Assembly (NCBI GenBank): GCA_038065835.1
Contig: JBBTQB010000029.1
Span: 1-38,487, forward strand
From: Patescibacteria group bacterium
GTDB lineage: Bacteria > Patescibacteriota > Minisyncoccia > Minisyncoccales > Staskawiczbacteraceae
Reading direction: 5' to 3'
Length of the DNA stretch: 38,487 nt
Of the stretch, positions 1 to 38,487 are shown piece by piece. How positions within the stretch are numbered: position 1 is the stretch's first letter; every line of letters starts with the position of its first letter. The notes under the pieces were generated by a model that saw only the letters and a program-made list of their open reading frames with translations, was not told where the DNA came from and did no database searches. Both the position numbers and the translations under genes were made by a program.

Positions 1-25
1 CTTCCTCAAAATTCGCTTGCTCAAT

Positions 26-51
26 TGATGATAGTTCGAATCCTGCACTCT
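26..51. repeat. Arm of the 26-nt palindromic repeat (TGATGATAGTTCGAATCCTGCACTCT), copy at the contig start
   Basis: Identical to 10143-10168 and the reverse complement of 10114-10139 and 38438-38463. It abuts the rpsO stop codon and contains a tRNA T-arm-like string, GTTCGAATCCTGC. Confidence 0.8.
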
Positions 52-363
52 TTACTTTTTTAAACCTAATTTCTTTACTACAACTTTATATCTCTTTTCA
101 TCTTCTTTTTTGAGATACGCTAAAAGTTTTTTCCTTTTTACAACCATTCTAACTAACCCTCTCTTTGAGTGAATATCTTTAGGGTGGTCTTTTAAATGAG
201 AAACTAAATTGTCTATTTCGCCTGATAATAAAGCAATTTGCACATCTGAAGAACCAGTATCCTTTTTATGAATACCATGCTCTTTAATTAGTTTCAATTT
301 TTTTTCTTTTTTGAGCAAGTTTTTAAAAGAATACTGAATTAGGTAGAGTTCAGAATTCATCAT
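52..363 (-). CDS. rpsO: 30S ribosomal protein S15
   Basis: 103-aa ORF. The core GSSDVQIALLSGEIDNLVSHLKDHPKDIHSKRGLVRMVVKRKKLLAYLKK matches the conserved S15 helix pattern (H-x-K-D-x-H-S-x-R-G-L). Confidence 0.9.
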   Translation of the reverse strand: MMNSELYLIQYSFKNLLKKEKKLKLIKEHGIHKKDTGSSDVQIALLSGEIDNLVSHLKDHPKDIHSKRGLVRMVVKRKKLLAYLKKEDEKRYKVVVKKLGLKK

Positions 364-397
364 ATTGCTTATACTCTATTTACTAGAATTTGTAAAA

Positions 398-472
398 TGG
401 TGCCTCCACTGGGAATCGAACCCAGATTGACGGATTAAGAGTCCGCTACTTTGCCAGTTAAGTTATGGAGGC
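398..472 (-). tRNA. tRNA-Lys(CUU), CCA encoded
   Basis: The reverse complement folds as a cloverleaf: acceptor GCCTCCA/TGGAGGC, anticodon stem GCGGA/TCCGT, loop CTCTTAA, T-arm CTGGG-TTCGATT-CCCAG, 3' ACCA. Confidence 0.85.
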
Positions 473-488
473 AAGCAATGAAATCAAT

Positions 489-1031
489 TTAAAATGTAAA
501 TATAAACCAAGTTCCTGGATAACCTAGAATAAATAAGACGGTATTGATAATAAGCCACGAGCCCAAGACCAAAAGTATTCCCCACAATGTTCCCCATAAT
601 ATGCTTTTACCTGTGTCAAATAATTTAGGGTATGCTCCGCCGATTAGCAATAATATACCACCTATTATTATAAGTAGTCCAGCCAAAGGAACAGCTATGG
701 TCCAGATGACAAATTTGTAAATATTTAAAATCAGTATGAAAACATGATATAATTCGCAACGGCAAACAAGTTGAACATTACAAGAGACTCTTGAGCTGCA
801 AGAACTACATGGAACAGTGGAAGTAAATAGTCCAAAAACACCACCAGTAGTAGTACAAATAGTTTCTCTGCCGCAAGGAACTAATCCCTTTGTGCCTCCA
901 TTTGATTCATCACATATAGCTGTTGCCTGAGCCTGAGCCTGAGCTTGAGCCTGAGCCTGAGCTTGAGCAATTACAGGAGGTAAATTTAAAAGCAAAAGTG
1001 ACAATAGAAATAAAAAAAATATCTTTTTCAT
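489..1031 (-). CDS. Secreted Cys-rich protein with C-terminal TM helices, CPR T4SS-pilin-like (TrbC/VirB2-type)
   Basis: Signal peptide MKKIFFLFLLSLLLL, an (AQ)n linker, a Cys-rich segment, then two hydrophobic helices. The architecture matches 37406-38017 and 38086-38427. The family assignment is from memory of PF18895-type proteins. Confidence 0.55.
   Translation of the reverse strand: MKKIFFLFLLSLLLLNLPPVIAQAQAQAQAQAQAQATAICDESNGGTKGLVPCGRETICTTTGGVFGLFTSTVPCSSCSSRVSCNVQLVCRCELYHVFILILNIYKFVIWTIAVPLAGLLIIIGGILLLIGGAYPKLFDTGKSILWGTLWGILLVLGSWLIINTVLFILGYPGTWFIFTF
925..968. repeat. Hexanucleotide microsatellite (GCCTGA/GCTTGA)n encoding the (AQ)n linker
   Basis: About 7 tandem 6-nt units, read directly, lying inside the 489-1031 CDS. 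Confidence 0.85.
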
Positions 1032-1181
1032 ACAATATTAAATAGAAATTAGAAACTGGAAAATATAAGTTTTCATAATATATATGCCCCCAGAAGGACT
1101 TTCATCCCCCACAAATATTTGCCTTGTGCCTCCGGCACGACTCGAACGCGCAACTTATGGTCCGAAGCCATAAATGATATC

Positions 1182-1288
1182 CCCGCCTGCCTCGCTAGTG
1201 CCCTCGGAGGGACTCGAACCCCCAATAACAGGTTCGAAGCCTGTCGTGATATCCATTTCACCACGAGGGCTCGGCATAGGCGGGCAGG
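1182..1288 (-). mobile_element. Family-A GC-rich hairpin element (CCTGCCCGC...GCAGGCGGG) carrying a tRNA gene
   Basis: Its termini are the same as in the copies at 12794, 15152, 15627, 17001, 31991 and 36268. Here the interior is a full tRNA. Confidence 0.6.
1199..1270 (-). tRNA. tRNA-Arg(UCG), nested copy, no encoded CCA
   Basis: GCCCTCG-TG-GTGA-AATGGATA-TCAC-G-ACAGG-CTTCGAA-CCTGT-TATT-GGGGG-TTCGAGT-CCCTC-CGAGGGC-A. Confidence 0.8.
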
Positions 1289-1528
1289 CATTTCACCACG
1301 GAGGCAAATTTTTGTGGGGGACAAGCCCTCAATCTATGGTCAAAAGTCCGTATGTGTTATCTGATTATAGCATAGAGGCAATGTTAGCTAATAATACATT
1401 AAAAATTGAAAAAGAGCAAGAATTAAGATAATATGTACTAATTTCTAATTTCGAAATATTAATAAGTTTTAATAATTCGAAAATTCTAATTTTATTCAAA
1501 ATTCAGAATTAGAAATTCAAAATTTATC

Positions 1529-3169
1529 ATGACAATTCCTAAAGAAATCAAAGCTGTTATCTCAAAATTGCAAAAGGCTGGGTTTCAGGCCTACATTGTC
1601 GGAGGATGTGTAAGAGATTTTTTGCTTGAAACAGAACCCAAAGACTGGGACGTTGCCACTAATGCCAAGCCAGAAGAAATACAGAAAGTTTTTCCAAATA
1701 ACTTTTACGAAAATAGGTTTTTAACGGTCACAGTAAAAACTGGCCCCGTTAGAAACAGCCCGCCCCAAAGGCCCTCTGGGCGCGCTAGCGCGGGCGGTGT
1801 TTCTAACGGGGCTGGCAGCGGTATTAATGAGGTTGAAGTTACAACGTATAGGCTAGAAGCCAAATACTCCGATAAAAGGCATCCAGATGAGATAAGATTT
1901 GCAAAAACTCTAGATGAGGATTTAGAAAGGAGAGACTTTACAGTCAATGCTATGGCGATAAGTGTTCTAAATGATAGAAATGTTCTAGATGTTGTAAATG
2001 GAAAAAATCAAGCGGAGCGATTGAACAAGCGAGCAAGAGCGAGCGATAGAACAGTTAAAACATATACAACAGAAGTTGTGGATTTGTTTGATGGACAGAA
2101 GGATTTGAAAAATAAAATAATAAGAACAGTTGGCAATCCAGAAGAAAGATTTAACGAGGATGCTTTGAGAATGCTAAGGGCTGTTAGGCTAGCCTCAACA
2201 CTGGGTTTTTCCGCTAAAGGCGGACCAGCCTTAGGCTGGAAAATAGAACCAAAAACCGCAGAGGCGATTAAAAAAAACAGCACTTGGTTAGAGACTATTT
2301 CAAAAGAAAGAATCAGAGATGAATTTTTGAAGATTGTTATGTCAGACAATGCATCTGATGGCATAGAGTTGCTCCGTGAACTAGAGCTTTTAAAGTTCAT
2401 TCTGCCAGAGCTTTTAGAAAACTATGGAGTTGGCCAAAATAAACATCACATTTACGACTGCTATACCCATGCCTTAAAAGCTCTAGCGTATACTGCTAAG
2501 AAAAAGTTTAATGTGCACGTGAGGTTAGCTGCTCTTTTCCATGATATTGCAAAACCCAGAGTAAAAGCAGGAGAGGGAAAAGATTCAACATTTTACAACC
2601 ACGAAGTTGTTGGGGCAAAAATGACTTTTGAAATTTTAAACAGATTGAAGTTTTCTAAGAAGGATGTTGAAAAAATAACAAAGCTTGTAAGATATCACTT
2701 GTTTTATTACAATGTTGATGAAGTTTCAGAGTCATCGGTAAGGAGGCTTGTAAAGAATGTGGGGACGGAAAACATAGAAGAGCTTTTACAAGTAAGGCAA
2801 GCTGACAGGATTGGATCTGGCGTTCCCAAAGCCGAGCCCTATAAGTTACGTCACTTAAAATATGTAATAGATAAGGTTTCCCAAGACCCGATTTCAGCCA
2901 AAATGCTAAAAGCTAACGGAAAGGATGTAATGGATATTTTAAATATTCAGCCGGGACCTAAAGTTGGCCAGATATTGAGCGTATTGCTGGGATATGTATT
3001 AGAGGATCCAAAAAAGAATAGTAAAGAGTTCTTGGAAAAAGAAATCAAAAAACTAGGAAAACTTTCTGAAAAAGAATTAGAGAAACTTTCTGTAAAATCA
3101 AAAGAAGAAAGAATGAAAATGGAAACTAAAAAAGATGAAATGACAAAGCAAAAGTATTGGGTTACCTAA
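1529..3169 (+). CDS. cca: CCA-adding tRNA nucleotidyltransferase with C-terminal HD domain
   Basis: N-terminal GGCVRDFLL...DWDVAT polymerase-beta head motif. HD region ...AALFHDIAKP.... Lys/Glu-rich tail. It is needed because many tRNAs here lack an encoded CCA. Confidence 0.85.
   Translation: MTIPKEIKAVISKLQKAGFQAYIVGGCVRDFLLETEPKDWDVATNAKPEEIQKVFPNNFYENRFLTVTVKTGPVRNSPPQRPSGRASAGGVSNGAGSGINEVEVTTYRLEAKYSDKRHPDEIRFAKTLDEDLERRDFTVNAMAISVLNDRNVLDVVNGKNQAERLNKRARASDRTVKTYTTEVVDLFDGQKDLKNKIIRTVGNPEERFNEDALRMLRAVRLASTLGFSAKGGPALGWKIEPKTAEAIKKNSTWLETISKERIRDEFLKIVMSDNASDGIELLRELELLKFILPELLENYGVGQNKHHIYDCYTHALKALAYTAKKKFNVHVRLAALFHDIAKPRVKAGEGKDSTFYNHEVVGAKMTFEILNRLKFSKKDVEKITKLVRYHLFYYNVDEVSESSVRRLVKNVGTENIEELLQVRQADRIGSGVPKAEPYKLRHLKYVIDKVSQDPISAKMLKANGKDVMDILNIQPGPKVGQILSVLLGYVLEDPKKNSKEFLEKEIKKLGKLSEKELEKLSVKSKEERMKMETKKDEMTKQKYWVT
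1743..1812. repeat. Family-D GC-rich palindrome inserted in frame in cca
   Basis: Arms GCCCCGTTAGAAACAGCCCGC (1743-1763) and GCGGGCGGTGTTTCTAACGGGGC (1790-1812). It encodes about GPVRNSPPQRPSGRASAGGVSNGAG. The termini match those of the 5227-5545 element. Confidence 0.7.
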
Positions 3170-3243
3170 TCATTTTTACGAAGATAAAAATGGAATTTTC
3201 AATTTTCAATTTTAAATCAATTTTTAATTCTTTAATTCTAAAA

Positions 3244-3315
3244 CGGGGATTAGTGTAGCGGCAACACGCACCGTTCGGGACGGTGAAACGGTGGGTCCAA
3301 CTCCCACATCCCCGA
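3244..3315 (+). tRNA. tRNA-Pro(CGG), no encoded CCA
   Basis: Acceptor CGGGGAT/ATCCCCG, anticodon arm CACCG-TTCGGGA-CGGTG (G37). The T-loop, read as TCCAACT, is atypical. Confidence 0.8.
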
Positions 3316-3321
3316 CAAAAA

Positions 3322-3531
3322 GGACCTGTAGTTAAATGGTAGAACAGCGCATTCGTCCCGATGGTGAAATTATTTTCACCATACGAGGATCCGCGATGGT
3401 TTTGGTGGGCCCGTGGTCTAACGGCATGACATCACATTCGCATTGTGGAAGTGGGAGTTCAATTCTCCCCGGGTCCACCAAAACTATCGGACATTGCGCA
3501 AATGGCGGTTCGATTCCGCCTAGGTCCACCA
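3322..3531 (+). tRNA. tRNA (Thr(CGU)-like) interrupted in the anticodon loop by a ~137-nt insert, CCA encoded
   Basis: The 5' part GGACCTG-TA-GTTAAATGGTAGAAC-A-GCGCA-TTCGT (3322-3356) and the 3' part AT-TGCGC-AAAT-GGCGG-TTCGATT-CCGCC-TAGGTCC-ACCA (3494-3531) form a cloverleaf. The anticodon call depends on the exact junction (CGT, or CGC/CAC). Confidence 0.55.
3407..3480 (+). tRNA. tRNA-Ala(CGC), nested copy, CCA encoded
   Basis: Acceptor GGGCCCG/CGGGTCC with G3:U70, anticodon arm TCACA-TTCGCAT-TGTGG, T-arm GGGAG-TTCAATT-CTCCC. Confidence 0.85.
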
Positions 3532-3595
3532 AGATTAAACTTTCAGGAATTTTGTCGATTGATTGTATTTTAACAGAGAAATGAACGGGCGACCA

Positions 3596-3635
3596 GCAAA
3601 AAATTTCCTGGGGCCAGGGGCAGGAAATTTTTTGC
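3596..3635. repeat. Family-C hairpin, copy 1
   Basis: Perfect 15-bp stem GCAAAAAATTTCCTG / CAGGAAATTTTTTGC with GC-rich loop GGGCCAGGGG. Outer ACGGG/CCCGT pairing extends the stem. Confidence 0.8.
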
Positions 3636-3690
3636 CCGTACGCCGATGGAAAAAACTTGACTTACGTATGAGTTTTGCTATGATTAACTC

Positions 3691-3975
3691 ATGAAAAAGA
3701 CAATGTTAGAATTTAGTCTTCCAGTATCTATTTTGCGGGAAGGTAAAAAATATGTCGCCTATACACCAGCGCTGGATTTGTCTACTTCTGGTAATACATT
3801 TGAGCAAGCAAAAAAAAGATTCGATGAAATGGTTTATCTTTTTTTTGAAGAAATTTTTAAAAAAGGAACTGCAAAAGAGGTTTTAATGGAATTGGGATGG
3901 CAGAAAATTCATGAAAAATGGAATCCACCAATTGTGATTTCCAATGAGTCGCAGATGGTTAAATTGTCTTACTAG
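3691..3975 (+). CDS. hicB: HicB-like antitoxin (UPF0150 fold)
   Basis: 94 aa. The N-terminus ...FSLPVSILREGKKYVAYTPALDLSTSGNTFEQAKKRFDEMV... is typical of HicB-like domains. The gene is immediately followed by a HicA-like frame. Confidence 0.7.
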   Translation: MKKTMLEFSLPVSILREGKKYVAYTPALDLSTSGNTFEQAKKRFDEMVYLFFEEIFKKGTAKEVLMELGWQKIHEKWNPPIVISNESQMVKLSY

Positions 3976-3976
3976 T

Positions 3977-4207
3977 ATGGCGGGTATAAAACCTATTCAC
4001 TAGAAAAAGTTTGAAAAATTTCTTCTTTTCGCGGGATGTAATTTTGAGCGGGAAAAAGGTGATCACAGGATTTATTGGAGAAAAGATTTAAAAAGGCCGG
4101 TAGTCATTCCTAGAGAAAGCGAATTACCAGTATTTATTATCAGAAATAATTTGAGAGTTTTAAAAATAGATACTACGGAATATCTTGAAATTTTAAAAAG
4201 AATTTAA
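3977..4207 (+). pseudogene. hicA: HicA-like toxin with an in-frame TAG at codon 9
   Basis: Reads MAGIKPIH*KKFEKFLLFAGCNFEREKGDHRIYWRKDLKRPVVIPRESELPVFIIRNNLRVLKIDTTEYLEILKRI. The KG-x-H...IP pattern resembles HicA/YcfA. There is no in-frame start after the stop, and no ORF is listed in the track. Confidence 0.55.
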
Positions 4208-4278
4208 AAGCTAATTGCCTTTTTGAAATTTTGTGCTAGATTTAGCCTAGCCCATTAACATCAAAAAAGGAGAAAAAC

Positions 4279-4827
4279 ATGTCAGAACAAGAAAGTTTAA
4301 GTACCCCCGACGGCGATTCAAAAGATGTGATAGATGAGGCATTGGGGGGACCTGATTCCGATTTGGCGCCGATGCCAAAAGAAGAACCAAGCGTTGAATT
4401 TGATGAGTTGCTGGATGAGGGGAGGCTCGAGATTAAGTCTGTGGAAGATGGAGTCGAAAAAGCAAGAGGTATCCTGGAGGATCTTTTGAAGAACAATAAC
4501 CCAGAAACACGTTCCGAAGAGATCCAAATTCTGCTAGAAAAATCCAAAATAGAAAAGGATCCCGGGCTAATGCAATTGATTGAGAGGGCTGGAAGATCCT
4601 TGGCTTTTGGAGCGGCGCTTAACGGACTTCTCAATGAAATGAATAAACGCCATAAAGGAAGGGCACTCGGCTTTATTGGCGAAAACGATGCAGCCAAGCT
4701 GGAACGCTACTTGCCAACACCAAATCTTGGAAGTAACGATGATTTGGAAAAAAACAGTAGCGACGGAAGAAAGATTGCAGATTTAGGAGAAATACTTGAG
4801 CAGATAGGAAAGCTGGCATCGGCATAA
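4279..4827 (+). CDS. Hypothetical acidic protein (GC-richer than the backbone)
   Basis: 182-aa ORF with AAGGAG 8 nt upstream of the ATG, and a hairpin plus T-run about 15-45 nt downstream. No family recognised. Confidence 0.6.
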   Translation: MSEQESLSTPDGDSKDVIDEALGGPDSDLAPMPKEEPSVEFDELLDEGRLEIKSVEDGVEKARGILEDLLKNNNPETRSEEIQILLEKSKIEKDPGLMQLIERAGRSLAFGAALNGLLNEMNKRHKGRALGFIGENDAAKLERYLPTPNLGSNDDLEKNSSDGRKIADLGEILEQIGKLASA

Positions 4828-4911
4828 CAACACAAAGAAGCCTGAGATTGCATCAAGGGCTTTCTTTTTTGTAAAACAATTAAAACACACAACTTTTTTT
4901 AGTGGCGAGAA

Positions 4912-4949
4912 GGCAAAAATTTTCTGGCCTGGGAGAGAAAATTTTTGCC
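4912..4949. repeat. Family-C hairpin, copy 2
   Basis: Stem GGCAAAAATTTTCT / AGAAAATTTTTGCC with loop GGCCTGGGAG. Orientation and architecture match 3596-3635. Confidence 0.8.
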
Positions 4950-4980
4950 CGCTGGCCGTTCGCCGCTCTGCCCCCGTTTT

Positions 4981-5016
4981 CCGCGCGCCCCGCGGGGCGC
5001 GCGGTGTCCATTTTTC
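4981..5016 (+). terminator. GC-rich hairpin with T-run
   Basis: CCGCGCGCC-CCGCGG-GGCGCGCGG followed by TGTCCATTTTTCG. Confidence 0.45.
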
Positions 5017-5125
5017 GTTTGTTTTTCAAAATCTTTCTTGCTAAAATACAATTAATCCGCTTCGGGGTTTTGCTCGTAGTAAGTTCTAACTTTTTTCAAT
5101 AAAGACCACCTCGTTAGAAGTCTGG

Positions 5126-5189
5126 ACAAAATGCTAATTACGAGACCCGGTCTCGTCAACGAGACCGGGTCTCGTAATTAGCATTTTGT
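5126..5189. repeat. Perfect 29-bp inverted repeat with a 6-nt loop, containing the family-B core ACGAGACCCGGTCTCGT
   Basis: ACAAAATGCTAATTACGAGACCCGGTCTC - GTCAAC - GAGACCGGGTCTCGTAATTAGCATTTTGT. Confidence 0.85.
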
Positions 5190-5226
5190 TGTATGATGCT
5201 TTCTATTTATCGATCTAATAGTTTAA

Positions 5227-5545
5227 CCCCGTAGAATTTAAATTACATCCGCCAAGGGCCGCGGGTCTCGTACTAAATCAGCTTTAGAAGCCCAAAAATG
5301 ATATGATTTCAAGGAGTAACGAGGAGACTTATCAGGCGGTCAGCGATAAGTCGACGAAGTTGCGACACAGAAATCAGCCATTTTTGGGCTCCCCCGAAGG
5401 GCGGGTGAATTCAGGCAAGATTCATCGTTGCTTGTCGCTCACAATGCGATTGCATTAGGCTCGCTCCTCGCGCCTTGAATCTTGCCTGAATTCTGACCGC
5501 TAAATTGATTCGGTACGAGACCCGCGGCCCAAGCTTCTAACGGGG
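5227..5545. mobile_element. ~320-nt multi-helix element (MITE-like, or an unknown structured RNA) with family-D termini
   Basis: Nested perfect helices: 5227-5236/5535-5545, 5256-5273/5513-5530 (18 bp), 5289-5300/5379-5390 (12 bp), 5407-5424/5476-5493 (18 bp), plus small hairpins. Confidence 0.5.
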
Positions 5546-5550
5546 TCCAT

Positions 5551-5586
5551 AAAAAAGCCGCTTTTTGTTCTGGGTTAAAAAGCGGC
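5551..5586 (-). terminator. Rho-independent terminator of the 5599-6573 gene
   Basis: On the minus strand: GCCGCTTTTT-loop-AAAAAGCGGC followed by TTTTTT. Confidence 0.7.
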
Positions 5587-5598
5587 AAGTGGGATAGA

Positions 5599-6573
5599 TT
5601 ATCTCACTATCGCATAGTTTGTCACGATGCGCACACGATAATTTCCCATTGATACGTTGTTCCAAGGACTTGGCACGATGTGGAGGAATAATCTGCCTTC
5701 ATCTGTAGGAATGCCATCATAGCGCTCTCCAATGATGAATTTATTTCCCTGTTCTCCAATTCGGCCTAGAAGAACTCCAGCCATGAAAGTTCCTCCTTTG
5801 CCAGCAGTAGTATAGCCCTTTGGGGTAGTCATGTACTGACCAGCTCCCTGCGGCCAAAGGTCTACTTGTCCATTAGCTGTTGCAATCAGTCTCATATTTT
5901 TTCTAATGATGATGCCGGTATCGAGCCAATCGCTCGGATTGACATGTTTTGCAGCGTCAACATTAAACTCCCTTTGGTGTTTGTTGCCTCCGCAAATTGT
6001 TCGGAGGCAAGAGAGCTTGAGACTGAGATCGCCCAGTTGACTAGAGCGCACTTTAAGTAAAGTGCCCTTTAATTGTCCTCGCGCAGTGAACTCCGCTGTT
6101 CTAACAGTATCTTGCTCATCTGCAGAAAGAAGCTCAGGTGGCGCTCTTTTTTTAATGTTCTTGATAATTTGTGTTACGCGTTTTGCGCGCTCAAGATCAT
6201 CCTTGCACTCAACCTTTTTTAAGAGCGGATACACAAAGCATTCAATATCTTCTTCTTGGAGATATTTTGTAGCTTCTTCCCGTTCCTTGTAAACACTACT
6301 GCCAAGGCTAGCGATTGAGCTCTCAATTTTTTCTCTGAGGTTAGGAGGATAGTGAATCCCAAACTCAATTTGGCAGACATCCCCCAGAGGGATTTTGAGC
6401 TCGCCATACTTGGTGGAAAGCGTAAGATCTGCTTCTAAAATAGTAACCTTCAAAAAGTCGCCGCCCCTTAGTTTAACATCAAAGCAAGGAAGCTTCTTTG
6501 GTTGAGAAGTTTCCCCTACAGATGTAGAGGTTGCTAAAAGCAGACAAACCACCATTCCAAACATGTACTTCAT
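5599..6573 (-). CDS. Secreted protein with a C-terminal PA-IL/LecA-like lectin-type domain (tentative)
   Basis: Signal peptide MKYMFGMVVCLLLATSTSVG. The C-terminus ...GQVDLWPQGAGQYMTTPKGYTTAGKGGTFMAGVLLGRIGEQGNKFIIGERYDG...GRLFLHIVPSPWNNVSMGNYRVRI resembles LecA-like domains from memory. AGGAG RBS and its own terminator. GC-richer than the backbone. Confidence 0.6.
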   Translation of the reverse strand: MKYMFGMVVCLLLATSTSVGETSQPKKLPCFDVKLRGGDFLKVTILEADLTLSTKYGELKIPLGDVCQIEFGIHYPPNLREKIESSIASLGSSVYKEREEATKYLQEEDIECFVYPLLKKVECKDDLERAKRVTQIIKNIKKRAPPELLSADEQDTVRTAEFTARGQLKGTLLKVRSSQLGDLSLKLSCLRTICGGNKHQREFNVDAAKHVNPSDWLDTGIIIRKNMRLIATANGQVDLWPQGAGQYMTTPKGYTTAGKGGTFMAGVLLGRIGEQGNKFIIGERYDGIPTDEGRLFLHIVPSPWNNVSMGNYRVRIVTNYAIVR

Positions 6574-6693
6574 TGTAGACTCCTATAAAAAAAGGTGCAG
6601 TAAAAGTGCGAACAAGAAATTTGTCGACTCCTTGATTTATCAATCATACCCATCCTTATTTAATATGCAAGCGAGTGATAAAATAGAATAACT

Positions 6694-6767
6694 GGGCTCA
6701 TAGTAAAATGGTATTACGCACCCTTCGCATGGGTGAAGTCCGGGTTCAACTCCCGGTGAGTCCACCA
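6694..6767 (+). tRNA. tRNA-Ala(CGC), second and divergent copy, CCA encoded
   Basis: Acceptor GGGCTCA/TGAGTCC with G3:U70, anticodon arm CACCC-TTCGCAT-GGGTG, T-arm CCGGG-TTCAACT-CCCGG. Confidence 0.85.
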
Positions 6768-6802
6768 AATAAAAACAGCCCGAATTAGCTGTTTTTATTT
6801 GG
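6768..6802 (+). terminator. Terminator hairpin after tRNA-Ala
   Basis: AAATAAAAACAGC-CCGAATTA-GCTGTTTTTATTT. Confidence 0.6.
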
Positions 6803-6812
6803 TTCGAAAAAT

Positions 6813-6977
6813 TTACATTTTTTCGTGCTCCTCTGGGGTTACCATACAGCAGTCCTTTGCCATTTTACCAGATCCGCAAAAACATAATTCTTCTTTTCCA
6901 AGATGTTCTCCATACTTCATGCCACAACCACAAGAGCAAGGTGCCATTAATTTCTCTTTTTGTTTTTCGTCTACCAT
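6813..6977 (-). CDS. Small SEC-C motif protein (54 aa, below the ORF-track cutoff)
   Basis: The minus-strand translation MVDEKQKEKLMAPCSCGCGMKYGEHLGKEELCFCGSGKMAKDCCMVTPEEHEKM contains C-x-C-G-S-G-K-x(3)-C-C. Confidence 0.55.
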   Translation of the reverse strand: MVDEKQKEKLMAPCSCGCGMKYGEHLGKEELCFCGSGKMAKDCCMVTPEEHEKM

Positions 6978-7055
6978 GTTTTTAAAATTTCAAATAATAT
7001 GTTGACTTTAACTAGCGACCTTTACTGGTGCCGATATTTATTATAGCATATACTA

Positions 7056-8057
7056 ATGATTGAAAATCAAAGCACGATGCCTTCACTCCCACACCAAAGT
7101 TTTGAAAAAACTTCTGATGTGGGGGCAAGAAGAAATTTACCAAGGGATCTTTTTTTGCATCTCTTTTCTATAGTAGCTCTTTATTGGGTTGCAGTTAGTT
7201 TTATTACACTGTGCTGGCAATATATAAATTATTTCTTTCCTGATATTTTATCTATTAGGTACAGCTATCAGTCATATATTTGGCCAATTAGATTTGCAGT
7301 AGCTTCTTTATTTATAACTTTTCCGCTCTTTGTTCTTGCTTCTTGGTACTTAAACAAAATTTACAGAAGAGAAACCATAGTTCGCGAATCAAAAATAAGA
7401 AAATGGCTTATTTACTTAACTCTATTTATTGCGTCTTTAATTATAGTTGGAGACCTAGTAACTGTTATTTTTAACTTTTTAGGTGGAGACATAACCATAA
7501 GATTTATTCTCAAGGCATTGTCTGTACTAGTGGTGGCAGGTGTTGTTTTTGGATATTATTTAGATGACGTTAGACGTCTTAAGCCATCAAAATCGGCAAA
7601 ATATTATGCCTTAGCAACTGCATTAGTAATTTTAATTATGGTTATTGGCGCATTTTTTATAATCGGTTCTCCAGAACAAGCAAGACTAGCTCAACTTGAC
7701 GACCAAAAAGTTGACGATCTGCAAAACATTCAGTACCAGATTGTAAATTATTGGCAGAGGAAAGAACAGCTGCCAAAGACTCTTTCTGAATTAGAAGATC
7801 CAATATCCGGTTATTTTGTACCAAACGACCCGGGAACCAATAAGCCGTATGAGTATATTATAAAAGATTTAAAGAATCTGGCCTTTGAGCTCTGCGCCGA
7901 ATTTAATTTAAGCAGCGAAGTAAACCAAGCTGTTCCAAAATATGCTCCGATGTCTGGTGAAGTTGTACAAAACTGGAATCACCAATCAGGAAGAGTTTGT
8001 TTTGAAAGAAAAATTGACAAGCAGTTGTACCCGCCCCCGGAGAAAACAATCAGATAA
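7056..8057 (+). CDS. Membrane protein, DUF5671-like N-terminal domain
   Basis: 333 aa with 5-6 predicted TM helices starting ...RRNLPRDLFLHLFSIVALYWVAVSFITLCWQYINYFFPD, and a soluble C-terminal domain. The family call is from memory. Confidence 0.6.
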   Translation: MIENQSTMPSLPHQSFEKTSDVGARRNLPRDLFLHLFSIVALYWVAVSFITLCWQYINYFFPDILSIRYSYQSYIWPIRFAVASLFITFPLFVLASWYLNKIYRRETIVRESKIRKWLIYLTLFIASLIIVGDLVTVIFNFLGGDITIRFILKALSVLVVAGVVFGYYLDDVRRLKPSKSAKYYALATALVILIMVIGAFFIIGSPEQARLAQLDDQKVDDLQNIQYQIVNYWQRKEQLPKTLSELEDPISGYFVPNDPGTNKPYEYIIKDLKNLAFELCAEFNLSSEVNQAVPKYAPMSGEVVQNWNHQSGRVCFERKIDKQLYPPPEKTIR

Positions 8058-8438
8058 CCAATAGATCCACTGATTAAAGATTTTCCTATTACAATTTAAA
8101 TATTTCATTACAGAAACCTTTAGTCAGCAGGTCTAATATAAAAAGCGCATTTTAAAAAAAGATAAGCGGGCTGTGGAATTGTGGCTGCTGCAAAACAACA
8201 TCAAGCCAGAACAAAGAGCAAGAAGAGTTTATTCTCTCAACCCAAGAAAGGAGGTAACATACATGAAACTTCTATCAAGGGAGGGAGGTGATCCCTAATC
8301 ACCTTGGCAGGGTGAGTCGTTAATTCACCAAATGGGGGGCGGGGGAGGAAAGCTAATACATGGCTTTCCTCCCCAATCTTTACAATATTTAGTACAAACA
8401 ATAAATGGTTTCGCACATTTGGACCCTGTTGTAAGCTA

Positions 8439-8467
8439 TTGACATATACTTTTGAATATGATATCAC
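8439..8467 (+). promoter_or_regulatory. Promoter TTGACA-N14-TGA-TATCAC, shared block with 27520-27548
   Basis: TATTGACATATACTTTTGAATATGATATCAC here and TATTGACACATTGTAGTGTATATGATATCAC at 27518. Spacing is identical, and both contain the TGATATCA palindrome. Confidence 0.55.
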
Positions 8468-8554
8468 AAAACCCAGTACATTGTATCGGTTTGCCTGGGG
8501 CTCTAGCTGTGTTAGCTCAGAGTGAGAGGTAAACCAACAACGGAGGAATTGGCT

Positions 8555-9319
8555 ATGAAAAGCCAACCTGTCTCTTGGATCGGCGTCTTGATGTCTCTCG
8601 TTCAACTTCTGGTGAAGGAGCTTAAGAAGTTGGGTGGCGGAGACGATGACGTTCGCTGGCTTGTAACTTCAGAGGGAGAGGATCTCTTGAAGGAGTTTGC
8701 CGCAACCATTCGGAAACGGCGAACATGCGCTTCTGGTCCCGCACAACAGCTGGAGGGGTGGAAGCGTTTCTACAAGAAGCACTTCAATCTCACCTTGGAT
8801 TTGTCCCAAGTGAAGATTCCCGATCACCAAGAGGGCTTCGACCGCCTTCTCATCGTGGCCAAGGGTCTGACCCGCAACCAAGCCTACAAGGCTTGCGAGA
8901 AGCAGTTTACCTGCTGGAGCTACCCAGAGGACTTGGACGGTGCCATCAAGCCCGATGAGCGTGACCCCAAAAATGGCACGTACGCCATTTGGGTCCGAGA
9001 TCGTATTGAGGCGGACGAGGAGAACGCGGGCCAGTCCTTCAACCAGCGTCGTAAGCAAAAATGCCAGGACGAAAACGTTTTGGAGCGGATGCTCCATGAA
9101 CTCAAGTACTTTGATGAGACAGGCAAGCACCTGGACATCAAAAACGTGACGCTCACCTCTTCGCTCGTTTCTGACGGCGCTGCGGTTGATGCCCACTGGG
9201 GTGACGGCAGGTTCTTCATCGACTGGTGCTTCCTCGACGATCGCCGTGACCGTCTTCGTTCCCGTTCCGTGGTTTCTGTGTCTGCGGAGCCGAGCGGAAG
9301 CGAGGCGAAGCAGGCATAA
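8555..9319 (+). CDS. GC-rich orphan protein (hypothetical)
   Basis: The track ORF is 8522-9319. ATG 8555 is preceded by GGAGGAATTGGCT. It is clearly GC-richer than its neighbours and has its own promoter and terminator. No family recognised. Confidence 0.6.
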   Translation: MKSQPVSWIGVLMSLVQLLVKELKKLGGGDDDVRWLVTSEGEDLLKEFAATIRKRRTCASGPAQQLEGWKRFYKKHFNLTLDLSQVKIPDHQEGFDRLLIVAKGLTRNQAYKACEKQFTCWSYPEDLDGAIKPDERDPKNGTYAIWVRDRIEADEENAGQSFNQRRKQKCQDENVLERMLHELKYFDETGKHLDIKNVTLTSSLVSDGAAVDAHWGDGRFFIDWCFLDDRRDRLRSRSVVSVSAEPSGSEAKQA

Positions 9320-9370
9320 GAGTTGCTTGTTGAAGCGACGCCGAAGGCGTAAGCTGAAACAAGCAATGAA

Positions 9371-9416
9371 AGCGGCTATTCAAACTTCAAACACTTGAAT
9401 TGCCGCTCTTTTTTTA
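9371..9416 (+). terminator. Rho-independent terminator of the orphan gene
   Basis: AGCGGC...GCCGCT stem followed by CTTTTTTTAT. Confidence 0.6.
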
Positions 9417-9513
9417 TATAATATAAATTCGTAGTTAATCTTTTCTTTATGGATAGAAAAAAATTAGGAGACTTGCCCCCCACTAATTTTGATGGGAAAA
9501 TGGATAAACAAAC

Positions 9514-9945
9514 ATGAGCTGGGAAAATAGTTCAAAATTAGTGGGGGATAAAGGCGAGAAGATTGCCTGTGAATATCTTGTTGAAAAAGGGTATAAAATA
9601 TTGGCTAAAAACTATAGTATAAGTTTTGGAGAAATTGATATTATCGCTAAAAAGAAATGGAGATTTAAGAACTTATTTATAAGAAATCATTCAATAAACT
9701 CCGGGCAAGTTATCCACTTTATAGAAGTGAAAACTATTATTGACGCTGATAGTAGTTTTTTTCCTGAAGAAAGAGTAGATTTTAATAAGCAGAAAAAGTT
9801 AAGGCAAATGGCTGAAATTTGGCTGGAGAAAAACAAATTTTCTCAAAATCAGCCGTATCAAATTGATGTAGTTGGAATTCAAATAAATCAAGATATAAAA
9901 AAGGTAAAAATTAATTATTTCGAGAATGTTGTTGAAGATAAATGA
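9514..9945 (+). CDS. yraN: YraN-family endonuclease (UPF0102)
   Basis: GDKGEKIACEYLVEKGYKILAKNY...GEIDIIA...FIEVKT... matches the UPF0102 signature, with an internal insertion. Confidence 0.75.
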   Translation: MSWENSSKLVGDKGEKIACEYLVEKGYKILAKNYSISFGEIDIIAKKKWRFKNLFIRNHSINSGQVIHFIEVKTIIDADSSFFPEERVDFNKQKKLRQMAEIWLEKNKFSQNQPYQIDVVGIQINQDIKKVKINYFENVVEDK

Positions 9946-10102
9946 TTTTTCTATTGACAAAGTTTATTATTTGAATATAATCAATCGTAGAACTTAAAAC
10001 TTGTCCTTTATTCTTGGACAAGTAGAAAATAGGATGCTTGCACACCCTTTCCGAGAGTGGGGGGCAGTGAATTGATTCGCTGCCTCCCATTTTTAATTTA
10101 AT

Positions 10103-10177
10103 AAAGACTCTAAAGAGTGCAGGATTCGAACTATCATCAATCTGATGATAGTTCGAATCCTGCACTCTAATGTCTTT
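10103..10177. repeat. Complete copy of the 26-nt-arm palindrome (tRNA T-arm-like sequence)
   Basis: AGAGTGCAGGATTCGAACTATCATCA-ATC-TGATGATAGTTCGAATCCTGCACTCT, extended by AAAGAC/GTCTTT. Confidence 0.9.
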
Positions 10178-10402
10178 AATTACAACAGTTGACACCAGCT
10201 TCTGTATCTGCTAATCTTAAAGTAAATTAATTGAATGAATAATTGTCCGTCTGACCACGGACATTTTTAATAAAATTTTTAATTTCTAATTTTTATTAAA
10301 TTTTCAATGGATTAATTTTCAAAAAAATGTCATCGGTGTTTAGAAATTAGTTAATTAGGTATTTAATAGAAATTAGAAATTAAGAATTAGAAATTAACGC
10401 AA

Positions 10403-11641
10403 ATGGATTTAAAAAACTTTCAAAGAGCACTATCTCAAATAGCAGAAACTAGAGGAATTTCCGAGCAAGCTATAATTGAAACGCTAGAGGCGGCCTTAGC
10501 TACTGCATACAAAAAAGATTATGGCCAAAGGGGCCAGAAAATAAAAGCCAAGTTCAATCCCATTTCTGGAGATGTCAAATTTTGGCAGGTTAAGCTAGTT
10601 GTTGATGAATCAATGCTTTACACAGAAGAAGAAATTGAAGAATTAAAAGCTAAGAAAATGTCTCCTGCAGAAGATTTTTCTGCTGCAGGTGGATCTGCCT
10701 CTGGTGTAGGCGGGGTGCAGCAAGAAACTCCTCAAAAAGTGATTTTTAATGATGAAAAGCACATAATGCTTGAAGCTGCAAGAGAAAAAAAACCGGATAT
10801 TAAAGCTGGAGAAGAGCTGGAAATCCCATTGGTTTCAAAACAGGATTACGGTAGAATTGCCGCTCAAACAGCAAAACAAGTTATTTTACAGAAAATAAGG
10901 GAAGCTGAAAAGGATGTTATTGCCGCTGAATACAAATCAAAAGAAGGTGAAATTATTTCGGGTATTGTCCAAAGGCTTGAGGGAAATACAGTTTTAGTTG
11001 ACATTGGCAAAACTTTGGGGATTTTGAATAGAGAAGAACAAATACCAAGAGAATTCTATAGGCAGGGGCAAAGGATGAAGTTTTACATTTTAAAGGTTGA
11101 AGAAACGCCAAGAGGCTCTGTTGTTGTGCTGTCCCGCGCTTATCCAAAGCTGGTATCACGACTTTTTGAACTAGAAGTTCCTGAAATATCTTCGGGCGTA
11201 GTTATCATAAAATCAATTGCCAGGGAACCTGGATACCGAACAAAAATTGCCGTTGCTTCAGAAGAAGAGAAGATTGACCCTATTGGCGCCGTAGTTGGTC
11301 AACGTGGTACCAGGATCATGGCGGTGATTAATGAATTAGGAGGAGAGAAAATTGATGCTATTTTATGGGAAAATGAACCAGATAAATATATTGCCAATTC
11401 CTTATCTCCGGCAAAAGTGTCAGATGTTAAAATTGAAGATAAAAATACCGCGTTGGTTTCTGTAGCCGAAGACCAGCTATCATTAGCTATTGGTAAAGAT
11501 GGTAGGAATGTAAGGTTGGCCTCAAATTTAACAGGCTGGAAAATTGATATTAAACCAGTAGTTGTAAAAGAAAAGAAGGAGGAAGCGCAGGAGGACAACG
11601 AAGAGTCTGAAGAAAAAGAAGGAAAAAGTGAAGAAAAGTAA
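10403..11641 (+). CDS. nusA: Transcription termination/antitermination factor NusA
   Basis: NusA N-terminal domain, S1 and two KH domains (…GEIISGIVQRLEGNTVLVDIG…, …DPIGAVVGQRGTRI…, …LAIGKDGRNVRLASNLTGWKIDI), and an acidic tail. Confidence 0.9.
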   Translation: MDLKNFQRALSQIAETRGISEQAIIETLEAALATAYKKDYGQRGQKIKAKFNPISGDVKFWQVKLVVDESMLYTEEEIEELKAKKMSPAEDFSAAGGSASGVGGVQQETPQKVIFNDEKHIMLEAAREKKPDIKAGEELEIPLVSKQDYGRIAAQTAKQVILQKIREAEKDVIAAEYKSKEGEIISGIVQRLEGNTVLVDIGKTLGILNREEQIPREFYRQGQRMKFYILKVEETPRGSVVVLSRAYPKLVSRLFELEVPEISSGVVIIKSIAREPGYRTKIAVASEEEKIDPIGAVVGQRGTRIMAVINELGGEKIDAILWENEPDKYIANSLSPAKVSDVKIEDKNTALVSVAEDQLSLAIGKDGRNVRLASNLTGWKIDIKPVVVKEKKEEAQEDNEESEEKEGKSEEK

Positions 11642-11745
11642 TTAACTGTTCTAATGTTGTAAATGTTGTAATTGTTGTAATGCAATTATAACAAGTGAGT
11701 CCCGCCATGGGCGGGACGAGCGATGGAACAATTAGAACATTATAA

Positions 11746-11981
11746 TAGACCTGTTGCTTAATATTTAATATAATTGGTTCGCTCGTTCGGAGAGTAAGCA
11801 TTGCGATGCTTATTCTCCTTGCTCCCTGCTAATTATAAGATTCGTAGCGAAATGAAGTAATTTCGAGCGAGAAAAAGGAATTGCGAGGAGGCATATTGAG
11901 ACTAAATCTGGCGACGAGTAATTCCTTTTTCGCAGCCGAAATTACAAATTGCAGTAGAAGTCTCATTAAGCAACAGGTCTA
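11746..11981. mobile_element. ~235-nt multi-hairpin element closed by a 17-bp perfect inverted repeat, ending 6 nt before the hppA ATG
   Basis: TAGACCTGTTGCTTAAT (11746-11762) pairs with ATTAAGCAACAGGTCTA (11965-11981). Internal hairpins include GGAGAGTAAGCAT/ATGCTTATTCTCC and GTAATTTCG..GAAAAAGGAATT / AATTCCTTTTTC..CGAAATTAC. Confidence 0.55.
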
Positions 11982-11986
11982 ATAAT

Positions 11987-14020
11987 ATGCTAGTAGAATT
12001 TTTCCCTATTATTGTTTCGCTCTTTGCGATTGCTTTTGTTTGGTTTTTAGTGAAAAAAATCAGCAAAGCGCCAATAGCAAGAGACAAGGCAATTGAAATA
12101 ACTAAAGCTATTCAAGAGGGAGCTGTTGCCTATTTAAAGAGGCAGTATAAAACGGTAAGCATTGTTGCCGTTATTTTATTTCTGTTTTTATGGATTTTCA
12201 TGGGTCCAAAGATGGCATTTGGATTTTTGATTGGAGCTTTTTTGTCGGGATTGGCTGGCTTTATTGGAATGTGGGTATCAACACAAACAAATACAAGAGT
12301 TGCAGAAGGAGCAAAAAGAGGATTAGGCCACGCTTTAGATTTGGCATTTAAAGGAGGCTTGGTAACAGGGCTTTTAGTAGTAAGCTTAGGTCTTTTGGCA
12401 ATATCTGGATATTACTTTTTAACAAAGAATATTCAACCCCTTATTGCCCTGGGCTTTGGAGCTAGTTTAATTTCTGTTTTTGCCAGAGTTGGCGGTGGAA
12501 TTTACACAAAAGCGGCTGACGTTGGAGCCGATCTGGTAGGAAAAGTTGAAAAAGGAATTCCAGAAGATGACCCAAGAAACCCAGCTGTAATAGCTGACCA
12601 AGTTGGAGATAATGTTGGAGATTGTGCTGGTATGGCAGCTGATATTTTTGAAACCTATTCTGTAACAATAGTTGCCACAATGATTTTGGGTACTTTGTTG
12701 TATCCCGCATCTCCGCAGTTTGTATTACTGCCGCTATTTTTGGGAAGCATTTCAATTTTAACTTCTATTATTGGAAGCTTCTTTGTAAAATTACCTGCCC
12801 GTAATGCTTCGCATAGCGATGCAGGCGGGGGTAAGTCAAAAAACATTATGGGAGCCATGTACAAGGGCTTAGCTGTTTCGGTTGTGTTGTCTGCTATTGG
12901 TTTTTACCCCTTAATTTTAAAAATGATGGCAGGACAGGATATTTCAGTAATCAATTTGTATCTCTCAACATTGGTTGGATTAGTTATAGCTGCCGGAATG
13001 TTTGTCATAACAGAATACTACACCTCAAAGAGATATAGCCCAGTGAGGTCAATTGCCAAAGCTTCAGAAACCGGACACGGAACAAATATTATAAGAGGGC
13101 TTGGGCTTGGTATGCAGTCAACTGCTTTTCCTGTTTTGTTGATTGCGATTGGAACCGTTGTATGCTACTGGCTAGCTGGAATTTACGGAGTGGCTTTGGC
13201 AGTGATGGCAATGCTTTCCATATCTGGAATTGTTGTTGGTGTTGACGCTTACGGACCAATTACAGACAATGCAGGTGGAATTGCAGAAATGGCTGGGCTT
13301 CCAGAAGAAATAAGAAATATTACTGACTCACTAGATGCTGTAGGGAATACCACCAAAGCCGTAACCAAGGGCTACGCTATCGCTTCAGCGGGTTTGGCAG
13401 CATTAGTTTTGTTTGCTGTCTACAGCCAAGAAGTAATGAATTTAATGGGCTCAGCAAACGCTGTAAGCTTTGTCTTGGATAATCCAAAAGTGATTGCCGG
13501 ATTATTAATAGGAGGGCTACTTCCCTATTTGTTTGCCAGCTTCTTAATGGGGGCTGTCGGAAAAACCGCAGGCAAAGTTGTTGAAGAAGTCCGCAGGCAA
13601 TTTAAAAATATTGCTGGTTTGATGGAAGGCACGGCAAAACCAGAATACGGCAAATGCGTAGATATTGTAACCAAGGCAGCCATTAAAGAAATGATGGTAC
13701 CAGCTTTAATTCCGGTGGTAGCTCCAATACTAGTCGGGTGGATTTTAGGAGTTGAGGCTTTGGGAGGATTATTGATTGGATCAATTGTCACAGGATTGTT
13801 TGTGGGCATCTCCATGACTACTGGTGGAGCTGCATGGGACAATGCCAAAAAATACATTGAAGAAGGACACCACGGAGGCAAGAAATCATTCGCCCACCAA
13901 GCCGCTGTAACCGGAGACACCGTGGGAGATCCTTGCAAGGATACTGCAGGTCCAGCAATCAACCCAATGATCAAAGTGTTGAATATTGTTGCCCTCTTAA
14001 TAGTTTCTTTCTTGGTGTAA
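11987..14020 (+). CDS. hppA: Membrane-bound proton/sodium-translocating pyrophosphatase
   Basis: 677 aa, polytopic, with signature motifs …[20 protein letters not shown]…, …[17 protein letters not shown]…, …DNAGGIAEM…, …[25 protein letters not shown]. Confidence 0.9.
12794..12829 (+). repeat. Family-A hairpin element, 36 nt, in frame in hppA
   Basis: CCTGCCCG-TAATGCTTCGCATAGCGAT-GCAGGCGGG, encoding [12 protein letters not shown]. It is a GC-rich patch in an AT-rich gene. Confidence 0.75.
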
Positions 14021-14372
14021 GGTTAGTTTGATTTGGTTTTTTAGTAGTTCTGTTTTAATATCAACTCTCAATTGAATCCATTTTTCTTGTAGGTCAGCCC
14101 ATTTTCTGCTTTTATTTATTAGGATAAAATTCATCTTCCTTGTTTTCTCGCTATGTTTGCTTAAGGGGAGCAATTTCTTTACCAATGAGATTATTTCCCT
14201 CCTACGATTTATTGTTAGGTCAAACATATTTTGGTTATAAGTTCCATAGTTGGTTTTAGTTCCCTTTTTCCTATCTAGATATAAATAAGGATGATAATTG
14301 AATGTTTCCAGGCGTGTCTTTATTTGTTTTAATATTTCTGAATCACCAGTTCTGATTTTAACAATTTGGGGT
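13997..14372 (-). pseudogene. Truncated LAGLIDADG-type homing endonuclease remnant (C-terminal half)
   Basis: The frame is open from a TGA at ~14373 and reads ...KIRTGDSEILKQIKTRLETFNYHPYLYLDRKK...MFDLTINRRREIISLVKKLLPLSKHSEK.... It resembles the second half of the 20443-21174 protein, has no plausible full-length start, and overlaps the hppA 3' end. Confidence 0.35.
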
Positions 14373-14391
14373 CAGACCCAGGCCTGACCCC
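14368..14391. repeat. GC-rich hairpin GGGGTCAG-ACCCAGGC-CTGACCCC
   Basis: 8-bp stem. The loop shares the CCCAGGCC/GGCCTGGG motif with the family-C loops. Confidence 0.6.
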
Positions 14392-14410
14392 ATCACCTCA
14401 TAAAATGACA

Positions 14411-14439
14411 AATTTAACTAATCAAAAATGTGTTGGGCA
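14411..14439 (+). repeat. 29-nt direct repeat, left copy, flanking the TA cassette
   Basis: AATTTAACTAATCAAAAATGTGTTGGGCA here and AATTTAATCAATCAAAAATGTGTGGGGCA at 15124-15151 (26 of 29 identical). Confidence 0.75.
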
Positions 14440-14493
14440 TGAAAAAATTTGACTTTAAGATTTAAATTGATAAAGTAAAAGTATAAATAAAAT

Positions 14494-14703
14494 ATGACTT
14501 CATTACATATTACAATAAAACAAAATAAGAAACGTCCTAAAAAGACGATAGTTGAGTTTGATGCCGACCAATTCGAAAGAATGGCTGCAACTTTTGGATT
14601 TTTCAACCCTGATTTTTTAAAAAGTTTAGAGGAATCAGAGAGAGATTTTAGAGAGGGAAGATTTCGCAAGATAAAGTCTCTCAGGGATTTGAGGAAAAAA
14701 TAG
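14494..14703 (+). CDS. Putative antitoxin of the RelE/ParE module
   Basis: 69-aa ORF ending 1 nt before the toxin start. Charged C-terminus. Confidence 0.55.
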   Translation: MTSLHITIKQNKKRPKKTIVEFDADQFERMAATFGFFNPDFLKSLEESERDFREGRFRKIKSLRDLRKK

Positions 14704-14704
14704 C

Positions 14705-14974
14705 ATGAAGATTTTGACGACAAGGAAGTTTGATGCGCAGTATGACAAATTACCAATAGATATTCAGAAGAAGGCAGAAAAGCAGGAAAAGCTATTTAAA
14801 GACAACCCACTTCATCCTTCGCTCCACACCGAGAAATTGTCTCCGAAGCAAAAAGAGGTGTGGAGTTTTCGTATAGATAAAAGCTATAGAATTATCTTTA
14901 GGTTTCTAGAAAAAGACAAAGTGCTATTTCTAAACGTTGGGCCGCACAATTGGATTTATAGAATTAAATTCTAA
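14705..14974 (+). CDS. RelE/ParE-family toxin
   Basis: 89 aa. ...DIQKKAEKQEKLFKDNPLHPSLHTEKLSPKQKEVWSFRIDKSYRIIFRFLEKDKVLFLNVGPH... fits the RelE/ParE fold pattern. Confidence 0.7.
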   Translation: MKILTTRKFDAQYDKLPIDIQKKAEKQEKLFKDNPLHPSLHTEKLSPKQKEVWSFRIDKSYRIIFRFLEKDKVLFLNVGPHNWIYRIKF

Positions 14975-14978
14975 AGTT

Positions 14979-15116
14979 ATGCGAAAAAGATTTAAAATTA
15001 AAAAACATAGCTGTGCTTTGTGTAAGCCCCATAAATTAGGATGGGATAATCGTTGGAAAAATAAAGAATTAGCGCACCCAAAAGAGTTTGAAAAATTGAA
15101 AAGTCAACTAGTCTAA
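14979..15116 (+). CDS. Possible small basic protein (45 aa)
   Basis: MRKRFKIKKHSCALCKPHKLGWDNRWKNKELAHPKEFEKLKSQLV, starting 4 nt after the toxin stop. Below the track cutoff. Confidence 0.3.
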   Translation: MRKRFKIKKHSCALCKPHKLGWDNRWKNKELAHPKEFEKLKSQLV

Positions 15117-15123
15117 ATGAGTA

Positions 15124-15151
15124 ATTTAATCAATCAAAAATGTGTGGGGCA
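15124..15151 (+). repeat. 29-nt direct repeat, right copy
   Basis: See 14411-14439. Confidence 0.75.
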
Positions 15152-15220
15152 CCTGCCCGCATTGCTACGCCAGCCCGACAGCCTAGCAGTCTTGGCGGCG
15201 GGCAAAGCGTTGCAGGCGGG
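15152..15220 (+). repeat. Family-A hairpin element, long (69-nt) intergenic copy
   Basis: CCTGCCCGC-ATTGCTACGCC...AAAGCGTT-GCAGGCGGG with an internal GCCCG...CGGGC sub-hairpin. Confidence 0.8.
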
Positions 15221-15237
15221 TGACATTTAAACATATT

Positions 15238-15570
15238 ATGGACTTAGTAAATAAAAAGATTCTTTCTCATAAGGAGATGGTAAAACTAAATGAGGAAGAA
15301 GTCAAAGATTATCTTTCCCAATTAAAAGATGGGTGGGAGTACCAACGAGACCCGGCCTCGTTGGTAAGAAAGGAGTTTAAGTTTGAGGACTTCGCGAAGA
15401 CGATGGAGTTTGTAAATAAAGTTGCAGATATTGCAGAAAAAGAAGGGCATCACCCTGACATCGCCATTCACTACAATAAAGTGGATGTCACCCTTTGGAG
15501 CCACTTTATAAACGGCCTATCAATCAACGACTTTATCATCGCCGCTAAGATCGATAATATAATTTTATAA
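15238..15570 (+). CDS. Pterin-4-alpha-carbinolamine dehydratase (PCD/DCoH family)
   Basis: ...FKFEDFAKTMEFVNKVADIAEKEGHHPDIAIHYNKVDVTLWSH... is the PCD signature. The GTG start in the track (15220) lies inside the repeat, so ATG 15238 is preferred. Confidence 0.8.
   Translation: MDLVNKKILSHKEMVKLNEEEVKDYLSQLKDGWEYQRDPASLVRKEFKFEDFAKTMEFVNKVADIAEKEGHHPDIAIHYNKVDVTLWSHFINGLSINDFIIAAKIDNIIL
15341..15365 (+). repeat. Family-B hairpin inside the PCD gene
   Basis: ACCAACGAG-ACCCGGC-CTCGTTGGT. It is nearly identical to the reverse complement of 22712-22734. Confidence 0.75.
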
Positions 15571-15626
15571 AAATAATTTAGTTTTAGTGAGGTCAGACCT
15601 GCTGTATTCTTAAATCCTAAATCCTA

Positions 15627-15686
15627 CCTGCCCGCCAAAGCCCCTGCCTGTGCGTATCCGCACGCAGACAGGTTGGCGCAGGCGGG
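15627..15686 (+). repeat. Family-A hairpin element, long (60-nt) intergenic copy
   Basis: CCTGCCCGC-CAAAGCCCCTGCCTGTGCGTATCCGCACGCAGACAGGTTGGC-GCAGGCGGG. Confidence 0.8.
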
Positions 15687-15708
15687 AATCTTAAATCTTA
15701 TCGTTAGT

Positions 15709-16338
15709 ATGAAAAAGTTGTTTTTAACTTCAAATGGACTTATGACCCCAAAACTAAAGGAAAGGTTTTTAGAATTTGTTGGTAAAAATCCAAAAGATAT
15801 CAAAGTTCTTTTTGTTCCTACAGCATCACAAAGAAATAAGGACAAAGATTACTTAGAGATGAAAGCAGCTTATTTTAAGCATTGCGAAGAAGAAATGATG
15901 GGTATGGGAATTAAAAAGGAAAACTTATTTTGGCTGGATATAAACAATATTTCAGCAGCTGGAGACTTAAACTCATATGATGTAATGTATATGTGCGGGG
16001 GAAATACTTTTTATTTATTGCACGAAGTTAAAAGAACTGGTTTTGACAAGCAAATTATTAATTTTATAAACAGTGGCAAGGTTTATATTGGAGTTTCGGC
16101 TGGAAGTATTCTTGTTGGCCCAGATATTTCAATTGCGGGACCCTTCGATCTAAACGATATTGGCTTAAAAAATCCCACAGGGCTTGGAGTGACAGATAAA
16201 ATAATTTGTCCCCACTATCAAAAAGTAGAGGAAAAAGTTGTGGTGGGAGTTGAGGAGAAAGGCAATTATAGAGTTGTGCGGTTAAGAGATGACCAATCTT
16301 TAGAAGAAGTAGACGGTATTTCAAAGATTATTGAGTAA
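15709..16338 (+). CDS. Peptidase E-like (S51 family) dipeptidase
   Basis: MKKLFLTSNG...VLFVPTAS...MYMCGGNTFYLL...YIGVSAGSIL. The extended track start (15673) lies in the repeat. Confidence 0.7.
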   Translation: MKKLFLTSNGLMTPKLKERFLEFVGKNPKDIKVLFVPTASQRNKDKDYLEMKAAYFKHCEEEMMGMGIKKENLFWLDINNISAAGDLNSYDVMYMCGGNTFYLLHEVKRTGFDKQIINFINSGKVYIGVSAGSILVGPDISIAGPFDLNDIGLKNPTGLGVTDKIICPHYQKVEEKVVVGVEEKGNYRVVRLRDDQSLEEVDGISKIIE

Positions 16339-16349
16339 AAAATACATTT

Positions 16350-17666
16350 GTGAAAACTGCAAAAAAGGATTTAAGCAAATCGCAATTAGAAATAGAATTC
16401 GAATTAACCGCAGAAGAATTTAATGAATATGTTGATAGAGCCTTAGATCATTTAAAGTCTCATACAAAGATTGATGGGTTTAGGCAGGGACAAGTGCCGC
16501 GGGATTTGGTGGAAAAGAAAGTTGGGCAAGAAAACTTGCTAATGGAAGCAGGAGATTTGGCAGTTAAAAAAAGCTATGCAGGATATATAAATGAAAACGC
16601 CTTGGAACCCATTGGAAGACCCGAAGTGCAAATTAAAAAGATTGCGAAGGGAAATCCTTTTTTGTTTACGGTGAAAATTTCCATTTTGCCTGAAGTCATT
16701 CTGCCGAATTATAAAGAAATCGCCTCACAAGTAAAAGCAGAATCAATTTCCGTTGATGAAAAAGAAATTGAAGATGCCCTAAGTTATCTTCAAAAATCTC
16801 GTGCAAAGTTTTCGCAAATTGATCGAGGGGCAGAAGTAAAAGATTTTGTTGAGATTGAATATTCAAGCAAAGACATAAGTGATGGAAAAAAAATAAAAGA
16901 CAGATTTATTCTTGGTCAAAGCAGGTTTATGAGAGATTTTGAAGATAATATTTTGGGCATGAAAGCTGAAGACCAAAAGGAATTCAAAGTAAAGTTTCCA
17001 CCCGCCAGCAACGCTGAGCGTAGCTCTGCGGGCTGGGACAACGCGCCCAATAACCCTGGAGAAAAAGAAAGCACTTTTAAAGTAAAAATGGTCTCTGTGC
17101 AAAAAATAGAGTTGCCCGAGATTAATGATGAATTTGCAAAATCTCTTGGAGTTTTCGATAGTTTAGTTGCACTAAAAAGTAATTTGAAAGAAGGAATTAC
17201 AATGGAAAAGCAAGAGACCGAGAAGCAAAAAAAACAAGGCGAAGTTTTGAGTAATATTGCAGAGAAGATTAAATTTGATTTGCCAGAAAAAATGGTGGAG
17301 CTTGAAAAAGACAGATTATTACATGATTTAAAACACCAGGTTACAGAGCAGTTTAAAATGCCTTTTGGAGAGTACTTAAAGTCTGTTAAGAAAACAGAGG
17401 AAGAGATAAAGAATAATTATAAGCTGGATGCTGAAAAAAGGATTAAAAATTATCTTGTTTTAAGGCAGATTGGCAAGGCAGAAAATGTTGAAGTTTCAAA
17501 AGAAGAAATTGAGGAAGAAATGAATAAATTTATTAAAAATTATACAAAAGAGGAAGCAGATAAAATTGACATTGATCAACTAAAAGAGTATACTAAAGAT
17601 GCAATTATGAATGAGAAAGTATTTCAAATTCTTGAAACACTTTCTCAAAATTTTTTAAGTCGTTAA
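16350..17666 (+). CDS. tig: Trigger factor
   Basis: GTG start. N-terminal ribosome-binding region ...IDGFRQGQVP..., PPIase-like middle domain and C-terminal arms. Sits directly upstream of clpP, as is typical. Confidence 0.85.
   Translation: MKTAKKDLSKSQLEIEFELTAEEFNEYVDRALDHLKSHTKIDGFRQGQVPRDLVEKKVGQENLLMEAGDLAVKKSYAGYINENALEPIGRPEVQIKKIAKGNPFLFTVKISILPEVILPNYKEIASQVKAESISVDEKEIEDALSYLQKSRAKFSQIDRGAEVKDFVEIEYSSKDISDGKKIKDRFILGQSRFMRDFEDNILGMKAEDQKEFKVKFPPASNAERSSAGWDNAPNNPGEKESTFKVKMVSVQKIELPEINDEFAKSLGVFDSLVALKSNLKEGITMEKQETEKQKKQGEVLSNIAEKIKFDLPEKMVELEKDRLLHDLKHQVTEQFKMPFGEYLKSVKKTEEEIKNNYKLDAEKRIKNYLVLRQIGKAENVEVSKEEIEEEMNKFIKNYTKEEADKIDIDQLKEYTKDAIMNEKVFQILETLSQNFLSR
17001..17036 (-). 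repeat. Family-A hairpin element, 36 nt, reverse orientation, in frame in tig
   Basis: The plus strand CCCGCCAGC-AACGCTGAGCGTAGCTCT-GCGGGCTGG equals the reverse complement of the family consensus with 3-4 changes. It encodes PASNAERSSAGW. Confidence 0.65.
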
Positions 17667-17675
17667 AAAATTAAT

Positions 17676-18269
17676 ATGCCAATAGTACCAACTATTGTTG
17701 AAAAATCACAGCGCGGTGAGCGCGTATATGATATATTTTCAAGGCTTTTAGAAGAGCGCATTGTTTTTTTGGCAGGTCCGGTTACAGATTTGAATGCAAA
17801 TATTATAATCGCCCAGATGTTATACTTGGTTTCAAAAGACCCAAAGAAAGACATAAAGCTTTATATAAATAGCCCCGGAGGTTCGGTCACGGCAGGTCTA
17901 GCAATTTATGACACAATGCAGTACTTAAAGTGTCCGGTTTCTACCATTTGCATTGGACTGACGGCTTCAATGGCTGCAATTATTTTAGCGGCGGGAACAA
18001 AAGACAAAAGGTTTGCCTTACCCAATGCTGAAATTTTATTGCACCAGGTTGCCGGCGGATTCCAAGGGCAGGCTTCAGATATTGATATTACTGCAAAGCA
18101 GATTGTGAAGATAAAGGCAAAAATAAATAAGATTCTGTCTTCGCATACAGGTCAGCCCATCGATAGAGTTGAAAAAGATACCGACAGGGATTTTTACATG
18201 ACTGCAGAAGAAGCAAAGCAGTATGGTTTAATTGACGAAGTTATTGGGTCAATGAAAGAAGTTAGGTAA
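17676..18269 (+). CDS. clpP: ATP-dependent Clp protease proteolytic subunit
   Basis: ...[10 protein letters not shown]...[19 protein letters not shown]...[11 protein letters not shown]...[14 protein letters not shown].... Confidence 0.92.
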
Positions 18270-18298
18270 TTGCGCCTGGAGAAAATATATTATATACG

Positions 18299-18329
18299 AG
18301 CTCACTGAGTTAGTGGGCTTTATTTGTTT
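18299..18329 (+). terminator. Candidate terminator after clpP
   Basis: AGCTCAC-TGAGTTA-GTGGGCT followed by TTATTTGTTT. Confidence 0.4.
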
Positions 18330-18463
18330 AATAAAAACGTGAATCTTGAATCTGGTAGCTTGTATCTTGAATAGAATAGTGAATAGCGAATAAATAAAAA
18401 AATTCTAAATTCAAAATTTAATTCCAGCTTCTAATACAGAATTCTTGATTCTCGTTAAATGAA

Positions 18464-20002
18464 ATGTCATTACAAAATATAATGCTAATATTCTTTACAG
18501 TTGTCTTGTCCTTAATAGGAGGGTCCTTCTTTGGATATTATATTCGTCAGATTATAGCAAAAAGAAGAGCAGGAACATTAGAAGCAAAGTTAGAGAAAAA
18601 ACTACAAGAAACTAAGGAACAGATTTCAAAGTTAGTCAAAGAGTCACAAACCAAAGCAGCTGAAATAATTGAGAAAGCCCAAAAAGATATTGACCAAAGA
18701 AGAAGAGATTTTTTGAGAGCAGAGCAAGTTTTATTAGATAGGGAAAAGATTCTTGATTCAAAAATAGACGCTTTTGACAAGAAAGAACTAGAACTTGAGG
18801 ATAAGGTCCAAAAAGTAAAAGCCTTAAAAGAAGGTGTGGATAAATTAAGGGATGAGGCAGAGTCAAAATTGGAAAAGGTTGCTAGTTTATCTCGTGAAGA
18901 TGCAAAAAAAGAACTTTTGGCTTTAGTAGAGACTGACTACAAAAAAGATATTTTAGAAAGGATTAAAAAAATAGAGGAACAAGGCAAAGAAGTTCTGCAA
19001 AATAAAGCAAGGGAAATTATTACTTTGGCGATACAAAAAGTAGCTGTTTCCCATACACAGGAAATAAGCACCTCTGTGGTAAGTTTGCCTAGTGAAGACA
19101 TGAAGGGGAGGATTATTGGAAAAGAAGGTAGAAATATTAAATCATTTGAAAAATTAACTGGAGCTGAGCTGATTCTTGATGAAACTCCAGATTCAGTGGT
19201 AATTTCTTGCTTTAACCCAATTAGAAGGCAAATTGCTAAAATTGCCTTGGAGAAGCTAATCCAGGACGGTAGGATCCAGCCAGCTAAAATTGAAGAGAAA
19301 GTTGCTGAAGCAACAGCCGAAATTTCAGAAGTTGTTAAGAAGACAGGAGAGAAAACACTATATGACTTGGCAATCTTGGGAGTAAATGACAAGCTGGTTC
19401 AAATTTTAGGAAGATTATTTTACAGAACATCTTATGGCCAAAATGTTTTACTCCACTCAATAGAAGTGGCTTTGATTGCTGAGGCAATTGCCGACGAATT
19501 GGGAGCCGATAGCCAAGTTGCCAAAAGAGGAGGTCTTTTCCATGATATTGGAAAAGCAATTGACCAGCAAATTCAAGGGTCTCACATTGAAATTGGGATC
19601 AAAATTTTAGAGAAGTTTGGAGAGTCAGAAGCTGTAATACACGCAATGAGATCTCACCATGGAGATTATCCAGCAGATACCATAGAATCTGTAATCGTAA
19701 CTGTTGCAGATTCAATTTCAGGGTCGCGTCCCGGGGCCAGAAAAGATACTCTAGAAAACTACCTGCAAAGATTGAAGGCGCTTGAAGACATAGCCAATAA
19801 GTTTGAAGGAGTTGAAAAAACATACGCCATACAAGCTGGCAGGGAAATAAGAGTTTTTGTTAAGGCAGAAAGGGTTGATGATTTGGGAGCCAGTAAAATG
19901 GCAAAGCAAATTGCCCACAACATTGAGGAAGAATTAAAATATCCAGGAGAAATTAAGGTAACGGTAATCAGGGAAAATAGGGTGGTTGAGTACGCCAGGT
20001 AG
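18464..20002 (+). CDS. rny: Ribonuclease Y
   Basis: N-terminal TM helix, coiled coil, KH domain (IIGKEGRNIKSFEKLTG) and HD domain (GLFHDIGKA). Confidence 0.9.
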   Translation: MSLQNIMLIFFTVVLSLIGGSFFGYYIRQIIAKRRAGTLEAKLEKKLQETKEQISKLVKESQTKAAEIIEKAQKDIDQRRRDFLRAEQVLLDREKILDSKIDAFDKKELELEDKVQKVKALKEGVDKLRDEAESKLEKVASLSREDAKKELLALVETDYKKDILERIKKIEEQGKEVLQNKAREIITLAIQKVAVSHTQEISTSVVSLPSEDMKGRIIGKEGRNIKSFEKLTGAELILDETPDSVVISCFNPIRRQIAKIALEKLIQDGRIQPAKIEEKVAEATAEISEVVKKTGEKTLYDLAILGVNDKLVQILGRLFYRTSYGQNVLLHSIEVALIAEAIADELGADSQVAKRGGLFHDIGKAIDQQIQGSHIEIGIKILEKFGESEAVIHAMRSHHGDYPADTIESVIVTVADSISGSRPGARKDTLENYLQRLKALEDIANKFEGVEKTYAIQAGREIRVFVKAERVDDLGASKMAKQIAHNIEEELKYPGEIKVTVIRENRVVEYAR

Positions 20003-20018
20003 TAGAATTTTGACGTCT

Positions 20019-20047
20019 CGGCCATTGCTTTCTGCAATGGCCGTTTT
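20019..20047 (+). terminator. Terminator of rny
   Basis: CGGCCATTGC-TTTCT-GCAATGGCCG-TTTT. Confidence 0.7.
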
Positions 20048-20085
20048 AGTTTCAGTCAAAATTTCACTACCTGGTACGCAAGATA

Positions 20086-20134
20086 CTCACTCAAACCAAA
20101 AACTGCCCATGGGCAGTTTTTGGTTTGAGTGAGC
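20086..20134. terminator. 23-bp perfect palindrome (candidate bidirectional terminator) abutting tRNA-Gly
   Basis: CTCACTCAAACCAAAAACTGCCC-ATG-GGGCAGTTTTTGGTTTGAGTGAG. Confidence 0.5.
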
Positions 20135-20203
20135 GGGTGAGCGGAATCGAACCGCCATCTTGACATTGGCAATGTCATATAATAGCCACTATACGACACC
20201 CGC
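20132..20203 (-). tRNA. tRNA-Gly(GCC)
   Basis: Acceptor GCGGGTG/CACCCGC, anticodon arm TGACA-TTGCCAA-TGTCA, T-arm GGCGG-TTCGATT-CCGCT. Confidence 0.85.
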
Positions 20204-20215
20204 AATTCTAATTTC

Positions 20216-20289
20216 TGGTGCCGGATGGCAGAATCGAACTGCCTTCTGACGCTCTTCAGGCGCCAGCTTTCCCATTAAGCTAATCCGGC
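20216..20289 (-). tRNA. tRNA-Phe(GAA), CCA encoded
   Basis: Acceptor GCCGGAT/ATCCGGC, anticodon arm GGCGC-CTGAAGA-GCGTC, T-arm GGCAG-TTCGATT-CTGCC. Confidence 0.85.
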
Positions 20290-20313
20290 ATAGTTTTATT
20301 TTACCATATACTG

Positions 20314-20385
20314 TGGGCGAGATAGGATTCGAACCTATAACCCCACGGATGTAAACCGTGTGCTCTGCCATTGAGCTACTCGCCC
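20314..20385 (-). tRNA. tRNA-Val(UAC)
   Basis: Acceptor GGGCGAG/CTCGCCC, anticodon arm CACGG-TTTACAT-CCGTG. Confidence 0.85.
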
Positions 20386-20394
20386 ATATTTCTG

Positions 20395-20477
20395 TGCGCG
20401 GGACAGGAGTCGAACCTGCACGCCCGTGAGGGCACTGGCACCTCAAGCCAGCTCGGCTACCGTTACGACACCCGCGC
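20395..20477 (-). tRNA. tRNA-Leu(GAG), class II with a long variable arm
   Basis: Acceptor GCGCGGG/CCCGCGC, anticodon arm CTGGC-TTGAGGT-GCCAG, variable arm TGCCCTCACGGGCGT. Confidence 0.85.
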
Positions 20478-21174
20478 GTGTTTTTTGGCGTGCTATTGAT
20501 AATATATTTTCTATTTTAATTTTTTTTCTTTTTAAACAAATTACTTCACTATTGTAATAAATTCTTTCCAGTAATTTCAGAGATTCAGTCTTGGCGTACT
20601 TAAGTTGGTAAACTGAACTATTAATGCCTTTAGTAATGTGGCCTTTAATTTTTAAATTTTTTGTTATTGTTTCTTTAAGCCATTCCACATGATTCTTACT
20701 GGCAGAAACAAAAACTATATAAAACATAAAACTTGATCTCCATCGATTATCCCAATACGAGTACGATGAACCATCACCGTCAAAATGTCCCCGGAGAAAA
20801 TCAAAAAAATATTTTCTAGGAATCTTCAGCTTACTAAGAGTTTTTGATTTATTAGGAAATAAACCAATGCTTAACAAAAATTTATAAAAGTTTACATCTC
20901 CAAATTGTAATACATAATATTTCTTTTCCTCCTCTCCACCTCGAGCTTTTTTCCCAATTTTATTATTAAGGTTAAGACAAAGTTTGAAATTATCTATTTG
21001 CTCTTTGTCTTTTGAAGTAAAACTTATATGACGGCCATCTTTTATAAGACATCCATCGGTGGTAATCAGTCCTATTGCATAGGCTAGTTGAGGTGACCAT
21101 AGTGTTGATACTTTATTAAGGGGTTTCATTAGTTCATTATACCTCAAAGTATAAGTGAATACCAATCTTGTCAT
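20443..21174 (-). CDS. Free-standing double-motif LAGLIDADG homing endonuclease
   Basis: LAYAIGLITTDGCL and FLRGHFDGDGSS motifs. The 3' end of the ORF runs about 35 nt into tRNA-Leu. Confidence 0.8.
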   Translation of the reverse strand: MTRLVFTYTLRYNELMKPLNKVSTLWSPQLAYAIGLITTDGCLIKDGRHISFTSKDKEQIDNFKLCLNLNNKIGKKARGGEEEKKYYVLQFGDVNFYKFLLSIGLFPNKSKTLSKLKIPRKYFFDFLRGHFDGDGSSYSYWDNRWRSSFMFYIVFVSASKNHVEWLKETITKNLKIKGHITKGINSSVYQLKYAKTESLKLLERIYYNSEVICLKRKKIKIENILSIARQKTRAGVVTVAELA

Positions 21175-21192
21175 CTGTACTTTAATAAGTTT

Positions 21193-21234
21193 TTAAAAAA
21201 TAGGGCGGGTCAGGATTTGCCTCCTTCCCGCCCC
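21193..21234 (-). terminator. Terminator of the small GC-rich gene
   Basis: On the minus strand: GGGCGGG...CCCGCCC followed by TATTTTTTAAAAA. Confidence 0.55.
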
Positions 21235-21239
21235 TTGGT

Positions 21240-21449
21240 TCACGATACAATTCTCAGAGGCAAGTCATTTGTCTCAGCATCCCCTTTTTTAAGGGACTTC
21301 TTTTGGGGAGCATTGACCTGCCTCACCCTGATCGTAAGATTTGCTTTGGTGAAATCCATTTCCTGGCAAACCTCCCCCAATTTCAGGGCGAAGTTGTACG
21401 CATCGGCTCTGTTTGTGATTGTGAATGCCAGCAACGATTCTTTTAGCAT
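21240..21449 (-). CDS. Small GC-rich orphan protein (69 aa)
   Basis: The track ORF is 21240-21464. The internal ATG at 21449 is preceded by GGAGGGAGTCCA. It has its own terminator. No family recognised. Confidence 0.45.
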   Translation of the reverse strand: MLKESLLAFTITNRADAYNFALKLGEVCQEMDFTKANLTIRVRQVNAPQKKSLKKGDAETNDLPLRIVS

Positions 21450-21548
21450 TGGACTCCCTCCCAAAAGGATTGGATAATTGACCCCATCTGAGATTTCAAA
21501 TTAGACTTTAAAACCTCAAATAGAGACAGTTATGATTTCTTAAAAGAG

Positions 21549-22007
21549 CTACTTTTGTTCTTCTGCTACGCTTGCAACTTCTTCTGCAATTATCGATTCT
21601 TCTGCCTTCGCTTCTTCGTCTGCACTCTTAGCGGAATTGAATTCTTTTTTCTTTAATTTTGCTTTTTTGCCTTTTGTATGTCTTAAGTAATAAAGTTTTG
21701 CTCTTCTTACTTTTGCTGATTTTACAATTTCAATTTTTTCTATAGATGGGGAATGAATTGGGAATATTCTTTCAACTCCTACTCCGTCAACAACTTTTCT
21801 AACGGTAATAGTTGCTGAAATTCCCTTACCGTGTTTTTTAGCAATAACAATTCCTTCAAATATTTGGATTCTTTCCTTTTCTCCTTTATCCTGAGCAACG
21901 CCGAAGGACTCTTTTATTTTTTGGTGTACTTTAACGGTATCACCAGGATAAATATCTGGCAATTCTTTTTGTTGTGACTTATTAAATATTTCTGCTTTTG
22001 TGATCAT
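21549..22007 (-). CDS. rplS: 50S ribosomal protein L19 with an acidic C-terminal extension
   Basis: ...[15 protein letters not shown]...[51 protein letters not shown].... Confidence 0.9.
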
Positions 22008-22102
22008 AAACGAATTTTAAATCAATATTAAATGATTAAATGTCTAAAATCTGAAACGTGTTTTATTTATTTAAAATTTAGATTTTAATTAAAATTTAGA
22101 TT

Positions 22103-22822
22103 TTAGATTTTAAAATTATTTAGTATTTTCTTGAGATCTTCTGGTAAATCCGAATTGAATTCTTTCACGCTACCGTTCGGCAATCTTATCTTTAAATATG
22201 ATGAGTGTAAAAACTGCCTATTCAACCCTTTTGGAACAGGAGAGTCTTTAAATCCATACATCTTATCCCCGGCAATTGGATGATGGATATAAGCTAAATG
22301 ACATCTTATTTGGTGCTTCCTGCCTGTTTTTGGCTTAACTTCTAATAAAGAATATCTATCAAACCTCTCTAAAACTTTATACTCTGTAATCGCCTCTCTT
22401 TTCCCCGCGAAAGCCGGGCTTTTGCGGGGAAAGGCTTTTTGCTTGCGGGGGTCGGCAGGAGATCTTCCAATCAATGTTTCAATTCTCCCTTCTTCTTCTT
22501 TCACTATACCGTTGGCAAGAGCCATGTACTTCTTCTCCACCTCTCTACTTTTAAACTGTTTTTGTAAAAAAAGCAAGGATTCGTTGTTTTTTGCGACTAA
22601 AAGTATGCCCGATGTATCTTTATCTAGTCTATGAACAATCCCATGCCTTGTCGCTTCTCCAACACTCTTTAATTCTGGCTTTTGCTCTAAAAGATAATCT
22701 ATTAATGTCTTACCAACGAGGCTGGGTCTCGTTGATCTCGTTGATTCTAGAAAAACCACTACTCCCGCCGGCTTATCAACTACCAAAACATCATTATCTT
22801 CATAAATTACTTTAAAATCCAT
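22103..22822 (-). CDS. RluA-family 23S rRNA pseudouridine synthase (RluD-like, lacking an S4 domain)
   Basis: ...VVDKPAG...HRLDKDTSGILLVAKN... catalytic motif, and ...GRKHQIRCHLA.... Confidence 0.85.
   Translation of the reverse strand: MDFKVIYEDNDVLVVDKPAGVVVFLESTRSTRPSLVGKTLIDYLLEQKPELKSVGEATRHGIVHRLDKDTSGILLVAKNNESLLFLQKQFKSREVEKKYMALANGIVKEEEGRIETLIGRSPADPRKQKAFPRKSPAFAGKREAITEYKVLERFDRYSLLEVKPKTGRKHQIRCHLAYIHHPIAGDKMYGFKDSPVPKGLNRQFLHSSYLKIRLPNGSVKEFNSDLPEDLKKILNNFKI
22402..22459 (-). repeat. GC-rich repeat patch in frame in the pseudouridine synthase gene
   Basis: The minus strand reads CCTGCCGAC-CCCCGCAAGCAAAAAGCC-TTTCCCCGCAAAAGCCC-GGCTTTCGCGGGGA, which is two direct copies and one inverted copy of CCCCGCAAAAGCC. 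It encodes about SPADPRKQKAFPRKSPAFAGK. Confidence 0.6.
22712..22734 (-). repeat. Family-B hairpin in frame in the pseudouridine synthase gene
   Basis: The minus strand CAACGAGACCCAGCCTCGTTGGT matches 15343-15365 at 22 of 23 positions. It is preceded by a 9-nt duplication (TCAACGAGA x2) and encodes STRSTRPSLVGK. Confidence 0.75.
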
Positions 22823-22823
22823 T

Positions 22824-23264
22824 CTATAATTTTTTGATATAGTGAATCAGCGTTTCGCCCTTTTTAAATCCAAAGCTTTTATGGAATGCGTGGCTAACAG
22901 TATTGTTTATCTCTGCGTCAGAACCCATTTCTTTCACGCCCTTTTTTATAAACCATTTTTCTGATTCTTTAATCAATTGCTTAGCTACTCCTTTTTTTCT
23001 ATATTCCTTTCTTACATATATGCCCTCAATATATCCTACAGGATTTGTTTTAGATCCTTCAACGTAATCATTTCTTACTGCAATATTTACAAATCCCAAA
23101 GGAGTATTATAATTGTCTCTTGCAATAAAAGCAGCCTCTTTTTTTGAATGCAATATTTCTTGAAATTCTTTCTTTATCTTCTCTTCTGGATGTTTTTCCC
23201 AAAAAAGCAAGCCCATTTTTAGCCATTCAGAAAAGTCTTTTTTTGTTACCCCCTCTATTTTCAT
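22824..23264 (-). CDS. GNAT-family N-acetyltransferase, AAC(6')-like
   Basis: 146 aa with the acetyl-CoA motif ...YVRKEYRKKGVAKQLI.... Confidence 0.75.
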   Translation of the reverse strand: MKIEGVTKKDFSEWLKMGLLFWEKHPEEKIKKEFQEILHSKKEAAFIARDNYNTPLGFVNIAVRNDYVEGSKTNPVGYIEGIYVRKEYRKKGVAKQLIKESEKWFIKKGVKEMGSDAEINNTVSHAFHKSFGFKKGETLIHYIKKL

Positions 23265-23270
23265 AAGTTG

Positions 23271-23343
23271 TGGGCGCGCCCCGACTCGAACGGGGAACCC
23301 TTTTCACGTCAAGAAAATGCTCTGCCAATTGAGCTACGCGCCC
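23271..23343 (-). tRNA. tRNA-Val(GAC)
   Basis: Acceptor GGGCGCG/CGCGCCC, anticodon arm TTTTC-TTGACGT-GAAAA, T-arm CCCCG-TTCGAGT-CGGGG. Confidence 0.85.
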
Positions 23344-23349
23344 ATTTTG

Positions 23350-23422
23350 TGCTCCTGGAAGGGATCGAACCTTCGGCCGCCAAATTATAAGTTTGGTGCT
23401 CTAACCACTGAGCTACAGGAGC
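23350..23422 (-). tRNA. tRNA-Ile(UAU)
   Basis: Acceptor GCTCCTG/CAGGAGC, D-arm GCTC-AGTGGTTA-GAGC, anticodon arm CCAAA-CTTATAA-TTTGG, T-arm GAAGG-TTCGATC-CCTTC. Confidence 0.8.
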
Positions 23423-24084
23423 TTAATCTGTTTGTCAGATATGGCCTTGATCGCCATTAATATTTGCTCCGAGAATCTTGCATTATATACCCTTGCGTTG
23501 CATGTGCCATGCCCGAAAGTACCTTTTTGATTTATTCTTAAAAAAGAGCTCTTTTTTATGTAAGGTTTAGAAAATTGACTTTCTTTAACGTTTAGTATTT
23601 TTGCCCAAAAAGCAGTTTCTTTTTTAACATCCATATCTTCATAAAAGTGCATGGCGAATCTTATTTTGTGTTTTGGTATTTTTAAGACAACTTGAATCCA
23701 CTTGATAAAAAATATGATTACTGATGGATTGGTGTTTGAAAGAGATAAGTGTGTTAGAGATGTCTTTGTTCCCTCGCCCCAATAAAGAAACAGTCCGGCA
23801 ATAAAAACATCTCTTTTACCTAAAGGAAAAACATTCTTTTTCTGTTCGTTGTAGTACTTCAATAATCTTTTATCTTTTGTTCTTTTTCTGGTTTCCCTGT
23901 ACTTCTCAATGCGACTCTCATTATTTGCTCCTAACTCTCTAATTCTTTTTTTTGAAAGAGGATAGTCTCTAAGCCAAAGACTTAAACTGCTTTTACTAAC
24001 CCTCAGAATCTTCTTTATTTGACTATAACTCATTTCTTTTTTCCTAAGAGCCAAGGCTTTTTCTCGTTTAATGAAATGTGTCAT
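23413..24084 (-). CDS. HTH plus single-motif LAGLIDADG-like endonuclease family protein
   Basis: N-terminal HTH (MSYSQIKKILRVSKSSLSLWLRD) and the motif FIAGLFLYWGEGTK. The 3' end overlaps tRNA-Ile by about 10 nt. Confidence 0.6.
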   Translation of the reverse strand: MTHFIKREKALALRKKEMSYSQIKKILRVSKSSLSLWLRDYPLSKKRIRELGANNESRIEKYRETRKRTKDKRLLKYYNEQKKNVFPLGKRDVFIAGLFLYWGEGTKTSLTHLSLSNTNPSVIIFFIKWIQVVLKIPKHKIRFAMHFYEDMDVKKETAFWAKILNVKESQFSKPYIKKSSFLRINQKGTFGHGTCNARVYNARFSEQILMAIKAISDKQIKLL

Positions 24085-24170
24085 AATAGAACTCTTAATT
24101 AATATCCGAGTAAATACTAATCATTGGTTCATTATAACAAATATTAATTTAAAAGAACAGTCATTTTTGA

Positions 24171-24192
24171 TCCGCCGTTGAGCTACGGGCCC
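24171..24192 (-). pseudogene. Orphan tRNA 5' fragment (acceptor plus D-arm only)
   Basis: The minus strand GGGCCCGTAGCTCAACGGCGGA has no downstream anticodon or T-arm. Confidence 0.4.
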
Positions 24193-24234
24193 ATCGATAC
24201 CATCTTTCACGCAATTGCAAAAAAGAAGGTTTGA

Positions 24235-27200
24235 TTATTTTTTAAATTTAGAATTTGTTTGTGATTTAGAATTTGTAGTTTGAGATTTTTTGCCTATAAT
24301 ATTCTCAAACTCTTCCCTCTCTATTGTTTCTTTCTCAATTAGGGTTTTGGCAATTTTTTCGAGTAACTTTTTATGCTGCCTTACTATTTTTCCAGCTCTT
24401 ACTTCTTCACTTTTGATAATTTTTTCAATCTCTGCATCTATTTTTGTCGCCACTGCTTCAGAATAATTTCTTTGTTCTGATATTTCCCTGCCTAAAAATA
24501 CCAGCTCATCTCTGTCACCAAAAGATATTGGTCCCAAAGAAGACATGCCATATTCTTTCACTATTTTTCTGGTTAACTCAGATGCTTTAACCAAATCGTT
24601 TGAAGCACCTGTAGACATTTCACCAAATATCAGTCTTTCAGCTGAAAGTCCTCCTAACAAAGTGGCAATTTCAGCCAAGAATTGGGTCTTTGTTCTCATT
24701 TTGTTTGATTCTGAAGGAACTTGCAAAGTATATCCGCCAGCCATGCCTCTTGAGATAATGGATATTTTTCTTATTGGCTCTGTTCCGGGAATTGAGCTGG
24801 AAACCAAAGCATGTCCTGCTTCGTGATATGCAGCAATCTCCTTTTCTTTTTTTGATAAAATATGAGATTTCCTTTCAGGACCCAGTAAAACTTTTTCTAT
24901 TGATTCTAAAAATTCTCCCTGTGAAACCTGTGTTTTATTCCTTCTTGCAGCTAATAAAGCAGCTTCATTTGCCACATTTGCCAAATCAGCCCCTGAAAAC
25001 CCGGGTGTTCTTTCAGCAATTTCTTTGAAGTTTACATTAGAAGACAATGGCTTTTCTTTTGAATGGATTTTTAAGATTTCTTCTCTATCATGGACGTCTG
25101 GCAGATCCAAAACAATTTTTCTATCAAACCTGCCTGGCCTTAAGAGAGCTGGGTCTAAAATATCTCCCCGGTTGGTATTATGTAATAAGATTGGTTCCTC
25201 GCCGCCAAAAAATGCTTCATTATTACAACCGCAAAAGTCATATACATATCCGTTATAGGGAATTTTTTTAACGTTTTTTATCATTGGCCTTTCCACTGAA
25301 CCAGAAATTCTTACATCTTGATCTAATAAAGGATTTTGAGTTTTGCCGAAACCCAACCTCCATGCAATGCTTGTTTTCAATGGTTTACCATTATTAATTA
25401 CCCTTCCCTCTTTTGTTTTAAAAGAATGAATATACCCTTTAAATCCGTGCATTCTGAATAGCCAGTTAAGCTCTATGATCAGCTGTTTGCTCATAGAAGT
25501 AACTTCTCCTCTATCTCTTTTATCAATATGACCATCTCCATAAAAATATCCCTTAAAATACTCTTTAAAATATTCGAATGGTGCTTCAAAAAGGAAAGAA
25601 GGTACATGCTTATTTTTTGCCCCCTTGCCACAATAAAAAGAAAAGAAATTAGCTAGTGGGGTGCATTGGTACACAATATTTACCGCACTGTTGCTTGTCA
25701 GCCTTACAGTATGAGGTTCGATATTAAATATATTTTTCATTAACATTTTAACATCTTGTATTTTTGCAGTTTCCTTCCTATTGAAACAGAAGTCTACTTC
25801 ATTTCTTGCATATCCCTCGGCAGTATAGTAACCAAGAAGACGCATTAATTCCGGAGTAACTTTTACGGTTTCTGGCAAGACATTTTTATGCTGGTAGTAA
25901 TTCCTGGAAAGTTGCCTTGGTCCGCATATCCCTTGTTGCCATTTTCCAATAGTCCTCTGTGAAAATCCAAGATCTTTACCCAATTGGGTCTGGGAAATTT
26001 CACCAACGTGAGCTAAAGCATATTGATAATTAAAATGTATCGGCTCGAATCTTTCAAAAAGTGGTTGCCATACAGAAAGTTCAAGATTAAAACTTGTATT
26101 AAATGTATGCGCTCTAATTTCTTTTTTATGAGAAGTTCTATTAGCTTTATATGGCATGTTTACCAGAATGTCTCCTTGGACAAGGTCAGCAACTGCTTTT
26201 GTTTTTAATCCACTACGAGTTCTTACAAACACCGAATGGTTTCCGGTTGCTTTGATTTTTCCGCCAACATATTCAATTTCGTAAATTTCTTTTACTTTAT
26301 GCCGAAACACACTTCGCACCTTCTTGAAGGCACTATGAGAAAAGTAGACACTATTTTTATTGCGTCCAGTTAATATTTTTTTTTCAAACCCCAACACTTC
26401 AATTTCAGGAGAGTCTTTTTCTACATTTTCTTCACCCTCTTGGTAATAAGGATCAATAACCTGAGAAATTGGCAATAATTTGTAATTATTATTTTTCTTT
26501 ATTAGGACCTGGGTATCTTCAGTAACACTCGCTGCCATAACAATTACTCCAGACTCTCTTTCAAAACCATCCATTTCAACCAAAATCATATTTAATGTTT
26601 GCTCTCTCTCATCATGTCCTCCGCCAATTCCAGCTCCCCTGTGGCGCCCAATGGCATCTAGCTCATCAATAAAGATTATTGACGGGGAAGCTTTCTTTGC
26701 CATAGAAAATAAATCCCTCACTCTTGCCGATCCCACTCCAACAAACATTTCAACAAATTCTGACCCCGAAATGGAAAAGAATGGTACATTGGCCTCACCA
26801 CTGACGGCACGCGCCAATAAAGTTTTTCCCACTCCAGCAGCCCCTAAAAGCAGTACGCCCCTTGGTATTTTTGCTCCCATTGCTAAATACTTTTTGGGAA
26901 ACTTCAAAAAATCTACAATCTCTATCAGCTCTTCTTTAGCTTCTTTTAATCCTGCAACATCCTTAAAAGTTATTTTTTGTTTATCATGGCCCTCAGCTCC
27001 AAAAATTCTGGCTTTTGCCCTTGTAAAATCAAAAACTTGCATAGCCCCAGATTTTGTTTGCTTTAGCATTGTCCAAAGGAAAAATCCAATAAGAAGCAAT
27101 GGTAAAACCCCGTAAAGTAAAGCAGGAAACAACCAAGTCCACATGCTTTGTTGTTCTAGTTCAGCTGATATTTCAACTTTTTGTAATTTTACTGGATTAG

Positions 27201-27468
27201 CTCCCAAATTAACCAAAACTTCCGACAATACAGAGTTTGTCTCTTTCATTGAAATGGCTTTTGATTCATTATTATAAGTTATGGCTATGCTCTCGCCAGA
27301 AACAGCAATTTTCTTAACTTTATCCTGATTTATTTCAGAAACTAACTGGGAAATTGATATTTGATTTGACTCGCCTGTTGGAAAATAAAACAAGCTGAAA
27401 ACACCCCCTATGGCCAGGAATATTAGTACAACAAAAATAAAGTTTTTAATAAGTGGATTTAGTTTCAT
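24235..27468 (-). CDS. ftsH: ATP-dependent zinc metalloprotease FtsH, intein-containing
   Basis: Walker A GAAGVGKT, Walker [12 protein letters not shown] ...[12 protein letters not shown], zinc site HEAGHAL. The preferred start is MKLNPLIKN (27468). The track ORF extends to 27576 across the divergent promoter. Confidence 0.9.
25177..26529 (-). mobile_element. FtsH intein (451 aa) with a LAGLIDADG homing endonuclease domain
   Basis: The host sequence VIVMAA|...|[12 protein letters not shown] is interrupted. Intein blocks: SVTEDTQVL (Ser1), [17 protein letters not shown] and [15 protein letters not shown]...ILLHN followed by Thr+1. The codon phase was checked at both junctions. Confidence 0.85.
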
Positions 27469-27519
27469 ATTGACAATATAACACTCTTTTAAATATCTTT
27501 CAACCTCAAATAGGTGGTA

Positions 27520-27548
27520 TTGACACATTGTAGTGTATATGATATCAC
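27520..27548 (+). promoter_or_regulatory. Promoter TTGACA-N14-TGA-TATCAC, second copy of the shared block
   Basis: See 8439-8467. It lies between the divergent ftsH start and the orphan gene. Confidence 0.55.
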
Positions 27549-27650
27549 TAAAATAGTACCTCACATTACACTTCATGCGATTTTGCTCATACTTGTGGGT
27601 AAAATCGTGTGAAGTGTTTCGAGATTTCCCATTTCCGAAAGGATAAGTCC

Positions 27651-28283
27651 ATGTTGTACATCACGAACGCCCTATCTCAGATCACGGACATTTTCGTGTC
27701 CACCAAGGATTGGGATACGTCCACGCCCGATACCGTGAAGGGGTTCTTCACCAAGTACAACGGCGTTGGTGTCTTACCCTTGACCAAGCAAAACACGGGG
27801 GCATCACAGAATCAGGCCCCGCAGACCGAGCAGAAGCCTACTTACGAGAAGGAGGAGCCGGAGGTCATCGTCGAGAGTGAGCCCAACTGCGGGCTCCTGG
27901 AGTACTTCAATAGTCTCTGTGACCACGAGTTCAGGATTTACGCCCTGTACCGCGAGGTCAAAGAGAGATGGGTGAAGATCCGTATCCAGGCCTGCCCCGA
28001 CTACGACATCGGATGGGACAAGAAGCGTCCCTTCGATGAGATGAATGAGGTTGCCGGCACCATCTACAGCATGGCTGGCTATAGGCTGGACGTGAAGCAT
28101 TTCACGTACAAGAAGCCCGGCCGCACGCCCGACGAAAAGCGATCCATCTTCGTAAAGGCCGACCAGTTGAACTGGTTAGTTGGCAAAGACGGGAAGCCCC
28201 TCCTCGTCGGCAAACCGCCGAGGCCCAAGAAGGCACGGAACCAGCTGGTTATCACGGACGATGGGGAATTTAAAGTGGCGTAG
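27651..28283 (+). CDS. GC-rich orphan protein (hypothetical)
   Basis: The track ORF is 27609-28283. ATG 27651 is preceded by AAAGGATAAGTCC. It is clearly GC-richer than ftsH and valS. No family recognised. Confidence 0.6.
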
Positions 28284-28305
28284 GGTACGCTACCACGCAA
28301 AACAA

Positions 28306-28340
28306 GGGCCGAGTTGCGAAAGCAGCTCGGCCCGTTTCAT
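28306..28340. terminator. Bidirectional terminator between the orphan gene and valS
   Basis: GGGCCGAG-TTGCGAAAGCAG-CTCGGCCC with T-rich tracts on both strands. Confidence 0.6.
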
Positions 28341-28350
28341 TGCAAAAAAG

Positions 28351-30594
28351 TTATCTTTTTGAATTTTGAGGCCAATGGGCAGCTGCCAATGGAGATTTCT
28401 TATAAAGGTTTCCATATAACTCTTCTGTCACAAAAGGCATAAATGGATGTAATATAATTAAATACTTTTCATAAATCTCTCGTAGTACGGCCATAGAATT
28501 TTTGATATCTTCTCTGGATTTCATTGACTCTGCATGTTGCTCTAACATAGAAAGGAAGTTGCAAGCTTGTTCTTGTGCAGATGAAAACATATACTTTTTA
28601 ATGCATGAACTTATTGCCCCAACAAGATAGTCTATCTCTAATAAAATTCTTTTATCTTCTTGAGACAAAATTACGCTTTTGTAGGAATCTAAATTATAAT
28701 CATTTGTTAAATCTACAACCTGCCCTATGTGCCAGAGGCGGCGAGAAAAATCTTGAAAAAATTCCAGTCGTTCTTCTGAAAAGTAAAAATCTTCCTTAGA
28801 TGATGTATAAGATACAAGTGCCATTCTTGTTACATCAGCCCCATATTTTTCAAGATAATATTCCAATGATACAATATTTCCAACACTTTTGCTCATTTTT
28901 TGACCGTCCTTGCCCAGCAAAAGCGGGTGCAGATAAACAAGCTTAAATGGCAAGGTTTTAGTTACATAAAAACTCAAAAGTATTTTTCTAGCAACAGACA
29001 ATCTCAACAAGTCATGACCTATAATAATTGAATCGCTAGGATAAAAATAGGAAAAATCAACAGATTTTGGCTCGCCAAAAACAATGTTTGCCCATTGGCC
29101 CGAAGAAAACCATGTGTCAAAAGTGTCGGTTTCTGGAAGGTAAGATTTACCTTCTTCTTTTTCCAAAACCCATTTTGCTCCCTCACCAGCGTAAATATGT
29201 TCTAACCCTTTGGCAATTTCTTCTAATTGAATGCCTTTGTCCAAAAAATTCTTCAGGTTACCGTAACATTTCTCCCCTTTTTGATTAACGAACCAGACCA
29301 TAAAATATTCTGGCCCCGAAACATCATACCAAATTGGCATTTTAATTCCCCATACATTTTGGCGTGCAATGGGCCAATTATGCATTTTACCCATCCATTC
29401 AATGAGCCCTTTCTTTCTCCATCTTGGAAAAACCACTAACCCATTTTCTTCAATGGCTTGTATGGCTGGTTTTCTTAGGGGAGTTTTTTCATTATCAAGA
29501 TCTAAAAACCAGGTAAACACAATCAGATTTTCGGTTTCATGACCTTTCTTGCAGAACAAAATAGGTTCTATGTGAGAGTCGTCAATTTTTTCAATATATC
29601 CCCTTCCTTCCAAAAAAGAGACTTCTTGAATTCTTGCTTCTGATGGCTTTAGTCCCGGGTACCTTTCGATCATATCCCCTTGCCAATCCAGTAAATTGCG
29701 AGATGGTAGAGAATTCCGGAGCGTATATTCATAATCATACTTTTTAAAAGAAGGAGAGAAAGGAGATAAAAATTTCTCTGTCTTTTCTGGATCAAGTTTT
29801 CTTTTACTAGCAACAACTTCTACTGGCATACTGGTAGCTGGATTTATGAGGGTTTTTCCTATGTGGTGCGAGTAATTTTGGTCAGCAGGATGAACTAAGA
29901 CATGAGTGACAGAAAAAAGAAATTCTGGACGAGTGGTTACCAGCGTAAGATAACCAGCTTCACCTTTTATGGGGAATTTTATATAATAAAGCGGCATCTT
30001 TCTCTCGGTTTCTTTCAATTCAATATCTGCTAAAAAGGTTGAACATGAAGGGCAGTAGTTCACCATATATAAACTCCGATAAATCAAGTTATCTTGAACC
30101 ATTTTTTTGAATATCTCATTAACAGCTCGTAAAGACTCTTCATCCATGGTAAAACGGAACCGACTCCAGTCAACGCTTGCTCCTAAAGACCCCAGTTGAT
30201 TTTTTATTGTACTGTTATTATCTTCAACAAATCTCTTAATTTCTAAAAAAAGTTCTTTTTTGGTATAATCTGATTTATTTTTGCCTATTTTTTCCAGCTC
30301 TCTTTCAAAACTAACCTGCGTCTCATAGCCTCCGTGATCTGTGCAGGGGATCCAAAGAGTTAGATCTCCCTTAGCCCTATGGTATCTAGCTAAAATATCT
30401 TGCATGGCGACCATTAAAGCATTCCCAATATGAAGAGGGCCTGAGGTGTTAGGGGGAACGAGAAAAATAGAAAACGGTTTTTTGGCCCTATTTACCTTTG
30501 GGGAAAAAATATTACTCTTTGCCCACGTCAGTTGGACATTTTTTTTAACTTCTTCATGATGATAATTTTTCTTGATCATATTATTTATTATCAT
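28351..30594 (-). CDS. valS: Valine--tRNA ligase (short form)
   Basis: HIGH-type PLHIGNAL, KMSKS (QKMSKSVGN), and ...LWIPCTDHGGYETQ... typical of ValRS. The call of Val over Ile/Leu rests on motif context. Confidence 0.75.
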   Translation of the reverse strand: MIINNMIKKNYHHEEVKKNVQLTWAKSNIFSPKVNRAKKPFSIFLVPPNTSGPLHIGNALMVAMQDILARYHRAKGDLTLWIPCTDHGGYETQVSFERELEKIGKNKSDYTKKELFLEIKRFVEDNNSTIKNQLGSLGASVDWSRFRFTMDEESLRAVNEIFKKMVQDNLIYRSLYMVNYCPSCSTFLADIELKETERKMPLYYIKFPIKGEAGYLTLVTTRPEFLFSVTHVLVHPADQNYSHHIGKTLINPATSMPVEVVASKRKLDPEKTEKFLSPFSPSFKKYDYEYTLRNSLPSRNLLDWQGDMIERYPGLKPSEARIQEVSFLEGRGYIEKIDDSHIEPILFCKKGHETENLIVFTWFLDLDNEKTPLRKPAIQAIEENGLVVFPRWRKKGLIEWMGKMHNWPIARQNVWGIKMPIWYDVSGPEYFMVWFVNQKGEKCYGNLKNFLDKGIQLEEIAKGLEHIYAGEGAKWVLEKEEGKSYLPETDTFDTWFSSGQWANIVFGEPKSVDFSYFYPSDSIIIGHDLLRLSVARKILLSFYVTKTLPFKLVYLHPLLLGKDGQKMSKSVGNIVSLEYYLEKYGADVTRMALVSYTSSKEDFYFSEERLEFFQDFSRRLWHIGQVVDLTNDYNLDSYKSVILSQEDKRILLEIDYLVGAISSCIKKYMFSSAQEQACNFLSMLEQHAESMKSREDIKNSMAVLREIYEKYLIILHPFMPFVTEELYGNLYKKSPLAAAHWPQNSKR

Positions 30595-30611
30595 TCATTG
30601 TATCAAAAAAT

Positions 30612-30640
30612 CGCGCTAACGCGATTTTTTGGTGAGAAAT
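30612..30640. terminator. Terminator hairpin downstream of rpsA
   Basis: AAAAAATCGCG-CTAA-CGCGATTTTTT. Confidence 0.65.
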
Positions 30641-30648
30641 CACCATAC

Positions 30649-31791
30649 CTACTTAACTAATTTTAAACTCATCCTGTGTTCTTTTGGTTCAACTAGCAAT
30701 ACTTCAAATTCATATGATTGGCCTACTTTTAGCAATTCTTCCATTTCTTTTTGAGATGCAAATTCTGAAATATGGCATAAGCCCCTTACCTTAGGATCTA
30801 CCTCAACAAAAGTGCCAAAAGGGCTAAATGAAATAACCTTGCCTTTTATTTTATCTCCCTTTTTAAATTTTTCTTCAACTTTTTCCCAGGGGTTTTCTTT
30901 TAAGCTCTTTAGTGAAAAGAAAACTTGGTTGTTGCTTATGTTTATGATTTGAGCTTTAACAATCTCACCGATTTTAACTATTTCACCTGGATTTTGGACT
31001 AGCTGCCAATCTAATTCTGAAATATGTATTAACCCTTCAATCTCGCCTCCCACTAATTTAGGGTTTTTTTCTTCTTGTGAAACATTAGTTTGCGCTTTTT
31101 CCCCTAAATTAATGGGGGATAAAGGAAACTTAATAAAAACTCCAAAATCGGCAATACCGGTAATTTTTCCATCAATAACATCTCCTACTTTATAATTCTT
31201 TAAAATCTCTTTCAGCGCTTGCTCTGTCTTTGCTTTTTCAGACAATATCAGCTTATTCTCTTCGGCCAACAAGTCTAAAACCTTAACCTCCAAAGTCTTC
31301 CCAATAAATTTTTGCAACTCTTTTAATATTTTTTGTTTGTCTGCATCCTCAACCCGTGGATAGTTTTCAGGAGACAACTGTGAAACAGGCAAGAAGGCTC
31401 CAATCCCATTAATACTTGTTAAAAGACCACCTTTATTTACCCCGGTTATCTTTACTTTTATAATCTCTTCCCTTTCTTTCATTTCTTTTAATTTATGCCA
31501 ATTTATATCTTTTGTGGCATCCCTTAAGGAAAGTTCTCTATAGCCGTCTTCATTTTCCAATTCAACTACTTTTGCAAAAACTATGTCGCCTATCTTTAAG
31601 TTTTTAATGGCTTCTTTTACCTCGTAAAATTCCCTGCCATAAATAATGCCTGTTCCCTGTAGCCCCAAATCAATAAATAAAGATGCCCGGTCTTTTGCCA
31701 CAACTCTTCCTTCAACCAAAGAACCCACCAGTGGTAGTGGAGAAAAGTCTTTTTGGCTTTTTATTATATTTTCTTTTGTCATTGTTGTCAT
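30649..31791 (-). CDS. rpsA: 30S ribosomal protein S1 (four S1 domains)
   Basis: Repeated S1 OB-fold motifs (GSLVEGRVV..., GDIVFAKVV..., GDVIDGKITGIADFGVFIKF, GDKIKGKVISFSPFGTFVEV). The start is probably MTTMTKEN. The track ORF extends to 31893. Confidence 0.8.
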   Translation of the reverse strand: MTTMTKENIIKSQKDFSPLPLVGSLVEGRVVAKDRASLFIDLGLQGTGIIYGREFYEVKEAIKNLKIGDIVFAKVVELENEDGYRELSLRDATKDINWHKLKEMKEREEIIKVKITGVNKGGLLTSINGIGAFLPVSQLSPENYPRVEDADKQKILKELQKFIGKTLEVKVLDLLAEENKLILSEKAKTEQALKEILKNYKVGDVIDGKITGIADFGVFIKFPLSPINLGEKAQTNVSQEEKNPKLVGGEIEGLIHISELDWQLVQNPGEIVKIGEIVKAQIINISNNQVFFSLKSLKENPWEKVEEKFKKGDKIKGKVISFSPFGTFVEVDPKVRGLCHISEFASQKEMEELLKVGQSYEFEVLLVEPKEHRMSLKLVK

Positions 31792-31870
31792 GGATATATA
31801 ATACAGGATATTTGCTTTTTTACAAGGGTTGAAGCGGGAAATTATTTGTGGTAAAATAGTTTCATAAAGC

Positions 31871-31937
31871 GTGAAACATAAAACGTGAAACATTTACGAA
31901 TTGCCGTTATGTTTCAGGTTTCAAGTTTCAAGTTTCA
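31871..31937. promoter_or_regulatory. Array of TGAAAC/GTTTCA hexamers in the divergent rpsA/MBL leader
   Basis: GTGAAACA occurs twice (31871, 31885). GTTTCA then occurs four times with a 7-nt period (31911, 31918, 31925, 31932), and the last copy overlaps the ATG at 31937. Confidence 0.5.
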
Positions 31938-32623
31938 TGAAAATTACTTGGGCTGGGCAGGCCTGCTTTCAAATTTCAGTCTCTGGCTCACCTAACCGTA
32001 ATGCTACAAATGTAGCAGGCGGGAAAGACAATCAGGTAAATATTGTTATTGACCCATTTGGAGAAATCGGCTTAAAAATACCTAACTTTGAAGCTGATAT
32101 TTTGCTTTTGACTCATGGTCACGAAGACCATAATAACGCAAAAGCTATTAGGGGAAGTCCATTTTTAATCAACGGACCGGGCGAATACGAAGTAAAAGGT
32201 GTTTTTGTACAGGGCATTGATTCTTTTCATGATGATAGCTTGGGTAAAGATAGGGGCAGGAATACTATTTACACAATTGAAGCAGAAGATATGAAATTTT
32301 GCCACCTTGGCGATCTTGGGCAGAAACAGCTAACTGATGAACAATTGGAAAAAATTGGCACAGTTGATATTTTAATGATTCCGGTGGGCGGAGTTTATAC
32401 TATTGATTCGTCGGATGCTTCAAAAATCATTGGACAAATAGAACCCAAAATTGTAATTCCAATGCATTATGAGTTGCCCGGCTTAAAATTCAAATTAGAT
32501 GGCGTTTCAAAATTCTTAAAGTCAATGGGCAAAAACTCTATTCAGCCACAGGATAAACTAACAATCAAAACCAGCACCCTTCCCAAGGACAGAGAAATGG
32601 AAATAATAGTTTTAAAGCCATAA
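31937..32623 (+). CDS. Metallo-beta-lactamase-fold hydrolase (UPF0173-like)
   Basis: MKITWAGQACFQI...LLTHGHEDHNN.... The track ORF starts at TTG 31901. Confidence 0.75.
   Translation: MKITWAGQACFQISVSGSPNRNATNVAGGKDNQVNIVIDPFGEIGLKIPNFEADILLLTHGHEDHNNAKAIRGSPFLINGPGEYEVKGVFVQGIDSFHDDSLGKDRGRNTIYTIEAEDMKFCHLGDLGQKQLTDEQLEKIGTVDILMIPVGGVYTIDSSDASKIIGQIEPKIVIPMHYELPGLKFKLDGVSKFLKSMGKNSIQPQDKLTIKTSTLPKDREMEIIVLKP
31991..32023 (+). repeat. Family-A hairpin element, 33 nt, degenerate left end, in frame in the MBL hydrolase gene
   Basis: CCTAACCG-TAATGCTACAAATGTA-GCAGGCGGG, encoding PNRNATNVAGG. Confidence 0.6.
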
Positions 32624-32628
32624 TATTT

Positions 32629-32961
32629 ATGGGATTTTCGGATAAAGTTAGGAATTTGGTAGAGAAACTGCAGCAATTGCCAGAGATACAGAAAAAGATT
32701 ATTTTTTTTACAGTAATGACAGTTTTCGTTATATTTATGGTTTTTTTTGAATTAATTTTAACTAAAAATAATATTGCATCAATAAACCAATCTTTAAAAT
32801 CACTAACTTTTCCCGAAATAAATATTCCTGATTTTAATGAAAGAAATATTGCGGGCTCTAATATGAGTGACTTAGAAAAAGTAGGAGAGTCACTTCAAAA
32901 CATAAATACTGATAATTCCTCTGTTTCTGGGGGAGATAATCAGGTTTTTCAAGATTTTTAA
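32629..32961 (+). CDS. Hypothetical membrane-anchored protein
   Basis: 110 aa with one TM helix (IIFFTVMTVFVIFMVFFELIL). Translationally close to the neighbouring genes. Confidence 0.5.
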   Translation: MGFSDKVRNLVEKLQQLPEIQKKIIFFTVMTVFVIFMVFFELILTKNNIASINQSLKSLTFPEINIPDFNERNIAGSNMSDLEKVGESLQNINTDNSSVSGGDNQVFQDF

Positions 32962-32964
32962 AAA

Positions 32965-35900
32965 ATGGCTAAAGAAGAACCAGAAAAAATACAAGCAATA
33001 GGACAAGTAAAGAAAAGAGAAATAGTGCAAGAGCTTAAAGAGTCATACATTGACTACGCAATGTCGGTCATTGTTGCTCGCGCCCTGCCCGATGTAAGAG
33101 ATGGCTTAAAGCCCGTCCATCGCAGGATTTTGTTTGCGATGTTGGAGGAAGGATTACGACACAACGCAAAGTTGAGAAAGTCAGCAACCGTGGTGGGAGC
33201 TGTTTTAGGACGCTATCATCCACATGGAGACATTGCAGTTTACGACTCAATGGTAAGAATGGCTCAAGATTTTAATATGAGATATCCCCTTGTTCAGGGT
33301 CAGGGAAATTTCGGCTGTTTTACTAAAGATATTAAAGTAAAACTTACCGACGGAAGAGATTTAACATTTGAAGAGTTAGTAAAGGAATATCATCAGGGCA
33401 AGAAAAACTTTGCTTTTACTGTTGATAGTAATGGGAAAATAGTTATTGCAGAAATTAAGCATCCGAGAAAAACCATAGAAAACGCTCCAATCATTAAGAT
33501 AACACTAGATAATGGAGAAACAATAAAATGTACACTTAATCATAAATTCATGCTGAAAAATGGAACTTGTAAAGAAGCTCAATACCTGACTGAAGGAGAA
33601 TCGCTCATGCCTCTTTATACAAAACTTTCAGAACGAGAAAATGATATTAATTTAGGGGGCTATGAATTAGTTTTTCAACCCAATTCAAACTCATGGTATT
33701 TTACTCATATGCTTGCAGACGAATGGAATATTGAAAATAACGTGTATGAAAAATCACAAGGTAGAATACGTCACCATATAGATTTTAATAAATTAAACAA
33801 TAATCCTAATAATATAAAGAGAATCGGATGGAAAGAACATTGGCAAATACATTATACAATTGCTTCAAGGAGGCATAGTGAAGATGCTCTATATAGAGAA
33901 AAAATAGCAAAAGGAAGAAAAGATTTTTGGGCTAATGCTGAAAACAGAAAAAAACATTCTGAAAGAATGACCATAAGAAACATTAAGAATTGGAAGAAAA
34001 AAGATTATAGAGAAAATATGAGAGCATTTTTAAGTGAGATAAATAAAAAATACTTGGCAGAGCACCCTGAAAGAATTGAGGAAATAAGAAAAACTGCTTC
34101 AAAGACCATGAAAAGATTGTGGCAAATTCCAGAGTATAAAAGTCTATTTCATAAGAAAATTGTCGCAAGCAATAAAAGAAGGGTTACTAATCTAACAGGA
34201 AGGTCTAAATTTTTGAGAATCTGTAAATACTTATCAAACAATAACTTAGAGATAAATAAAGAAAATTATGAGAAAATCAGAGTAGATATTTTCGGAGGGG
34301 CATGTTTCACGACATGGGATTTAGGTATTGGCAAATACTTTAAAGATAATAAAGATTCAGTACTATTTTCAATCAATCAAAATCATAAAGTTATAAAAAA
34401 AGAATTTTTAAATAAAAATGAAGATGTTTATGACTTAACGGTGGAAGTAACTCATAATTTTGCTTTATCTTGTGGGATATTTGTCCATAATTCGAATGAC
34501 GGGGATTCGCCGGCAGCGCAAAGATACACAGAGGCGCGTCTTTCTTCTATAGGCGAAGCAATGTTGGCTGATATTGAAAAGGATACTGTAAACTTTGCAG
34601 ATAACTATGATGGGACAAGAAAAGAACCTACTGTCCTACCCTCTCCTTTACCTCAGCTTCTTTTAAATGGATCGTTGGGGATTGCTGTTGGCATGGCAAC
34701 TAATATACCCCCTCATAATTTAACTGAGTTGATAGACGCTCTCATTTATTTGTTGGATTATCCAAAATCAGAGACATCTGATTTGTTCCAATTTATACAA
34801 GGACCTGATTTTCCTACCGGAGGCGTAATTTACGACCAAAAAGAAATTATTTCTGCCTACTCTCAAGGTAAGGGCTCAATCATAATGAGGGGCAAAGCTG
34901 AAATAATTGAAAAAGAAAAAGATGGATCTGAACAAATTGTAATATCAGAGCTTCCTTATCAGGTTTTAAAATCCAGCTTAGTTGAGAATATGGCAAGTCT
35001 GGTTTCAGAGAAAAAGGTTGAGGGCATAAGAGACATAAAAGATTTATCAGATAGGCAGGGAATGGCTATTATTATTGATATTAAGAAAGGTTTTGATCCT
35101 CAGAGAGTTTTGAATAGGTTGTATAAGTTTACTAATCTTCAAAAAACATTCCATTTAAACTTATTGGCTCTGGTTGACGGAATCCAGCCAGAAATTCTTT
35201 CAATTTCTGATGTTTTAAAATACTTCATAGTGCATCGCACTGAAGTCGTAACAAGAAGGACTAAGTTTGACTTGGAAAGAGCTAAAGAAAGAGCCCATAT
35301 ATTAGAAGGATTAATGGTTGCCCTAAAAAAGATTGATGCTGTTATTGCCTTGATTAAAAAGTCAAGAGACCGGGAAGATGCAAAGAATAACCTAATCAAA
35401 AAATTCAGGCTTACTGAAAGGCAGGTAATTGCCATATTGGAAATGAAGCTGCAGACTTTAGCTGGATTAGAAAGAAAGAAAATTGAAGATGAGCTAAAAG
35501 AGATTTTAGAAAAAATCAAAGAATTTACCGCTATTTTAAAAAGTCCAGAAAAGTTAAAAAATATTATCAAGAAAGAGCTGCAGGAATTAAAGGAAAAGTT
35601 CGGGGACAAAAGGAAAACAAAAGTTATAAAGCAAAAATTAGGTGAAATTTCAGAAATTGACTTAGTGCCCTTAGAAGATACCATGGTAACTTTGACTACC
35701 GGAGGGTATATCAAAAGGATTAACCCAGCTACTTATAAAATCCAAAAGAGGGGAGGCAAGGGAATTATGGGAATGAAGACCATGCAAGACGATATTGTAG
35801 AACATTTCCTTTTTGCCTCGACTCATGATAACCTATTGTTTTTTACAAATTCTGGAAAAGTTTTTCAAACTCAGGTTTATGAAATTCCAGAGGGAACAAG

Positions 35901-36684
35901 GGTAGCCAGGGGTAGGGGGTTGATGAATTTTTTGGAAATCTCAGCTGAGGAGAAAGTTTTGTCACTAGTGCCTCTGGAAAAATTAGAAGTAGGGCAAGAA
36001 AGAAACGAAAAATATTTAATGATGGTTACCAAAAACGGGCGGATTAAAAAAACATCCTTGGAAGAGTTTAAGAACGTAAGAAAATCAGGGATAATAGCTA
36101 TAAAATTAGAAAAAGGAGACTTGCTGAAAAAAGTTGTTAAAACCAGTGGCCAAGATGACATAATTTTGGCAACAAAAAATGGTTTATCCATTAGATTTAA
36201 AGAAAAGGACATAAGACCGATGGGCAGAGCAACAGCAGGGGTTAGAGGCATAAGGCTTAAGAAAGGACCTGCCCGCAGTGCTACAGGCGTTGCAGGCGGG
36301 GATGAAGTCATTGGAATGGACGTCATCTCGGCAAATGGCAAAGAGCAAATGGCAAATGGTAAGAAAGTAAAGCAGTACTTTTTGGTTGTAATGGAAAATG
36401 GATATGGTAAAAGAACAGAAATTTCCCAGTATAAAGTTCAAGGAAGAGGAGGTTCTGGGATAAAAACTGCAAATATTACTTCAAAGACTGGCAGAATAGT
36501 TATGTCCTGCATTTTAGATGACTCAACAGAAAACGAAGACTTGATAGTAATATCTCAAAAAGGCCAAGTTATAAGGACGGTTACAAAATCAATATCTTTG
36601 CTTGGTAGAGCAACGCAAGGAGTTAGAATAATGAGGTTGGACCAGGGCGATAAAGTTGCTTCTGGAGCTTGTTTTAAGGAGTAA
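32965..36684 (+). CDS. gyrA: DNA gyrase subunit A, intein-containing
   Basis: ...RALPDVRDGLKPVHRRIL..., YHPHGD, ...AAQRYTEARL (active-site Tyr), and C-terminal beta-pinwheel repeats. Confidence 0.92.
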   Translation: MAKEEPEKIQAIGQVKKREIVQELKESYIDYAMSVIVARALPDVRDGLKPVHRRILFAMLEEGLRHNAKLRKSATVVGAVLGRYHPHGDIAVYDSMVRMAQDFNMRYPLVQGQGNFGCFTKDIKVKLTDGRDLTFEELVKEYHQGKKNFAFTVDSNGKIVIAEIKHPRKTIENAPIIKITLDNGETIKCTLNHKFMLKNGTCKEAQYLTEGESLMPLYTKLSERENDINLGGYELVFQPNSNSWYFTHMLADEWNIENNVYEKSQGRIRHHIDFNKLNNNPNNIKRIGWKEHWQIHYTIASRRHSEDALYREKIAKGRKDFWANAENRKKHSERMTIRNIKNWKKKDYRENMRAFLSEINKKYLAEHPERIEEIRKTASKTMKRLWQIPEYKSLFHKKIVASNKRRVTNLTGRSKFLRICKYLSNNNLEINKENYEKIRVDIFGGACFTTWDLGIGKYFKDNKDSVLFSINQNHKVIKKEFLNKNEDVYDLTVEVTHNFALSCGIFVHNSNDGDSPAAQRYTEARLSSIGEAMLADIEKDTVNFADNYDGTRKEPTVLPSPLPQLLLNGSLGIAVGMATNIPPHNLTELIDALIYLLDYPKSETSDLFQFIQGPDFPTGGVIYDQKEIISAYSQGKGSIIMRGKAEIIEKEKDGSEQIVISELPYQVLKSSLVENMASLVSEKKVEGIRDIKDLSDRQGMAIIIDIKKGFDPQRVLNRLYKFTNLQKTFHLNLLALVDGIQPEILSISDVLKYFIVHRTEVVTRRTKFDLERAKERAHILEGLMVALKKIDAVIALIKKSRDREDAKNNLIKKFRLTERQVIAILEMKLQTLAGLERKKIEDELKEILEKIKEFTAILKSPEKLKNIIKKELQELKEKFGDKRKTKVIKQKLGEISEIDLVPLEDTMVTLTTGGYIKRINPATYKIQKRGGKGIMGMKTMQDDIVEHFLFASTHDNLLFFTNSGKVFQTQVYEIPEGTRVARGRGLMNFLEISAEEKVLSLVPLEKLEVGQERNEKYLMMVTKNGRIKKTSLEEFKNVRKSGIIAIKLEKGDLLKKVVKTSGQDDIILATKNGLSIRFKEKDIRPMGRATAGVRGIRLKKGPARSATGVAGGDEVIGMDVISANGKEQMANGKKVKQYFLVVMENGYGKRTEISQYKVQGRGGSGIKTANITSKTGRIVMSCILDDSTENEDLIVISQKGQVIRTVTKSISLLGRATQGVRIMRLDQGDKVASGACFKE
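33316..34491 (+). mobile_element. GyrA intein (392 aa) with an HNH-type endonuclease region
   Basis: The host sequence QGQGNFG|...|SNDGDSPAAQRYTEARL is interrupted. Blocks: CFTKDIKV (Cys1), TLNH, RHHIDFNKLNNNPNNI (HNH-like), VYDLTVE...GIFVHN followed by Ser+1. The codon phase was checked. Confidence 0.85.
36268..36300 (+). repeat. Family-A hairpin element, 33 nt, in frame in gyrA
   Basis: CCTGCCCGC-AGTGCTACAGGCGTT-GCAGGCGGG, encoding PARSATGVAGG in the C-terminal domain. Confidence 0.75.
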
Positions 36685-36692
36685 GCAACAGG

Positions 36693-36724
36693 TAATCCAC
36701 TGCTGCTTAATACACTTATCCACA
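36693..36724 (+). promoter_or_regulatory. Two DnaA-box-like 9-mers
   Basis: A perfect TTATCCACA at 36716-36724 and TAATCCACT (7 of 9) at 36693-36701, followed by AT-rich DNA with TAGATATTT x2. Confidence 0.35.
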
Positions 36725-36742
36725 GTTTGTTTACTAAAAATT

Positions 36743-36751
36743 TGGTATAAT
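36743..36751 (+). promoter_or_regulatory. Extended -10 element TGGTATAAT
   Basis: Read directly. It lies about 125 nt upstream of the methyltransferase gene. Confidence 0.4.
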
Positions 36752-36877
36752 AACAAAAAAGATACTGATAGATATTTAATAGATATTTGCTCGCTTCGCT
36801 CACGATATTAAGTTTCAATAAATATCAATTAATATCAATAAATATCGTCTGGCGAAGCAGACATATATCAGTAGAAT

Positions 36878-37399
36878 ATGGTTGATTTTTTAAAAATGGA
36901 CGAAGTTTTGAGTCACCTTGATCTAAAAGAAGATATGATCGCTGCTGAATTTGGCTGTGGAGGCGCAATGTTCACTATTTCCCTGTCAAAAATATTAAGT
37001 AAAGGTAGGGTTTATGCACTGGACATACAAGAAGCAAAACTCTCGGCTTTAAAAGGTAAAACAAAACAGCAGAAAATCAATAATATTTTTACAGTTCTTT
37101 GCGATTTGGAAGCAAAAAATGGCTCAACATTGCAAGATAACTCATTGGATATAGTTTTAATGCCTAATCTATTATTCCAAGCAGAAGATAAAAATGCTAT
37201 AGTTGAAGAAGCTAAAAGAGTTTTAAAAACCGGGGGACAGCTTTTAATAATAGATTGGCTTCGTGAAAATTCATTTGGACCTCAAAAAATTATAAAACCC
37301 GATGAAGTAAAAAAAATAGCCAGTAGTTTGGGTCTTTCGTTTAAAAAGGAGTTTGTTTCGGGAGATTATCATTATGCATTATTATTCACTAAACACTAA
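36878..37399 (+). CDS. Class I SAM-dependent methyltransferase
   Basis: Motif I AAEFGCGGAMFT, then ...VYALDIQ..., and ...LKTGGQLLIIDW. Confidence 0.75.
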   Translation: MVDFLKMDEVLSHLDLKEDMIAAEFGCGGAMFTISLSKILSKGRVYALDIQEAKLSALKGKTKQQKINNIFTVLCDLEAKNGSTLQDNSLDIVLMPNLLFQAEDKNAIVEEAKRVLKTGGQLLIIDWLRENSFGPQKIIKPDEVKKIASSLGLSFKKEFVSGDYHYALLFTKH

Positions 37400-37405
37400 A
37401 AAAGA

Positions 37406-38017
37406 ATGAAGCATAATTTACTATTGTTGTTCTTAGTTTTCACCCTTTTGAGTTGGACAAACTCGGTAACAGCAACAGAGTGCAGAAATGATAGTGACTG
37501 CGCCTCTGCTTCTCTTGGTTCAATATGTAAAGACTATTTACCCCCTCCAAGTGAAAGACTTGGCTATTGTGGATGCAGTGCTGATGCTGATTGTAGTTCT
37601 GGATTATCATGTCAGTCGGGCACTTGTCAAAGTAGCACTACCACGGGAGAAGATACTTACGAGGGAACGGGGGGAACGTGGGGAAGCACTACCACGGGAG
37701 AAGGTAATAGCATTAGACTGCCCAATCCTTTATGTCTCGCTGGAAGTAGTAATCCTTGTGTTCCTAGTCTTACATGTATTTGTGGCTTCCCTGATTTAAT
37801 AACAAGAATTGCTGGTTATATTTTCACCTTAATTGCCGGGTTAGCTGTCATAATGTTTCTTTGGGCAGGTATTCTTTTTGTTACATCGGCTGGGAGCGAA
37901 CAAAAAGTAGCAAGTGCTAAAAGGGTTTTATGGTGGGCTGTAATAGGAACAGGTATTGCAATAGCTGGCAAAGGATTGGTTGCGGTAATAACGGCAGTTG
38001 TTGGTGCTCCTCCATAA
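37406..38017 (+). CDS. Secreted Cys-rich protein with C-terminal TM helices, CPR T4SS-pilin-like
   Basis: Signal peptide, a Cys-rich ectodomain, then ...DLITRIAGYIFTLIAGLAVIMFLWAGILFVTSAGSEQKVASAKRVLWWAVIGTGIAIAG.... Confidence 0.55.
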   Translation: MKHNLLLLFLVFTLLSWTNSVTATECRNDSDCASASLGSICKDYLPPPSERLGYCGCSADADCSSGLSCQSGTCQSSTTTGEDTYEGTGGTWGSTTTGEGNSIRLPNPLCLAGSSNPCVPSLTCICGFPDLITRIAGYIFTLIAGLAVIMFLWAGILFVTSAGSEQKVASAKRVLWWAVIGTGIAIAGKGLVAVITAVVGAPP

Positions 38018-38085
38018 AAAGTGGTATAATTTTAATAAAATAAAGGTCGAGTTTATTTTAAGTTTAGTAAAAGTCTGATAAAAAA

Positions 38086-38427
38086 ATGAACAAAAAATTA
38101 ATTGCATCTTCAGTTTTGACAGTTCTATTATCTATGCCTGCCGTTATCTTAGCTTTTAACCCGGGACCAATACCAAGCCCAGCGCCGGGTTTAAATATCG
38201 GTGATCTTGTTGATATAGTATTCGGTATCCTTTGGCCAGTAGCCGTAGCATTCTTTATTGTTATGTTTGTCATTGCAGCCTTTAAATTCTTTACAGCTCA
38301 GGGAGATCCAGAACAGATAAAAGTGGCAAGAAGCTTCGTAATTTGGGGGGTAGTAGGAGTAGTTGTAGCCTTGTTAGCGTGGTCAATACCATTCATTGTA
38401 AGAAATACACTTGGATCTGGGATATAA
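38086..38427 (+). CDS. TrbC/VirB2-like small pilin-type membrane protein
   Basis: Signal peptide, then two TM helices separated by ...FFTAQGDPEQIKVARSF.... Confidence 0.55.
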   Translation: MNKKLIASSVLTVLLSMPAVILAFNPGPIPSPAPGLNIGDLVDIVFGILWPVAVAFFIVMFVIAAFKFFTAQGDPEQIKVARSFVIWGVVGVVVALLAWSIPFIVRNTLGSGI

Positions 38428-38437
38428 TTTTATTATT

Positions 38438-38463
38438 AGAGTGCAGGATTCGAACTATCATCA
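38438..38463. repeat. Arm of the 26-nt palindromic repeat, copy at the contig end
   Basis: AGAGTGCAGGATTCGAACTATCATCA, identical to 10114-10139 and the reverse complement of 26-51. Confidence 0.8.
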
Positions 38464-38487
38464 GATTGAGAATCTCAAAAATGAGAT

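Follow-up and report, generated by a model that had tools for sequence, protein, structure and literature searches.

Integrative elements that target tRNA genes (prophages and genomic islands) use tyrosine integrases and enter the anticodon-loop or T-loop region; their insertion is harmless because the sequence that they carry restores the tRNA gene. Such elements span kilobases, encode their own integrase and duplicate no more of the tRNA than its displaced 3′ segment, as attL/attR. Group I introns, which are mobile self-splicing ribozymes of > 200 nt, are restricted to the anticodon loop in bacterial tRNA genes. We know of no short palindromic repeat family (Rickettsia palindromic elements, REP/REPIN, Correia or other MITEs) that carries a functional tRNA or follows an insertion rule matched to its cargo.

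In a 38,487 nt stretch of DNA from an ultra-small Patescibacteria bacterium (the window), a tRNA-Arg(UCG) gene is interrupted by a hairpin unit that itself contains a complete tRNA-Arg(UCG) gene. Compared with integrative elements, such hairpin-tRNA units are small (∼ 100 nt), lack an enzyme gene and carry a whole tRNA; they leave both halves of the target as flanks and also use D-arm and intra-anticodon sites. The Arg unit of the window measures 107 nt and has no ORF, and each half of its target is present once. Like group I introns, hairpin-tRNA units interrupt bacterial tRNA genes and are mobile, but the Arg insert lies in the D-loop at 107 nt, its host gene is not preserved, and no group I or other intron or ribozyme family gave an Rfam match at E ≤ 1, so that a known intron class, one possible refutation of the initial annotation, was not seen. 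The units share with archaeal non-canonical tRNA introns and the split tRNAs of Nanoarchaeum the placement of inserts in D-, anticodon and T-arms, the GC-rich complementary sequences that flank the halves and the presence of several inserts per gene; related insert families also occur in different tRNA genes, as in the intron ‘transposition’ of Thermoproteales. However, the host is bacterial (trigger factor, FtsH, NusA), the insert holds a complete cognate tRNA, and the interrupted genes decay and are thus not rescued by splicing, unlike archaeal intron-bearing tRNAs. The two junctions of the Arg insert face each other at the foot of an uninterrupted 10-bp stem that contains one C·A mismatch; they show no bulge-helix-bulge (3-nt bulges separated by 4 bp). 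Among the ORFs scanned in the 38-kb window none matched a splicing endonuclease or RtcB-type ligase.

The cargo-less copies of one hairpin family (family A) resemble Rickettsia palindromic elements, REP/REPIN, Correia and other MITEs. Family A has the terminal inverted repeats and the multiple copies of DDE-type MITEs, but its units lack a target duplication and their excision restores an exact tRNA. Unlike REP/REPIN (RAYT), it has no GTAG tetranucleotide, its termini are CCTGCCCGC/GCAGGCGGG, and copies occur inside ORFs and tRNA genes. As with inteins, homing introns and addiction modules, the insertion sits in an essential gene, where it undoes the harm that it causes and so persists, and is hard to lose; the hairpin-tRNA unit differs in supplying a spare gene copy in place of splicing or an antitoxin. 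We propose, with a probability of roughly 70%, that a non-autonomous hairpin-tRNA cassette inserts into its cognate gene, destroys it and replaces it, and that three generations of Arg genes are stacked at the locus described here.

Architecture of the tRNA-Arg(UCG) locus

The initial annotation reported a tRNA-Arg gene nested in another. The nesting is real, but the locus is a stack of three layers, not two: excision of the middle unit (1321-1105) leaves, at the ancestral site, a third tRNA-Arg that has decayed. The features are, in the direction of transcription of the tRNA genes:

1390..1419, minus strand: promoter-like block TTGCTCTTTTTCAATTTTTAATGTATTATT, 5′ of the syntenic tRNA-Arg; aligned and conserved in the window, L207 and L006
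1322..1379, minus strand: 5′ part of the outermost layer (layer 3), a decayed tRNA-Arg relic; it joins 1104-1085
1306..1321, minus strand: left arm of family C (TCCCCCACAAAAATTT), the hairpin around the middle tRNA-Arg (inverted repeat I14)
1289..1305, minus strand: layer 2 (middle) tRNA-Arg(UCG), 5′ part
1271..1288, minus strand: family-A left arm and linker (CCTGCCCGCCTATGCCGA); the terminus also occurs in 68 metagenomic units
1199..1270, minus strand: layer 1 (inner) tRNA-Arg(UCG), intact (ARAGORN, Rfam)
1182..1198, minus strand: family-A right arm and linker (CTAGCGAGGCAGGCGGG)
1127..1181, minus strand: layer 2 tRNA-Arg(UCG), 3′ part
1105..1126, minus strand: family-C right arm and linker (CAAGGCAAATATTTGTGGGGGA)
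1085..1104, minus strand: layer 3, 3′ part of the relic (TGAAAGTCCTTCTGGGGGCA)

The inner gene was correctly recognised in the initial annotation as a complete tRNA-Arg(UCG) at 1270-1199: ARAGORN calls tRNA-Arg(TCG) at 1199-1270(-) and Rfam RF00005 scores 66.7 bits against a gathering score of 29. All six conserved nucleotides or motifs checked (U8, A14, D-loop GG, U33, TTCRA and G53-C61) are present, and CCA is not encoded. The gene is identical at 71 of 72 positions to the free-standing syntenic gene of L207, a Ca. Staskawiczbacteria MAG. By covariance score, conserved nucleotides and orthology with free-standing genes it is a canonical bacterial tRNA gene, and we presume that it is the working gene of the locus.

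Layer 2, which the initial annotation called the outer gene, is divided by the 107-nt insert (1288-1182) between G18 and G19 of its D-loop; the insert has the family-A termini CCTGCCCGC...GCAGGCGGG, as had been described. The 5′ part comprises the acceptor 5′ strand, the D-stem 5′ strand and the D-loop up to G18, the 3′ part the D-loop from G19, the anticodon arm (with G37), the T-arm and the acceptor 3′ strand. Rejoined (1305-1289 + 1181-1127), the two give the proposed 72-nt sequence with a full cloverleaf, which ARAGORN calls tRNA-Arg(tcg) and which retains every conserved nucleotide checked. Taken by itself, such a perfect cloverleaf looks recently disrupted or still under selection. As it stands, the gene is interrupted by 107 nt with no recognised route of removal and does not qualify as a functional tRNA gene. 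The identical D-arm of the two genes, also pointed out from the outset, is real but has lost its significance: the same D-arm recurs in at least 120 Patescibacteria genomes and, being clade-wide, is uninformative on recombination. We rejected it as a recombination trace for this reason.

The inverted repeat around layer 2, first seen as 18 nt, extends to 20 nt at 95% identity (1105-1124/1302-1321). Pairing of the family-C leader and trailer scores 15.5 against a shuffle mean of 6.0, a value reached by 0 of 300 shuffles (p < 0.003). The hairpins wrapping both Arg layers are significant; leader/trailer stems of this strength are not general among the other tRNA genes in the window, and we rejected the idea that these stems are a general trait of the tRNA genes of this genome. 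A hairpin related to family C is located at 9477-9547.

In layer 3 the 5′ part contains the acceptor, D-arm, anticodon arm and 5′ side of the T-arm, the 3′ part the rest of the T-loop, the 3′ strand of the T-stem and the acceptor 3′ strand, whose partner is GCCTCTA at 1379-1373 (two of the pairs being G·U). The relic lacks G18G19, its anticodon loop is degenerate (ACTTTTGA) and ARAGORN gives no tRNA call for it. Nevertheless, the rejoined relic is identical at 53 of 79 positions to the resident tRNA-Arg of the relative L006 (z = 8.9 versus shuffles, above the 99.9th percentile of the 78-mers of the window), and its start lies as far from the conserved block as those of the L207 and L006 genes. 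This block (1390..1419) presumably drives the whole nested locus. It goes uncalled in a sigma-70 consensus scan because its -35 hexamer matches at only 3 of 6 positions, and its promoter function is accordingly only putative.

Hairpin units in the window and in metagenomes

A second nest lies ∼ 2 kb from the Arg locus, a tRNA-Ala(CGC) inside a tRNA-Ala(CGC), with another kind of hairpin:

3322..3355, plus strand: outer tRNA-Ala(CGC), 5′ part, up to anticodon position 35
3356..3491, plus strand: 136-nt unit of the second nest (ARAGORN, Rfam, inverted repeat I13)
3492..3531, plus strand: outer tRNA-Ala(CGC), 3′ part

The leader of the unit contains a small hairpin and the arm CGATGGTTTTGGT; the trailer is the arm (ACCA)AAACTATCGGA. 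The inner tRNA-Ala(CGC) at 3407-3480 is intact (ARAGORN call; Rfam 58.9 bits) and the outer halves rejoin to a 74-nt tRNA-Ala(cgc) in ARAGORN. The inner and free copies keep G3·U70, the alanine identity pair; the outer gene has lost it and carries A3-U70 instead.

Family-A termini are abundant in the window: with at most one mismatch there are 11 and 9 matches versus 2.5 expected, a count reached by 0 of 100 shuffles. Their occurrence in hppA, gyrA and tig had been reported and is correct, the tig copy being a one-mismatch variant. The copies without tRNA cargo are:

12794..12829, plus strand: family-A hairpin in hppA, in frame, 36 nt, 12 residues when translated
36268..36300, plus strand: family-A hairpin in gyrA, in frame, 33 nt
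17001..17036, minus strand: variant family-A hairpin (CCAGCCCGC...GCTGGCGGG) in tig, 36 nt
15152..15220, plus strand: family-A hairpin, 69 nt, upstream of the pterin dehydratase gene
15627..15686, plus strand: family-A hairpin, 60 nt, at the start of the peptidase S51 gene

The hppA, gyrA and tig ORFs stay continuous through their 36, 33 and 36 nt hairpins. The hairpin at 15152..15220 bears a further GC-rich hairpin nested at its apex and that at 15627..15686 also has a hairpin nested there. Cargo-less copies are GC-rich, 33–39 nt long and numerous, and are found inside and between protein genes; they are in-frame palindromes in the sense of the Rickettsia palindromic elements, a likeness that concerns their frame-keeping placement. 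At the non-tRNA sites insertion in the loops of stem-loops is not enriched (4 of 20 versus 3.3 expected). Simple loop targeting is thus not the rule, and we rejected general targeting of stem-loop loops for these sites.

Scanning metagenomes with the pattern CCTGCCCGC-N-TTCRA-N-GCAGGCGGG gave at least 120 loci. Other tRNA genes flanked by terminal inverted repeats, whose existence the initial annotation had left to be checked, are plentiful: a whole tRNA is enclosed by the hairpin in 68 of the 120 matches listed, although, as the sample was picked by family-A ends and the T-loop motif, no frequencies can be derived from these counts. The 68 hairpin-wrapped tRNAs among the matches listed cover at least 13 amino-acid identities. 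Together with the unit of the window, all 69 (69/69) lie inside a tRNA of the cognate identity. Excision of the unit in silico produced a junction-spanning tRNA in 45 of the 69 cases, with the same anticodon as the inner gene in 40 of these 45; the remaining units are in cognate host tRNAs that carry extra damage. All hairpin-wrapped units are co-oriented with the host tRNA and none has a target duplication. In L055, for example, the rejoined outer gene equals the inner gene save for one mismatch, i.e. nothing has been duplicated. The insertion sites are in the D-, anticodon or T-arm, nearly all of them in loops and some within the anticodon triplet itself.

The units are mobile, as near-identical copies occur in unrelated hosts and at different sites. 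Those of L050 and L111 are 97% identical in unrelated hosts, with homology that ends at the unit boundaries; those of L080 and L107 are 95% identical, one in a D-arm and the other in an anticodon loop of different hosts. A single mobile lineage of inner tRNAs was rejected as an explanation: identity among inner genes across loci is similar to that among outer genes. Self-insertion was likewise rejected as a general origin, with family-A arms on 6 of 40 outer genes, although L029, where the outer gene is wrapped in a hairpin identical in kind to that of the inner gene, shows that it can happen.

The window encodes no transposase, recombinase or reverse transcriptase. An autonomous element with family-A ends was sought without success in the window and in 1.7 Mb of loci. 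The enzyme candidates of the window (a LAGLIDADG ORF, a UPF0102 nuclease-like ORF, an HTH ORF and RNase Y) were rejected, having no link to the hairpins. Phage carriage was rejected as well; the sole match to a viral contig is a chance match in 66% GC DNA that contains no tRNA.

Fate of the interrupted genes and alternative explanations

Where inner and outer genes can be compared, decay increases outwards. All 40 inner genes (40/40) have all six conserved nucleotides, whereas the outer genes have a mean of 5.62 of 6 (p = 0.004) and fewer pairs than the inner ones. In 24 of 69 units the outer gene is unrecognisable, having been cut down or struck by further hairpins. The decay indicates that outer genes are dispensable, and we infer that they are inactive. 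Among 249 loci searched (488 tRNA calls) there was no tRNA gene with a hairpin but without a nested replacement. Relatives have one uninterrupted tRNA-Arg(UCG) at the syntenic position. The exact empty site, sought as the uninterrupted outer gene, did not turn up: a 32-mer across the uninterrupted outer D-loop and anticodon arm had 0 matches in metagenome and genome contigs.

The nests could have arisen without any mobile cassette, by local duplication or rearrangement around a hairpin inserted beforehand (slippage, unequal crossing-over), followed by divergence or homogenisation. Some inner genes are indeed closest to their own outer gene (0.90–0.99 identity), and nests have generated tandem arrays of arm plus half-gene with 99–100% identity in L029, L084 and L110; L029 additionally has outer and inner genes wrapped in one kind of hairpin. 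We nevertheless regard this origin as unlikely. Near-identical units found at different sites and in unrelated hosts, their homology stopping precisely at the unit ends, speak against it, and 34 of the 40 outer genes are of the ordinary free-standing type without arms. In the window, many compensated stem changes separate the inner from the middle Arg gene; the two fall into different clade lineages (A37 versus G37) and are wrapped by different hairpin families. The high-identity pairs differ by compensated changes in the acceptor stem while their cores are identical, a pattern that fits gene conversion better than recent duplication.

Alternatively, the cassette may never insert by itself, and each nest may travel only as part of a whole allele that is exchanged by homologous recombination (allelic replacement or homing) via the outer half-genes and adjoining DNA. 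The same-identity rule, the co-orientation and the missing target duplication would follow automatically, and in several cases two related loci have their insertion at a shared site (L021/L030, L085/L093, L026/L060). Homing endonuclease genes are also common, with a LAGLIDADG gene in the window and GIY-YIG genes adjoining tRNAs in relatives. Against this, the 95% identical units of L080 and L107 sit in different arms of their host tRNAs, and the host sequences of L050 and L111 already differ at the very edge of the unit, without a co-transferred flanking tract. Nor would this route explain why independent origins are so numerous (at least 13 amino-acid identities, several sites each), and we consider spread by whole alleles alone improbable.

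The insert could also be an intervening sequence at the RNA level. The whole stack would then be transcribed, the inner tRNA released by RNase P and a 3′ nuclease, and the outer halves, kept in contact by the hairpin arms, trimmed and ligated or used as a two-piece tRNA. Both genes would yield working tRNAs, a bacterial equivalent of the split and intron-bearing tRNAs of archaea, which corresponds to the split-tRNA reading of the initial annotation. Many outer genes, including that of the window, retain a full cloverleaf at 25–35% divergence from the inner gene, insertions are nearly confined to loops, and the arms form a stable stem that brings the halves together (the native 226-nt locus RNA folds at -109 kcal/mol, z = -6.6). 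However, the outer genes are dispensable, as seen from the 24 damaged hosts, the decayed outermost Arg gene and the outer Ala gene without G3·U70. The cargo is always of the host identity, which is needed only with a dead host gene; the same-anticodon rule is expected if the outer gene is dead and superfluous if it is rescued. Hairpins without a replacement are missing from the tRNA genes of the 249 loci. Sites inside the anticodon triplet would demand exact excision and ligation, and to our knowledge there is no bacterial route by which ends made by RNase P and RNase Z are exactly rejoined. There is no bulge-helix-bulge motif and no match to an intron or ribozyme family, and the in-ORF hairpins are 33 or 36 nt long, as expected under translation rather than splicing. 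Splicing or a two-piece tRNA is thus quite improbable, and this half of the original interpretation finds no support here.

An assembly chimera or chance resemblance can be dismissed. Three short contigs from other assemblies do start inside the inner tRNA (window 1214-1241), the simplest explanation of such breaks being that near-identical tRNA-Arg genes in co-occurring relatives share k-mers with this one. The full locus, however, is identical in three assemblies of separate origin (the NCBI MAG contig L001 and the ENA contig L002 match 1031-1530 at 100%, and three further assemblies contain part of it), and the architecture recurs in 68 independent metagenome contigs.

A proposed self-compensating cassette and its implications

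We therefore return to the hairpin-tRNA cassette as the preferred explanation. That a tRNA-carrying hairpin element destroys its target and supplies the replacement was the other reading offered initially; it is favoured, and generalised by the 69 cognate units, by their mobility and by the relics. The cassette would be a unit of ∼ 100–130 nt, a complete tRNA gene with a terminal hairpin made by its leader and trailer. It would enter a resident tRNA gene of matching identity in the D-, anticodon or T-arm, co-oriented and without duplicating the target, and thereby destroy it. The resident promoter would then probably transcribe the cargo gene, with RNase P predicted to cut its 5′ end and a 3′ nuclease the other; we infer in this way that the inner gene is expressed and processed. 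The Arg cargo tRNAs may be completed by the CCA-adding enzyme encoded next door, which would be required because the Arg genes encode no CCA. The cargo tRNA would assume decoding while the broken shell decays. As far as the 38-kb window goes, the element would carry the only working copy; its loss would harm the host and the insertion would therefore be self-compensating.

At least three such insertions are likely to have occurred in the window. In the first Arg event, a family-C hairpin unit would have entered the T-loop of the ancestral Arg gene, and in the second a family-A unit the D-loop of this first replacement. The Ala event would have placed a third kind of hairpin unit in the anticodon of tRNA-Ala(CGC).

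The cassette model does not by itself explain mechanistically why 69 of 69 tRNA-carrying units are in cognate genes and 0 at neutral sites. This counts against it, as do the well-preserved middle Arg gene, the missing exact empty site, and the lack of a mobilising enzyme in the window and of an autonomous element in the loci searched. As a best guess, the cargo would pair with its target, which would guide or tether the insertion, and purifying selection would then purge non-cognate events. A bolder version, possible but doubtful, is that the tRNA cargo serves as a homing device, which pairs with the cognate gene at the DNA or RNA level while a trans-acting enzyme inserts the unit. If so, the cassette would be a self-compensating gene-replacement element that could be retargeted by a change of cargo, tRNA genes would turn over continually across Patescibacteria, and the dissimilarity of syntenic tRNA genes in related genomes would be explained. 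The match of cargo and target in 69 of 69 units points to homology- or structure-guided targeting, which could perhaps be reused as a tool.

The hairpin-tRNA cassette seems to represent a mobile element of a type not yet described. The initial annotation knew of no bacterial case, and we found neither this nor any description of nested tRNA genes or the family-A hairpin in Patescibacteria in the searchable full texts, a body of literature outside which most subscription journals lie. If the proposal is true, a tRNA gene and a hairpin, ∼ 100 nt in all and without an enzyme gene, would constitute a new mobile element, one that persists in essential single-copy genes because its own cargo replaces them. 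Bacterial tRNA genes may then look ‘split’ or ‘intron-bearing’ without any splicing, and the tRNA annotation of Patescibacteria genomes may miss or miscount genes. The relics stacked at a single locus would form a datable fossil record, and the cassette would provide a concrete mechanism for the turnover and horizontal replacement of tRNA genes in the streamlined genomes of Patescibacteria.

The tRNA-Arg(UCG) locus

The tRNA-Arg locus was initially annotated as a two-layer nest. Both layers are real, but a third, decayed one lies outside them.

Layers of the tRNA-Arg locus
1270-1199, minus: inner tRNA-Arg(UCG), identified by ARAGORN and the Rfam tRNA model (66.7 bits; gathering score 29)
1288-1182, minus: 107-nt insert, breaking the D-loop of the middle gene between G18 and G19
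1305-1289 joined to 1181-1127, minus: middle tRNA-Arg(tcg), 72 nt, called by ARAGORN with all four arms intact
1379-1322 joined to 1104-1085, minus: outermost tRNA-Arg relic, 78 nt, assigned by similarity to the gene of relative L006 and by position

As the locus stands, ARAGORN and the Rfam model see a single tRNA-Arg(UCG), at 1270-1199. The complete inner gene, the interrupted 72-nt gene and the D-loop insert with hairpin termini had all been proposed and are borne out. The insert runs from CCTGCCCGCCTATGCCGA through the inner tRNA to CTAGCGAGGCAGGCGGG, and its termini pair as a 10-bp stem (including one G·U pair and one C·A mismatch). The inverted repeat enclosing the middle gene also stands, at 20 nt (95%) rather than the 18 nt claimed; leader/trailer pairing as strong occurs in 0 of 300 shuffles and is absent from the window's other tRNA genes. 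The D-arm common to both genes, singled out earlier, is simply that of the clade. An NCBI MAG contig and an ENA contig reproduce the locus with 100% identity, and three more assemblies match part of it, so it is not a chimera. Contigs L003, L004 and L005, from independent assemblies, start inside the inner gene (window 1239, 1241 and 1214), probably because near-identical tRNA-Arg genes in co-occurring relatives share its k-mers; within-population heterogeneity at the locus is a possible cause.

Outside the outer inverted repeat, tRNA-like sequence resumes. The flanks rejoin as a relic whose T-loop is split by the whole unit 1321-1105, and the locus therefore reads relic, hairpin, middle tRNA-Arg, hairpin, inner tRNA-Arg. 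The relic is identical to the resident L006 gene at 53/79 positions (z = 8.9 relative to shuffles), a match above the 99.9th percentile for all 78-mers of the window, and starts at the same place after a conserved block as the relatives' genes. ARAGORN no longer calls it, and its G18G19 and anticodon loop are mutated. Decay rises outward through the three layers.

From its best protein matches, the window is assigned to Ca. Staskawiczbacteria (Patescibacteria/CPR). The nest adjoins genes for S15, a hypothetical protein and the CCA-adding enzyme; those for trigger factor, FtsH, NusA and GyrA lie farther along. A tRNA-Arg(UCG) beside the CCA-enzyme gene is kept across Patescibacteria, and this adjacency (window 1199-3169; loci L131-L250 from other genomes) holds down to a CCA-enzyme identity of ∼ 40%. 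In relatives with a 70-73% identical enzyme, a conserved 30-nt block precedes one uninterrupted tRNA-Arg at this place. The inner gene matches the free-standing gene of L207, a Ca. Staskawiczbacteria MAG, at 71/72 positions and agrees with the clade consensus (A37). The middle gene represents a second lineage (G37, as in L006, L010 and L132), and no close match to it was found anywhere compared (best identity 0.85).

Beside the nest, the hypothetical-protein ORF (489-1031) carries a minus-strand run of GCTCAG/GCTCAA hexamers at ∼ 925-975, an (Ala-Gln) repeat near the N-terminus. The CCA-enzyme ORF (1529-3169) contains a 70-nt GC-rich hairpin at 1743-1812 and encodes 546 residues versus ∼ 480-500 in most homologues, where lengths vary too; this suggests that the gene family may hold translated hairpin insertions.

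Recurrence and mobility of the nests

A second nest involves tRNA-Ala(CGC).

tRNA-Ala features of the window
3407-3480, plus: inner tRNA-Ala(CGC), wrapped by a leader/trailer hairpin unlike the Arg ones
3356-3491, plus: 136-nt unit, excised in silico
3322-3355 joined to 3492-3531, plus: outer tRNA-Ala(cgc), 74 nt, called by ARAGORN and split inside the anticodon
6694-6767: free-standing tRNA-Ala(CGC), the third copy

The G3·U70 pair required by AlaRS is present in the inner and free-standing genes; the outer copy has A3-U70 and is, judging by this pair, presumably identity-dead.

Scanning JGI metagenomes with the pattern CCTGCCCGC-N50-80-TTCRA-N10-40-GCAGGCGGG gave at least 120 matches. In 68 of the matches listed, a complete tRNA lies within the pattern and in its orientation. 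These are nearly all on low-GC contigs, and their cargo covers many anticodons (Arg, Thr, Val, Pro, Gln, Leu, Ile, Glu, Cys, Gly, Ala, Asn). Where no tRNA is enclosed, most matches fall in GC-rich DNA and resemble chance hits. When these units and the window's own were removed in silico, a junction-spanning tRNA appeared in 45/69, bearing the cargo's anticodon in 40 of the 45 calls. The 5 discordant calls and 24 units without a call all have cognate hosts with extra hairpins, small indels or truncations. Insertion sites fall in the D-loop (once the D-stem), the anticodon loop (34|35 to 37|38) and the T-loop (56|57). No target consensus or duplication was found at the sites of these units, and without a duplication a DDE transposase is less likely.

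Nests span deep lineages, as the CCA enzymes of four nest-bearing contigs share only 48-54% identity with that of the window. Neither nests nor hairpins of family A, the type flanking the inner tRNA-Arg, occurred in 120 Patescibacteria loci (324 tRNA genes) sampled without bias. Nests are uncommon and limited to genomes holding such hairpins.

Two Arg(CCU) units (L050, L111) are 97% identical within unrelated host half-genes and flanks, the homology ending at the unit ends, and two Thr(CGU) units (L080, L107) are 95% identical but occupy the D-arm and the anticodon loop of different hosts. A family-A element whose cargo is not a tRNA occurs in two unrelated contexts at 98% identity. These comparisons are evidence that the units are discrete mobile elements. 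Hosts are ordinary free-standing genes in 34/40.

Locus L029 is a unit within a copy of itself, with tandem (arm + half-gene) arrays on both sides. Its region 2371-2978 comprises 4.4 tandem copies of a 70-nt block (left arm + 5′ half-gene with a further hairpin), an intact Arg(CCU) unit and two copies of (3′ half-gene + right arm). Upstream come an older layer and two cargo-less hairpins in tandem. Blocks of (3′ half + arm) are also repeated in L055, L084 and L110, and nest loci are recombinationally active. High-identity inner/outer pairs have identical cores and acceptor stems that differ by compensated changes, which suggests gene conversion between nested repeats. Among related Gln units the anticodon is either CUG or UUG, in each case that of the host.

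Hairpin families and neighbouring elements

Family-A termini (at most one mismatch) have 11 and 9 matches in the window versus ∼ 2.5 expected, and their reported occurrence in hppA, gyrA and tig proved to reflect cargo-less hairpins.

Cargo-less hairpins with the same ends
hppA, in frame: 36 nt
gyrA, in frame: 33 nt
tig: 36 nt, a one-mismatch variant
15152-15220 and 15627-15686: other small hairpins at the apex

The in-ORF hairpins measure 33 or 36 nt and are read through. Elsewhere, eight loci (L015, L025, L028, L045, L047, L054, L074, L129) have family-A elements of ∼ 100 nt with 65 nt of non-tRNA cargo, several sharing the target form TYNGA|T (e.g. ...TTCGA|TATTC...).

A hairpin at 9477-9547 (arms CCCCCACTAATTTTGA / TCAAAATTAGTGGGGG), spanning the UPF0102 gene start, is related to the arms around the middle tRNA-Arg (family C), which brings this family to two or more copies in the window. 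A perfect 26-nt palindrome (10114-10168; AGAGTGCAGGATTCGAACTATCATCA / its complement) lies upstream of nusA, where the spacer is AT-rich and full of repeats; one arm resembles the T-arm and acceptor 3′ strand of a tRNA, and the palindrome may be another tRNA relic. A second family is built on ACGAGACCCGGTCTCGT (5126-5189, 5256-5530, 15336-15360), with one copy within a perfect 31-nt palindrome and another inside a pterin dehydratase ORF; a 25-nt inverted repeat (92%) spans 5256-5530.

Both gyrA (32965-36684), which also has the family-A hairpin, and ftsH (24235-27576) contain inteins (Intein_splicing domain), the FtsH one with a LAGLIDADG domain. A free-standing LAGLIDADG endonuclease-like ORF (20443-21174, minus) terminates within the 5′ portion of tRNA-Leu(GAG) (20394-20477, minus), and small GIY-YIG ORFs adjoin tRNA genes in L006 and L010. 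An HTH_23-domain ORF (23413-24084, minus) overlaps by 10 nt the 5′ end of a tRNA-Ile with anticodon UAU (23349-23422, minus), which is unusual in bacteria; a similar HTH ORF adjoins tRNA-Lys in L010.

Fate of the outer genes and targeting

The initial annotation offered two readings: a tRNA-carrying hairpin element destroyed its target and supplies the replacement, or RNase P and RNase Z release the inner tRNA and the outer halves stay paired as a split tRNA. The second may hold for nests that formed recently, for example at the window's middle gene, still a perfect cloverleaf. Outer genes decay, however: six conserved nucleotides are all kept in 40/40 inner genes against a mean of 5.62/6 in outer genes (p = 0.004), which also have fewer pairs and more G·U, and one third are beyond recognition. 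The window itself has the decayed Arg layer and the outer tRNA-Ala. Single-hairpin excision across 249 loci (488 tRNA calls) found no tRNA gene with a hairpin but without a nested replacement, and no intron or ribozyme model matches the locus, a check that also bears on a known intron class. Together with the read-through of the in-ORF hairpins, these data favour DNA-level insertion with loss of the host gene and speak against the split-tRNA reading; intact inner genes and mobile units accord with replacement by the cargo.

For such a replacement, we propose that the inner tRNA, whose unit contains no promoter of its own, would be expressed from the host promoter; this fits the co-orientation of cargo and host in all 69 nests (matches listed plus the window). 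By analogy with standard bacterial tRNA processing, RNase P and a 3′ nuclease would release it before CCA addition, and the hairpin arms may insulate its folding from the outer halves, to which it is homologous. For the native RNA the folding energy is -109 kcal/mol (z = -6.6).

How units reach cognate genes is less readily explained. Random insertion followed by selection is a poor fit, because neutral sites exist and are tolerated by cargo-less and non-tRNA-cargo copies, whereas none of the 69 tRNA-carrying units (matches listed plus the window) occupies one. Neither the shifted insertion site of L080/L107 nor the sharp unit boundaries of L050/L111 would be expected if units spread as whole alleles.

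The arrangement resembles tRNA-targeting integrative elements in logic (the gene they enter gets repaired), archaeal multi-intron and split tRNAs in anatomy and palindromic repeat elements in its cargo-less relatives, but misses defining features of all three. Full-text literature searches, whose coverage is incomplete, found no description of it, and an earlier one may exist. For the choice of cognate genes, the most economical idea would be targeting directed by the cargo, or a donor tethered to the homologous gene.

Follow-up and report, generated by a model that had tools for sequence, protein, structure and literature searches.

Nested tRNA genes, arranged like Russian dolls up to three deep, are present at two loci of the window, the 38,487-nt stretch of patescibacterial DNA analyzed here. 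Similar nests occur in related tiny groundwater bacteria. At locus 2 (W2, 3322-3531), a gene that is, judged from its sequence and position, the ancestral tRNA-Ala(CGC) has been cut between nucleotides 35 and 36 (TTCG|CAT) by an insert that holds a second, intact tRNA-Ala(CGC). In the reading that we prefer, to which we assign a probability of about 0.6, a palindromic mobile insert that carried its own replacement tRNA has split the outer gene and left it as a dead shell. Few genomic targets are as conserved and as intolerant as tRNA genes, and Patescibacteria have minimal, mostly single-copy tRNA sets. The nests point to an undescribed mode of tRNA gene invasion or replacement, which, if true, would be a new route for horizontal tRNA gene replacement. 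The literature searched gave no account of cognate tRNA genes nested in this way in bacteria.

Anatomy of locus 2 and identity of its outer gene

The features of both loci are collected in Table 1. The sequence elements reported for locus 2 by a first-pass annotation were all present, with boundaries shifted by 1 to 2 nt (outer parts at 3322-3355 and 3492-3531), and its central observation, that one tRNA gene lies in the anticodon loop of another, was borne out by profile hits that make the two flanks halves of a single gene. The insert left no target duplication and no target bases were lost, and its termini pair with each other (TCC...GGA). The inner tRNA, already described with G3:U70 and a CCA end, was called as Ala(cgc) by ARAGORN and scored 58.9 bits against the Rfam tRNA family RF00005 (threshold, 29); it is presumed to be the working copy. 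The 9-bp hairpin noted in the insert is real (3361-3369/3374-3382) and extends to 14 bp over 3356-3389; the base of this longer hairpin (TCCCGATGGT) recurs in nearly the same form where the next arm begins (TCCGCGATGGT). The inverted repeat seen around the inner tRNA was also recovered, with arms (3394-3416/3467-3489) that are 87% complementary, and the arms and the inner acceptor stem together form a 22-bp helix of -37.2 kcal/mol. The distal part of the right arm (3477-3491) has an alternative pairing with 3356-3365, and terminal inverted repeats of the MITE type were found for 3356-3365 with 3482-3491 and for 3390-3406 with 3477-3491. In the minimum free energy fold of 3322-3531, the outer acceptor, anticodon, and T stems form together with the inner cloverleaf (z = -6.1 versus shuffled sequences). 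The orphan T arm of the outer 3' half was also picked up by a pattern scan. The upstream tRNA-Pro(CGG) is presumably cotranscribed with the nested unit.

Table 1. Positions of the features discussed, with the evidence for each
Feature	Position	Strand	Details and evidence
tRNA-Pro(CGG)	3244..3316	+	Upstream neighbor of the nest; ARAGORN and Rfam, 54 bits
Outer (resident) tRNA-Ala(CGC), 5' half, nt 1-35	3322..3355	+	Acceptor GGACCTG, D arm, GCGCA, TTCG end; A3 in place of G3
Insert, 136 bp	3356..3491	+	Splits the outer gene between nt 35 and 36; limits from profile hits and helix analysis
Empty palindromic unit	3356..3389	+	14-bp hairpin TCC-CG-ATGGTGAAA / TTTCACCAT-CG-GGA; sequence reading, in the minimum free energy fold
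Left helix arm TCCGCGATGGTTTTGGT	3390..3406	+	Extends the inner tRNA acceptor stem; inverted repeat, duplex with right arm
Inner intact tRNA-Ala(CGC)	3407..3480	+	G3:U70 (GGGCCCG/CGGGTCC), A73, encoded CCA; ARAGORN, Rfam, alignment
Right helix arm ACCAAAACTATCGGA	3477..3491	+	Overlaps the ACCA end of the inner tRNA
Outer tRNA-Ala(CGC), 3' half, nt 36-76	3492..3531	+	CAT, anticodon stem TGCGC, T arm GGCGG-TTCGATT-CCGCC, TAGGTCC, ACCA
Third tRNA-Ala(CGC), free-standing, other sequence type	6694..6767	+	ARAGORN; Rfam, 63.3 bits
Small mobile element (MITE)	1740..1815	+	Terminal inverted repeats CCCCGTTAGAAA (1744-1755 and 1800-1811), target duplication CTGG
W1, three-level nest of tRNA-Arg(TCG) genes	1085..1379	-	ARAGORN, Rfam, folds, profile
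W1 outermost decayed shell	1322-1379 + 1085-1104	-	Cut in T loop
W1 outer helix arms	1306-1321 and 1105-1126	-	Helix/duplex analysis
W1 middle gene	1289-1305 + 1127-1181	-	Cut in D loop; 3' part profile match, E = 1.5e-10
W1 inner helix arms	1271-1288 and 1182-1198	-	Helix/duplex analysis
W1 intact inner tRNA-Arg(TCG)	1199-1270	-	ARAGORN and Rfam

The outer gene was identified with an Ala(CGC) profile built from 44 tRNAs and searched with nhmmer over 1.3 Mb of sequence. Profile positions 1 to 34 matched 3322-3355 (E = 1.1e-3) and positions 35 to 72 matched 3492-3529 (E = 4.4e-5), so that the profile breaks exactly between positions 34 and 35 with no extra bases. Joining 3355 to 3492 yields TTCGCAT, the invariant 7-nt loop of the family, and no other cut does so. 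The joined gene aligns to the Ala(CGC) family without gaps, forms 21 of 21 stem pairs, and is 80 to 83% identical to the Ala(CGC) genes of relatives (83% to that of L109; L numbers denote loci or contigs of the comparison set). Relatives keep the gene order Lys/Arg, CCA enzyme, Pro, Ala: in L172 and L002, a plain tRNA-Ala(CGC) follows tRNA-Pro after a 5-nt spacer, and the W2 outer gene likewise starts 5 nt after tRNA-Pro. Position, identity to relatives, gap-free alignment, and the profile break thus all argue that the outer gene is the ancestral tRNA-Ala(CGC).

This assignment replaces the Thr(CGU)-like host that had been suggested. It was correctly recognized that the joined halves form a complete cloverleaf and that the anticodon depends on the placement of the junction: ARAGORN called a full cloverleaf at every junction tried and read CGC, CGT, CAC, or GAC according to the cut. 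Segment deletion followed by ARAGORN was too permissive to fix the junction, and the family profile was used for this purpose. A Thr(CGU)-like or Val host unrelated to the inner tRNA-Ala is very improbable. ARAGORN does return Thr(CGT) if at least one insert base is kept 5' of the junction and Val(CAC/GAC) at other cuts, and the A3:U70 pair of the outer gene is not an alanine feature: 47 of the 48 Ala tRNAs of the data set and 17 of 18 sequences in alignment A1 have G3:U70, the outer gene being the only sequence of A1 without a G:U pair at 3:70. However, the CGU reading requires that insert bases be counted as exon, and the cut guided by the bulge would put C, rather than a purine, in position 37. 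Similarity was to Ala(CGC) alone, the data set containing too few Thr(CGU) genes for a profile of their own. The Ala(CGC) position in relatives, the identity values, the complementary profile coordinates, and the loop that only TTCG|CAT produces also stand against a Thr or Val host, as does the agreement of inner and outer anticodons at every other nest.

The probability that the structure reflects chance resemblance, or a misassembly fusing reads of two tRNA genes, is negligible. tRNA genes are repetitive, and short contigs of the population break near both nests. However, five independent assemblies are 100% identical to the window (one NCBI metagenome-assembled contig, two from ENA, and two from Logan, the last being from other samples), and two of them span each locus: L161 covers both, and locus 2 is also spanned by L163 and locus 1 by L162. 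Moreover, both outer halves are significant by profile, the fold is far more stable than that of shuffled sequences, and nests recur in unrelated contigs.

Nested cognate genes at locus 1 and in related bacteria

Two such loci in close proximity had been taken to argue against coincidence, and locus 1 (W1, previously 1106-1320) supports this view, since it is also nested and is three genes deep. Its outermost shell has an 8-nt anticodon loop, has lost the D stem, and is rejected by ARAGORN. The shell is nonetheless recognizable as tRNA-Arg (z = 6.8 to 7.9), and it most resembles the Arg genes of L166, L167, and L109, which are the closest relatives. The inner gene shares 93% identity with the Arg gene of L085, a more distant relative, and, by its sequence, looks foreign or horizontally derived.

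Among 94 CPR loci (248 tRNA genes), nine insertion events were found: one at W2, two at W1, and one each in L105, L135, L128, L020, L113, and L170. There are thus six further nested cognate pairs beyond the window, three of which are clear. The anticodon is the same inside and outside in all nine insertions, and each is sited in a D, anticodon, or T loop; five of the six readable junctions restore the loop exactly. Decayed outer shells are also present in L128, L020, L113, and L170. In the scans of these loci, no tRNA was seen to be interrupted unless an intact cognate gene lay within it. A nest is shared only by L170, L171, and L175 to L177, which are 99.9% identical to one another. The nearest relatives of the window, which have at most 74% identity in the CCA enzyme, are without the inserts. 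Several other candidates were rejected: a Leu fragment (L020:8344-8437) and a Pro fragment (L130) are tandem partial copies rather than nests, and candidates in L090, L125, L137, and L001 were chance acceptor matches.

Origin of the insert and fate of the outer gene

According to the dead-shell reading, the 136-bp palindromic insert would have cut the original tRNA-Ala(CGC) between anticodon nucleotides 35 and 36 and supplied a complete tRNA-Ala(CGC) on the long stem formed by its own two ends. The outer gene would now be nonfunctional and unspliced, with the inner gene doing the work. The inner tRNA would be transcribed with tRNA-Pro from the same upstream promoter and released by ordinary end processing, that is, RNase P and 3' trimming. 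The 22-bp stem may stop the inner tRNA from pairing wrongly with the outer halves, which are homologous to it, and may also serve as an RNase III site. Besides the shell, the window has two intact Ala(CGC) genes; the outer gene is doubly redundant because of the third, free-standing copy, which is of a type shared with L095, L137, and L015 (85 to 86%). No tRNA was called around the homologous 327-aa gene in the closest relative, L167.

The insert itself would come from a pool of small mobile elements that form hairpins, are active in these Patescibacteria, and land, without target duplication, in the loops of tRNA genes, which are prone to become single stranded. Insertion into an essential, usually single-copy tRNA gene would be survived only when the cargo is a tRNA with the same anticodon, and we propose that this filter is why inner and outer anticodons always match. 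Repeated rounds would have produced the three-deep nest at locus 1, with shells decaying as they age. The pattern in L105, where the outer ends are identical to the inner gene and the outer middle has diverged, demands an additional assumption of this explanation, namely, gene conversion between the two copies.

Two inserts are linked to a family of mobile elements. A MITE with CCCCGTTAGAAA repeats sits in frame within the CCA-enzyme gene of the window, and its family, which is multicopy across contigs and includes an element on one viral contig, is also present with 4-bp target duplications within tRNA-Pro in L093 and at the tRNA-Ala 3' end in L087. In L170, the inner tRNA-Ala is flanked by CCCCGTTAGAAA repeats (12/12 and 11/12 matches), and the arms of the L135 insert resemble these repeats. 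The ends of most inserts read 5'-(T)CCC...GGG(A)-3'. On the other hand, plain CCCCGTTAGAAA elements duplicate 4 bp of their target and the tRNA-carrying inserts lack any such duplication, which counts against a mobile insert. The survivorship argument also needs a strong bias of the elements toward tRNA genes, and such a bias is suggested by two plain elements only (L087 and L093). The arms of different inserts share no sequence, and a search of 1.4 Mb, in which this genome is represented by the 38-kb window, returned only noise and no second copy of any arm; a multicopy transposon family is therefore not demonstrated for the W2 insert. No transposase or recombinase was identified, and a search for the inner tRNA in viral contigs gave no match. 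Three other origins were considered and rejected. An integrase-mediated island would come with an integrase, which is absent, and would give a full tRNA and one 3' remnant rather than a nest. Tandem duplication or circular permutation would give the order B-A-B-A and not A-[AB]-B. Template switching that copied the flanks of the gene is inconsistent with arms that are unlike the native leader or trailer.

Two facts weigh against a dead shell: the stems of the W2 shell and of the W1 middle gene are still perfect, and an exact, duplication-free, loop-sited, helix-closed insertion is also what a spliced intron looks like. It is unlikely, taking both possibilities together, that the nests are either selfish hairpin-borne tRNA genes homing into their own cognate loops or genuine bacterial tRNA introns. 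In the selfish version, homing could be guided by homology between tRNA and tRNA gene or by a folded single-stranded target; alternatively, a protein machinery would remove the introns, and one locus would yield two (or three) tRNAs. For W2, a true intron carrying a tRNA, cut from the RNA at 35|36 with ligation of the outer halves to give two tRNAs, is decidedly unlikely. The base stem would then be the recognition element, and the candidate enzymes are RNase III or RNase P with an RNA ligase such as RtcB, or an acquired archaeal-type endonuclease. Consistent with an intron, junctions are exact and without target duplication in W2, the W1 inner insertion, L135, L020, and L105, all nine insertions are closed by a helix that starts 0 to 4 nt from the junction, and a 4-bp helix (TTCG/CGGA) with a 3-nt bulge (CAT) bears a loose likeness to one half of a bulge-helix-bulge. 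However, this motif, whose second bulge is 5 nt long, would fail to restore tRNA-Ala; a relaxed bulge-helix-bulge would cut elsewhere and produce the loop TTCGTCT, with a pyrimidine at 37. At 35|36 itself, inspection of 3347-3365 and 3480-3499 showed that the 4-bp helix CATT/ATCG does not form. Since it lacks G3:U70, the outer gene could not be charged with alanine even if it were spliced. In addition, the older shells are plainly dead, and no interruption was seen that lacked a replacement inside. The A3:U70 host, the decayed shells elsewhere, and the lack of a splicing signature thus go against the mature, spliced host tRNA implied by the first-pass annotation. Its rejection of a group I intron was upheld: a sensitive Rfam scan of 1000-5700 found tRNAs only, with no RF00028, other intron, or ribozyme at E <= 1, and the 5' exon ends in G35 rather than U and the insert in A3491 rather than G. 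Its expectation that an archaeal splicing enzyme would be absent agrees with the bacterial character of the genes in the window (trigger factor, bL19, RNase Y, NusA, and a class II CCA enzyme); no splicing endonuclease or ligase was seen among the open reading frames of the 38-kb window.

Homing by an endonuclease encoded elsewhere is quite unlikely. The enzyme would cut the resident tRNA gene, and repair from an insert-split allele would follow; the insert would block recutting and carry a resistant tRNA, and it would spread by gene conversion with the tRNA halves as homology arms. This would in effect be an intron that compensates by replacement rather than by splicing. Exact, duplication-free junctions are the normal product of homing, cognate specificity would follow from an enzyme that recognizes one tRNA gene sequence, and the horizontally derived look of the W1 inner tRNA-Arg is also in keeping with it. 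As for endonuclease genes, a free-standing LAGLIDADG open reading frame (20443-21174) abuts a tRNA-Leu gene in the window, FtsH in the window holds an intein with a LAGLIDADG domain, and L169 and, on a weak match, L166/L167 have GIY-YIG open reading frames beside the orthologous tRNA genes. However, neither nest contains or adjoins an endonuclease gene, and the sites vary among D, anticodon, and T loops, even within tRNA-Arg. Homing leaves the mutual pairing of the insert ends unexplained and accounts for spread but not for the origin of the first nested allele. Apart from the near-identical L170/L171/L175-L177, the same insert was not found in two genomes.

Comparison with known systems

Integrative elements that target tRNA genes, such as phages and islands, resemble the nests in that they carry a copy of the displaced tRNA segment, so that function is preserved, and leave a partial remnant. 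These elements measure kilobases and have their own integrase gene; the tRNA is replaced in its 3' part only, and one direct repeat remains at the far end, whereas the W2 insert has 136 bp, carries a whole tRNA gene, keeps both old halves, and has no recombinase. MITEs, Rickettsia palindromic elements, Correia elements, and REP/BIME sequences are closer in form, being small, gene-less, and paired at their ends as hairpins. MITE-like families insert into genes, including in frame, as in the CCA-enzyme gene here, and the L170 nest ends in such repeats and the L135 nest in arms that resemble them. We know of no member of these families with a complete tRNA gene or inside a cognate tRNA gene, and, unlike MITEs, the W2 insert has no target duplication; the 1.4 Mb searched contained no further copy of it. 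Junctions that are exact, confined to loops, and free of duplication would suggest that insertion acts on folded single strands, by a chemistry not yet characterized in these organisms.

Bacterial group I introns, such as that of cyanobacterial tRNA-Leu(UAA), are also placed exactly in the anticodon loop and at similar positions (34 to 37). The W2 insert differs from them in having no core, in its length of 136 nt, which is below known group I sizes, and in its end bases. Archaeal noncanonical tRNA introns and split or tri-split tRNAs (Thermoproteales, Nanoarchaeum, and Caldivirga) provide the nearest likeness in layout, with interruptions in D, anticodon, and T regions, a helix at the exon-intron boundary, and the possibility of several interruptions per gene. 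Mobility of archaeal introns between tRNAs has been proposed (PMC10714607; PMC4090602). The splicing endonuclease excises archaeal introns at a bulge-helix-bulge, and the exons are then joined; in contrast, W2 is in a bacterium, lacks the motif at the restoring junction, has lost the identity pair, and has as its insert a tRNA with the same anticodon. If our interpretation is true, the nests would be a bacterial counterpart to archaeal split and multi-intron tRNAs, in which the origin of interrupted genes and their need for splicing could be tested.

The nests would also be a source of annotation error, since tRNA finders are blind to the shells and contigs break at the nests. ARAGORN with introns of 0 to 300 nt allowed reported neither nest of the window, because the junctions are noncanonical.

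Phage T4 SegB mediates intron-less homing as a free-standing endonuclease in tRNA gene clusters. Gene conversion in T4 replaces entire tRNA regions without producing nested genes; the nests differ further in having no adjacent endonuclease. What T4 and the window share is the tRNA region as an arena of selfish replacement, with free-standing endonuclease open reading frames near tRNA genes.

Structure of the Ala nest and identity of its host gene

The DNA comes from a Patescibacteria (CPR) bacterium near Staskawiczbacteria, with a CCA-adding enzyme 66% identical to its best genome match and a gene content that includes NusA, trigger factor, ClpP, RNase Y, bL19, FtsH, and a class II CCA enzyme. 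The first-pass annotation had described a split tRNA gene with a tRNA-Ala(CGC) nested inside it at 3322-3531, and this arrangement was confirmed, since the sequence is 100% identical in five independent assemblies, from Hainich groundwater and other samples, and two of them (L161 and L163) span the locus. The sister locus, in which tRNA-Arg genes are nested, is spanned by L161 and L162, and an assembly artifact is effectively excluded for both nests. The acceptor stem of the inner tRNA and the arms, the inverted-repeat strands that flank it, form a 22-bp helix (-37.2 kcal/mol). In the minimum-energy fold of the 210 nt, the inner cloverleaf is enclosed by the acceptor, anticodon, and T stems of the outer gene (z = -6.1).

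ARAGORN called the joined outer halves as a tRNA at any placement of the junction, with the anticodon varying with the cut. In relatives, the minus strand carries Lys(CTT)-Arg(TCG), the CCA enzyme comes next, and the plus strand then carries Pro(CGG)-Ala(CGC); in three related contigs (L172, L173, and L002), an uninterrupted Ala(CGC) gene lies exactly 5 nt past Pro, the same site at which the outer gene of the window begins. Joined as TTCG/CAT, the outer gene is 80 to 83% identical to the Ala(CGC) genes of relatives. With its positions 1 to 34, a profile of 44 Ala(CGC) genes matched 3322-3355 (E = 1.1e-3), and with its positions 35 to 72 it matched 3492-3529 (E = 4.4e-5); the two halves are complementary, with no base missing and none extra. 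The joined gene aligned without gaps to 17 Ala(CGC) genes, matched their invariant loop TTCGCAT, and formed 21/21 cloverleaf pairs. Position, similarity, profile match, and alignment together indicate that the host is the ancestral tRNA-Ala(CGC), cut between nucleotides 35 and 36; the Thr(CGU)-like host proposed in the first-pass annotation is effectively excluded.

The G3:U70 pair is the defining feature of alanine tRNAs. The one striking departure of the outer gene from Ala(CGC) is A3:U70; G3:U70 was present in 47 of the 48 Ala tRNAs in the data set and in every alignment row except that of the outer gene. Decaying Ala genes also follow tRNA-Pro on two other contigs: one (L008, 3020-3093) is Ala(CGC)-like, with A3:U70 and with mismatches in its anticodon and T stems, and of the other (L167, 3296-3330) a remnant alone is left (...CCTAAGTCCACA).

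Nested tRNA genes, inserts, and homing-endonuclease genes, with positions in the window or, where an L handle is given, in the related contig
Feature	Position	Strand	Remarks
Ala nest, outer tRNA 5' half	3322-3355
Ala nest, insert	3356-3491		136 bp, between outer tRNA halves
Ala nest, 14-bp hairpin	3356-3389		within insert
Ala nest, left arm	3390-3406		within insert
Ala nest, inner tRNA-Ala(CGC)	3407-3480		complete; G3:U70, A73, CCA; Rfam 58.9 bits
Ala nest, right arm	3477-3491		overlaps ACCA end of inner tRNA
Ala nest, outer tRNA 3' half	3492-3531		same tRNA as 5' half; with CCA
Arg nest, innermost tRNA-Arg(TCG)	1199-1270	minus	intact; on helix in D loop of middle gene
Arg nest, middle tRNA-Arg(TCG)	1289-1305 + 1127-1181	minus	on 16-bp helix in T loop of outermost gene
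Arg nest, outermost tRNA-Arg shell	1322-1379 + 1085-1104	minus	decayed; cut in T loop
L105 nest	89-365		Ala(TGC) in Ala(TGC); clear
L135 nest	422-622		Arg(TCG) in Arg(TCG); clear
L128 nest	7490-7755		Pro(CGG) in Pro(CGG); clear
L020 nest	7650-7850		Pro(CGG) in Pro; probable
L113 nest	5578-5760		Ala(CGC) in Ala; probable
L170 nest	5608-5820		Ala(CGC) in Ala; probable
CCA-enzyme insert 1	1740-1815		CCCCGTTAGAAA element
CCA-enzyme insert 2	~1965-2035
CCA-enzyme insert 3	~2213-2242
LAGLIDADG homing-endonuclease ORF	20443-21174	minus	free-standing; 243 aa
FtsH gene with intein	24235-27576	minus	1113 aa

Nesting at the sister locus and in related genomes

At the Arg locus (1085-1379), nesting had been recognized previously at a depth of two genes. 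The nesting stood but the depth did not, since a third, decayed shell makes the locus three tRNA-Arg genes deep. This outermost shell was no longer called by ARAGORN; aligned to Arg genes it gave z values of 6.8 to 7.9, and it keeps a 7-bp acceptor stem and has an anticodon loop enlarged to 8 nt. It is similar to the Arg genes found in L166, L167, and L109, the closest relatives, and the innermost gene is 93% identical to the Arg gene of the much more distant L085, which suggests that the outside gene is the resident and that the inner copy is of foreign origin. At the Ala nest, the relationships of the two copies are less clear-cut, with best matches of 83% for the outer and 78% for the inner gene.

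A search of 94 related loci, collected by synteny with the CCA enzyme and holding 248 tRNA genes in 766 kb, gave six further nests. Across all nine insertion events, the anticodon is identical inside and outside, the insertion site lies in the D, anticodon, or T loop, and the insert ends pair with each other, with the helix in most events beginning 0 to 4 nt from the junction. The junction is exact, without duplication or loss, where the shell is readable (the Ala nest, the inner Arg insertion, L135, L020, and L105). Shells vary widely in state: the outer ends in L105 are identical to its inner gene, stems are perfect in the Ala shell and the middle Arg gene, and the outermost Arg shell and those of L128, L020, L113, and L170 are plainly decayed. 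No interrupted tRNA gene without an intact cognate copy inside was found in the 94 loci. In several of the six further shells, hairpin inserts without a tRNA also lie around the D arm or between the D arm and the anticodon stem, and in L170 the right end of the insert takes the place of the first codons in an ABC-transporter gene.

Palindromic elements and the origin of the insert

Small palindromic inserts are abundant in these genomes. One family, in which CCCCGTTAGAAA forms the terminal repeats and 4 bp of target are duplicated, occurs at three sites, in the window, L093, and L087. The window member (1744-1811, duplication CTGG) lies in frame in the CCA-enzyme gene (1529-3169), in which comparison with a 74% identical relative shows three in-frame inserts (~21, ~23, and ~10 codons); these resemble the in-frame palindromic elements of Rickettsia. 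The third insert contains the palindrome CCAGCCTTAGGCTGG. In L093 (5339-5446), the element interrupts tRNA-Pro at position 9/10, where the tRNA 5' end is recreated by the element end CGGGG and the duplicated TGTA, and an orphan CGGGGTGTA lies upstream. In L087 (~1739-1847), TCCA is duplicated, and the element lies at the tRNA-Ala 3' end, directly past the discriminator base. Repeats of this family bracket the inner tRNA-Ala of L170 (12/12 and 11/12 matches), and the arms in L135 resemble them. Most inserts end in 5'-(T)CCC...GGG(A)-3'. The arms of different nests have no longer sequence in common, none recurs elsewhere in the 1.4 Mb examined, and the 4-bp duplication of plain elements has no counterpart in the tRNA-carrying inserts. 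The link to mobile elements is weaker for the insert of the Ala nest, because its arms are unshared and unrepeated and a target duplication is absent.

Our preferred explanation, with a probability of about 0.6, is that a mobile, hairpin-forming insert bearing a replacement tRNA-Ala(CGC) split the outer Ala gene, which is now a dead shell. The replacement would be cotranscribed with tRNA-Pro and freed by ordinary tRNA processing, and the long stem would insulate it from the homologous shell halves; in a pairing scan, the outer 5' acceptor strand was able to pair with the inner 3' acceptor strand. Survival would be limited to insertions whose cargo matches the disrupted gene, which would explain why inner and outer genes are cognate, why nesting is serial, and why the shells show a gradient of decay. 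Duplication-free insertion confined to loops would fit chemistry on folded single-stranded DNA, like that of HUH-type or hairpin-recognizing enzymes.

The exact junctions and intact stems would also be expected if the outer tRNA-Ala were truly spliced as RNA. This is improbable, given that G3:U70 is lost in the outer gene, that older shells are dead, that the insert matched no intron family, that the junction restoring tRNA-Ala has no bulge-helix-bulge, and that the setting is bacterial. Endonuclease-driven homing of an allele that substitutes replacement for splicing is an unlikely account as well; it would explain the exactness and the specificity but leaves the formation of the first nest and the varied insertion sites unexplained. 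In the window, the 3' end of the free-standing LAGLIDADG ORF overlaps tRNA-Leu(GAG), the first gene of a Leu-Val-Phe-Gly tRNA cluster, and the FtsH intein has a LAGLIDADG domain and lies between the AAA and lid domains. In L169, and also in L166 and L167, where the match is weak, GIY-YIG ORFs adjoin the orthologous tRNA genes.

Comparable in kind to the insert are integrative elements, which restore the tRNA gene they invade, palindromic elements of the MITE-like and Rickettsia types, group I introns in bacterial tRNA genes, and the multi-intron and split tRNAs of archaea (PMC4090602; PMC10714607); the insert departs from each known class tested in a defining respect. Full-text literature of incomplete coverage yielded no description of bacterial tRNA genes nested within cognate ones. 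Under the preferred explanation, the nest would be a variant of known insertions, in which a mobile element enters a tRNA gene and compensates for the disruption. The chance that it belongs to a less ordinary class, as a tRNA element homing to its cognate gene or as a genuine tRNA intron system in a bacterium, is roughly one in five.

Other palindromes and tRNA sequences in the window

The ~2 kb at 3532-5590 are absent from the closest relative, L167, in which tRNA-Pro is followed within ~70 nt by a 327-aa gene, the homologue of the 324-aa gene of the window. This segment contains ORFs of 94 and 182 aa without Pfam matches, two copies of a ~50-nt palindromic unit (~3595-3650 and ~4905-4965), a 31-nt perfect palindrome (5126-5189), and a 437-bp block between inverted CC(T/C)CGTTAGAAG repeats (5109-5120 and 5534-5545), inside which a strongly paired 275-nt segment (5256-5530) had no Rfam match. 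A third tRNA-Ala(CGC), at 6694-6767, is of a sequence type shared at 85 to 86% with the distant lineages L095, L137, and L015; in L015 and L095, this type is flanked by its own leader-trailer helix. Because no tRNA was called in the L167 region flanking the homologous 327-aa gene, the third copy may also be a mobile acquisition. Finally, a perfect 26-nt palindrome at 10114-10168 joins a tRNA 3' part that comprises T loop, T stem, and acceptor (TTCGAATCCTGCACTCT) to its reverse complement and may be a remnant of head-to-head integration sites.

Follow-up and report, generated by a model that had tools for sequence, protein, structure and literature searches.

The locus described here poses the question of what kind of sequence forms a 319-nt block of nested helices in an intergenic spacer of a Patescibacteria (CPR) genome from Hainich groundwater, and why its right end carries the same short repeat as an insert within the cca gene. 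An earlier note, made from the letters alone, had put it forward as a MITE-like mobile element or, possibly, a novel structured RNA. We followed it up across the whole stretch of DNA analysed (38,487 nt, hereafter the window; AT-rich, 37.6% G+C) and in other genomes, and the coordinates of the features are collected in Table 1. The target is probably a non-coding, DNA-level member, or a decayed composite, of a family of small cut-and-insert mobile elements. Its status is most likely that of a non-autonomous or remnant member of a family that has been little described.

Table 1. Features of the target, its paralog and the cca insert (window coordinates).
Feature	Position	Size or sequence	Remarks
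Element as delimited in the earlier note	5227-5545	319 nt	Nested helices, no coding capacity
More likely full unit	5109-5545	437 nt	Bounded by CCTCGTTAGAAG and CTTCTAACGGGG
Right terminal inverted repeat	5535-5545	TTCTAACGGGG	Exact family terminus
Decayed left half-site	5227-5236	CCCCGTAGAA	One T deleted; flank TTAA
Alternative left half-site	5109-5119	CCTCGTTAGAA	1 mismatch; flank ACCA at 5105-5108
Right flank, putative target-site copy	5546-5549	TCCA	G-TCCA-C in the relative, matching the family preference G-YNNR-C
Perfect helix	5256-5273 / 5513-5530	18 bp	Inverted-repeat search
Left arm of 18-bp helix	5256-5273		11-mer CGGGTCTCGTA in common with the 5126-5189 palindrome
Right arm of 18-bp helix	5513-5530		Inverted-repeat search
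Arm 1	5289-5390	12-bp closing helix 5289-5300 / 5379-5390	Two inner stems, 7 bp and 8 bp
Arm 1, inner stem	5304-5310 / 5370-5376	7 bp	TGATTTC / GAAATCA
Arm 1, inner stem	5326-5333 / 5345-5352	8 bp	Perfect
Arm 2	5407-5493	18-bp helix 5407-5424 / 5476-5493	Perfect; plus tip stem
Arm 2, tip stem	5443-5447 / 5452-5456	5 bp	AATGC / GCATT
Palindrome	5126-5189	31-nt arms	Perfect; two copies of the short unit ACGAGACC(C/G)GGTCTCGT
Right edge of paralogous copy	1-54		Rest is L061 1-146, upstream; ends in one arm of a 26-nt palindrome family
cca insert	1744-1811	68 nt	In frame; perfect 15-bp terminal helices 1743-1757 / 1798-1812
Left target-site duplication copy of cca insert	1740-1743	CTGG
Right target-site duplication copy of cca insert	1812-1815	CTGG

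A nested structure between convergent genes

The target lies inside a 770-nt spacer between convergent ORFs at 4279-4827 (+) and 5599-6573 (-), each of which has a terminator-like hairpin of its own (4981-5004 and 5557-5586). An inverted-repeat search of the same spacer returned more hairpins at 4912-4949, 4981-5004 and 5126-5189, and the hairpin at 4912-4949 is of one type with another at 3596-3635, the pair bracketing neighbouring genes. The upstream ORF of 182 aa, which might have encoded a protein partner, proved to be an ORFan without homologs. The only ORFs overlapping 5227-5545 are mechanical ones of 51 and 49 aa that match no protein family, in agreement with the earlier statement that the element has no ORF.

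The nested structure at 5227-5545 is real and far beyond chance. Folded as RNA, the element has a minimum free energy (MFE) of -158.8 kcal/mol (z -11.9; none of 100 shuffles was as stable), and folded as DNA it reaches -86.9 kcal/mol (z -11.2). The earlier note had described four perfect nested helices. Three of them are indeed perfect (18, 12 and 18 bp), whereas the terminal one consists of 10 bp with a bulge rather than 11 bp, because CCCCGTAGAA is a 10-mer that is one T short of the complement of the right arm.

The cca insert and its family

The insert in cca is a clean member of a family whose terminus is an 11-12-nt inverted repeat, CCCCGTTAGAA(R). It had been taken for a 70-nt insert at 1743-1812 but is 68 nt long and accompanied by a 4-bp duplication, its 15-bp helices taking in one flanking base on each side. 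Both of its termini are exact, and the element together with the CTGG duplication amounts to 72 nt, or 24 codons. The window reads AAAACTGG (68 nt, CCCC...GGGG) CTGGCAGC where the relative L070 reads AAAACGGGCAGC, a clean outcome for the empty-site comparison that the earlier note had proposed. The cca gene of this relative is 82% identical, is 54 residues shorter and lacks three in-frame inserts. The 68-nt subfamily is present in six other genomes with a mean column identity of 82%, and a few two-sided changes keep the extension of its terminal helix.

Scanning one genome per species for CCCCGTTAGAA-N30-60-TTCTAACGGGG returned at least 120 loci. The family, which includes Planctomycetota among its hosts, is spread over many phyla: the matches listed come from Patescibacteria, Pirellulales, Phycisphaerae, Omnitrophota, Nitrospirota, Desulfobacterota, Gammaproteobacteria and others, and the pattern was found in only three viral contigs. 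Among the matches listed, the interiors of the members are mostly unrelated to one another. In 73 of the 126 listed elements the two flanking 4-mers are the same (8.1 by permutation, maximum 17), and in one listed pair only they are reverse complements instead; this is therefore a 4-bp target-site duplication, with the preference G-YNNR-C. Length is 2 mod 3 in 83 of the 128 elements among the matches listed, so that element plus duplication adds whole codons; of these 128, 57 (about 45%) are located in open frames of 150 codons or more, 53 of them with a length of 2 mod 3. Family members recur in frame within housekeeping genes and thus provide streamlined genomes with lineage-specific protein loops.

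Nested arrangements, and arrangements in which two left half-sites face a single right one (F-F-R), are frequent among the family loci. A search for a transposase beside solo half-sites found just ordinary genes, and the long terminus pairs in L099 and L164 enclose ordinary or small ORFs. The proposal that the target and the cca insert belong to one mobile family is supported by the terminus CCCCGTTAGAA and the 4-bp target-site duplication. The family seems not to have been described so far: literature searches by terminus string and by topic returned no description of it, with a paper on Ssn nucleases as the sole close precedent (Chenal et al. 2025, PMC11893778).

Extent of the target

Within the window, CCCCGTTAGAA occurs exactly at 1744, 1801 (-) and 5535 (-), with a one-mismatch copy at 5109 (0.54 by chance in the window). 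The claim that the target shares its termini with the cca insert stands for the right end, which is identical, but not for the left, where there is either a 1-nt deletion (at 5227) or one mismatch (at 5109). In a DNA fold of 5100-5555 the right terminus pairs with 5108-5121 and not with 5227-5236, so the unit is more likely to run from 5109 to 5545, in which case it would enclose the 64-nt perfect palindrome. Compared by eye, 5109-5127 agrees with the reverse complement of 5527-5545 at 15 of 19 positions, and the length of the 437-nt unit plus 4 is a multiple of 3, as it is for most family members.

Neither left end gives a clean 4-bp target-site duplication at the target: the flanks are TTAA and TCCA if the element starts at 5227, and ACCA and TCCA, three of four positions alike, if it starts at 5109. 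The two left half-sites and the one right half-site form an F-F-R arrangement of the kind that recurs at other family loci. Given the decayed left end and the two left half-sites facing one right half-site, the target is probably no longer mobile. An empty-site allele of the target alone was not found, the relative lacking a whole 2.2-kb block that contains it.

A mosaic of hairpin repeats in the interior

The interior of the target is built from repeats. The core ACGAGACCCG, present in both arms of the 18-bp helix and in the 5126-5189 palindrome, has 10 matches in the window against 0.27 expected. A colinear paralog (L061 28-205, 78% identical) lies immediately left of the window start, beside rpsO and at a contig break. 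It covers all of arm 2 and the following AATTGAT, whereas arm 1 is represented by its right half (5369-5386) only. The paralog still folds into the long arm-2 hairpin (z -5.5). When the arms were compared manually, TTCAGG/CCTGAA of the target corresponded to TTTTG/CAAAA in the paralog and AATGC/GCATT to GATGCC/GGCATC, that is, two to three changes compensated on both sides. Such compensated changes are also what constraint on an RNA would give, and they count against a DNA-level reading.

No homolog of the interior was found in the genome, viral and metagenome collections. The exact 18-mer of the main helix had 55 single chance matches in genome contigs, from high-GC genomes and with no homolog among them; the paired-helix pattern GGGTCTCGTAC..GTACGAGACCC had no match in the viral and metagenome collections, and blastn against phage records returned none. 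Two ways of accounting for parts of the interior were tried and rejected. Nested cut-and-paste insertions would have left flanking duplications, and no inner palindrome has them. A reading of GTTAGAA/TTCTAAC as an integron attC site conflicts with the known layout of attC, in which the core sites and the hairpin stand in the opposite order.

The earlier note took the perfection of the helices as a sign of youth, which is doubtful here: decay has affected the termini and left the inner helices perfect, and the 78% paralog retains the arm-2 hairpin through compensated changes. The inner palindromes are probably not simply young. From the contrast between decayed termini and perfect inner helices we infer that inverted duplication or templated correction of the DNA renews the palindromes.

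Long family members and a GIY-YIG nuclease

When metagenomes were scanned for pairs of termini separated by 285-315 nt, 97 loci were returned. Many of these are two short or nested elements; 23 of 104 pairs had no internal half-site, and 15 of those 23 had an exact duplication. Members of about 310 nt often encode, on one strand, a protein of 85-95 aa with a GIY-YIG domain (PF01541, E 1e-15 to 1e-18), whose nearest PDB structures are the UPF0213 proteins 1ZG2 and 1YWL (E 8e-8). Searched against NCBIfam, two proteins from elements with the family terminus had no match, and the L069 protein, which has other termini, had a sub-threshold match. An HMM built from seven GIY-YIG proteins of family members detected the domain in 11 of 25 long elements without internal sites (15 of 103 overall) and in none of 156 equal-length nearby controls. 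The carriers include Parcubacteria, Moranbacteria, Neomarinimicrobiota and Thermodesulfovibrionia, and exact duplications flank 8 of the 12 carriers inspected. The relative L069 has a 70-aa GIY-YIG gene between the arms of another inverted repeat, CCCCGCCCTCT / AGAGGGCGGGG, indicating that the layout recurs with other termini.

With 319 nt (437 nt when counted from 5109), the target fits the long class of about 310-340 nt. The earlier note had regarded it as the best candidate for a full-length member, a view that these results do not sustain: the full-length-looking members are those of about 310 nt with a GIY-YIG gene, and the target has neither an ORF nor a remnant of one. The window contains no GIY-YIG gene or transposase, and tblastn gave no signal of a decayed GIY-YIG gene inside the target. 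Some long members are likewise non-coding and strongly structured (L226, L248, L260 and L254), and the first three of these are G+C-rich, with z of -9 to -12. The target resembles this non-coding, G+C-rich, strongly structured class of long members.

Comparison with known systems

The closest published parallel is provided by the Ssn proteins, single-domain GIY-YIG nucleases of about 94 aa (cd10448 clade) that cut single-stranded DNA beside hairpin repeats (PMC11893778). Their hairpin repeats, NTS/SRM, flank the nuclease genes and are amplified in the genome, a layout that the authors describe as IS-like (PMC11893778); the dRS3 and NIME mosaics of Neisseria belong with these repeats (Chenal et al. 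2025, PMC11893778). The family described here is alike in that a single-domain GIY-YIG gene of about 90 aa, assigned at the level of Pfam PF01541, is bracketed by inverted repeats, and in that the repeats have many further copies without a gene, fold into hairpins and make up mosaics between genes. The layout of a gene flanked by repeats is found in family members elsewhere (11 of 25 clean long ones), the target being without the gene, and the window has no nuclease gene, unlike an Ssn locus. The termini also differ. The published SRM motif, HGTCWY..YYVSBRH..WNVSBRG..RNCYNB, has no match on either strand of the window (shuffle mean 0.04), and the CCCCGTTAGAA termini do not fit it. Finally, the present family differs in its 4-bp duplication, in having an empty site and in the strong bias of its members within ORFs towards keeping the frame, whereas NTS lies inside genes in just 2% of cases (PMC11893778).

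Bacterial MITEs (Correia, RUP, Nezha) resemble the family in being small and non-coding, with terminal inverted repeats and a target-site duplication, and in showing presence/absence polymorphism and nested insertions. The target is non-coding and shorter than 500 bp, and the GIY-YIG elements of about 310 nt share its termini, although the nuclease is only a putative mobiliser. The differences from MITEs are that the interiors of the family are mostly unrelated, with only the 11-13-nt termini in common across phyla; that the coding relatives carry a GIY-YIG nuclease and not a DDE transposase; and that no matched duplication flanks the target itself.

Rickettsia palindromic elements (RPE) are tens to about 150 nt long and are inserted in frame in protein-coding genes, where they are tolerated as extra loops. 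The cca insert behaves likewise. The family differs from RPE in its sequences, its hosts and its defined termini with a duplication, and the 319/437-nt target is intergenic.

With REP, BIME and REPIN sequences the family shares dispersed short palindromic units, mosaics between convergent genes and inverted pairs that give long hairpins. A dispersed unit clustered in a mosaic is seen here in the ACGAGACCCG unit and the several hairpins of the 770-nt spacer. No GTAG/CGTC-tagged REP consensus was seen in the window, and no RAYT (Y1 HUH) gene was present among the window ORFs scanned. REPINs are not known to make target duplications.

Elements of the piggyBac or IS1380 type have CC-initial inverted repeats, with ends of the form CCC(C)..TAGAA, a T..A-type target and a 4-bp duplication. 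The end pattern, the target type and the duplication of the present family are similar, a likeness that serves as a lead only. No transposase of the piggyBac/IS1380 type lies beside any family member examined.

Competing explanations

The target may not be one element. Independent REP/BIME-like hairpins between convergent terminators could abut or overwrite one or two short CCCCGTTAGAA elements, and the nested look would then stem from inverted copies of short repeats and not from a transposable unit. The decayed left terminus and unmatched flanking 4-mers fit this explanation, as does the derivation of the 18-bp helix arms from a dispersed short repeat. The paralog has the right-hand modules only and ends in a different palindrome family; the hairpins 4912-4949, 4981-5004 and 5126-5189 crowd the same spacer, and the pair at 3596-3635 and 4912-4949, of a single type, brackets the neighbouring genes. 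We nevertheless think it unlikely that the hairpins merely cluster. Two left half-sites and an exact right half-site within 440 nt are very unlikely to arise by chance, the right end forms a 14-position pairing with 5108-5121, the size fits the family class of about 310-340 nt, and at other loci the family often has nested or composite members whose duplications match.

On another reading, the target would encode a new structured non-coding RNA, such as a scaffold or guide RNA, with transcription starting from a promoter-like site at 5023-5052. The extreme predicted stability and the ordered multi-way junction speak for such a gene, together with a sigma-70-like TTTTCA-18-TACAAT upstream that faces the element on the + strand and the arm-2 hairpin kept in the 78% paralog through two or three compensated changes. 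The helices themselves tell against it. They had been described as free of G-U pairs and mismatches, and the count bears this out, with no G-U pair in the 59 bp of the named helices and only 4 among the 116 pairs of the whole MFE structure; the reverse strand folds nearly as well (-149.9 against -158.8 kcal/mol for the forward strand, RNA fold). Helices made wholly of Watson-Crick pairs and strands that fold about equally argue against an RNA gene. In Rfam 15, only tRNAs reach the gathering score, and 4800-5650 searched at E up to 10 gave chance matches to miRNA and snoRNA hairpins. The region is missing from the closest relative, the element has no terminator downstream on the + strand, its modules are multi-copy and break assemblies, and its termini belong to a DNA element that makes target duplications. 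An RNA gene is therefore very unlikely, and the preference of the earlier note for a DNA-level, MITE-like element over an ancient RNA is upheld by the Watson-Crick helices, the similar folding of both strands and the Rfam result.

The locus could also be a structured boundary, att-like or a resolution site, of a 2.2-kb integrated island (3316-5544) beside tRNA-Pro. A syntenic relative (L069-L071) was found via a homolog of the flanking 324-aa protein (P0002, 64% identity); the homologs of this protein are mostly planctomycete, at 45-50% identity, and this is the one syntenic CPR relative. Its contig L070 lacks exactly 3316-5544, has 20 nt instead, and homology resumes at 5545. The block holds a tRNA-Ala, tRNA fragments, a 94-aa ORF, a hicA pseudogene, an ORFan and the hairpin cluster. 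The tRNA-derived fragments, the tRNA 3'-end-like GGTCCA at both edges and a typical cargo (the hicA pseudogene with its presumed antitoxin, and the ORFan without homologs) would suit an island. No integrase or recombinase is present, however, and the CCCCGTTAGAA family already accounts for the right terminus. The 20 nt of the relative look like a tRNA remnant, a sign of deletion, so the difference may be a loss through GGTCCA microhomology. With this microhomology at both ends, the block may equally well have been gained in one lineage or lost from the other through the microhomology. An island boundary is a very improbable explanation.

An assembly artefact, a fold-back chimera suggested by the repeated breaks of short-read contigs in the spacer (at 4998, 5020, 5032, 5155/5160 and 5464), is effectively ruled out by the NCBI MAG contig, an independent ENA assembly (L056) and a Logan contig (L057, 5160-6700), which agree base for base across the element, the 8 differences between L056 and the window all lying outside it. 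When the S15 and pilin genes were used for extension, every assembly stopped within 200 nt of repeats at both ends of the window; such palindromes make short-read assemblies of CPR genomes stop at points that can be predicted.

A possible mechanism

As a DNA-level member or composite of the mobile family, the target would owe its origin to the same machinery that placed the 68-nt member in frame into cca. The GIY-YIG nuclease of the long members, or some transposase, may recognise the termini and mobilise non-coding members in trans. By analogy with the published behaviour of Ssn nucleases, the enzyme might act on hairpins extruded in single-stranded DNA. Against this, GIY-YIG enzymes are hydrolytic nucleases and are not known to have a strand-transfer chemistry that would give a 4-bp duplication. 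The target carries hairpin repeats instead of a gene, namely the REP-like ACGAGACCCG unit and the arm-2 module that recurs in the genome, and in this respect resembles BIME/NIME-type mosaics placed within family termini. Its perfect inner palindromes would most simply be products of inverted duplication or templated correction of DNA.

A bolder version, which we regard as possible but doubtful, is that the CCCCGTTAGAA-bounded elements of about 310 nt are autonomous, a lone GIY-YIG nuclease of 85-95 aa excising and inserting them with a 4-bp duplication. The target and the in-frame gene inserts would then be non-autonomous derivatives, and the hairpin cargo of the target would serve as extra recognition modules. 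If the proposal were true, these would be the smallest self-mobilising DNA elements known, and their transposition chemistry would belong to none of the DDE, HUH, serine and tyrosine classes.

The family ties miniature GIY-YIG nuclease genes to an IS-like layout with real target-site duplications, and it offers a concrete and testable system for the mobility of repeat-ssn-repeat units, which the Ssn paper had raised as a question. As for a present role, the target could, speculatively, act as a barrier or terminator between the convergent genes or as a substrate of a hairpin-binding nuclease. Taken alone, it is a modest curiosity, a decayed and hairpin-laden mobile remnant.

In-frame inserts in cca, and the adjoining region

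Relative to its 82%-identical homolog in the syntenic CPR relative, cca carries two more in-frame inserts, the second of which contains a small palindrome, CCAGCCTTAGGCTGG. The same relative lacks the 2.2-kb block 3316-5544, which in the window comprises a tRNA-Ala(cgc), a 94-aa ORF, a hicA toxin pseudogene whose reading frame contains a stop, and a 182-aa ORFan for which 5.8 billion proteins yielded no homolog. The tRNA-Ala(cgc) is apparently nested, with halves of another tRNA-like sequence on either side, and the stretch with hicA and the ORFan has a homologous hairpin on each side (GCAAAAAATTTCCTG... and GGCAAAAATTTTCT...), an arrangement of the repeat-gene-repeat type.

The neighboring gene encodes a 324-aa protein with no Pfam domain. 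One CPR relative aside, its nearest homologs belong to Planctomycetota (Gemmataceae, 45-50% identity). The G+C content of the gene exceeds that of the genome, suggesting horizontal transfer.

Other repeats and selfish elements in the window

Selfish elements are unusually abundant in the window, which contains inteins in GyrA as well as in FtsH, the latter with a LAGLIDADG domain, and a free-standing LAGLIDADG ORF that overlaps a tRNA-Leu. The spacer between the UPF0102 gene and nusA holds a palindrome with perfect arms of 26 nt (AGAGTGCAGGATTCGAACTATCATCA), and single arms of it lie at both window ends, the break point in all public assemblies of this genome. This is a multi-copy palindromic repeat, separate from the CCCCGTTAGAA family of small mobile elements.

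A second nested-helix element, immediately 5′ of the H+-pyrophosphatase gene, consists of a perfect 17-bp outer helix (TAGACCTGTTGCTTAAT) enclosing two hairpins, and had no Rfam match at gathering score. Four G+C-rich islands share the motifs CCTGCCCGC ... GCAGGCGGG and may constitute a further family of small inserts; some are within ORFs, namely in the GyrA gene and where the pterin dehydratase ORF begins.

Coordinates of features in the window and, where a contig is named, in other genomes
Feature	Position	Location
cca insert	1967-2053	cca residues about 147-175
cca insert	2213-2242	cca residues about 229-238
tRNA-like halves	3325-3358, 3489-3531	
Homologous hairpins	3596-3635, 4912-4949	
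hicA pseudogene	3977-4210	
324-aa protein gene	5599-6573 (-)	
AGAGTGCAGGATTCGAACTATCATCA palindrome	10103-10177	
AGAGTGCAGGATTCGAACTATCATCA single arms	24-54, 38435-38469	
Second nested-helix element	11746-11981	
G+C-rich islands	15138-15231, 15621-15694, 36260-36315, 1174-1310	
Free-standing LAGLIDADG ORF	20443-21174	
FtsH with intein	24235-27576	
GyrA with intein	32965-36684	
5S rRNA-gene-like sequence	999-1332	L303
Tandem CCCCGTTAGAA units	3993-4319	L311
GIY-YIG gene	4980-5220	L069

Elements in other genomes

Judged by eye, a Saccharibacteria MAG has a 5S rRNA-gene-like sequence between a CCCCGTTAGAA half-site and a near-perfect right half-site. A Patescibacteria MAG contains four 83-nt units of the family in tandem, each followed by CAAG; their right termini remain intact, and in units 2-4 the left terminus is degenerate. 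A 59-nt planctomycete subfamily with a conserved interior occurs in Pirellulales MAGs (contigs L083, L094, L113, L127, L177, and others). Read on one strand, this interior presents a -10-box-like sequence and then a Shine-Dalgarno-like GGAGG, so that, judged from these motifs, the subfamily may serve as a portable promoter or RBS.

The syntenic relative has a 70-aa GIY-YIG gene adjoining rpsO, flanked by an inverted repeat (CCCCGCCCTCT / AGAGGGCGGGG) that differs from the CCCCGTTAGAA termini. In the window's genome, this position by rpsO is occupied by the hairpin paralog, a copy of the right-hand modules of the nested-helix element under study.

Follow-up and report, generated by a model that had tools for sequence, protein, structure and literature searches.

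A 36-nucleotide hairpin element inside genes, between genes and around a tRNA gene of a Patescibacteria genome

Copies of family A in the window

The window, that is, the whole stretch of DNA analysed here, comprises 38,487 nt of the forward strand of contig JBBTQB010000029.1 from a Patescibacteria group bacterium. Seven copies of a GC-rich palindromic element, designated family A, had been predicted in it from the sequence, and all of them were recovered at the predicted positions and lengths. They are listed below with their scores against a family model built from 63 distinct copies, nearly all of which come from contigs outside the window.

1182–1288, minus strand: cargo copy of 107 nt with tRNA-Arg(TCG); right arm in model, 10.4 bits, E 0.04
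12794–12829, plus strand: canonical 36-nt copy in hppA; 44.7 bits, E 6e-13
15152–15220, plus strand: intergenic canonical copy (69 nt) upstream of the pterin-4a-carbinolamine dehydratase gene; matched by the model in two halves
15627–15686, plus strand: intergenic 60-nt relative; exact terminal 9–10 nt only
17001–17036, minus strand: 36-nt copy in tig; 32.9 bits, E 3e-9 on the minus strand
31991–32023, plus strand: decayed 33-nt copy in an MBL-fold hydrolase gene; 7.4 bits, E 0.3, marginal
36268–36300, plus strand: 33-nt copy in gyrA; 28.1 bits, E 1e-7

The terminal words CCTGCCCG and CAGGCGGG each have six exact matches in the window, against 0.45 expected, a count reached in none of 100 shuffles; the termini of family A are thus 13-fold above chance. 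One match of CCTGCCCG, at position 33084, was rejected as a copy: it is ordinary gyrA coding sequence (ARALPDVRDG).

The model recognizes four strong members in the window, in hppA, tig and gyrA and at 15152–15220, and these are the canonical ones. In the last, a hairpin of another family, about 31 nt long (about 15171–15201), separates the two halves at position 18/19, the centre, so that model positions 1–19 correspond to 15152–15170 (19.3 bits) and positions 18–36 to 15202–15220 (19.2 bits). The copy in the MBL-fold hydrolase gene is decayed, with an exact right end, CAGGCGGG, and a degenerate left end (CCTAACCG). The relative at 15627–15686 and the tRNA-carrying copy have only their ends in common with the family. 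In the former, the exact ends CCTGCCCGCC and GCGCAGGCGGG enclose another hairpin (minimum free energy of the fold, −31.9 kcal/mol), and the model matches the terminal 9-mers only. The copies constitute one family by descent, as originally proposed. The subterminal TGCTAC and CGTT motifs, attributed to every copy, are present in five of the seven. A segment of nusA (10680–10725), suggested to be a degenerate relative, gives no match to the family model; it is an insert of 8 aa specific to the window.

The canonical unit, its pairing and its distribution

The canonical unit has 36 nt, CCTGCCCGCAATGCTACGCATAGCGTTGCAGGCGGG, and carries terminal inverted repeats. Its ends, CCTGCCCGC and GCAGGCGGG, of 9 nt each, are kept even where the interior has been replaced. 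The left end consists of the overlapping pentamers CCTGC and CCCGC, and the right end of GCAGG and GCGGG. What had been described as two constant differences between the arms are not mismatches: the overlapping pentamers at each end pair perfectly, in two registers. In a covariation analysis, the two corresponding hairpins, shifted by 4–5 nt, were 92.5% and 94.4% paired, and doubly changed cells numbered 32 and 37, compared with 7.8 and 14.5 in shuffles, none of 500 of which was as high; the sample behind these figures is biased, most terminal positions having been fixed in the search pattern. The score of the symmetric hairpin lies below that of its own shuffles, which contradicts the single symmetric fold of the original prediction. 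The tig copy is a compensated variant, CCAGC...GCTGG, with covariation between A at position 3 and T at position 30. This pattern of pairing supports two alternative hairpins offset by 4–5 nt, which family A copies may form, and rejection of the simple hairpin. An asymmetry between strands in G–T and A–C pairs, sought as a sign of RNA structure, was not observed. With Rfam, at gathering and E-value thresholds, only tRNAs and noise were obtained; no Rfam family, ribozyme or intron matches family A.

A strict search pattern of about 22.5 specified bases retrieved at least 120 stretches from metagenomes, with 129 copies in those 120 loci, and 20 stretches from IMG/VR contigs (predicted viral). 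The sequences derive from JGI, ENA and NCBI data of many projects. The canonical 36-mer, identical or nearly so, was found in a gene of Ca. Udaeobacter (Verrucomicrobia) and in predicted viral contigs, so the element is not peculiar to the CPR and is distributed much more widely than originally envisaged. The identity across phyla extends to synonymous positions. No match to family A was detected in GenBank phages or PLSDB plasmids. The searchable literature yielded nothing relevant on the family A sequence or peptide, on palindromic elements or MITEs of the CPR, on tRNA introns of Patescibacteria or on nested tRNAs; the view that such elements are undescribed in CPR/Patescibacteria holds to this extent.

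The junctions are clean. Flanking repeats are absent from 86 of 137 copies and mostly of 1–2 nt in the remainder; no target-site duplication was found among these 137 copies or at the hppA junction. The base preceding the element (position −1) is A in 80 of 138 copies (58%), whereas positions −2 to −12 are near background, and no fixed target motif of 4–5 nt was found. Folding of the seven reconstructed empty sites of the window revealed no shared target structure. Hairpin loops of the host outside family A are weakly enriched as targets (five observed, 1.2 expected). Within the family, copies are nested at the loop centre of other copies in three loci (L101, L141 and L210), and 15152–15220 is likewise split at its centre; in three others (L139, L145 and L161) a different hairpin occupies the family A loop.

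Insertions in protein genes and in tRNA genes

The four genic copies of the window (four of seven) are 36, 33, 33 and 36 nt long and leave the reading frame open, in agreement with the original prediction. Comparison with orthologues confirmed that all four are lineage-specific insertions. In hppA, 12 residues (aa 270–281) are inserted between the codons of Leu269 and Gly282. Most of the closest 120 orthologues have the empty site, in which FFVKL is followed directly by GKS; 12 of the 120, scattered over the tree and each with an empty-site sister, are occupied. Filled and empty sites differ by a clean addition of 36 nt, with no target duplication, and the same insert occurs in a separate NCBI assembly (L001). 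The gyrA insert, PARSATGVAGG (aa 1102–1112, C-terminal domain), is the canonical unit minus three loop bases. It lies between the conserved GIRLKK and DEVIGMD and was found in no other of the closest 120 homologues (consensus GIRLKK-G-DEVIGMD). The tig element is opposite in orientation to the gene and is read as P(P)ASNAERSSAGW; it is missing from 11 Staskawiczbacteria orthologues, being unique among 12. The MBL insert, read as PNRNATNVAGG, is missing from 136 representative homologues. It is additional with respect to PDB 1vjn and falls where homologues vary in segment length. In the lysine transaminase of Udaeobacter, the insert site is filled in 7–8 of 120 homologues.

The expectation of surface loops was borne out as far as the hppA model and the alignments go. 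In the AlphaFold2 model of hppA, aa 271–284 are the sole stretch with pLDDT below 50 and form a disordered loop, modelled as coil between two helices, and the MBL and gyrA inserts lie at a variable segment and between conserved segments, respectively. The model thus places the hppA peptide at the predicted protein surface, off the catalytic core. The repeated hits at one codon boundary of hppA could reflect real site specificity, or an old insertion followed by many precise losses.

Among the low-GC contigs, 35 of 92 copies lie within ORFs of at least 150 aa, i.e. about 40% are genic. Thirty of these 35 are read in the sense orientation and in phase 0, giving PARNA(T/S)HS(V/D)AGG (P = 7e-14). 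Lengths divisible by three are found in 34 of the 35 genic copies, compared with 44 of 57 non-genic ones. This length had been ascribed to the genic copies, correctly, but it is also intrinsic to the canonical 36-nt unit, intergenic copies included, and is not only a genic filter. Four of the six frames of the 36-nt unit are open. The intergenic copies show no orientation bias with respect to neighbouring genes (26 co-oriented, 17 anti). Because the bias in frame and phase is seen in genic copies while intergenic copies have no bias in orientation, we infer translation of the genic copies and not their removal by splicing. Selection would act mainly by keeping the sense orientation and phase 0, at permissive surface loops or protein termini; the same hppA loop may have been struck repeatedly because selection favours the PAR...AGG orientation and phase at such permissive sites.

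The existence of a tRNA-bearing member was confirmed, but the original prediction did not see that it is itself nested in the D-loop of another, otherwise intact tRNA-Arg. The cargo copy consists of the left arm CCTGCCCGCCTATGCCGA, a complete tRNA-Arg(TCG) (1198–1270), called by both ARAGORN and Rfam (66.7 bits), and the right arm CTAGCGAGGCAGGCGGG. When 1182–1288 is taken out, ARAGORN calls a complete 73-nt tRNA-Arg(tcg) made of the two flanking parts:

1126–1181, minus strand: 3' part of the outer tRNA-Arg(TCG), 56 nt
1289–1305, minus strand: 5' part of the outer tRNA-Arg(TCG), 17 nt, up to the D-loop

In the intact sequence, Rfam gives a weak partial tRNA match at 1127–1190 (17.8 bits). Identity between the outer and inner tRNAs is 72%, and their 19-nt D arms are the same in sequence. 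A homologous element with tRNA-Arg(CCT) occurs in an independent metagenome contig (L149, 2799–2907), likewise inside the D-loop of a tRNA-Arg, and the outer tRNA there has gained one further insertion. The inner tRNA is presumably functional and the outer one a dead copy. Insertion of the derivative into a tRNA-Arg gene could be tolerated since its own cargo supplies a substitute tRNA-Arg. A second nested tRNA lies at 3322–3540 of the window and recurs in L083, with compensatory changes in the flanking stem; the intron mode of ARAGORN did not call its outer tRNA.

Mobility and relation to known elements

Family A is probably a non-autonomous mobile DNA element, and it looks like very small, widely travelling selfish DNA. 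Its mobilization would depend on an enzyme supplied in trans from another locus, whose substrate is probably single-stranded DNA in folded form. The two 9-nt ends may suffice for movement, since cargo can take the place of the interior: a second hairpin in some copies, an entire tRNA-Arg gene in others. Insertion would be seamless and in either orientation, with a mild preference for the position after an A. A strong preference would be for the apical loops of hairpins in DNA, whether the loop of the element itself, those of other hairpin elements or the D-loop of a tRNA-Arg gene. The nesting described above is consistent with such targeting of hairpin loops.

As predicted, the window encodes no transposase, and no other candidate mobilizing enzyme was found in it. 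No recurrent protein family was identified beside the element at the 120 loci, the top clusters being housekeeping proteins, for example ribosomal proteins, present at five loci at most. Nor did the loci examined contain a transposase-like ORF enclosed by left and right ends, as would the parent of a MITE. About 2 Mb of loci contain four Y1_Tnp genes: three in related Staskawiczbacteria or other Patescibacteria (L082, 5200–5841; L030; L079) and one in a metagenome locus (L172). Each is flanked by a different hairpin, none by family A.

These genes bear on the possibility that family A belongs to the REP/REPIN type and owes its movement to a RAYT. RAYTs are domesticated Y1 HUH transposases of the IS200/IS605 kind, with one gene per genome. 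The general mechanism would be that of the mobile element proposed above, with the enzyme family named. The resemblance is considerable. An imperfect palindrome of 36 nt has the form of a REP (about 35 nt; PMC3184786), in many copies and within the 20–40 nt range; hairpin loops are insertion hot spots; insertion is seamless and without target duplication. A single-copy enzyme encoded elsewhere serves REPs, hairpin-flanked RAYT-like genes exist in related genomes, and one hairpin of the L082 type lies in the window at 14368–14391. We nevertheless regard this attribution as unlikely. None of the four Y1 genes is bordered by family A. REPs are described with a terminal GTAG or CGTC tag (PMC3733652), whereas family A begins with CCTG and ends with CGGG; its only GTAG is internal and on the minus strand, opposite positions 13–17 of one subtype. 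REPs are extragenic by definition and their families are lineage-specific, while family A is often genic and its 36-mer is nearly identical across phyla.

Removal at the RNA level was also considered, with the hairpins acting as intron-like intervening sequences (e.g. through an endonuclease plus a ligase), so that they would be missing from the finished proteins and from the outer tRNA-Arg. The interruption of a tRNA with an otherwise perfect cloverleaf would fit this scheme, as would the recurrence of the second nest with its compensated stem, and excision of inverted-repeat transposons from mRNA, triggered by pairing, is reported in animals (PMC12779559). Were the RNA excised, however, neither the single orientation and phase of most genic copies nor their avoidance of lengths not divisible by three would be expected, and the intergenic copies lack any such orientation bias. 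In archaeal-type bulge–helix–bulge introns, exon bases beside the splice sites pair with the intron in such a way that a 4-bp helix is bounded by two 3-nt bulges. Inspection of the junctions revealed no conserved flanking bases that could supply this pairing, and, as noted, Rfam offers no ribozyme or intron match. The outer tRNA of L149 contains an additional insertion, as expected of a dead gene. Excision is therefore a very improbable account. It is harder still to credit that the PAR...AGG segments are selected protein features, such as flexible linkers, or artefacts of assembly or adapters. The peptide is indeed polar, Gly/Ala-rich and located in loops, and many metagenome assemblies are error-prone. 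But copies also occur between genes, nested in one another and inside a tRNA; nucleotide identity across phyla and compensatory variants would not be expected from linkers or artefacts; and the hppA insert is present in a separate assembly, other copies coming from many independent projects. The lack of matches in GenBank phages and PLSDB plasmids also speaks against this explanation.

Among known systems, the Rickettsia palindromic elements (RPEs) were those to which the original prediction likened family A. The likeness in behaviour stands: both are in-frame palindromes in conserved genes as well as intergenic, translated (in family A, as the frame statistics suggest) as surface segments, in small AT-rich genomes and without a nearby transposase. 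Family A is nevertheless not an RPE, as judged by size and taxon and, apparently, by sequence. RPEs are about 105–146 bp long (Ogata et al. 2000, via PMC3184786), compared with 36 nt, and are confined to Rickettsia, whereas family A occurs in Patescibacteria, Verrucomicrobia and predicted viral contigs. The IS200/IS605 elements, with their ‘peel and paste’ mechanism, resemble family A in having hairpin ends instead of plain inverted repeats and in seamless insertion and excision without target duplication. They differ in that their two subterminal hairpins are distinct and that they insert 3' of a fixed target of four or five nucleotides, where family A has one overlapping pair and only a preference for A at −1; intergenic family A copies are, moreover, unbiased in orientation with respect to neighbouring genes. 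MITEs share the terminal inverted repeats but produce the target-site duplication that family A lacks. We know of no RPE with a two-register hairpin, self-nesting or tRNA cargo.

Fungal mitochondrial genomes, which are very AT-rich, harbour mobile GC clusters and double-hairpin elements. These are short GC-rich palindromes located between genes as well as within coding or RNA genes. They show presence/absence polymorphism, encode no enzyme of their own and are reported to have short target duplications. Family A differs from them in being bacterial rather than organellar, in its sequence, in the lack of target duplication and in its tRNA cargo, which to our knowledge does not occur in the fungal clusters.

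A mobile element of this kind would be among the smallest known inside essential genes. Its length divisible by three, open frames and harmless peptide illustrate which properties let an element persist in such genes. That Patescibacteria, Verrucomicrobia and predicted viral contigs carry nearly the same sequence points to horizontal transfer of DNA between uncultivated bacteria by an unrecognized route, and to the action of an enzyme on folded DNA. A neutrally decaying repeat is difficult to reconcile with 36-mers that are identical between phyla, and the mechanism proposed above does not account for them. It is possible, if rather doubtful, that family A is a minimal hairpin transposon served by an enzyme class new to such elements and moving between phyla, perhaps on phages, with tRNA-Arg derivatives that home specifically into the D-loop of the resident tRNA-Arg gene and replace it; such derivatives would act as selfish cassettes for ‘tRNA replacement’. 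Bolder still, the outer tRNA might be rescued by hairpin-guided excision of RNA, which would amount to a bacterial route of tRNA splicing.

For the annotation of CPR genomes, family A inserts disturb the alignment of proteins, the calling of genes and the scanning for tRNAs; in the window, standard tools miss one tRNA-Arg and probably a further tRNA as well. The nests of one tRNA in another make the replacement of a tRNA gene open to direct test.

One viral contig (L206) carries inverted copies of the element 3.7 kb apart, but proved to be full of other intergenic repeat modules.

Family A copies and their insertion into genes

The window, with a G+C content of 37.6 per cent, derives from a Candidatus Staskawiczbacteria-like member of the Patescibacteria. 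The closest hppA homologs with a source name are from Staskawiczbacteria, and an identical hppA protein is encoded on CAYIEQ010000005.1 (GCA_964362475.1). Pfam agrees with the host genes named in the original prediction: H+/Na+-pyrophosphatase (hppA), GyrA, a metallo-beta-lactamase-fold (MBL) hydrolase, trigger factor (tig) and NusA. All seven proposed copies of family A, a GC-rich palindromic element with a canonical unit of 36 nt, were found:

1182-1288 (-), tRNA-carrying copy, arms enclosing tRNA-Arg(TCG)
12794-12829, copy in hppA
15152-15220, intergenic copy
15627-15686, intergenic copy
17001-17036, copy in tig
31991-32023, copy in the MBL gene
36268-36300, copy in gyrA

Each of the terminal 8-mers CCTGCCCG and CAGGCGGG is found six times in the window, where 0.45 would be expected, and none of the shuffles attains this count. 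One of the CCTGCCCG hits, at 33084, belongs to the normal coding sequence of gyrA and was rejected as a copy.

A sequence model of the family rests on 63 distinct copies, of which almost all lie on contigs other than the window. It matches the copies in hppA (44.7 bits), tig (32.9 bits) and gyrA (28.1 bits), and 15152-15220 in two parts of 19 bits apiece, broken at model position 18/19. The match is weak for the tRNA-carrying copy (right arm, 10.4 bits) and marginal for the MBL copy (7.4 bits, E 0.3), and 15627-15686 has only the terminal 9-mers in common with family A. The degenerate relative suspected in nusA gives no match. The four canonical copies of the window represent different subtypes, each common to many foreign contigs.

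The genic copies had been proposed to be lineage-specific insertions, and the inserts in hppA, gyrA, tig and MBL are indeed lacking in most or all of the orthologs compared. In most of the 120 closest hppA orthologs, including 88 per cent identical ones, FFVKL is directly followed by GKS, and the window protein has 12 additional residues there; filled and empty sites differ by exactly 36 nt of DNA, with host bases neither duplicated nor lost. The insert is unique among 120 homologs for gyrA and among 12 orthologs for tig, and the MBL segment, extra with respect to PDB 1vjn, is missing from 136 representative homologs. In the AlphaFold2 model of the hppA protein (mean pLDDT of 85.8), pLDDT drops below 50 in one segment alone, residues 271-284; this is the insert, modelled as a coil between two helices, in keeping with the surface loop that had been expected.

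Some insert is present at exactly this site in 12 of the 120 hppA orthologs, which are spread over the tree, each beside an empty-site sister. The three that can be read as DNA have a common start (CCTGCCCGCC) and a common boundary and differ in their interiors. Either inserts have therefore entered this site repeatedly, or it was filled and has lost its insert precisely on many occasions. Orthologs P0009, P0027, P0039, P0108, P0111 and P0113 carry GPAPSEAEG or GPVLSRAEG at this position, peptides whose probable source is a different family of GC-rich hairpins. The six-residue hppA insert GPARAG of ortholog P0006 and the minimal palindromes CCTGCCGGCAGG in a tRNA D-loop region (L083:2575-2586; L numbers denote loci on other contigs) look like internally deleted footprints of the element family.

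Occurrence elsewhere and probable translation of the genic copies

Family A extends well beyond the window, as a strict search pattern of about 22.5 specified bases showed: there are at least 120 matching metagenome stretches, and the 120 loci contain 129 copies. The unit is exactly 36 nt long in 60 of the 86 first copies listed, and 19 copies among the matches listed have the identical sequence CCTGCCCGCAATGCTACGCATAGCGTTGCAGGCGGG. The G+C content of the host contigs ranges from 30 to 65 per cent. One host gene encodes the L-lysine 6-transaminase of Ca. Udaeobacter (Verrucomicrobia), with (S/G)PARNATHSVAGG in 7-8 of 120 homologs and an empty site in the others. Further hosts, judged from translated ORFs alone, include ribosomal proteins, UvrB, lysyl-tRNA synthetase, release factor 2 and a TonB-like protein. 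Predicted viral contigs of IMG/VR contain 20 stretches of family A; GenBank phages and PLSDB plasmids gave no match. In one IMG/VR contig (L206:430-5300), the intergenic regions are assembled from recurring modules (CTCTCACAGAG / CTCTGTG heptamers, plus a 127-nt inverted repeat with its two copies 3.6 kb apart), and the copies are embedded in these modules between constant flanks (ctctgtgtcc, element, tctgtgtcct).

Genic copies could in principle be cut out of the RNA, but such excision would leave no bias of orientation or phase in genes. Of the 35 copies that fall within an ORF of 150 aa or more on low-GC contigs, 30 have the sense orientation in phase 0 and encode PARNA(T/S)HS(V/D)AGG (P = 7e-14 for a chance share of one in four), and the length is a multiple of three in 34 of 35 genic versus 44 of 57 non-genic copies. 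Intergenic copies have no orientation bias with respect to neighbouring genes (26 co-oriented, 17 opposite, P = 0.22), so the genic bias points to selection on the translated product and not to the insertion process. The frame and orientation statistics thus argue that genic copies are translated, not spliced. The canonical unit, 36 nt long and open in four of six frames (TAG in the other two), is well suited to this by its length and open frames.

Fold, targets and known elements

A single symmetric hairpin, as originally proposed, is not supported: positions 11 and 26 fail to pair in 40 of the 63 distinct copies and positions 16 and 21 in 42, and covariation is lower than in shuffles. The alignment instead supports two hairpins offset by 4-5 nt, one spanning positions 1-32, with a free 3' CGGG, and one spanning 5-36, with a free 5' CCTG, paired at 92.5 and 94.4 per cent. 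Doubly changed cells number 32 and 37 against 7.8 and 14.5 in shuffles (none of 500 as high), with most terminal positions fixed by the search pattern and variation there coming from a looser search within loci. Mutual information is highest for pairs 16-26, 11-21, 3-30 and 12-30. At the left end, CCTGC overlaps with CCCGC, and at the right end GCAGG with GCGGG; these overlapping pentamers of two offset hairpins account for the 'asymmetric termini' noticed earlier. G-T mispairs are about as common as A-C mispairs, which gives no pointer to one transcribed strand.

In the flanks, the sole preference is for A at position -1, seen in 80 of 138 copies; target duplications are absent. One copy lies within another, at or beside the loop centre, in L101, L141, L210 and window 15152-15220; other hairpins occupy family A loops in L139, L145 and L161, and there are head-to-tail tandems in L139, L148, L149 and L162. 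Nesting implies a strong preference, because the family occupies so little of any genome.

The proposed likeness to Rickettsia palindromic elements (RPEs) holds for behaviour, but the 36-nt unit, compared with 105-146 bp for RPEs (PMC3184786), and the different taxon exclude membership. REPs are of similar size; unlike them, family A frequently lies in genes, has no GTAG/CGTC tag and is not restricted to one lineage. Target duplication, as in MITEs, and a fixed target, as in IS200/IS605 elements, are likewise absent. In the literature searched, nothing was found on the sequence, its peptide or related topics.

The window is free of transposases, as predicted; no mobilising enzyme was found, and no protein family recurs next to family A in the 120 loci. 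Y1/RAYT-like (Y1_Tnp-type transposase) genes are present in related genomes, each with its own, different flanking hairpin. Our best guess, and still a guess, is that the mover may be a single-strand, hairpin-recognising enzyme, which would fit the seamless junctions and loop targeting. Window 14368-14391 (GGGGTCAGACCCAGGCCTGACCCC) belongs to a hairpin family that flanks a 213-aa Y1_Tnp (RAYT-like) gene on both sides in the Staskawiczbacteria-related L082 (5166-5190, 5858-5882), a REP/RAYT-style arrangement in Patescibacteria.

tRNA nests and other insertions

Excising 1182-1288 restores a second complete tRNA-Arg(TCG), so that the arms and the inner tRNA-Arg(TCG) interrupt the D-loop of a tRNA-Arg that is intact in all other respects. 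Outer and inner tRNAs are 72 per cent identical, with an identical 19-nt D arm. An independent example of this design is found in L149 (metagenome contig, 47% G+C): similar arms surround a tRNA-Arg(CCT), and this unit lies behind GGATA within the D-loop of a further tRNA-Arg(CCT) copy, which itself has the same flanking arms, an additional hairpin insertion and 70-nt partial repeats upstream. The acceptor stem GCCCTCG/CGAGGGC is common to both cargo tRNAs. The tRNA-Arg-carrying elements may be one lineage, able to settle in a tRNA-Arg gene because it supplies the replacement; we infer that the outer tRNA-Arg is a dead copy.

At L149:2371-2976, units of 70 nt follow one another in tandem, each with a family-A-like left arm, the 5' portion of tRNA-Arg(CCT) and a further hairpin, and the array terminates in two nested complete units; at 2445-2518 are two 37-nt family-A-like copies, head to tail, with the right end GCGGGCGGG.

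A second nest is present at 3322-3540 (+), where about 140-160 nt, comprising a small hairpin and a complete tRNA-Ala(CGC) (3407-3480) with a 12-13 bp flanking stem, break up the anticodon loop of a tRNA-like outer gene (GGACCTGTAGTTAAATGG...GGTTCGATTCCGCCTAGGTCCACCA). ARAGORN in intron mode missed the outer gene; after manual excision it is called, with an ambiguous, boundary-dependent anticodon (Thr, Arg or Glu). L083:2552-2780 repeats this arrangement with compensatory changes in the flanking stem. tRNA-Ala(CGC) occurs twice within 3.4 kb, free-standing at 6694-6767 (+) and nested at 3407-3480 (+). In L083:2378-2530, a tRNA-Pro(CGG) lies within a 14-bp stem (CCCGCCAAAATTTTA / TAAAAATTTAGGTGGG), a unit that in turn seems to lie inside what is left of another tRNA, namely its acceptor and T arm. 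Leader-trailer stems of 10-15 bp flank several more CPR tRNAs (L113, L149, L197).

The gene for the CCA-adding enzyme contains a 71-nt double-layer hairpin of another family at 1742-1812 (+) (70% G+C, dG about -47 kcal/mol), which encodes in frame NSPPQRPSGRASAGGVSNGAG, missing from orthologs, and a second window-specific insert, SAKGGPALGW. The 1239-aa length of GyrA is due to an intein (33343-34492 (+); Pfam Intein_splicing, aa 127-509) in the N-terminal domain. A 243-aa LAGLIDADG_3 ORF at 20443-21174 (-) overlaps with its 3' end the 5' part of tRNA-Leu (20394-20477), the head of a four-tRNA cluster. Perfect inverted repeats are found at 5126-5189, 10114-10168 and 20086-20133, with arms of 31, 26 and 24 nt, respectively; the second holds a tRNA T-arm-like GGATTCGAAC and the third adjoins tRNA-Gly. 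More short islands of 70-83% G+C lie at 4947-5009, 22403-22429 and 27813-28238; one is a hairpin within a pseudouridine synthase gene, and several are within an unannotated 224-aa ORF (27609-28283).

Follow-up and report, generated by a model that had tools for sequence, protein, structure and literature searches.

A REP-like hairpin read in two frames of two Patescibacteria genes, and its association with a RAYT-like transposase

Two hairpin copies in the window

The window, that is, the whole 38,487-nt stretch of Patescibacteria DNA that was analysed, holds two genes in which copies of one short hairpin (Family B) lie: a gene for pterin-4a-carbinolamine dehydratase (PCD) and one for an RluA/RluD-type pseudouridine synthase, hereafter RluA (Table 1). 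The initial annotation had described a single palindrome translated in different frames of two unrelated genes, and this description was borne out by re-extraction of the coordinates, by sequence identity and by the translations. The first copy, CAACGAGACCCGGCCTCGTTGGT at 15343-15365(+), and the second, CAACGAGACCCAGCCTCGTTGGT at 22712-22734(-), are identical at 22 of 23 bases, a match that survived computational re-extraction and was found 0 times in 100 dinucleotide shuffles.

In the PCD gene the full palindrome is TACCAACGAGAC-CCG-GCCTCGTTGGTA, with 12-nt arms, a CCG centre and one A.C mismatch; as single-stranded DNA, this 27-mer has a fold of -9.5 kcal/mol (z = -5). The 25-nt copy in the RluA gene carries one G>A change in the centre. 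The PCD gene is read on the plus strand as TAC CAA CGA GAC CCG GCC TCG TTG GTA (YQRDPASLV) and the RluA gene on the minus strand as TCA ACG AGA CCC AGC CTC GTT GGT (STRPSLVG), offset by one frame from PCD, and in both genes the sense strand carries the A..C form. The proposed duplication of the left arm in the synthase gene is also present: TCAACGAGA occurs twice on the minus strand, at 22727-22735 and 22736-22744 in plus-strand coordinates, and encodes STR-STR. Partial arm copies adjoin other members of the family too (L004, L005, L011, L023 and L115).

Table 1 Features of the window that contain or carry the hairpin or parts of it.
Feature	Position	Strand	Remarks
Host gene 1, pterin-4a-carbinolamine dehydratase (PCD)	15238..15570	+	Pfam Pterin_4a 8.6e-32, residues 16-108
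Family-B REP-like hairpin, 27-nt imperfect palindrome	15340..15366	+	In-frame in PCD gene as YQRDPASLV
Host gene 2, RluA/RluD-type pseudouridine synthase	22103..22822	-	Pfam PseudoU_synth_2 1e-33
Same hairpin, 25-nt copy, ATCAACGAGACCCAGCCTCGTTGGT on - strand	22712..22736	-	In RluA-type gene as STRPSLVG
Extra partial left-arm copy, TCAACGAGA	22736..22744	-	Encodes first STR of STR-STR
REPIN-like doublet	5107..5195	+	Conserved head CACCTCGTTAGAAGTCTGG, then 64-nt perfect palindrome 5126-5189
Left arm, 18-bp outer helix of 320-nt nested-helix element, GGGCCGCGGGTCTCGTAC	5256..5273	+	Contains half-core GGGTCTCG
Right arm, same 18-bp outer helix, GTACGAGACCCGCGGCCC	5513..5530	+	Contains half-core CGAGACCC

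The half-core CGAGACCC is found six times in the window compared with 0.21 expected (5141+, 5167-, 5263-, 5516+, 15346+ and 22724-). The first four of these positions agree with the earlier proposal that the core also lies within the 5126-5189 palindrome and the 18-bp helix. The palindrome holds two inverted hairpin units, ACGAGACCCGGTCTCGT / ACGAGACCGGGTCTCGT, and the doublet that contains it has a DNA fold of -37.1 kcal/mol and belongs to a dispersed family of ~95 nt. Homologous doublets occur in seven other contigs at 76-89% identity, with an exact Family B sequence as the second unit, and one locus, L219, has an in-frame inverted doublet. A known RNA family was considered for the hairpins and the 320-nt element and none matched: an Rfam scan at gathering cut-offs returned only 11 tRNAs, and a permissive scan of 4850-5700 returned only sub-threshold microRNA and snoRNA noise. 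GC skew in the window tracks gene orientation, with flips at ~20 kb and ~32 kb, and replication-strand and transcription-strand biases are inseparable here.

Host loops and spread of the hairpin

Both ORFs are intact across the palindrome, and palindrome-free orthologs, for which alignments had been proposed, exist for both genes. In PCD the loop is only 1-2 residues longer than in solved homologues (alignment to 3jst and 2ebb), consistent with the earlier remark that this gene had no obvious gain in length. The closest palindrome-free orthologs read W-EFLETNKIT-KEF where the window reads W-EYQRDPASLVR-KEF, a net gain of 2 aa. Among other orthologs, L199 has no palindrome, L200 has a clean 9-codon insertion at the site of the window's palindrome, and the centre loop flips between L197 (CCG) and L201 (CGG). 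In the ortholog from MAG CAYIDV01 the junctions are identical to those of the window and the hairpin centre is different, being exactly the variant found at that MAG's own transposase gene. Together with the small net gain, this ortholog broadly supports replacement or conversion in PCD rather than simple insertion, as had been suggested. A count of insertion events from a neighbour-joining tree of PCD without the loop was set aside: carriers scatter on it, but a tree of 96 columns is too weak.

Compared with solved RluD (1prz) and 11wx, the RluA loop has 6 extra residues, in agreement with the length first estimated. The loop comparison was made through exact-protein look-ups; the relatives from the profile search, among the matches listed, were all at <=47% identity and useless for the loop. 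Across 120 RluA orthologs the site of the palindrome is a hypervariable loop, ranging from FPEGQTTEKTLID to hairpin-bearing versions in either orientation, and the orientation at the same site is flipped between the window and L111. In the structural model of RluA the hairpin-encoded residues 28-36 form a loop with pLDDT <50.

Many low-GC assemblies of Patescibacteria (CPR) share an invariant core, C-AACGAGACCCGGCCTCGTT-G. A search with AACGAGACCCNGCCTCGTT yielded 30 stretches in species-representative genomes, a collection that does not include the window's contig, 23 of them from low-GC CPR or from MAGs without a name, and 101 stretches in metagenome contigs. Several of the genomes bearing AACGAGACCCNGCCTCGTT have 3-7 copies each, and exact copies per MAG do not exceed 7. 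The census of the core that had been called for was run across assemblies and comprises 138 non-redundant copies; it is biased, its loci having been gathered by an exact 19-mer. Transposase genes account for 38 of the 138 copies, and all 13 copies internal to such genes point in the same direction as the gene. Of the 100 non-transposase copies, at least 33 lie inside ORFs of >=150 aa, a length that serves only as a proxy for coding. The intragenic hosts include LepA, DegT, TsaD, a GT1 glycosyltransferase, a Mur ligase, GatB, GrpE, transaldolase and a methylase. A position matrix built from 134 copies shows no conservation outside +/-3 nt, and there is no GTAG, CGTC or other guide tetranucleotide 5' of the hairpin. 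The strand asymmetry of the A.C mismatch is conserved among copies.

In many CPR assemblies the same 21 invariant bases turn up both between genes and in five of the six possible reading frames, which upholds the earlier view that the similarity arises at the DNA level, from a mobile or templated hairpin, and not from convergence of peptides. Orthologs carrying these nucleotides were found only within Patescibacteria/CPR lineages and not in unrelated phyla, and several of these lineages also have an associated transposase. The shared nucleotides are therefore no refutation and fit an element that is mobile or converted.

Selection for a peptide or mRNA hairpin module that is functional in both proteins or transcripts is extremely unlikely. 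The 33 coding copies do show a bias of frame (TRPGLV 22, QRDPASL 8, others 3), and the same loops are reused in several lineages (three for TsaD, two each for GatB and LepA). However, such a bias is expected from purifying selection alone, because in the NETRPR and NEAGSR frames the consensus flank TTGA yields a stop. Moreover, the two window copies give different peptides, 47 of the 138 census copies lie in no ORF, orthologs function without the hairpin, and the encoded residues form a low-confidence loop. The 21-nt core itself has no stop in any frame, and we considered whether this reflects design; the idea was dropped because the property is also seen in 44% of random 21-mers with matching composition and the TTGA flank closes two frames.

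The probability of a chance match or an assembly artefact is practically nil. One contig, L259, is an artefact, being its own reverse complement, but the shuffles gave no match and the copies come from independent assemblies of many studies and samples and lie inside intact genes.

A RAYT-like transposase at the hairpin

In several lineages the hairpin lies at a gene for a Y1-type transposase. One such ORF, at 3237-3944 of L013, scores 27.8 bits with Pfam Y1_Tnp (cut-off 23) and 39.9 with NCBIfam REP_Tyr_transpos, below the cut-off of 80. The clade has an invariant HUH motif (H86-F87-H88) together with Y145, N149 and P150. When the clade profile was compared with the PDB by sequence there was no match. 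The AlphaFold model, with a mean pLDDT of 85, has as its best fold match in the PDB 4er8_A, a REP associated tyrosine transposase with a bound REP hairpin (E 2.3e-5), followed by the IS608, ISDra2 and IS200 transposases.

The hairpin is found at three positions relative to this gene: upstream (6-80 nt), inside the CDS (~+178), and at or just after the stop codon (L202/203, L204/205, L206-210). L013 has the same three positions, and L021, a locus that ends within the gene, has those upstream and inside. All the lineages of the clade that were examined have copies just before, just after and within the gene. The internal copy encodes FW-QRDPASL and falls in a low-confidence loop of the model. 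More distant CPR homologs, 80 among the matches listed, mostly have a palindrome of their own upstream and downstream, and in ~20 of these 80 a further copy lies within the gene, at +150 to +185. L206 also holds a second paralog, and a palindrome particular to that paralog, ACAGAGACCCGCTCTCTGT, occupies all three positions. In MAG CAYIDV01 the sequence upstream of and inside the transposase gene is CAACGAGGTCCGACCTCGTTG, and the hairpin variants of CAYIDV01 and CAYHAF01 each match that MAG's own transposase gene.

The transposase gene appears to stay in place. The pilus-gene context of P0178 is the same in 10 places from different samples, and the only second transposase copies seen, in contigs rather than complete genomes, are paralogs of 39% identity. 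Two copies in L259 were discounted as an artefact of that self-complementary contig. The 38.5-kb window contains no transposase homolog, and MAG CBDVAW01, with 6 exact hairpin copies, has none in the 8-kb pieces around them. The pairing of enzyme and hairpin was seen in other lineages, the window's own genome having been surveyed through the 38.5-kb window.

We also considered that the hairpins were spread or homogenised with no transposase, by template switching at quasi-palindromes or by short-patch gene conversion, the copies at transposase genes being merely further members of the family. Several observations are in keeping with this explanation: (i) The orientation is flipped at the same site between the window and L111. 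(ii) The centre loop is flipped between L197 (CCG) and L201 (CGG). (iii) Partial arm duplications are common. (iv) There is no transposase in the window. (v) Hairpin variants track one another in a conversion-like manner. However, the three-position arrangement recurs with many unrelated palindromes, in 80 loci among the matches listed, and some 20-kb loci (L202 and L204) hold only the copies at the gene. An arrangement this specific to one gene is predicted by a partnership of protein and hairpin, not by random conversion, and we regard spread without a transposase as improbable.

A selected recognition sequence, for instance one for DNA uptake or for binding by a dimeric protein, that is tolerated in genes as in Neisseria and Haemophilus is very unlikely. 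The core is near-invariant across divergent CPR lineages, its copies stand in several frames and some form inverted pairs, and one transposase locus lies within a type IV pilus gene cluster. Uptake sequences occur at ~1 per kb, but the hairpin has a low density, each genome having only a few copies and the 38 kb of the window 2 full ones. In addition, the A.C strand asymmetry is conserved, which a symmetric duplex site does not need, and the palindromes are quite dissimilar between lineages, each going with the transposase of its lineage.

Interpretation and comparison with known systems

The system is REP/REPIN-RAYT-like and not a peptide motif, and a RAYT-like Y1 transposase, absent from both the initial annotation and the window, explains the hairpin family. 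The hairpin is, with high probability, a REP-type repeat (a 25-27 nt unit with a 21-nt invariant core) that is the cognate DNA of a CPR clade of RAYT-like Y1/HUH transposases. We infer, from the behaviour of IS200/IS605 TnpA and E. coli TnpA-REP, that the transposase would recognise the folded hairpin on one single DNA strand, cut beside it and join it to another single-stranded site, and that this cut-and-join reaction may create new copies or overwrite old ones. The conserved A.C asymmetry is in keeping with such strand-specific recognition. Mobility of the hairpin is likewise inferred. Placement of this kind would occur at the DNA level regardless of frame, after which selection would have kept only tolerable frames; the different frames of the PCD and RluA copies would follow from this. 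Transposase-linked placement explains how identical GC-rich palindromes come to lie in different frames of AT-rich Patescibacteria genes.

Because the reading frame is kept, the frame used has no stop and the loops are length-variable among orthologs, both hairpin copies, that in PCD and that in RluA, probably reach the protein, where they would account for 8-9 additional or substituted residues. Orientation flips and variant switches at the same orthologous junctions suggest that, over time, the copies already in place are converted again to whichever hairpin type the genome currently carries. Loops of core enzymes (PCD, RluA, LepA, TsaD, GatB and GrpE) gain 8-9 residues from such repeats or have as many replaced, which bears on annotation, on alignment-based phylogeny and on the reading of 'lineage-specific insertions' in CPR proteins.

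From clade to clade the internal hairpin is found in the same loop, and its sequence always agrees with that of the flanking and dispersed copies. It might conceivably be no accident but a master or reference copy, or an autoregulatory site, with enzyme and recognition sequence co-evolving as a unit and copies in housekeeping loops, such as that in PCD, periodically overwritten with the current type; we put this forward as a speculative and rather unlikely reading. If true, it would mean that 25-nt modules within coding regions undergo sequence-directed concerted evolution. The internal transposase copy and the variant-matched PCD copy together offer a tractable handle on how REP families and enzymes are matched, an open point in the REP field.

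Selfish repeats of the REP/RAYT type are known; the departures here are that the hairpin is untagged, of low copy number and often intragenic, and that the transposase gene itself contains one copy. Earlier papers set out the features of RAYT/REPIN systems (PMC3337134, PMC8266576, PMC3333891) and report REPs within genes of Proteobacteria (Di Nocera et al. 2013, PMC3733652). In REP/REPIN-RAYT systems ('REPtrons'; TnpA-REP of E. coli, Pseudomonas and Stenotrophomonas), as in the CPR system, short imperfect palindromes flank a Y1/HUH transposase gene (PMC3337134, PMC8266576). The likeness extends to a palindrome type for each transposase variant, dispersed copies with inverted doublets that form long hairpins, a conserved stem mismatch and strand asymmetry, an apparently fixed, syntenic location of the transposase gene and the best fold match, the RAYT-REP complex 4er8.

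In contrast, the CPR hairpin lacks a GTAG or CGTC tag at its 5' foot, and the CPR transposase has ~234 aa compared with 165 aa for the 4er8 chain and falls below the NCBIfam equivalog cut-off. There are few copies per genome where REPs number hundreds, about one third of the dispersed copies lie inside long ORFs whereas REPs are predominantly extragenic, and a hairpin copy is present clade-wide inside the transposase CDS, at a fixed loop. The host is also different, being Patescibacteria. A literature search found no paper linking RAYT or REPIN with Patescibacteria, and the present association would extend REP/RAYT-type systems to this large, little-studied bacterial radiation.

Elements of the IS200/IS605 family (IS608, ISDra2) share the transposase fold and have, at each end of the gene, subterminal hairpins on a single strand. 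Unlike in these elements, the CPR transposase gene was not seen in multiple identical copies and is found in one syntenic place across samples, and the dispersed unit is the 25-27 nt hairpin alone. Proteobacterial intragenic REPs and Rickettsia palindromic elements (RPEs) likewise are in-frame palindromic repeats that add residues and leave the gene intact (PMC3733652). Proteobacterial REPs bear GTAG/CGTC tags, whereas the CPR unit of 25-27 nt has no tag and goes with a CPR transposase clade. RPEs, at roughly 100-150 bp, are longer and are not known to have a partner transposase. Small dispersed repeats of 21-27 nt in heterocyst-forming cyanobacteria, for which to our knowledge no associated transposase has been identified, reportedly lie in genes, spacers and other repeats with frames undisrupted (Elhai and co-workers, 2008). 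They resemble the CPR hairpin as very short hairpin-forming repeats and differ from it in phylum and in sequence.

Copies in the PCD and RluA-type genes

The initial annotation described one palindrome carried by two unrelated genes, those for pterin-4a-carbinolamine dehydratase (PCD) and an RluA-type pseudouridine synthase, and read in two frames. On re-extraction the two Family B copies agree at 22 of 23 bases, a match found in 0 of 100 dinucleotide-preserving shuffles, and they are indeed translated differently, as YQRDPASLV in PCD and, on the other strand and one frame over, as STRPSLVG in the synthase. Both genes are intact and have Pfam matches. In the full PCD palindrome, the 12-nt arms contain a single A.C mismatch and enclose a CCG centre; its single-stranded DNA fold has an energy of -9.5 kcal/mol (z = -5). 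A duplicated left arm and a longer loop in the synthase, and no obvious length gain in PCD, had also been proposed; the arm TCAACGAGA is duplicated, the synthase loop exceeds that of solved RluD-type structures by 6 residues, and PCD gains just 1-2 residues over solved homologues. The 8-mer core CGAGACCC does recur as described, in a further palindrome and in both 18-bp helix arms of a 320-nt element, with 6 occurrences in the window vs 0.21 expected.

Positions of Family B copies and other palindromic or GC-rich features in the window
Feature	Position	Strand	Sequence
Family B, PCD copy	15343-15365	+	CAACGAGACCCGGCCTCGTTGGT
PCD palindrome, full extent (27 nt)	15340-15366
Family B, RluA-type synthase copy	22712-22734	-	CAACGAGACCCAGCCTCGTTGGT
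Second palindrome in RluA gene	22400-22432		TTTCCCCGCGAAAGCC / GGCTTTTGCGGGGAAA
Hairpin doublet	5107-5195
Palindrome with 8-mer core	5126-5189
320-nt element	5227-5545
GC-rich palindrome, ~72 nt	1741-1814		arms GCCCCGTTAGAAACA / TGTTTCTAACGGGGC
CCA-adding enzyme ORF	1529-3169
GC-rich islands	1174-1308, 15140-15227, 15619-15692, 36260-36309		CCTGCCCGC...GCAGGCGGG-type
Perfect long palindromes	10114-10168, 20086-20133
Regions of raised G+C	8500-9320, 27600-28300
ORFs overlapping these regions	8522-9319, 27609-28283

Both window copies lie in variable loops, and the hairpin is present in some orthologs and absent from others. Among 120 PCD orthologs the usual form is W-EFLETNKIT-KEF, vs W-EYQRDPASLVR-KEF in the window clade. 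A syntenic PCD gene 70% identical to that of the window (L199) is without the hairpin. In the PCD gene of L200, nine codons are cleanly inserted as a perfect 27-nt variant with GGA/TCC arms, and in that of L201 the hairpin centre is flipped. In the metagenome-assembled genome (MAG) CAYIDV01 (locus L197), gene order matches, the PCD DNA is 80% identical to that of the window, and the hairpin agrees with the window copy in its junctions and in the length of the loop. Its centre is GTCCGAC vs ACCCGGC in the window; the two differ by a compensatory C-G to T-A change and by the A.C mismatch, which is repaired in L197. The transposase gene of the same MAG (L317) carries exactly this PCD variant, CAACGAGGTCCGACCTCGTTG, both upstream and inside. 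Because the junctions are shared, we infer that the two PCD copies stem from one ancestral insertion; the alternative is that they are independent re-insertions at the same point. Following a single ancestral insertion, the resident L197 copy would later have been converted to the current hairpin type of its genome, since its centre matches that of the CAYIDV01 transposase hairpin.

The RluA segment between FPEG and KTLID is hypervariable in 120 orthologs, with the minimal form FPEGQTTEKTLID and the window form FLESTRSTRPSLVGKTLID, and in the model of the window protein the hairpin-encoded residues 28-36 form a loop with pLDDT <50. In one ortholog (L111, 71% identity) the hairpin occupies this site in reversed orientation, another (L115) has a decayed opposite-orientation copy together with an arm duplication, and a third (L112, 73% identity) has no hairpin. 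The RluA gene also holds a second, unrelated palindrome, translated approximately as PRKSPAFAGK, at a site where solved homologues show a 5-6-residue gap. In other lineages, the RluA and PCD loops (proteins P0001-P0120 and P0241-P0360) contain many other short inserts, for example AKSSAGKAN, SSQAPRNDETKRQ, LRQQASDGQA, PPSHKASEGR and LVSPKPNGEGG, peptides that resemble translated copies of other GC-rich repeats.

Family B across lineages

When one genome per species was scanned for AACGAGACCCNGCCTCGTT, 30 stretches were found, of which 23 are from Patescibacteria/CPR or unnamed MAGs of low GC content that carry the labels Saccharibacteria, Paceibacterota or Staskawiczbacteria, with 3-7 copies in some MAGs; the remaining 7, one match each in genomes of 53-70% GC, are taken as chance matches. 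A metagenome scan yielded 101 additional stretches. In a position matrix of 134 non-redundant copies, C-AACGAGACCCGGCCTCGTT-G is near-invariant and partial A-T / A-T pairing is seen in the flanks at -3, -2 and +2, +3; no conservation was found outside -3/+3, so the unit measures 25-27 nt. Its strand asymmetry is kept, with A...C on one strand and G...T on the other. All six frames of the 21-nt core are open, a feature of no statistical note, since 44% of random 21-mers with matching composition are open too. A TTGA flank, common beside the core, shuts two frames.

A census of 138 non-redundant copies in ~1.08 Mb of low-GC DNA, biased by locus collection and using ORF length as a mere proxy for coding, placed 38 at transposase genes (13 of them internal, all co-oriented with the gene), 47 in no ORF, 33 in ORFs of at least 150 aa and 20, classed as ambiguous, in ORFs of 80-149 aa. 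Host ORFs include DegT aminotransferases, TsaD, a GT1 glycosyltransferase, Mur ligase, GatB, GrpE, transaldolase and a methylase and, by sequence inspection, LepA-, aminoacyl-tRNA-synthetase- and ComEC-like proteins. Frame use by the 33 coding copies is biased (TRPGLV 22, QRDPASL 8, QRGRVSL 2, NEAGSRW 1, NETRPR 0), which fits selection on the product. Copies in the same loop occur in different lineages for TsaD (3), GatB (2) and LepA (2), and one ORF, at locus L219, contains an in-frame inverted doublet.

The partner Y1/HUH transposase

At locus L013, three Family B copies cluster round a 235-aa ORF that matches Pfam Y1_Tnp (27.8 bits, above the cut-off of 23) and, more weakly, the NCBIfam model 'REP-associated tyrosine transposase' (RAYT; 39.9 bits, under the cut-off of 80). 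In the CPR family defined by 120 homologs, the HUH motif (H-F-H) and Tyr-x3-Asn-Pro are both invariant. The transposase sequence profile alone found no PDB entry; the top PDB fold match of the AlphaFold model (mean pLDDT 85) is 4er8, the E. coli RAYT with a REP hairpin (E 2.3e-5), followed by the IS608, ISDra2 and IS200 transposases.

The hairpin is associated with the transposase gene, and the hairpin variant is specific to the transposase variant. Every Family-B-clade locus examined has the hairpin at this gene; its positions in L013, L202/203, L204/205 and L206-210 are 6-80 nt upstream from the gene start, in the CDS at ~+178, and at or just past the stop, and in L021, which ends within the gene, the copies upstream and inside are present. 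No Family B copy lies away from the transposase gene in the 20-kb loci L202 and L204. The internal copy encodes FW-QRDPASL, a peptide kept across the clade as QRDPAS, QRGPTS or QRGPSS in a low-confidence loop of the model. In ten contigs, each time among the same type IV pilus genes, one Family-B transposase recurs across different samples, and the gene was not seen duplicated in any of the loci examined. A candidate pair of inverted copies (L259) was rejected as an assembly artefact, the 11,444-nt contig being identical to its own reverse complement. The 38,487-nt window contains no transposase homolog; for its organism the putative link between transposase and hairpin rests on relatives.

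Most of the 80 distant CPR homologs among the matches listed (<=45% identity) have their own lineage-specific palindrome ~30-60 nt upstream and again just past the stop, and in ~20 of them it is also intragenic, at +150 to +185, in the same protein loop. A second transposase paralog in L206 (15495-16297, 39% identical) has a different palindrome, ACAGAGACCCGCTCTCTGT, in the same three-site layout: upstream, inside (+216) and directly after the stop.

RAYT/REP(IN) systems are defined by a Y1/HUH enzyme with flanking cognate palindromes, by one palindrome type per enzyme and by a single fixed gene (PMC3337134, PMC8266576, PMC3333891). The Family B system falls within the core of this definition by the fold and motifs of its enzyme, by the cognate palindromes on either side of the gene, by the one-to-one pairing of the two, and by its doublets. 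It differs from classical systems in that the 134-copy matrix has no GTAG/CGTC tag, the copies lack the high numbers and mainly extragenic placement of such systems, and the transposase is longer than solved RAYTs and under the NCBIfam equivalog threshold. By analogy with the biochemistry of IS608, ISDra2 and E. coli TnpA-REP (PMC8266576, PMC3333891), the enzyme would bind the folded hairpin on one single strand, chosen by the mismatch, cleave beside it, and transfer it to single-stranded DNA elsewhere or swap it with a resident copy. Genic copies would survive only if they keep the reading frame, bring no stop into it and fall in a tolerant loop, and for this reason one DNA element could come to encode distinct peptides in unrelated proteins.

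Palindromes read in frame have precedents, as intragenic REPs and in-frame Rickettsia palindromic elements have been described (PMC3733652). No paper connecting RAYT or REPIN with Patescibacteria was found in the literature searched, and Patescibacteria lineages go unmentioned in a phylogenomic survey of Y1 enzymes. What appears to be new is Patescibacteria as a host group, the regular third hairpin copy within the transposase gene, and the occurrence of the matching variant in the loop of an orthologous housekeeping gene.

Other palindromes and islands in the window

The doublet belongs to a conserved ~95-nt family in which a head, CACC(C/T)CGTTAGAAGTCTGG, is followed by GCAAAATGCTAA, two inverted hairpin units and the complementary AGCATTTTGC. 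It is found in 7 other contigs at 76-89% identity, where the second unit is exact Family B, and by this layout it is a REPIN/BIME-like form. The 320-nt element folds into nested long helices (MFE z ~-11 on both strands), with the half-core CGAGACCC in the 18-bp outer helix and CCCCGT(T)AGAA also in the outer stems. Rfam gave no match for it, and its only homologs, in L278, L291 and L228, are partial; it may be a structured RNA or nested palindromic repeats.

The different, ~72-nt GC-rich palindrome is in frame in the CCA-adding enzyme ORF and encodes GPVRNSPPQRPSGRASAGGVSNGAGS; a similar peptide, 'PVRNSPP...ISNEV', occurs in PCD ortholog P0341. The motif CCCCGTTAGAA, present 4 times in the window vs 0.54 expected, also heads the doublet family. 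Four GC-rich islands, two of which flank the PCD gene, have common inverted motifs and look, from sequence, like another repeat family. One of the two perfect palindromes has 26-nt arms (AGAGTGCAGGATTCGAACTATCATCA), a sequence that also adjoins a doublet in L278, and the other, with 24-nt arms, lies directly beside tRNA-Gly. Two regions have G+C clearly above the rest of the window, and the ORFs that they overlap may be foreign genes.

Follow-up and report, generated by a model that had tools for sequence, protein, structure and literature searches.

A mobile palindromic element and a probable protein-level filter behind a peptide recurring in unrelated Patescibacteria proteins

Why should unrelated proteins encoded on one stretch of bacterial DNA carry the same short peptide, read in the same frame? 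The window considered here (the whole 38.5-kb stretch of DNA analysed, from a groundwater Patescibacteria genome) raised this question through segments of hppA, gyrA and an MBL-fold hydrolase gene, which a sequence-only reading had interpreted as three independent insertions of one repeat, here called family A, in the same orientation and codon phase. Two accounts had been offered for this pattern: purifying selection for a harmless flexible loop, and an insertion mechanism that depends on reading frame, or on transcription and translation. Our results favour an account of the first kind, and we consider it probable (roughly 0.78) that a mobile hairpin, combined with a protein-level filter acting after insertion, explains the recurrent in-frame peptide.

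Family A and its copies in the window

Family A is a GC-rich imperfect palindrome of 30–48 nt, mostly 36 nt, and the window contains four genic copies (33–36 nt) and at least three intergenic ones. A covariance model was trained on 32 sequences, comprising copies from other organisms and the trigger-factor copy of the window (1 of the 32). It scored the hppA copy at 61.5 bits (E = 4e-12), the gyrA copy at 45.3 bits (E = 2e-8) and the MBL hydrolase copy at 21.2 bits (E = 4e-3). Given these significant scores, the three segments align at the nucleotide level; they form one repeat family, forward and in phase 0, encoding P-A-R-x-A-...-A-G-G, as had been proposed. The trigger-factor copy, itself among the 32 training sequences, scored 53.4 bits on the minus strand. 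With up to one mismatch allowed, the 3' nonamer GCAGGCGGG occurred nine times in the window, compared with 2.46 ± 1.43 times in shuffled sequences, none of 100 of which reached nine. At the 5' end, the four unpaired nucleotides read CCTG, or CCAG in a single copy, and the termini, CCTGCCCGC at the 5' end and CCCGCCTGC or GCAGGCGGG at the 3' end, are not reverse complements of each other and form no inverted repeats. Folding energies of the hairpins range from −7 to −12 kcal/mol; against shuffled sequences, three of the four genic copies had z-scores of about −3 and the gyrA copy −1.7. Two alternative, offset hairpins can form, leaving a 4-nt tail at either end, with Watson–Crick covariation that alters the encoded residues. 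The hairpins are under DNA-level constraint. Most copies are single; a few occur as nested or tandem pairs, and there are no inverted doublets.

The hppA gene (11987–14020, + strand) encodes a membrane pyrophosphatase (H+-PPase) and carries a 36-nt copy at 12794–12829 (+ strand, phase 0), translated as a 12-residue peptide of the PAR type. The insert lies in the loop joining two transmembrane helices and is missing from most of 120 homologs. Compared with the syntenic locus L143, the filled site is an exact 36-nt insertion between codons with neither target duplication nor deletion. Modelling of the loop, as the sequence-only reading had suggested, placed the insert (residues 270–281) in a coil between two helices, where pLDDT falls below 50 (residues 271–284) in a model averaging 79.9. 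On groundwater contigs, which cannot show rare alleles, this genome is accompanied by related strains whose hppA site is empty. In gyrA (32965–36684, + strand; DNA gyrase A, with an intein at amino acids 127–509), the copy at 36268–36300 (+ strand, 33 nt, CCTGCCCGCAGTGCTACAGGCGTTGCAGGCGGG, phase 0) begins 3303 nt from the ORF start, an offset divisible by three, and is therefore read as PARSATGVAGG. It occupies a turn of a blade of the C-terminal beta-pinwheel, between GIRLKKG and DEVIG, in a region that did not align to solved GyrA C-terminal domains. GyrA of two other loci (L090 and L007) lacks this insert; that of L090 has a separate family A copy in a different blade, also in the forward phase-0 frame (F0, the PAR frame). 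Another organism (L077) has a 33-mer identical to the gyrA copy in a gene other than gyrA. The MBL-fold hydrolase gene (Lactamase_B_3; 31901–32623, + strand), whose true start is probably an ATG a few codons inside the ORF, contains a degenerate 33-nt copy at 31991–32023 (+ strand, phase 0) that encodes PNRNATNVAGG and is missing from the homologs in L033 and L090. The unrelated hosts and the empty sites in close relatives support the independence of the three insertions. Orthologous filled sites are too few and divergent for insert and host to be compared by dN/dS.

The common orientation proposed for the genic copies was correct for only three of the four. The fourth, overlooked earlier, lies in the trigger factor gene (16350–17666, + strand) at 17001–17036 on the minus strand (36 nt), in reverse orientation and in the same codon phase, and is read as PASNAERSSAGW. 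Comparison with three syntenic relatives (L143, L122 and L121) revealed a clean 36-nt insertion between codons, without duplication or deletion relative to L143. The E. coli trigger factor has a gap at this position, a loop of the PPIase domain after FP; in solved homologs, the insert sites of hppA, gyrA and trigger factor correspond to gaps or to turns that do not align. All four inserts in the window are located in protein loops. As a separate observation, the homolog P0006 carries a 6-residue insert.

Copies outside protein-coding genes can be more elaborate. Upstream of a pterin dehydratase gene, an intergenic nested pair (15152–15220, + strand) consists of an outer copy split into 15152–15169 and 15203–15220 and an inner 33-nt copy (15170–15202) in the apical loop of the outer one; in the folded form, one hairpin encloses the other (−23.4 kcal/mol, z-score −3.7). 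Upstream of a peptidase S51 gene lies an intergenic 60-nt variant (15627–15686, + strand) with the termini CCTGCCCGCC and GCAGGCGGG. In groundwater runs, the contig word depth of the bin at 15627–15686 was several-fold that of its neighbours, which fits a repeated sequence; all sequencing runs in which the window occurs are of DNA. A 107-nt insert with family A termini (1182–1288, − strand), recognised partly by direct reading of the sequence, carries an intact tRNA-Arg(TCG) at 1198–1270 and interrupts a second tRNA-Arg(TCG) gene at its D loop, with the halves of that gene at about 1124–1181 and 1289–1305.

Frame, length and orientation across the census

The census that the sequence-only reading had called for comprised 262 non-redundant copies from two collections, obtained with a search pattern that demanded intact termini and consequently under-sampled old or degenerate copies. 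On low-GC contigs, 64 of 185 copies (35%) were genic and 121 intergenic. The frame bias was strong in these genic copies: 51 were in F0, with four in F1, two in F2, five in R0, two in R1 and none in R2 (F0 against an expectation of 1/6, p about 1e-28 to 3e-28). The genic copies on high-GC contigs of the PVC group, where the ORF-based gene calls are unreliable, were spread more widely (F0 9, F1 5, R2 4, R0 1, R1 1). Element ends coincided with codon boundaries in 56 of the 64 low-GC genic copies (F0 and R0 together). Length was divisible by three in 63 of the 64, compared with 83 of the 121 intergenic copies. Forward copies outnumbered reverse ones by 57 to 7 within genes (Fisher p = 2e-5 against intergenic copies), whereas those between co-directional genes were evenly divided, with 21 in the same and 20 in the opposite orientation. 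Outside genes, orientation is random.

Six-frame translation of six subfamily consensus sequences showed that no frame but F0 lacks both stop codons and cysteine in every case. The same translation bore out the alternative-frame peptides described earlier, one rich in cysteine and arginine (CPQCYRRCRR) and the other in leucine and glutamine. The F0 peptide is hydrophilic, with a hydropathy below that of F1 in every subfamily variant. The quasi-palindromic nature of the element explains why R0, the next commonest frame, encodes a peptide of similar form (P-A-x-N-...-A-G-R/W). Residues beside F0 copies were more hydrophilic than the remainder of the host proteins (Kyte–Doolittle −0.71 vs. −0.19, p = 0.005), and these flanks were enriched in lysine and glutamate.

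Taken together, the random intergenic orientation, the non-triplet intergenic lengths, the 35% genic share and the properties of the PAR frame are best explained by a filter acting after insertion. The genic share is low given that compact genomes of this type are mostly coding (about 90% as a rough figure). Family A is non-autonomous mobile DNA that resembles a REP element or an IS200/IS605 end, and its integration is clean, without target-site duplication. Under the proposed mechanism, insertion would be indifferent to reading frame, and purifying selection would then purge nearly all genic copies. Those that survive would have a length divisible by three and a forward orientation, with their insertion point precisely at a codon boundary and within a solvent-exposed loop. 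A surviving element is predicted to be translated as Pro-Ala-Arg-x-Ala-...-Ala-Gly-Gly, a short, cysteine-free, hydrophilic segment bracketed by proline and glycine. With mobility at the DNA level and a filter at the protein level, the recurrent peptide would thus be a by-product. The frame bias, the F0 properties, the loop positions and the length filter support the first of the accounts offered earlier, in which purifying selection favours a harmless, flexible loop.

A preference for certain target sites might instead generate the phase bias, if the element follows an A, often within T-N-A, and such sites mostly come after third codon positions in an AT-rich genome. An A was indeed found at position −1 in 24 of 36 intergenic high-GC copies, 29 of 54 intergenic low-GC copies and 19 of 28 genic F0 copies (54%–68%), with T at −2 in 44%–48% of intergenic copies, and many genic copies are preceded by A-ending codons (AAA, GAA, TTA, GGA). 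However, the first and second codon positions are often A as well in such genomes, and the enrichment to be expected should fall far short of the observed 51:4:2 among forward frames. Neither the forward/reverse asymmetry within genes, set against symmetric intergenic copies, nor the near-absence of non-triplet lengths from genes would be explained. This account therefore seems improbable, although the preference for A could add a small codon-phase bias to the action of the filter.

Alternatively, the peptide itself might be functional, for example as a docking, cleavage or modification motif, with its frame kept by positive selection. In favour of this, it recurs in dozens of unrelated proteins across lineages and is always exposed. 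Nevertheless, the identical sequence is just as common between genes (121 of the 185 low-GC copies), and conservation resides at the nucleotide level, with compensatory stem changes altering residues (S/T, D/V, N/I/S, H/Q). The hosts (a pump, gyrase, a chaperone, a hydrolase and a RecJ-like protein) share no functional theme, and close relatives manage without the insert. We regard a functional role as very unlikely.

The other account offered earlier ties insertion to the frame, or to transcription and translation, so that the element lands only forward and in phase. It would accommodate the dominance of forward phase 0, the codon-boundary ends and the reuse of the same hppA codon boundary. 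Against it stand the unbiased intergenic orientation, the low genic share and the occurrence of reverse and out-of-phase genic copies, including the reverse trigger-factor copy in the window. Non-triplet lengths, common between genes and nearly absent from them, follow the pattern that a filter predicts. Such coupling would also need codon phase to be read during insertion, and we know of no DNA integration mechanism that does so. Its probability appears extremely low. Least plausible is removal of the element after transcription, as in an intron, or its skipping during translation, as by the bypass elements of yeast mitochondria: a stable hairpin forms and the element occurs in tRNA-like sequences, a location expected to be lethal unless it were removed, but free length and frame would be expected instead of 63 of 64 lengths divisible by three and 51 of 64 copies in one frame, and the affected tRNA copies are partial duplicates, each beside an intact tRNA, so nothing needs splicing.

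Some features lie beyond the filter. One hppA codon boundary holds different subfamily members in different lineages, and the trigger-factor loop has been struck more than once. These repeatedly used sites indicate some site preference, for which random insertion followed by selection does not account.

Landing sites, neighbouring genes and distribution

Landing sites were often stem-loop DNA, above all tRNA arms but also host hairpins and the loops of resident copies. The tRNA-likeness of flanks was assessed with blastn-short against local tRNAs; a nhmmer profile gave no matches because the fragments were too short. The tRNA copies bearing family A were partial duplicates adjoining the intact tRNA. 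Perfect flanking stems of at least 6 bp occurred in 4 of 35 intergenic high-GC copies and 2 of 54 intergenic low-GC copies, compared with about 1% of controls, and flanking inverted repeats were accordingly rejected as a universal target, being a tendency and not a rule.

In a sample conditioned on the presence of family A, 21 loci had a GIY-YIG gene (PF01541), and 19 of their 24 copies lay within 300 nt of that gene, compared with a random mean of 5.7 and maximum of 12. Y1_Tnp genes were sought by ORF clustering of 120 genome loci and by an HMM search of every sampled locus; the 240 sampled loci contained six, none of them within 300 nt of a family A copy. Among the flanks of six Y1_Tnp genes (five genes from the sampled loci and one in the syntenic relative L121), five had different palindromes of their own and none had family A; the L121 gene has GGGGTCAGTCCCAGGACTGACCCC on both sides. 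Within the loci sampled, dependence on a RAYT, as for a REP, is not demonstrated for family A: no Y1_Tnp gene is adjacent, and the palindromes seen beside those genes differ. A composite transposon was also considered for viral contigs with three copies over 3.7 kb; the copies enclose ordinary phage-like ORFs and lie at gene ends, and this candidate was rejected.

Our best guess is that the mobiliser is an enzyme acting on folded single-stranded DNA, for which there are two candidates: the small GIY-YIG nuclease whose gene neighbours many copies, and a Y1 (HUH) transposase acting in trans. More speculatively, family A might belong, as a non-autonomous partner, to a GIY-YIG cassette that targets tRNAs, 'homing' as a hairpin into stem-loop DNA such as their D, anticodon and T arms and exploiting this universal, conserved target to pass between Patescibacteria, PVC-group bacteria and their viruses; we consider this tentative reading unlikely. 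If it were true, the shared distribution would be a trace of DNA exchange between ultrasmall episymbionts and the organisms that may host them.

Family A was found in IMG/VR contigs as well as in Patescibacteria and in MAGs of Verrucomicrobiota, Kiritimatiellia and Lentisphaerae. Searches of INPHARED phages and PLSDB plasmids returned no family A match, and Rfam gave none for the whole window (gathering threshold) or for the element (E-value threshold). A literature search for the element sequence and for REP, RAYT or palindromic repeats in these phyla found nothing. Family A is apparently an undescribed repeat family. The near-identity of a 36-nt element across such distant phyla goes beyond what established REP and MITE biology explains, as does the association with tRNA arms and GIY-YIG genes.

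The additional loops that lengthen Patescibacteria proteins relative to their homologs seem to come regularly from small mobile hairpins, even in essential proteins such as gyrase, membrane pyrophosphatase and trigger factor. Copies of family A mark, as a natural map, the sites at which proteins tolerate insertion, and they present a clear instance of selfish DNA being filtered at the protein level. It also has practical consequences: it adds spurious-looking segments to protein alignments and makes partial tRNA duplicates that could mislead annotation, and the repeat coincides with contig ends in groundwater assemblies.

Comparison with known mobile elements

IS608 and ISDra2 have sub-terminal hairpins and asymmetric ends, insert 3' of a short sequence without duplication and excise precisely. 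Family A shares the hairpins, the asymmetric ends and the absence of target duplication with the IS200/IS605 family; precise excision would fit the empty sites in relatives, and the two offset hairpins with 4-nt tails recall left-end and right-end recognition. Unlike these elements, family A has no linked transposase in the loci sampled, its left-flank preference is weak (mainly A at −1), and one IS608 end alone exceeds the entire element in length. REPs are extragenic by definition, usually arranged as inverted doublets, lineage-specific and marked by GTAG or CGTC tags (PMC3733652; for REPIN/RAYT background, PMC3116915 and PMC3337134). The likeness to REPs and REPINs lies in a GC-rich imperfect palindrome of 20–40 nt, a single-stranded tetranucleotide at the foot of the hairpin and the lack of target duplication. 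Family A differs in being single, often intragenic, conserved across phyla and in starting with CCTG. True REP–RAYT pairs also exist in the sampled genomes, for example in L121.

MITEs have terminal inverted repeats and are flanked by target-site duplications generated by DDE transposases, whereas family A has no terminal inverted repeats and, at the hppA and trigger-factor sites, no target duplication. The resemblance is that family A is also small, non-autonomous and sometimes intragenic, as are MITEs such as Correia/NEMIS, ERIC and the Coxiella QMITEs, which sometimes form translated fusions (PMC10969869). The GC clusters of yeast mitochondria are mobile, GC-rich, palindromic sequences of about 30–50 nt in an AT-rich genome, occasionally in-frame (var1) and associated with a short target duplication. 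They match family A in size, palindromy and in-frame cases and differ in genome type and target duplication; no sequence relationship is implied.

Ogata et al., in 2000, reportedly described Rickettsia palindromic elements (RPEs) lying in-frame within unrelated genes. RPEs are palindromic repeats inserted in-frame in unrelated and often essential genes, where one frame encodes a conserved peptide judged compatible with the host fold (PMC10969869). Like family A, they occur in-frame in unrelated genes and in one frame, as selfish DNA tolerated as an innocuous surface segment. RPEs are about 100–150 bp long and restricted to Rickettsia, compared with 30–48 nt and 11–13 residues for family A. Unlike RPEs, family A prefers tRNA arms and has remained nearly unchanged across Patescibacteria, PVC-group MAGs and viral contigs.

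Copies of family A in the window and their placement in protein loops

The copy of family A in gyrA (36268–36300, forward strand; CCTGCCCGCAGTGCTACAGGCGTTGCAGGCGGG) lies in an ORF of 1239 codons (32965–36684) for a DNA gyrase subunit A split by an intein. It starts 3303 nt from the start codon and is thus read CCT GCC CGC ... (phase 0), with the predicted peptide PARSATGVAGG. Two further forward copies occur in hppA (12794–12829; ORF 11987–14020, H+-PPase at 871 bits; 12-residue peptide) and in an MBL-fold hydrolase gene (31991–32023; ORF 31901–32623; predicted peptide PNRNATNVAGG). The sequence-only reading had placed these three copies in the same orientation and codon phase. The ORF coordinates confirmed the forward orientation and phase 0 of all three, and their alignment at the nucleotide level was borne out by a covariance model trained on 32 copies (31 from other organisms and the trigger-factor copy of the window), which scored hppA at 61.5, gyrA at 45.3 and the MBL hydrolase at 21.2 bits, with the opposite strand well below in each case. 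The shared orientation held for these three copies and not for a fourth, overlooked genic copy in trigger factor (17001–17036; gene 16350–17666; 53.4 bits; peptide PASNAERSSAGW), which is on the reverse strand in the same codon phase. Also overlooked were an intergenic pair (15152–15220), in which a 36-nt copy holds a 33-nt copy at its apical loop, a variant of 60 nt (15627–15686) and a 107-nt insert with family A termini surrounding a tRNA-Arg (1182–1288). The 3′ nonamer (≤ 1 mismatch) occurred 9 times in the window versus 2.46 ± 1.43 times in shuffles.

The interpretation of the hppA segment as an insertion was upheld by an empty site in the syntenic relative L143 (GTA AAA CTT / GGA AAG TCA versus GTA AAA TTA / 36 nt / GGT AAG TCA in the window). 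The 12 added residues interrupt FFVKL-GKSKN, which is continuous in most of 120 hppA homologs; the best of these (88% identity) are labelled Candidatus Staskawiczbacteria, to which the organism is related. The trigger-factor gene gave the same picture (TTT CCA / GAA AAC in L143, TTT CCA / 36 nt / GAC AAC in the window). Both copies are exact between-codon insertions with neither target duplication nor loss.

As far as models and alignments indicate, the inserts fall in protein loops, consistent with the harmless placement proposed earlier. In the AlphaFold model of hppA (mean pLDDT 79.9), insert residues 270–281 form a coil between helices 244–264 and 287–313, with pLDDT < 50 across residues 271–284, and the sequence of 8b37, a solved homolog, is shorter here. 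The gyrA insert sits in a turn of a C-terminal pinwheel blade, between GIRLKKG and DEVIG; it is missing from two other GyrA sequences compared, and its stretch stays unaligned when matched to the solved C-terminal domains of GyrA. The trigger-factor insert follows FP in a loop of the PPIase domain where E. coli trigger factor is gapped, and the MBL-hydrolase insert is missing from two homologs compared.

Reading frame of genic copies

Family A was sampled with the pattern CCTGCCCGYANTGCTN{6,24}GCAGGCGGG (23 bases specified; one genome per species), which is biased to intact copies and matched at least 120 genome loci, at least 120 metagenome-contig loci and 19 IMG/VR loci. Among the matches listed, record labels covered many Patescibacteria lineages as well as Verrucomicrobiota, Kiritimatiellia and Lentisphaerae MAGs of 55%–61% GC. 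Some low-GC MAGs carried proteobacterial labels (record labels only), and the viral contigs had 48%–66% GC. The taxonomic range from these genome and metagenome scans is a lower bound.

The frame census covered 262 non-redundant copies among the matches listed and was made across genomes, not within a single genome as first proposed. Each copy was assigned its longest stop-free frame, gene calls being ORF-based, and was counted as genic if that frame had ≥ 120–200 codons, ≥ 10 codons on either side and a clearly greater length than the runner-up. On low-GC contigs, which seldom contain long spurious ORFs, 64 of the 185 listed copies were genic. Their frames were strongly skewed towards F0, the forward frame encoding P-A-R-x-A...A-G-G (F0 51, F1 4, F2 2 for the forward frames; R0 5, R1 2, R2 0 for the reverse frames; p = 3e-28 against 1/6 and 7e-20 against 1/4), as the earlier observation on three genes had suggested. 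The F0 share was consistent between genome (28/35) and metagenome loci (23/30). On high-GC contigs, where gene calls are unreliable, the spread was flatter (F0 9, F1 5, R2 4, R0 1, R1 1).

Five results indicate that this bias probably reflects a filter acting after insertion. First, intergenic copies between co-directional genes (low-GC contigs, matches listed) were in the same orientation as these genes in 21 cases and opposite in 20, versus 57 forward and 7 reverse genic copies (Fisher p = 2e-5); family A itself therefore favours neither orientation with respect to transcription. Second, the length was divisible by three in 63/64 genic versus 83/121 intergenic copies (low-GC contigs, matches listed), frame-shifting length classes being frequent between genes and missing within them. 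Third, only about one third of copies were genic, although compact genomes of this kind are mostly coding (at a rough estimate about 90%). Fourth, among the frames of six translated subfamily consensus sequences, F0 alone never contained a stop or Cys; its peptide has Pro at the start and Gly-Gly at the end, and in all six variants its hydrophobicity is below that of F1. F1 is hydrophobic, F2 is Cys/Arg-rich with frequent stops, and R2 also frequently contains stops. R0, the second-commonest frame, yields peptides resembling F0 (PACNALRSNAGR, PARNDSRSDSGR, PASNAERSSAGW) because family A is quasi-palindromic. Fifth, the six residues on each side of F0 copies were more hydrophilic than the remaining host protein (hydropathy −0.71 versus −0.19, p = 0.005), with Lys and Glu over-represented.

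A weak target preference for A at position −1 could add a little to the phase 0 excess, as A precedes 54%–68% of copies in every class, including 24 of 36 intergenic copies in genomes of 55%–60% GC, but it is unable to yield the observed frame ratios or the strand asymmetry. The results on frame, length, peptide properties and flanks thus favour the purifying selection considered in the sequence-only reading, whereas its other option, insertion coupled to frame or transcription, is at odds with the balanced orientation and frequent frame-shifting lengths between genes.

Folding, target sites and mobility

Among the matches listed, family A was 30–48 nt long (mode 36), with the consensus CCTGCCCGCAATGCT[T/A]CGCATAGCG[A/T]TGCAGGCGGG. 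The minimum-energy fold pairs nt 5–9:32–36, 12–14:28–30 and 16–19:23–26, leaving 5′-CCTG unpaired; an alternative, mutually exclusive hairpin pairs nt 1–5:28–32 and 7–14:18–25, leaving 3′-CGGG unpaired. Watson–Crick covariation was found in both (pair 16:26, UA 12, AU 11, GC 2, GU 5; pair 11:21, AU 14, GC 8, UA 4). The compensatory stem changes alter encoded residues, which places the constraint on the nucleic acid rather than on the peptide.

A preference for stem-loop DNA emerged. tRNA genes lay within 300 nt of 17 of 136 listed copies versus 6.1 ± 2.1 for random positions, and element-removed junctions resembled a partial duplicate of the adjacent tRNA in 11/134 cases versus 6/1339 controls. 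The insertion points were nt 11–12 and 21–23 (D arm), 36 (anticodon loop), 54–57 (T loop) and 66 (T-stem/acceptor); some copies occupied a loop formed by an inverted repeat of the host or by another family A copy. In the window, a minus-strand tRNA-Arg(TCG) gene (1124–1305) is split in the D loop (GTGGTGAAATG^GATATC) by the insert at 1182–1288, which contains another tRNA-Arg(TCG), itself intact (1198–1270), and so supplies a substitute for the gene it disrupts.

Small GIY-YIG nuclease genes (PF01541) were found directly 5′ of tRNA genes, in a repeated layout of tRNA nt 1–11, family A, about 12 further tRNA bases, GIY-YIG gene and intact tRNA. Such a gene lay within 300 nt of 19/24 copies in GIY-YIG loci (random 5.7), and since these loci were chosen for containing family A, the linkage is compatible both with mobilisation by the nuclease and with the nuclease just making neutral tRNA fragments where copies survive. 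The module occurs in many Patescibacteria (L061, L085, L067, L093, L017, L222, L197, L236 and others), with a gene of 78–90 aa, often tRNA-Gln or tRNA-Asn directly 3′, and an upstream duplicated tRNA 5′ fragment with the family A copy after about nt 11.

The hairpins, the clean junctions and the asymmetry of the ends speak against a DDE-type MITE and make a reaction on folded single-stranded DNA, of the kind used by IS200/IS605 and REP/RAYT systems, the likelier route of movement for family A. Y1 transposase genes, of which the 240 sampled loci contained six, were never within 300 nt of a family A copy. The flanks of six such genes (five sampled and one in the syntenic relative L121) carried distinct palindromes of their own in five cases and family A in none. 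In L121, a second palindrome family, GGGGTCAG(A/T)CCCAGG(C/A)CTGACCCC, lies on both sides of a Y1_Tnp (RAYT-like) gene (5167–5190, 5858–5882), a classical REP–RAYT arrangement; the window has a solo copy (14367–14399) and lacks the transposase gene.

One hppA codon boundary has been filled by different subfamily members across lineages (36, 24, 60 and 33 + 45 nt, with a further variant in L260). Such repeated use of hppA and trigger-factor sites could reflect few permissive positions, nesting into a resident copy or genuine targeting. In the relative L123, an identical 78-nt two-element composite occurs in hppA and the trigger-factor loop (10991–11070, 15747–15830; peptide PARHNTTALGGADGVPAQSPTGNEAG), and composites seem to move or convert as one unit. 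Locus L230 has a tandem pair of 36-nt copies read through as 24 residues in a single ORF. In groundwater metagenome runs X1, X5 and X7, several assembler contigs stop inside or at the edge of the hppA copy (12793–12840); related-strain contigs join 12792/12793 to 12840 via about 10 other bases, which in X1 (GGAAAGAGTC) read like an empty-site allele and in X7 are GGGGCGAGGCC. The CCA-adding enzyme gene contains an in-frame, GC-rich 81-nt palindrome (1742–1822) that is missing from the L143 ortholog, and in the L122 ortholog this position is occupied by a different insert, which looks like another insertion hot spot. NusA has 8 additional residues near 10685–10724.

A third repeat, CAACGAGACCCGGCCTCGTTGGTAAGA, is located within pterin dehydratase and pseudouridine synthase genes (15343–15369, 22708–22734) in the same orientation relative to the host gene and in different reading frames, and a related perfect 31-nt inverted repeat is at 5126–5189. 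Inteins occur in gyrA (aa 127–509; gene 32965–36684) and, with a LAGLIDADG domain, in FtsH, and a free-standing LAGLIDADG ORF adjoins tRNA-Leu (remaining coordinates 24235–27576 and 20443–21174). Selfish elements are thus densely packed in the window. Two ORFs (8522–9319, 27609–28283) have a GC content far above their surroundings and no Pfam match, and may represent either genes of foreign origin or spurious frames within GC-rich inserts. A 26–35-nt repeat similar to the T arm of a tRNA (TGATGATAGTTCGAATCCTGCACTCT) is inverted at the window ends (24–54, 38435–38469), which may explain why the contig ends there, and forms a head-to-head pair at 10111–10171.

Relation to known repeats

Family A had no match in Rfam, INPHARED phages or PLSDB plasmids, and no prior description of it was found among the papers searched for REP, RAYT or palindromic repeats in these phyla or for the sequence itself. 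It differs from REP in location (REP being extragenic by definition) and in lacking the GTAG/CGTC tag and doublet organisation, and from MITEs in lacking terminal inverted repeats and target duplication. The nearest precedent is the Rickettsia palindromic elements, palindromic repeats inserted in-frame within unrelated genes (PMC10969869); neither the in-frame phenomenon nor the best explanation for it is therefore new in kind. Compared with these elements, family A is four times smaller and near-identical across very distant phyla, forms two overlapping covarying hairpins, and shows an association with tRNA arms and with GIY-YIG genes.
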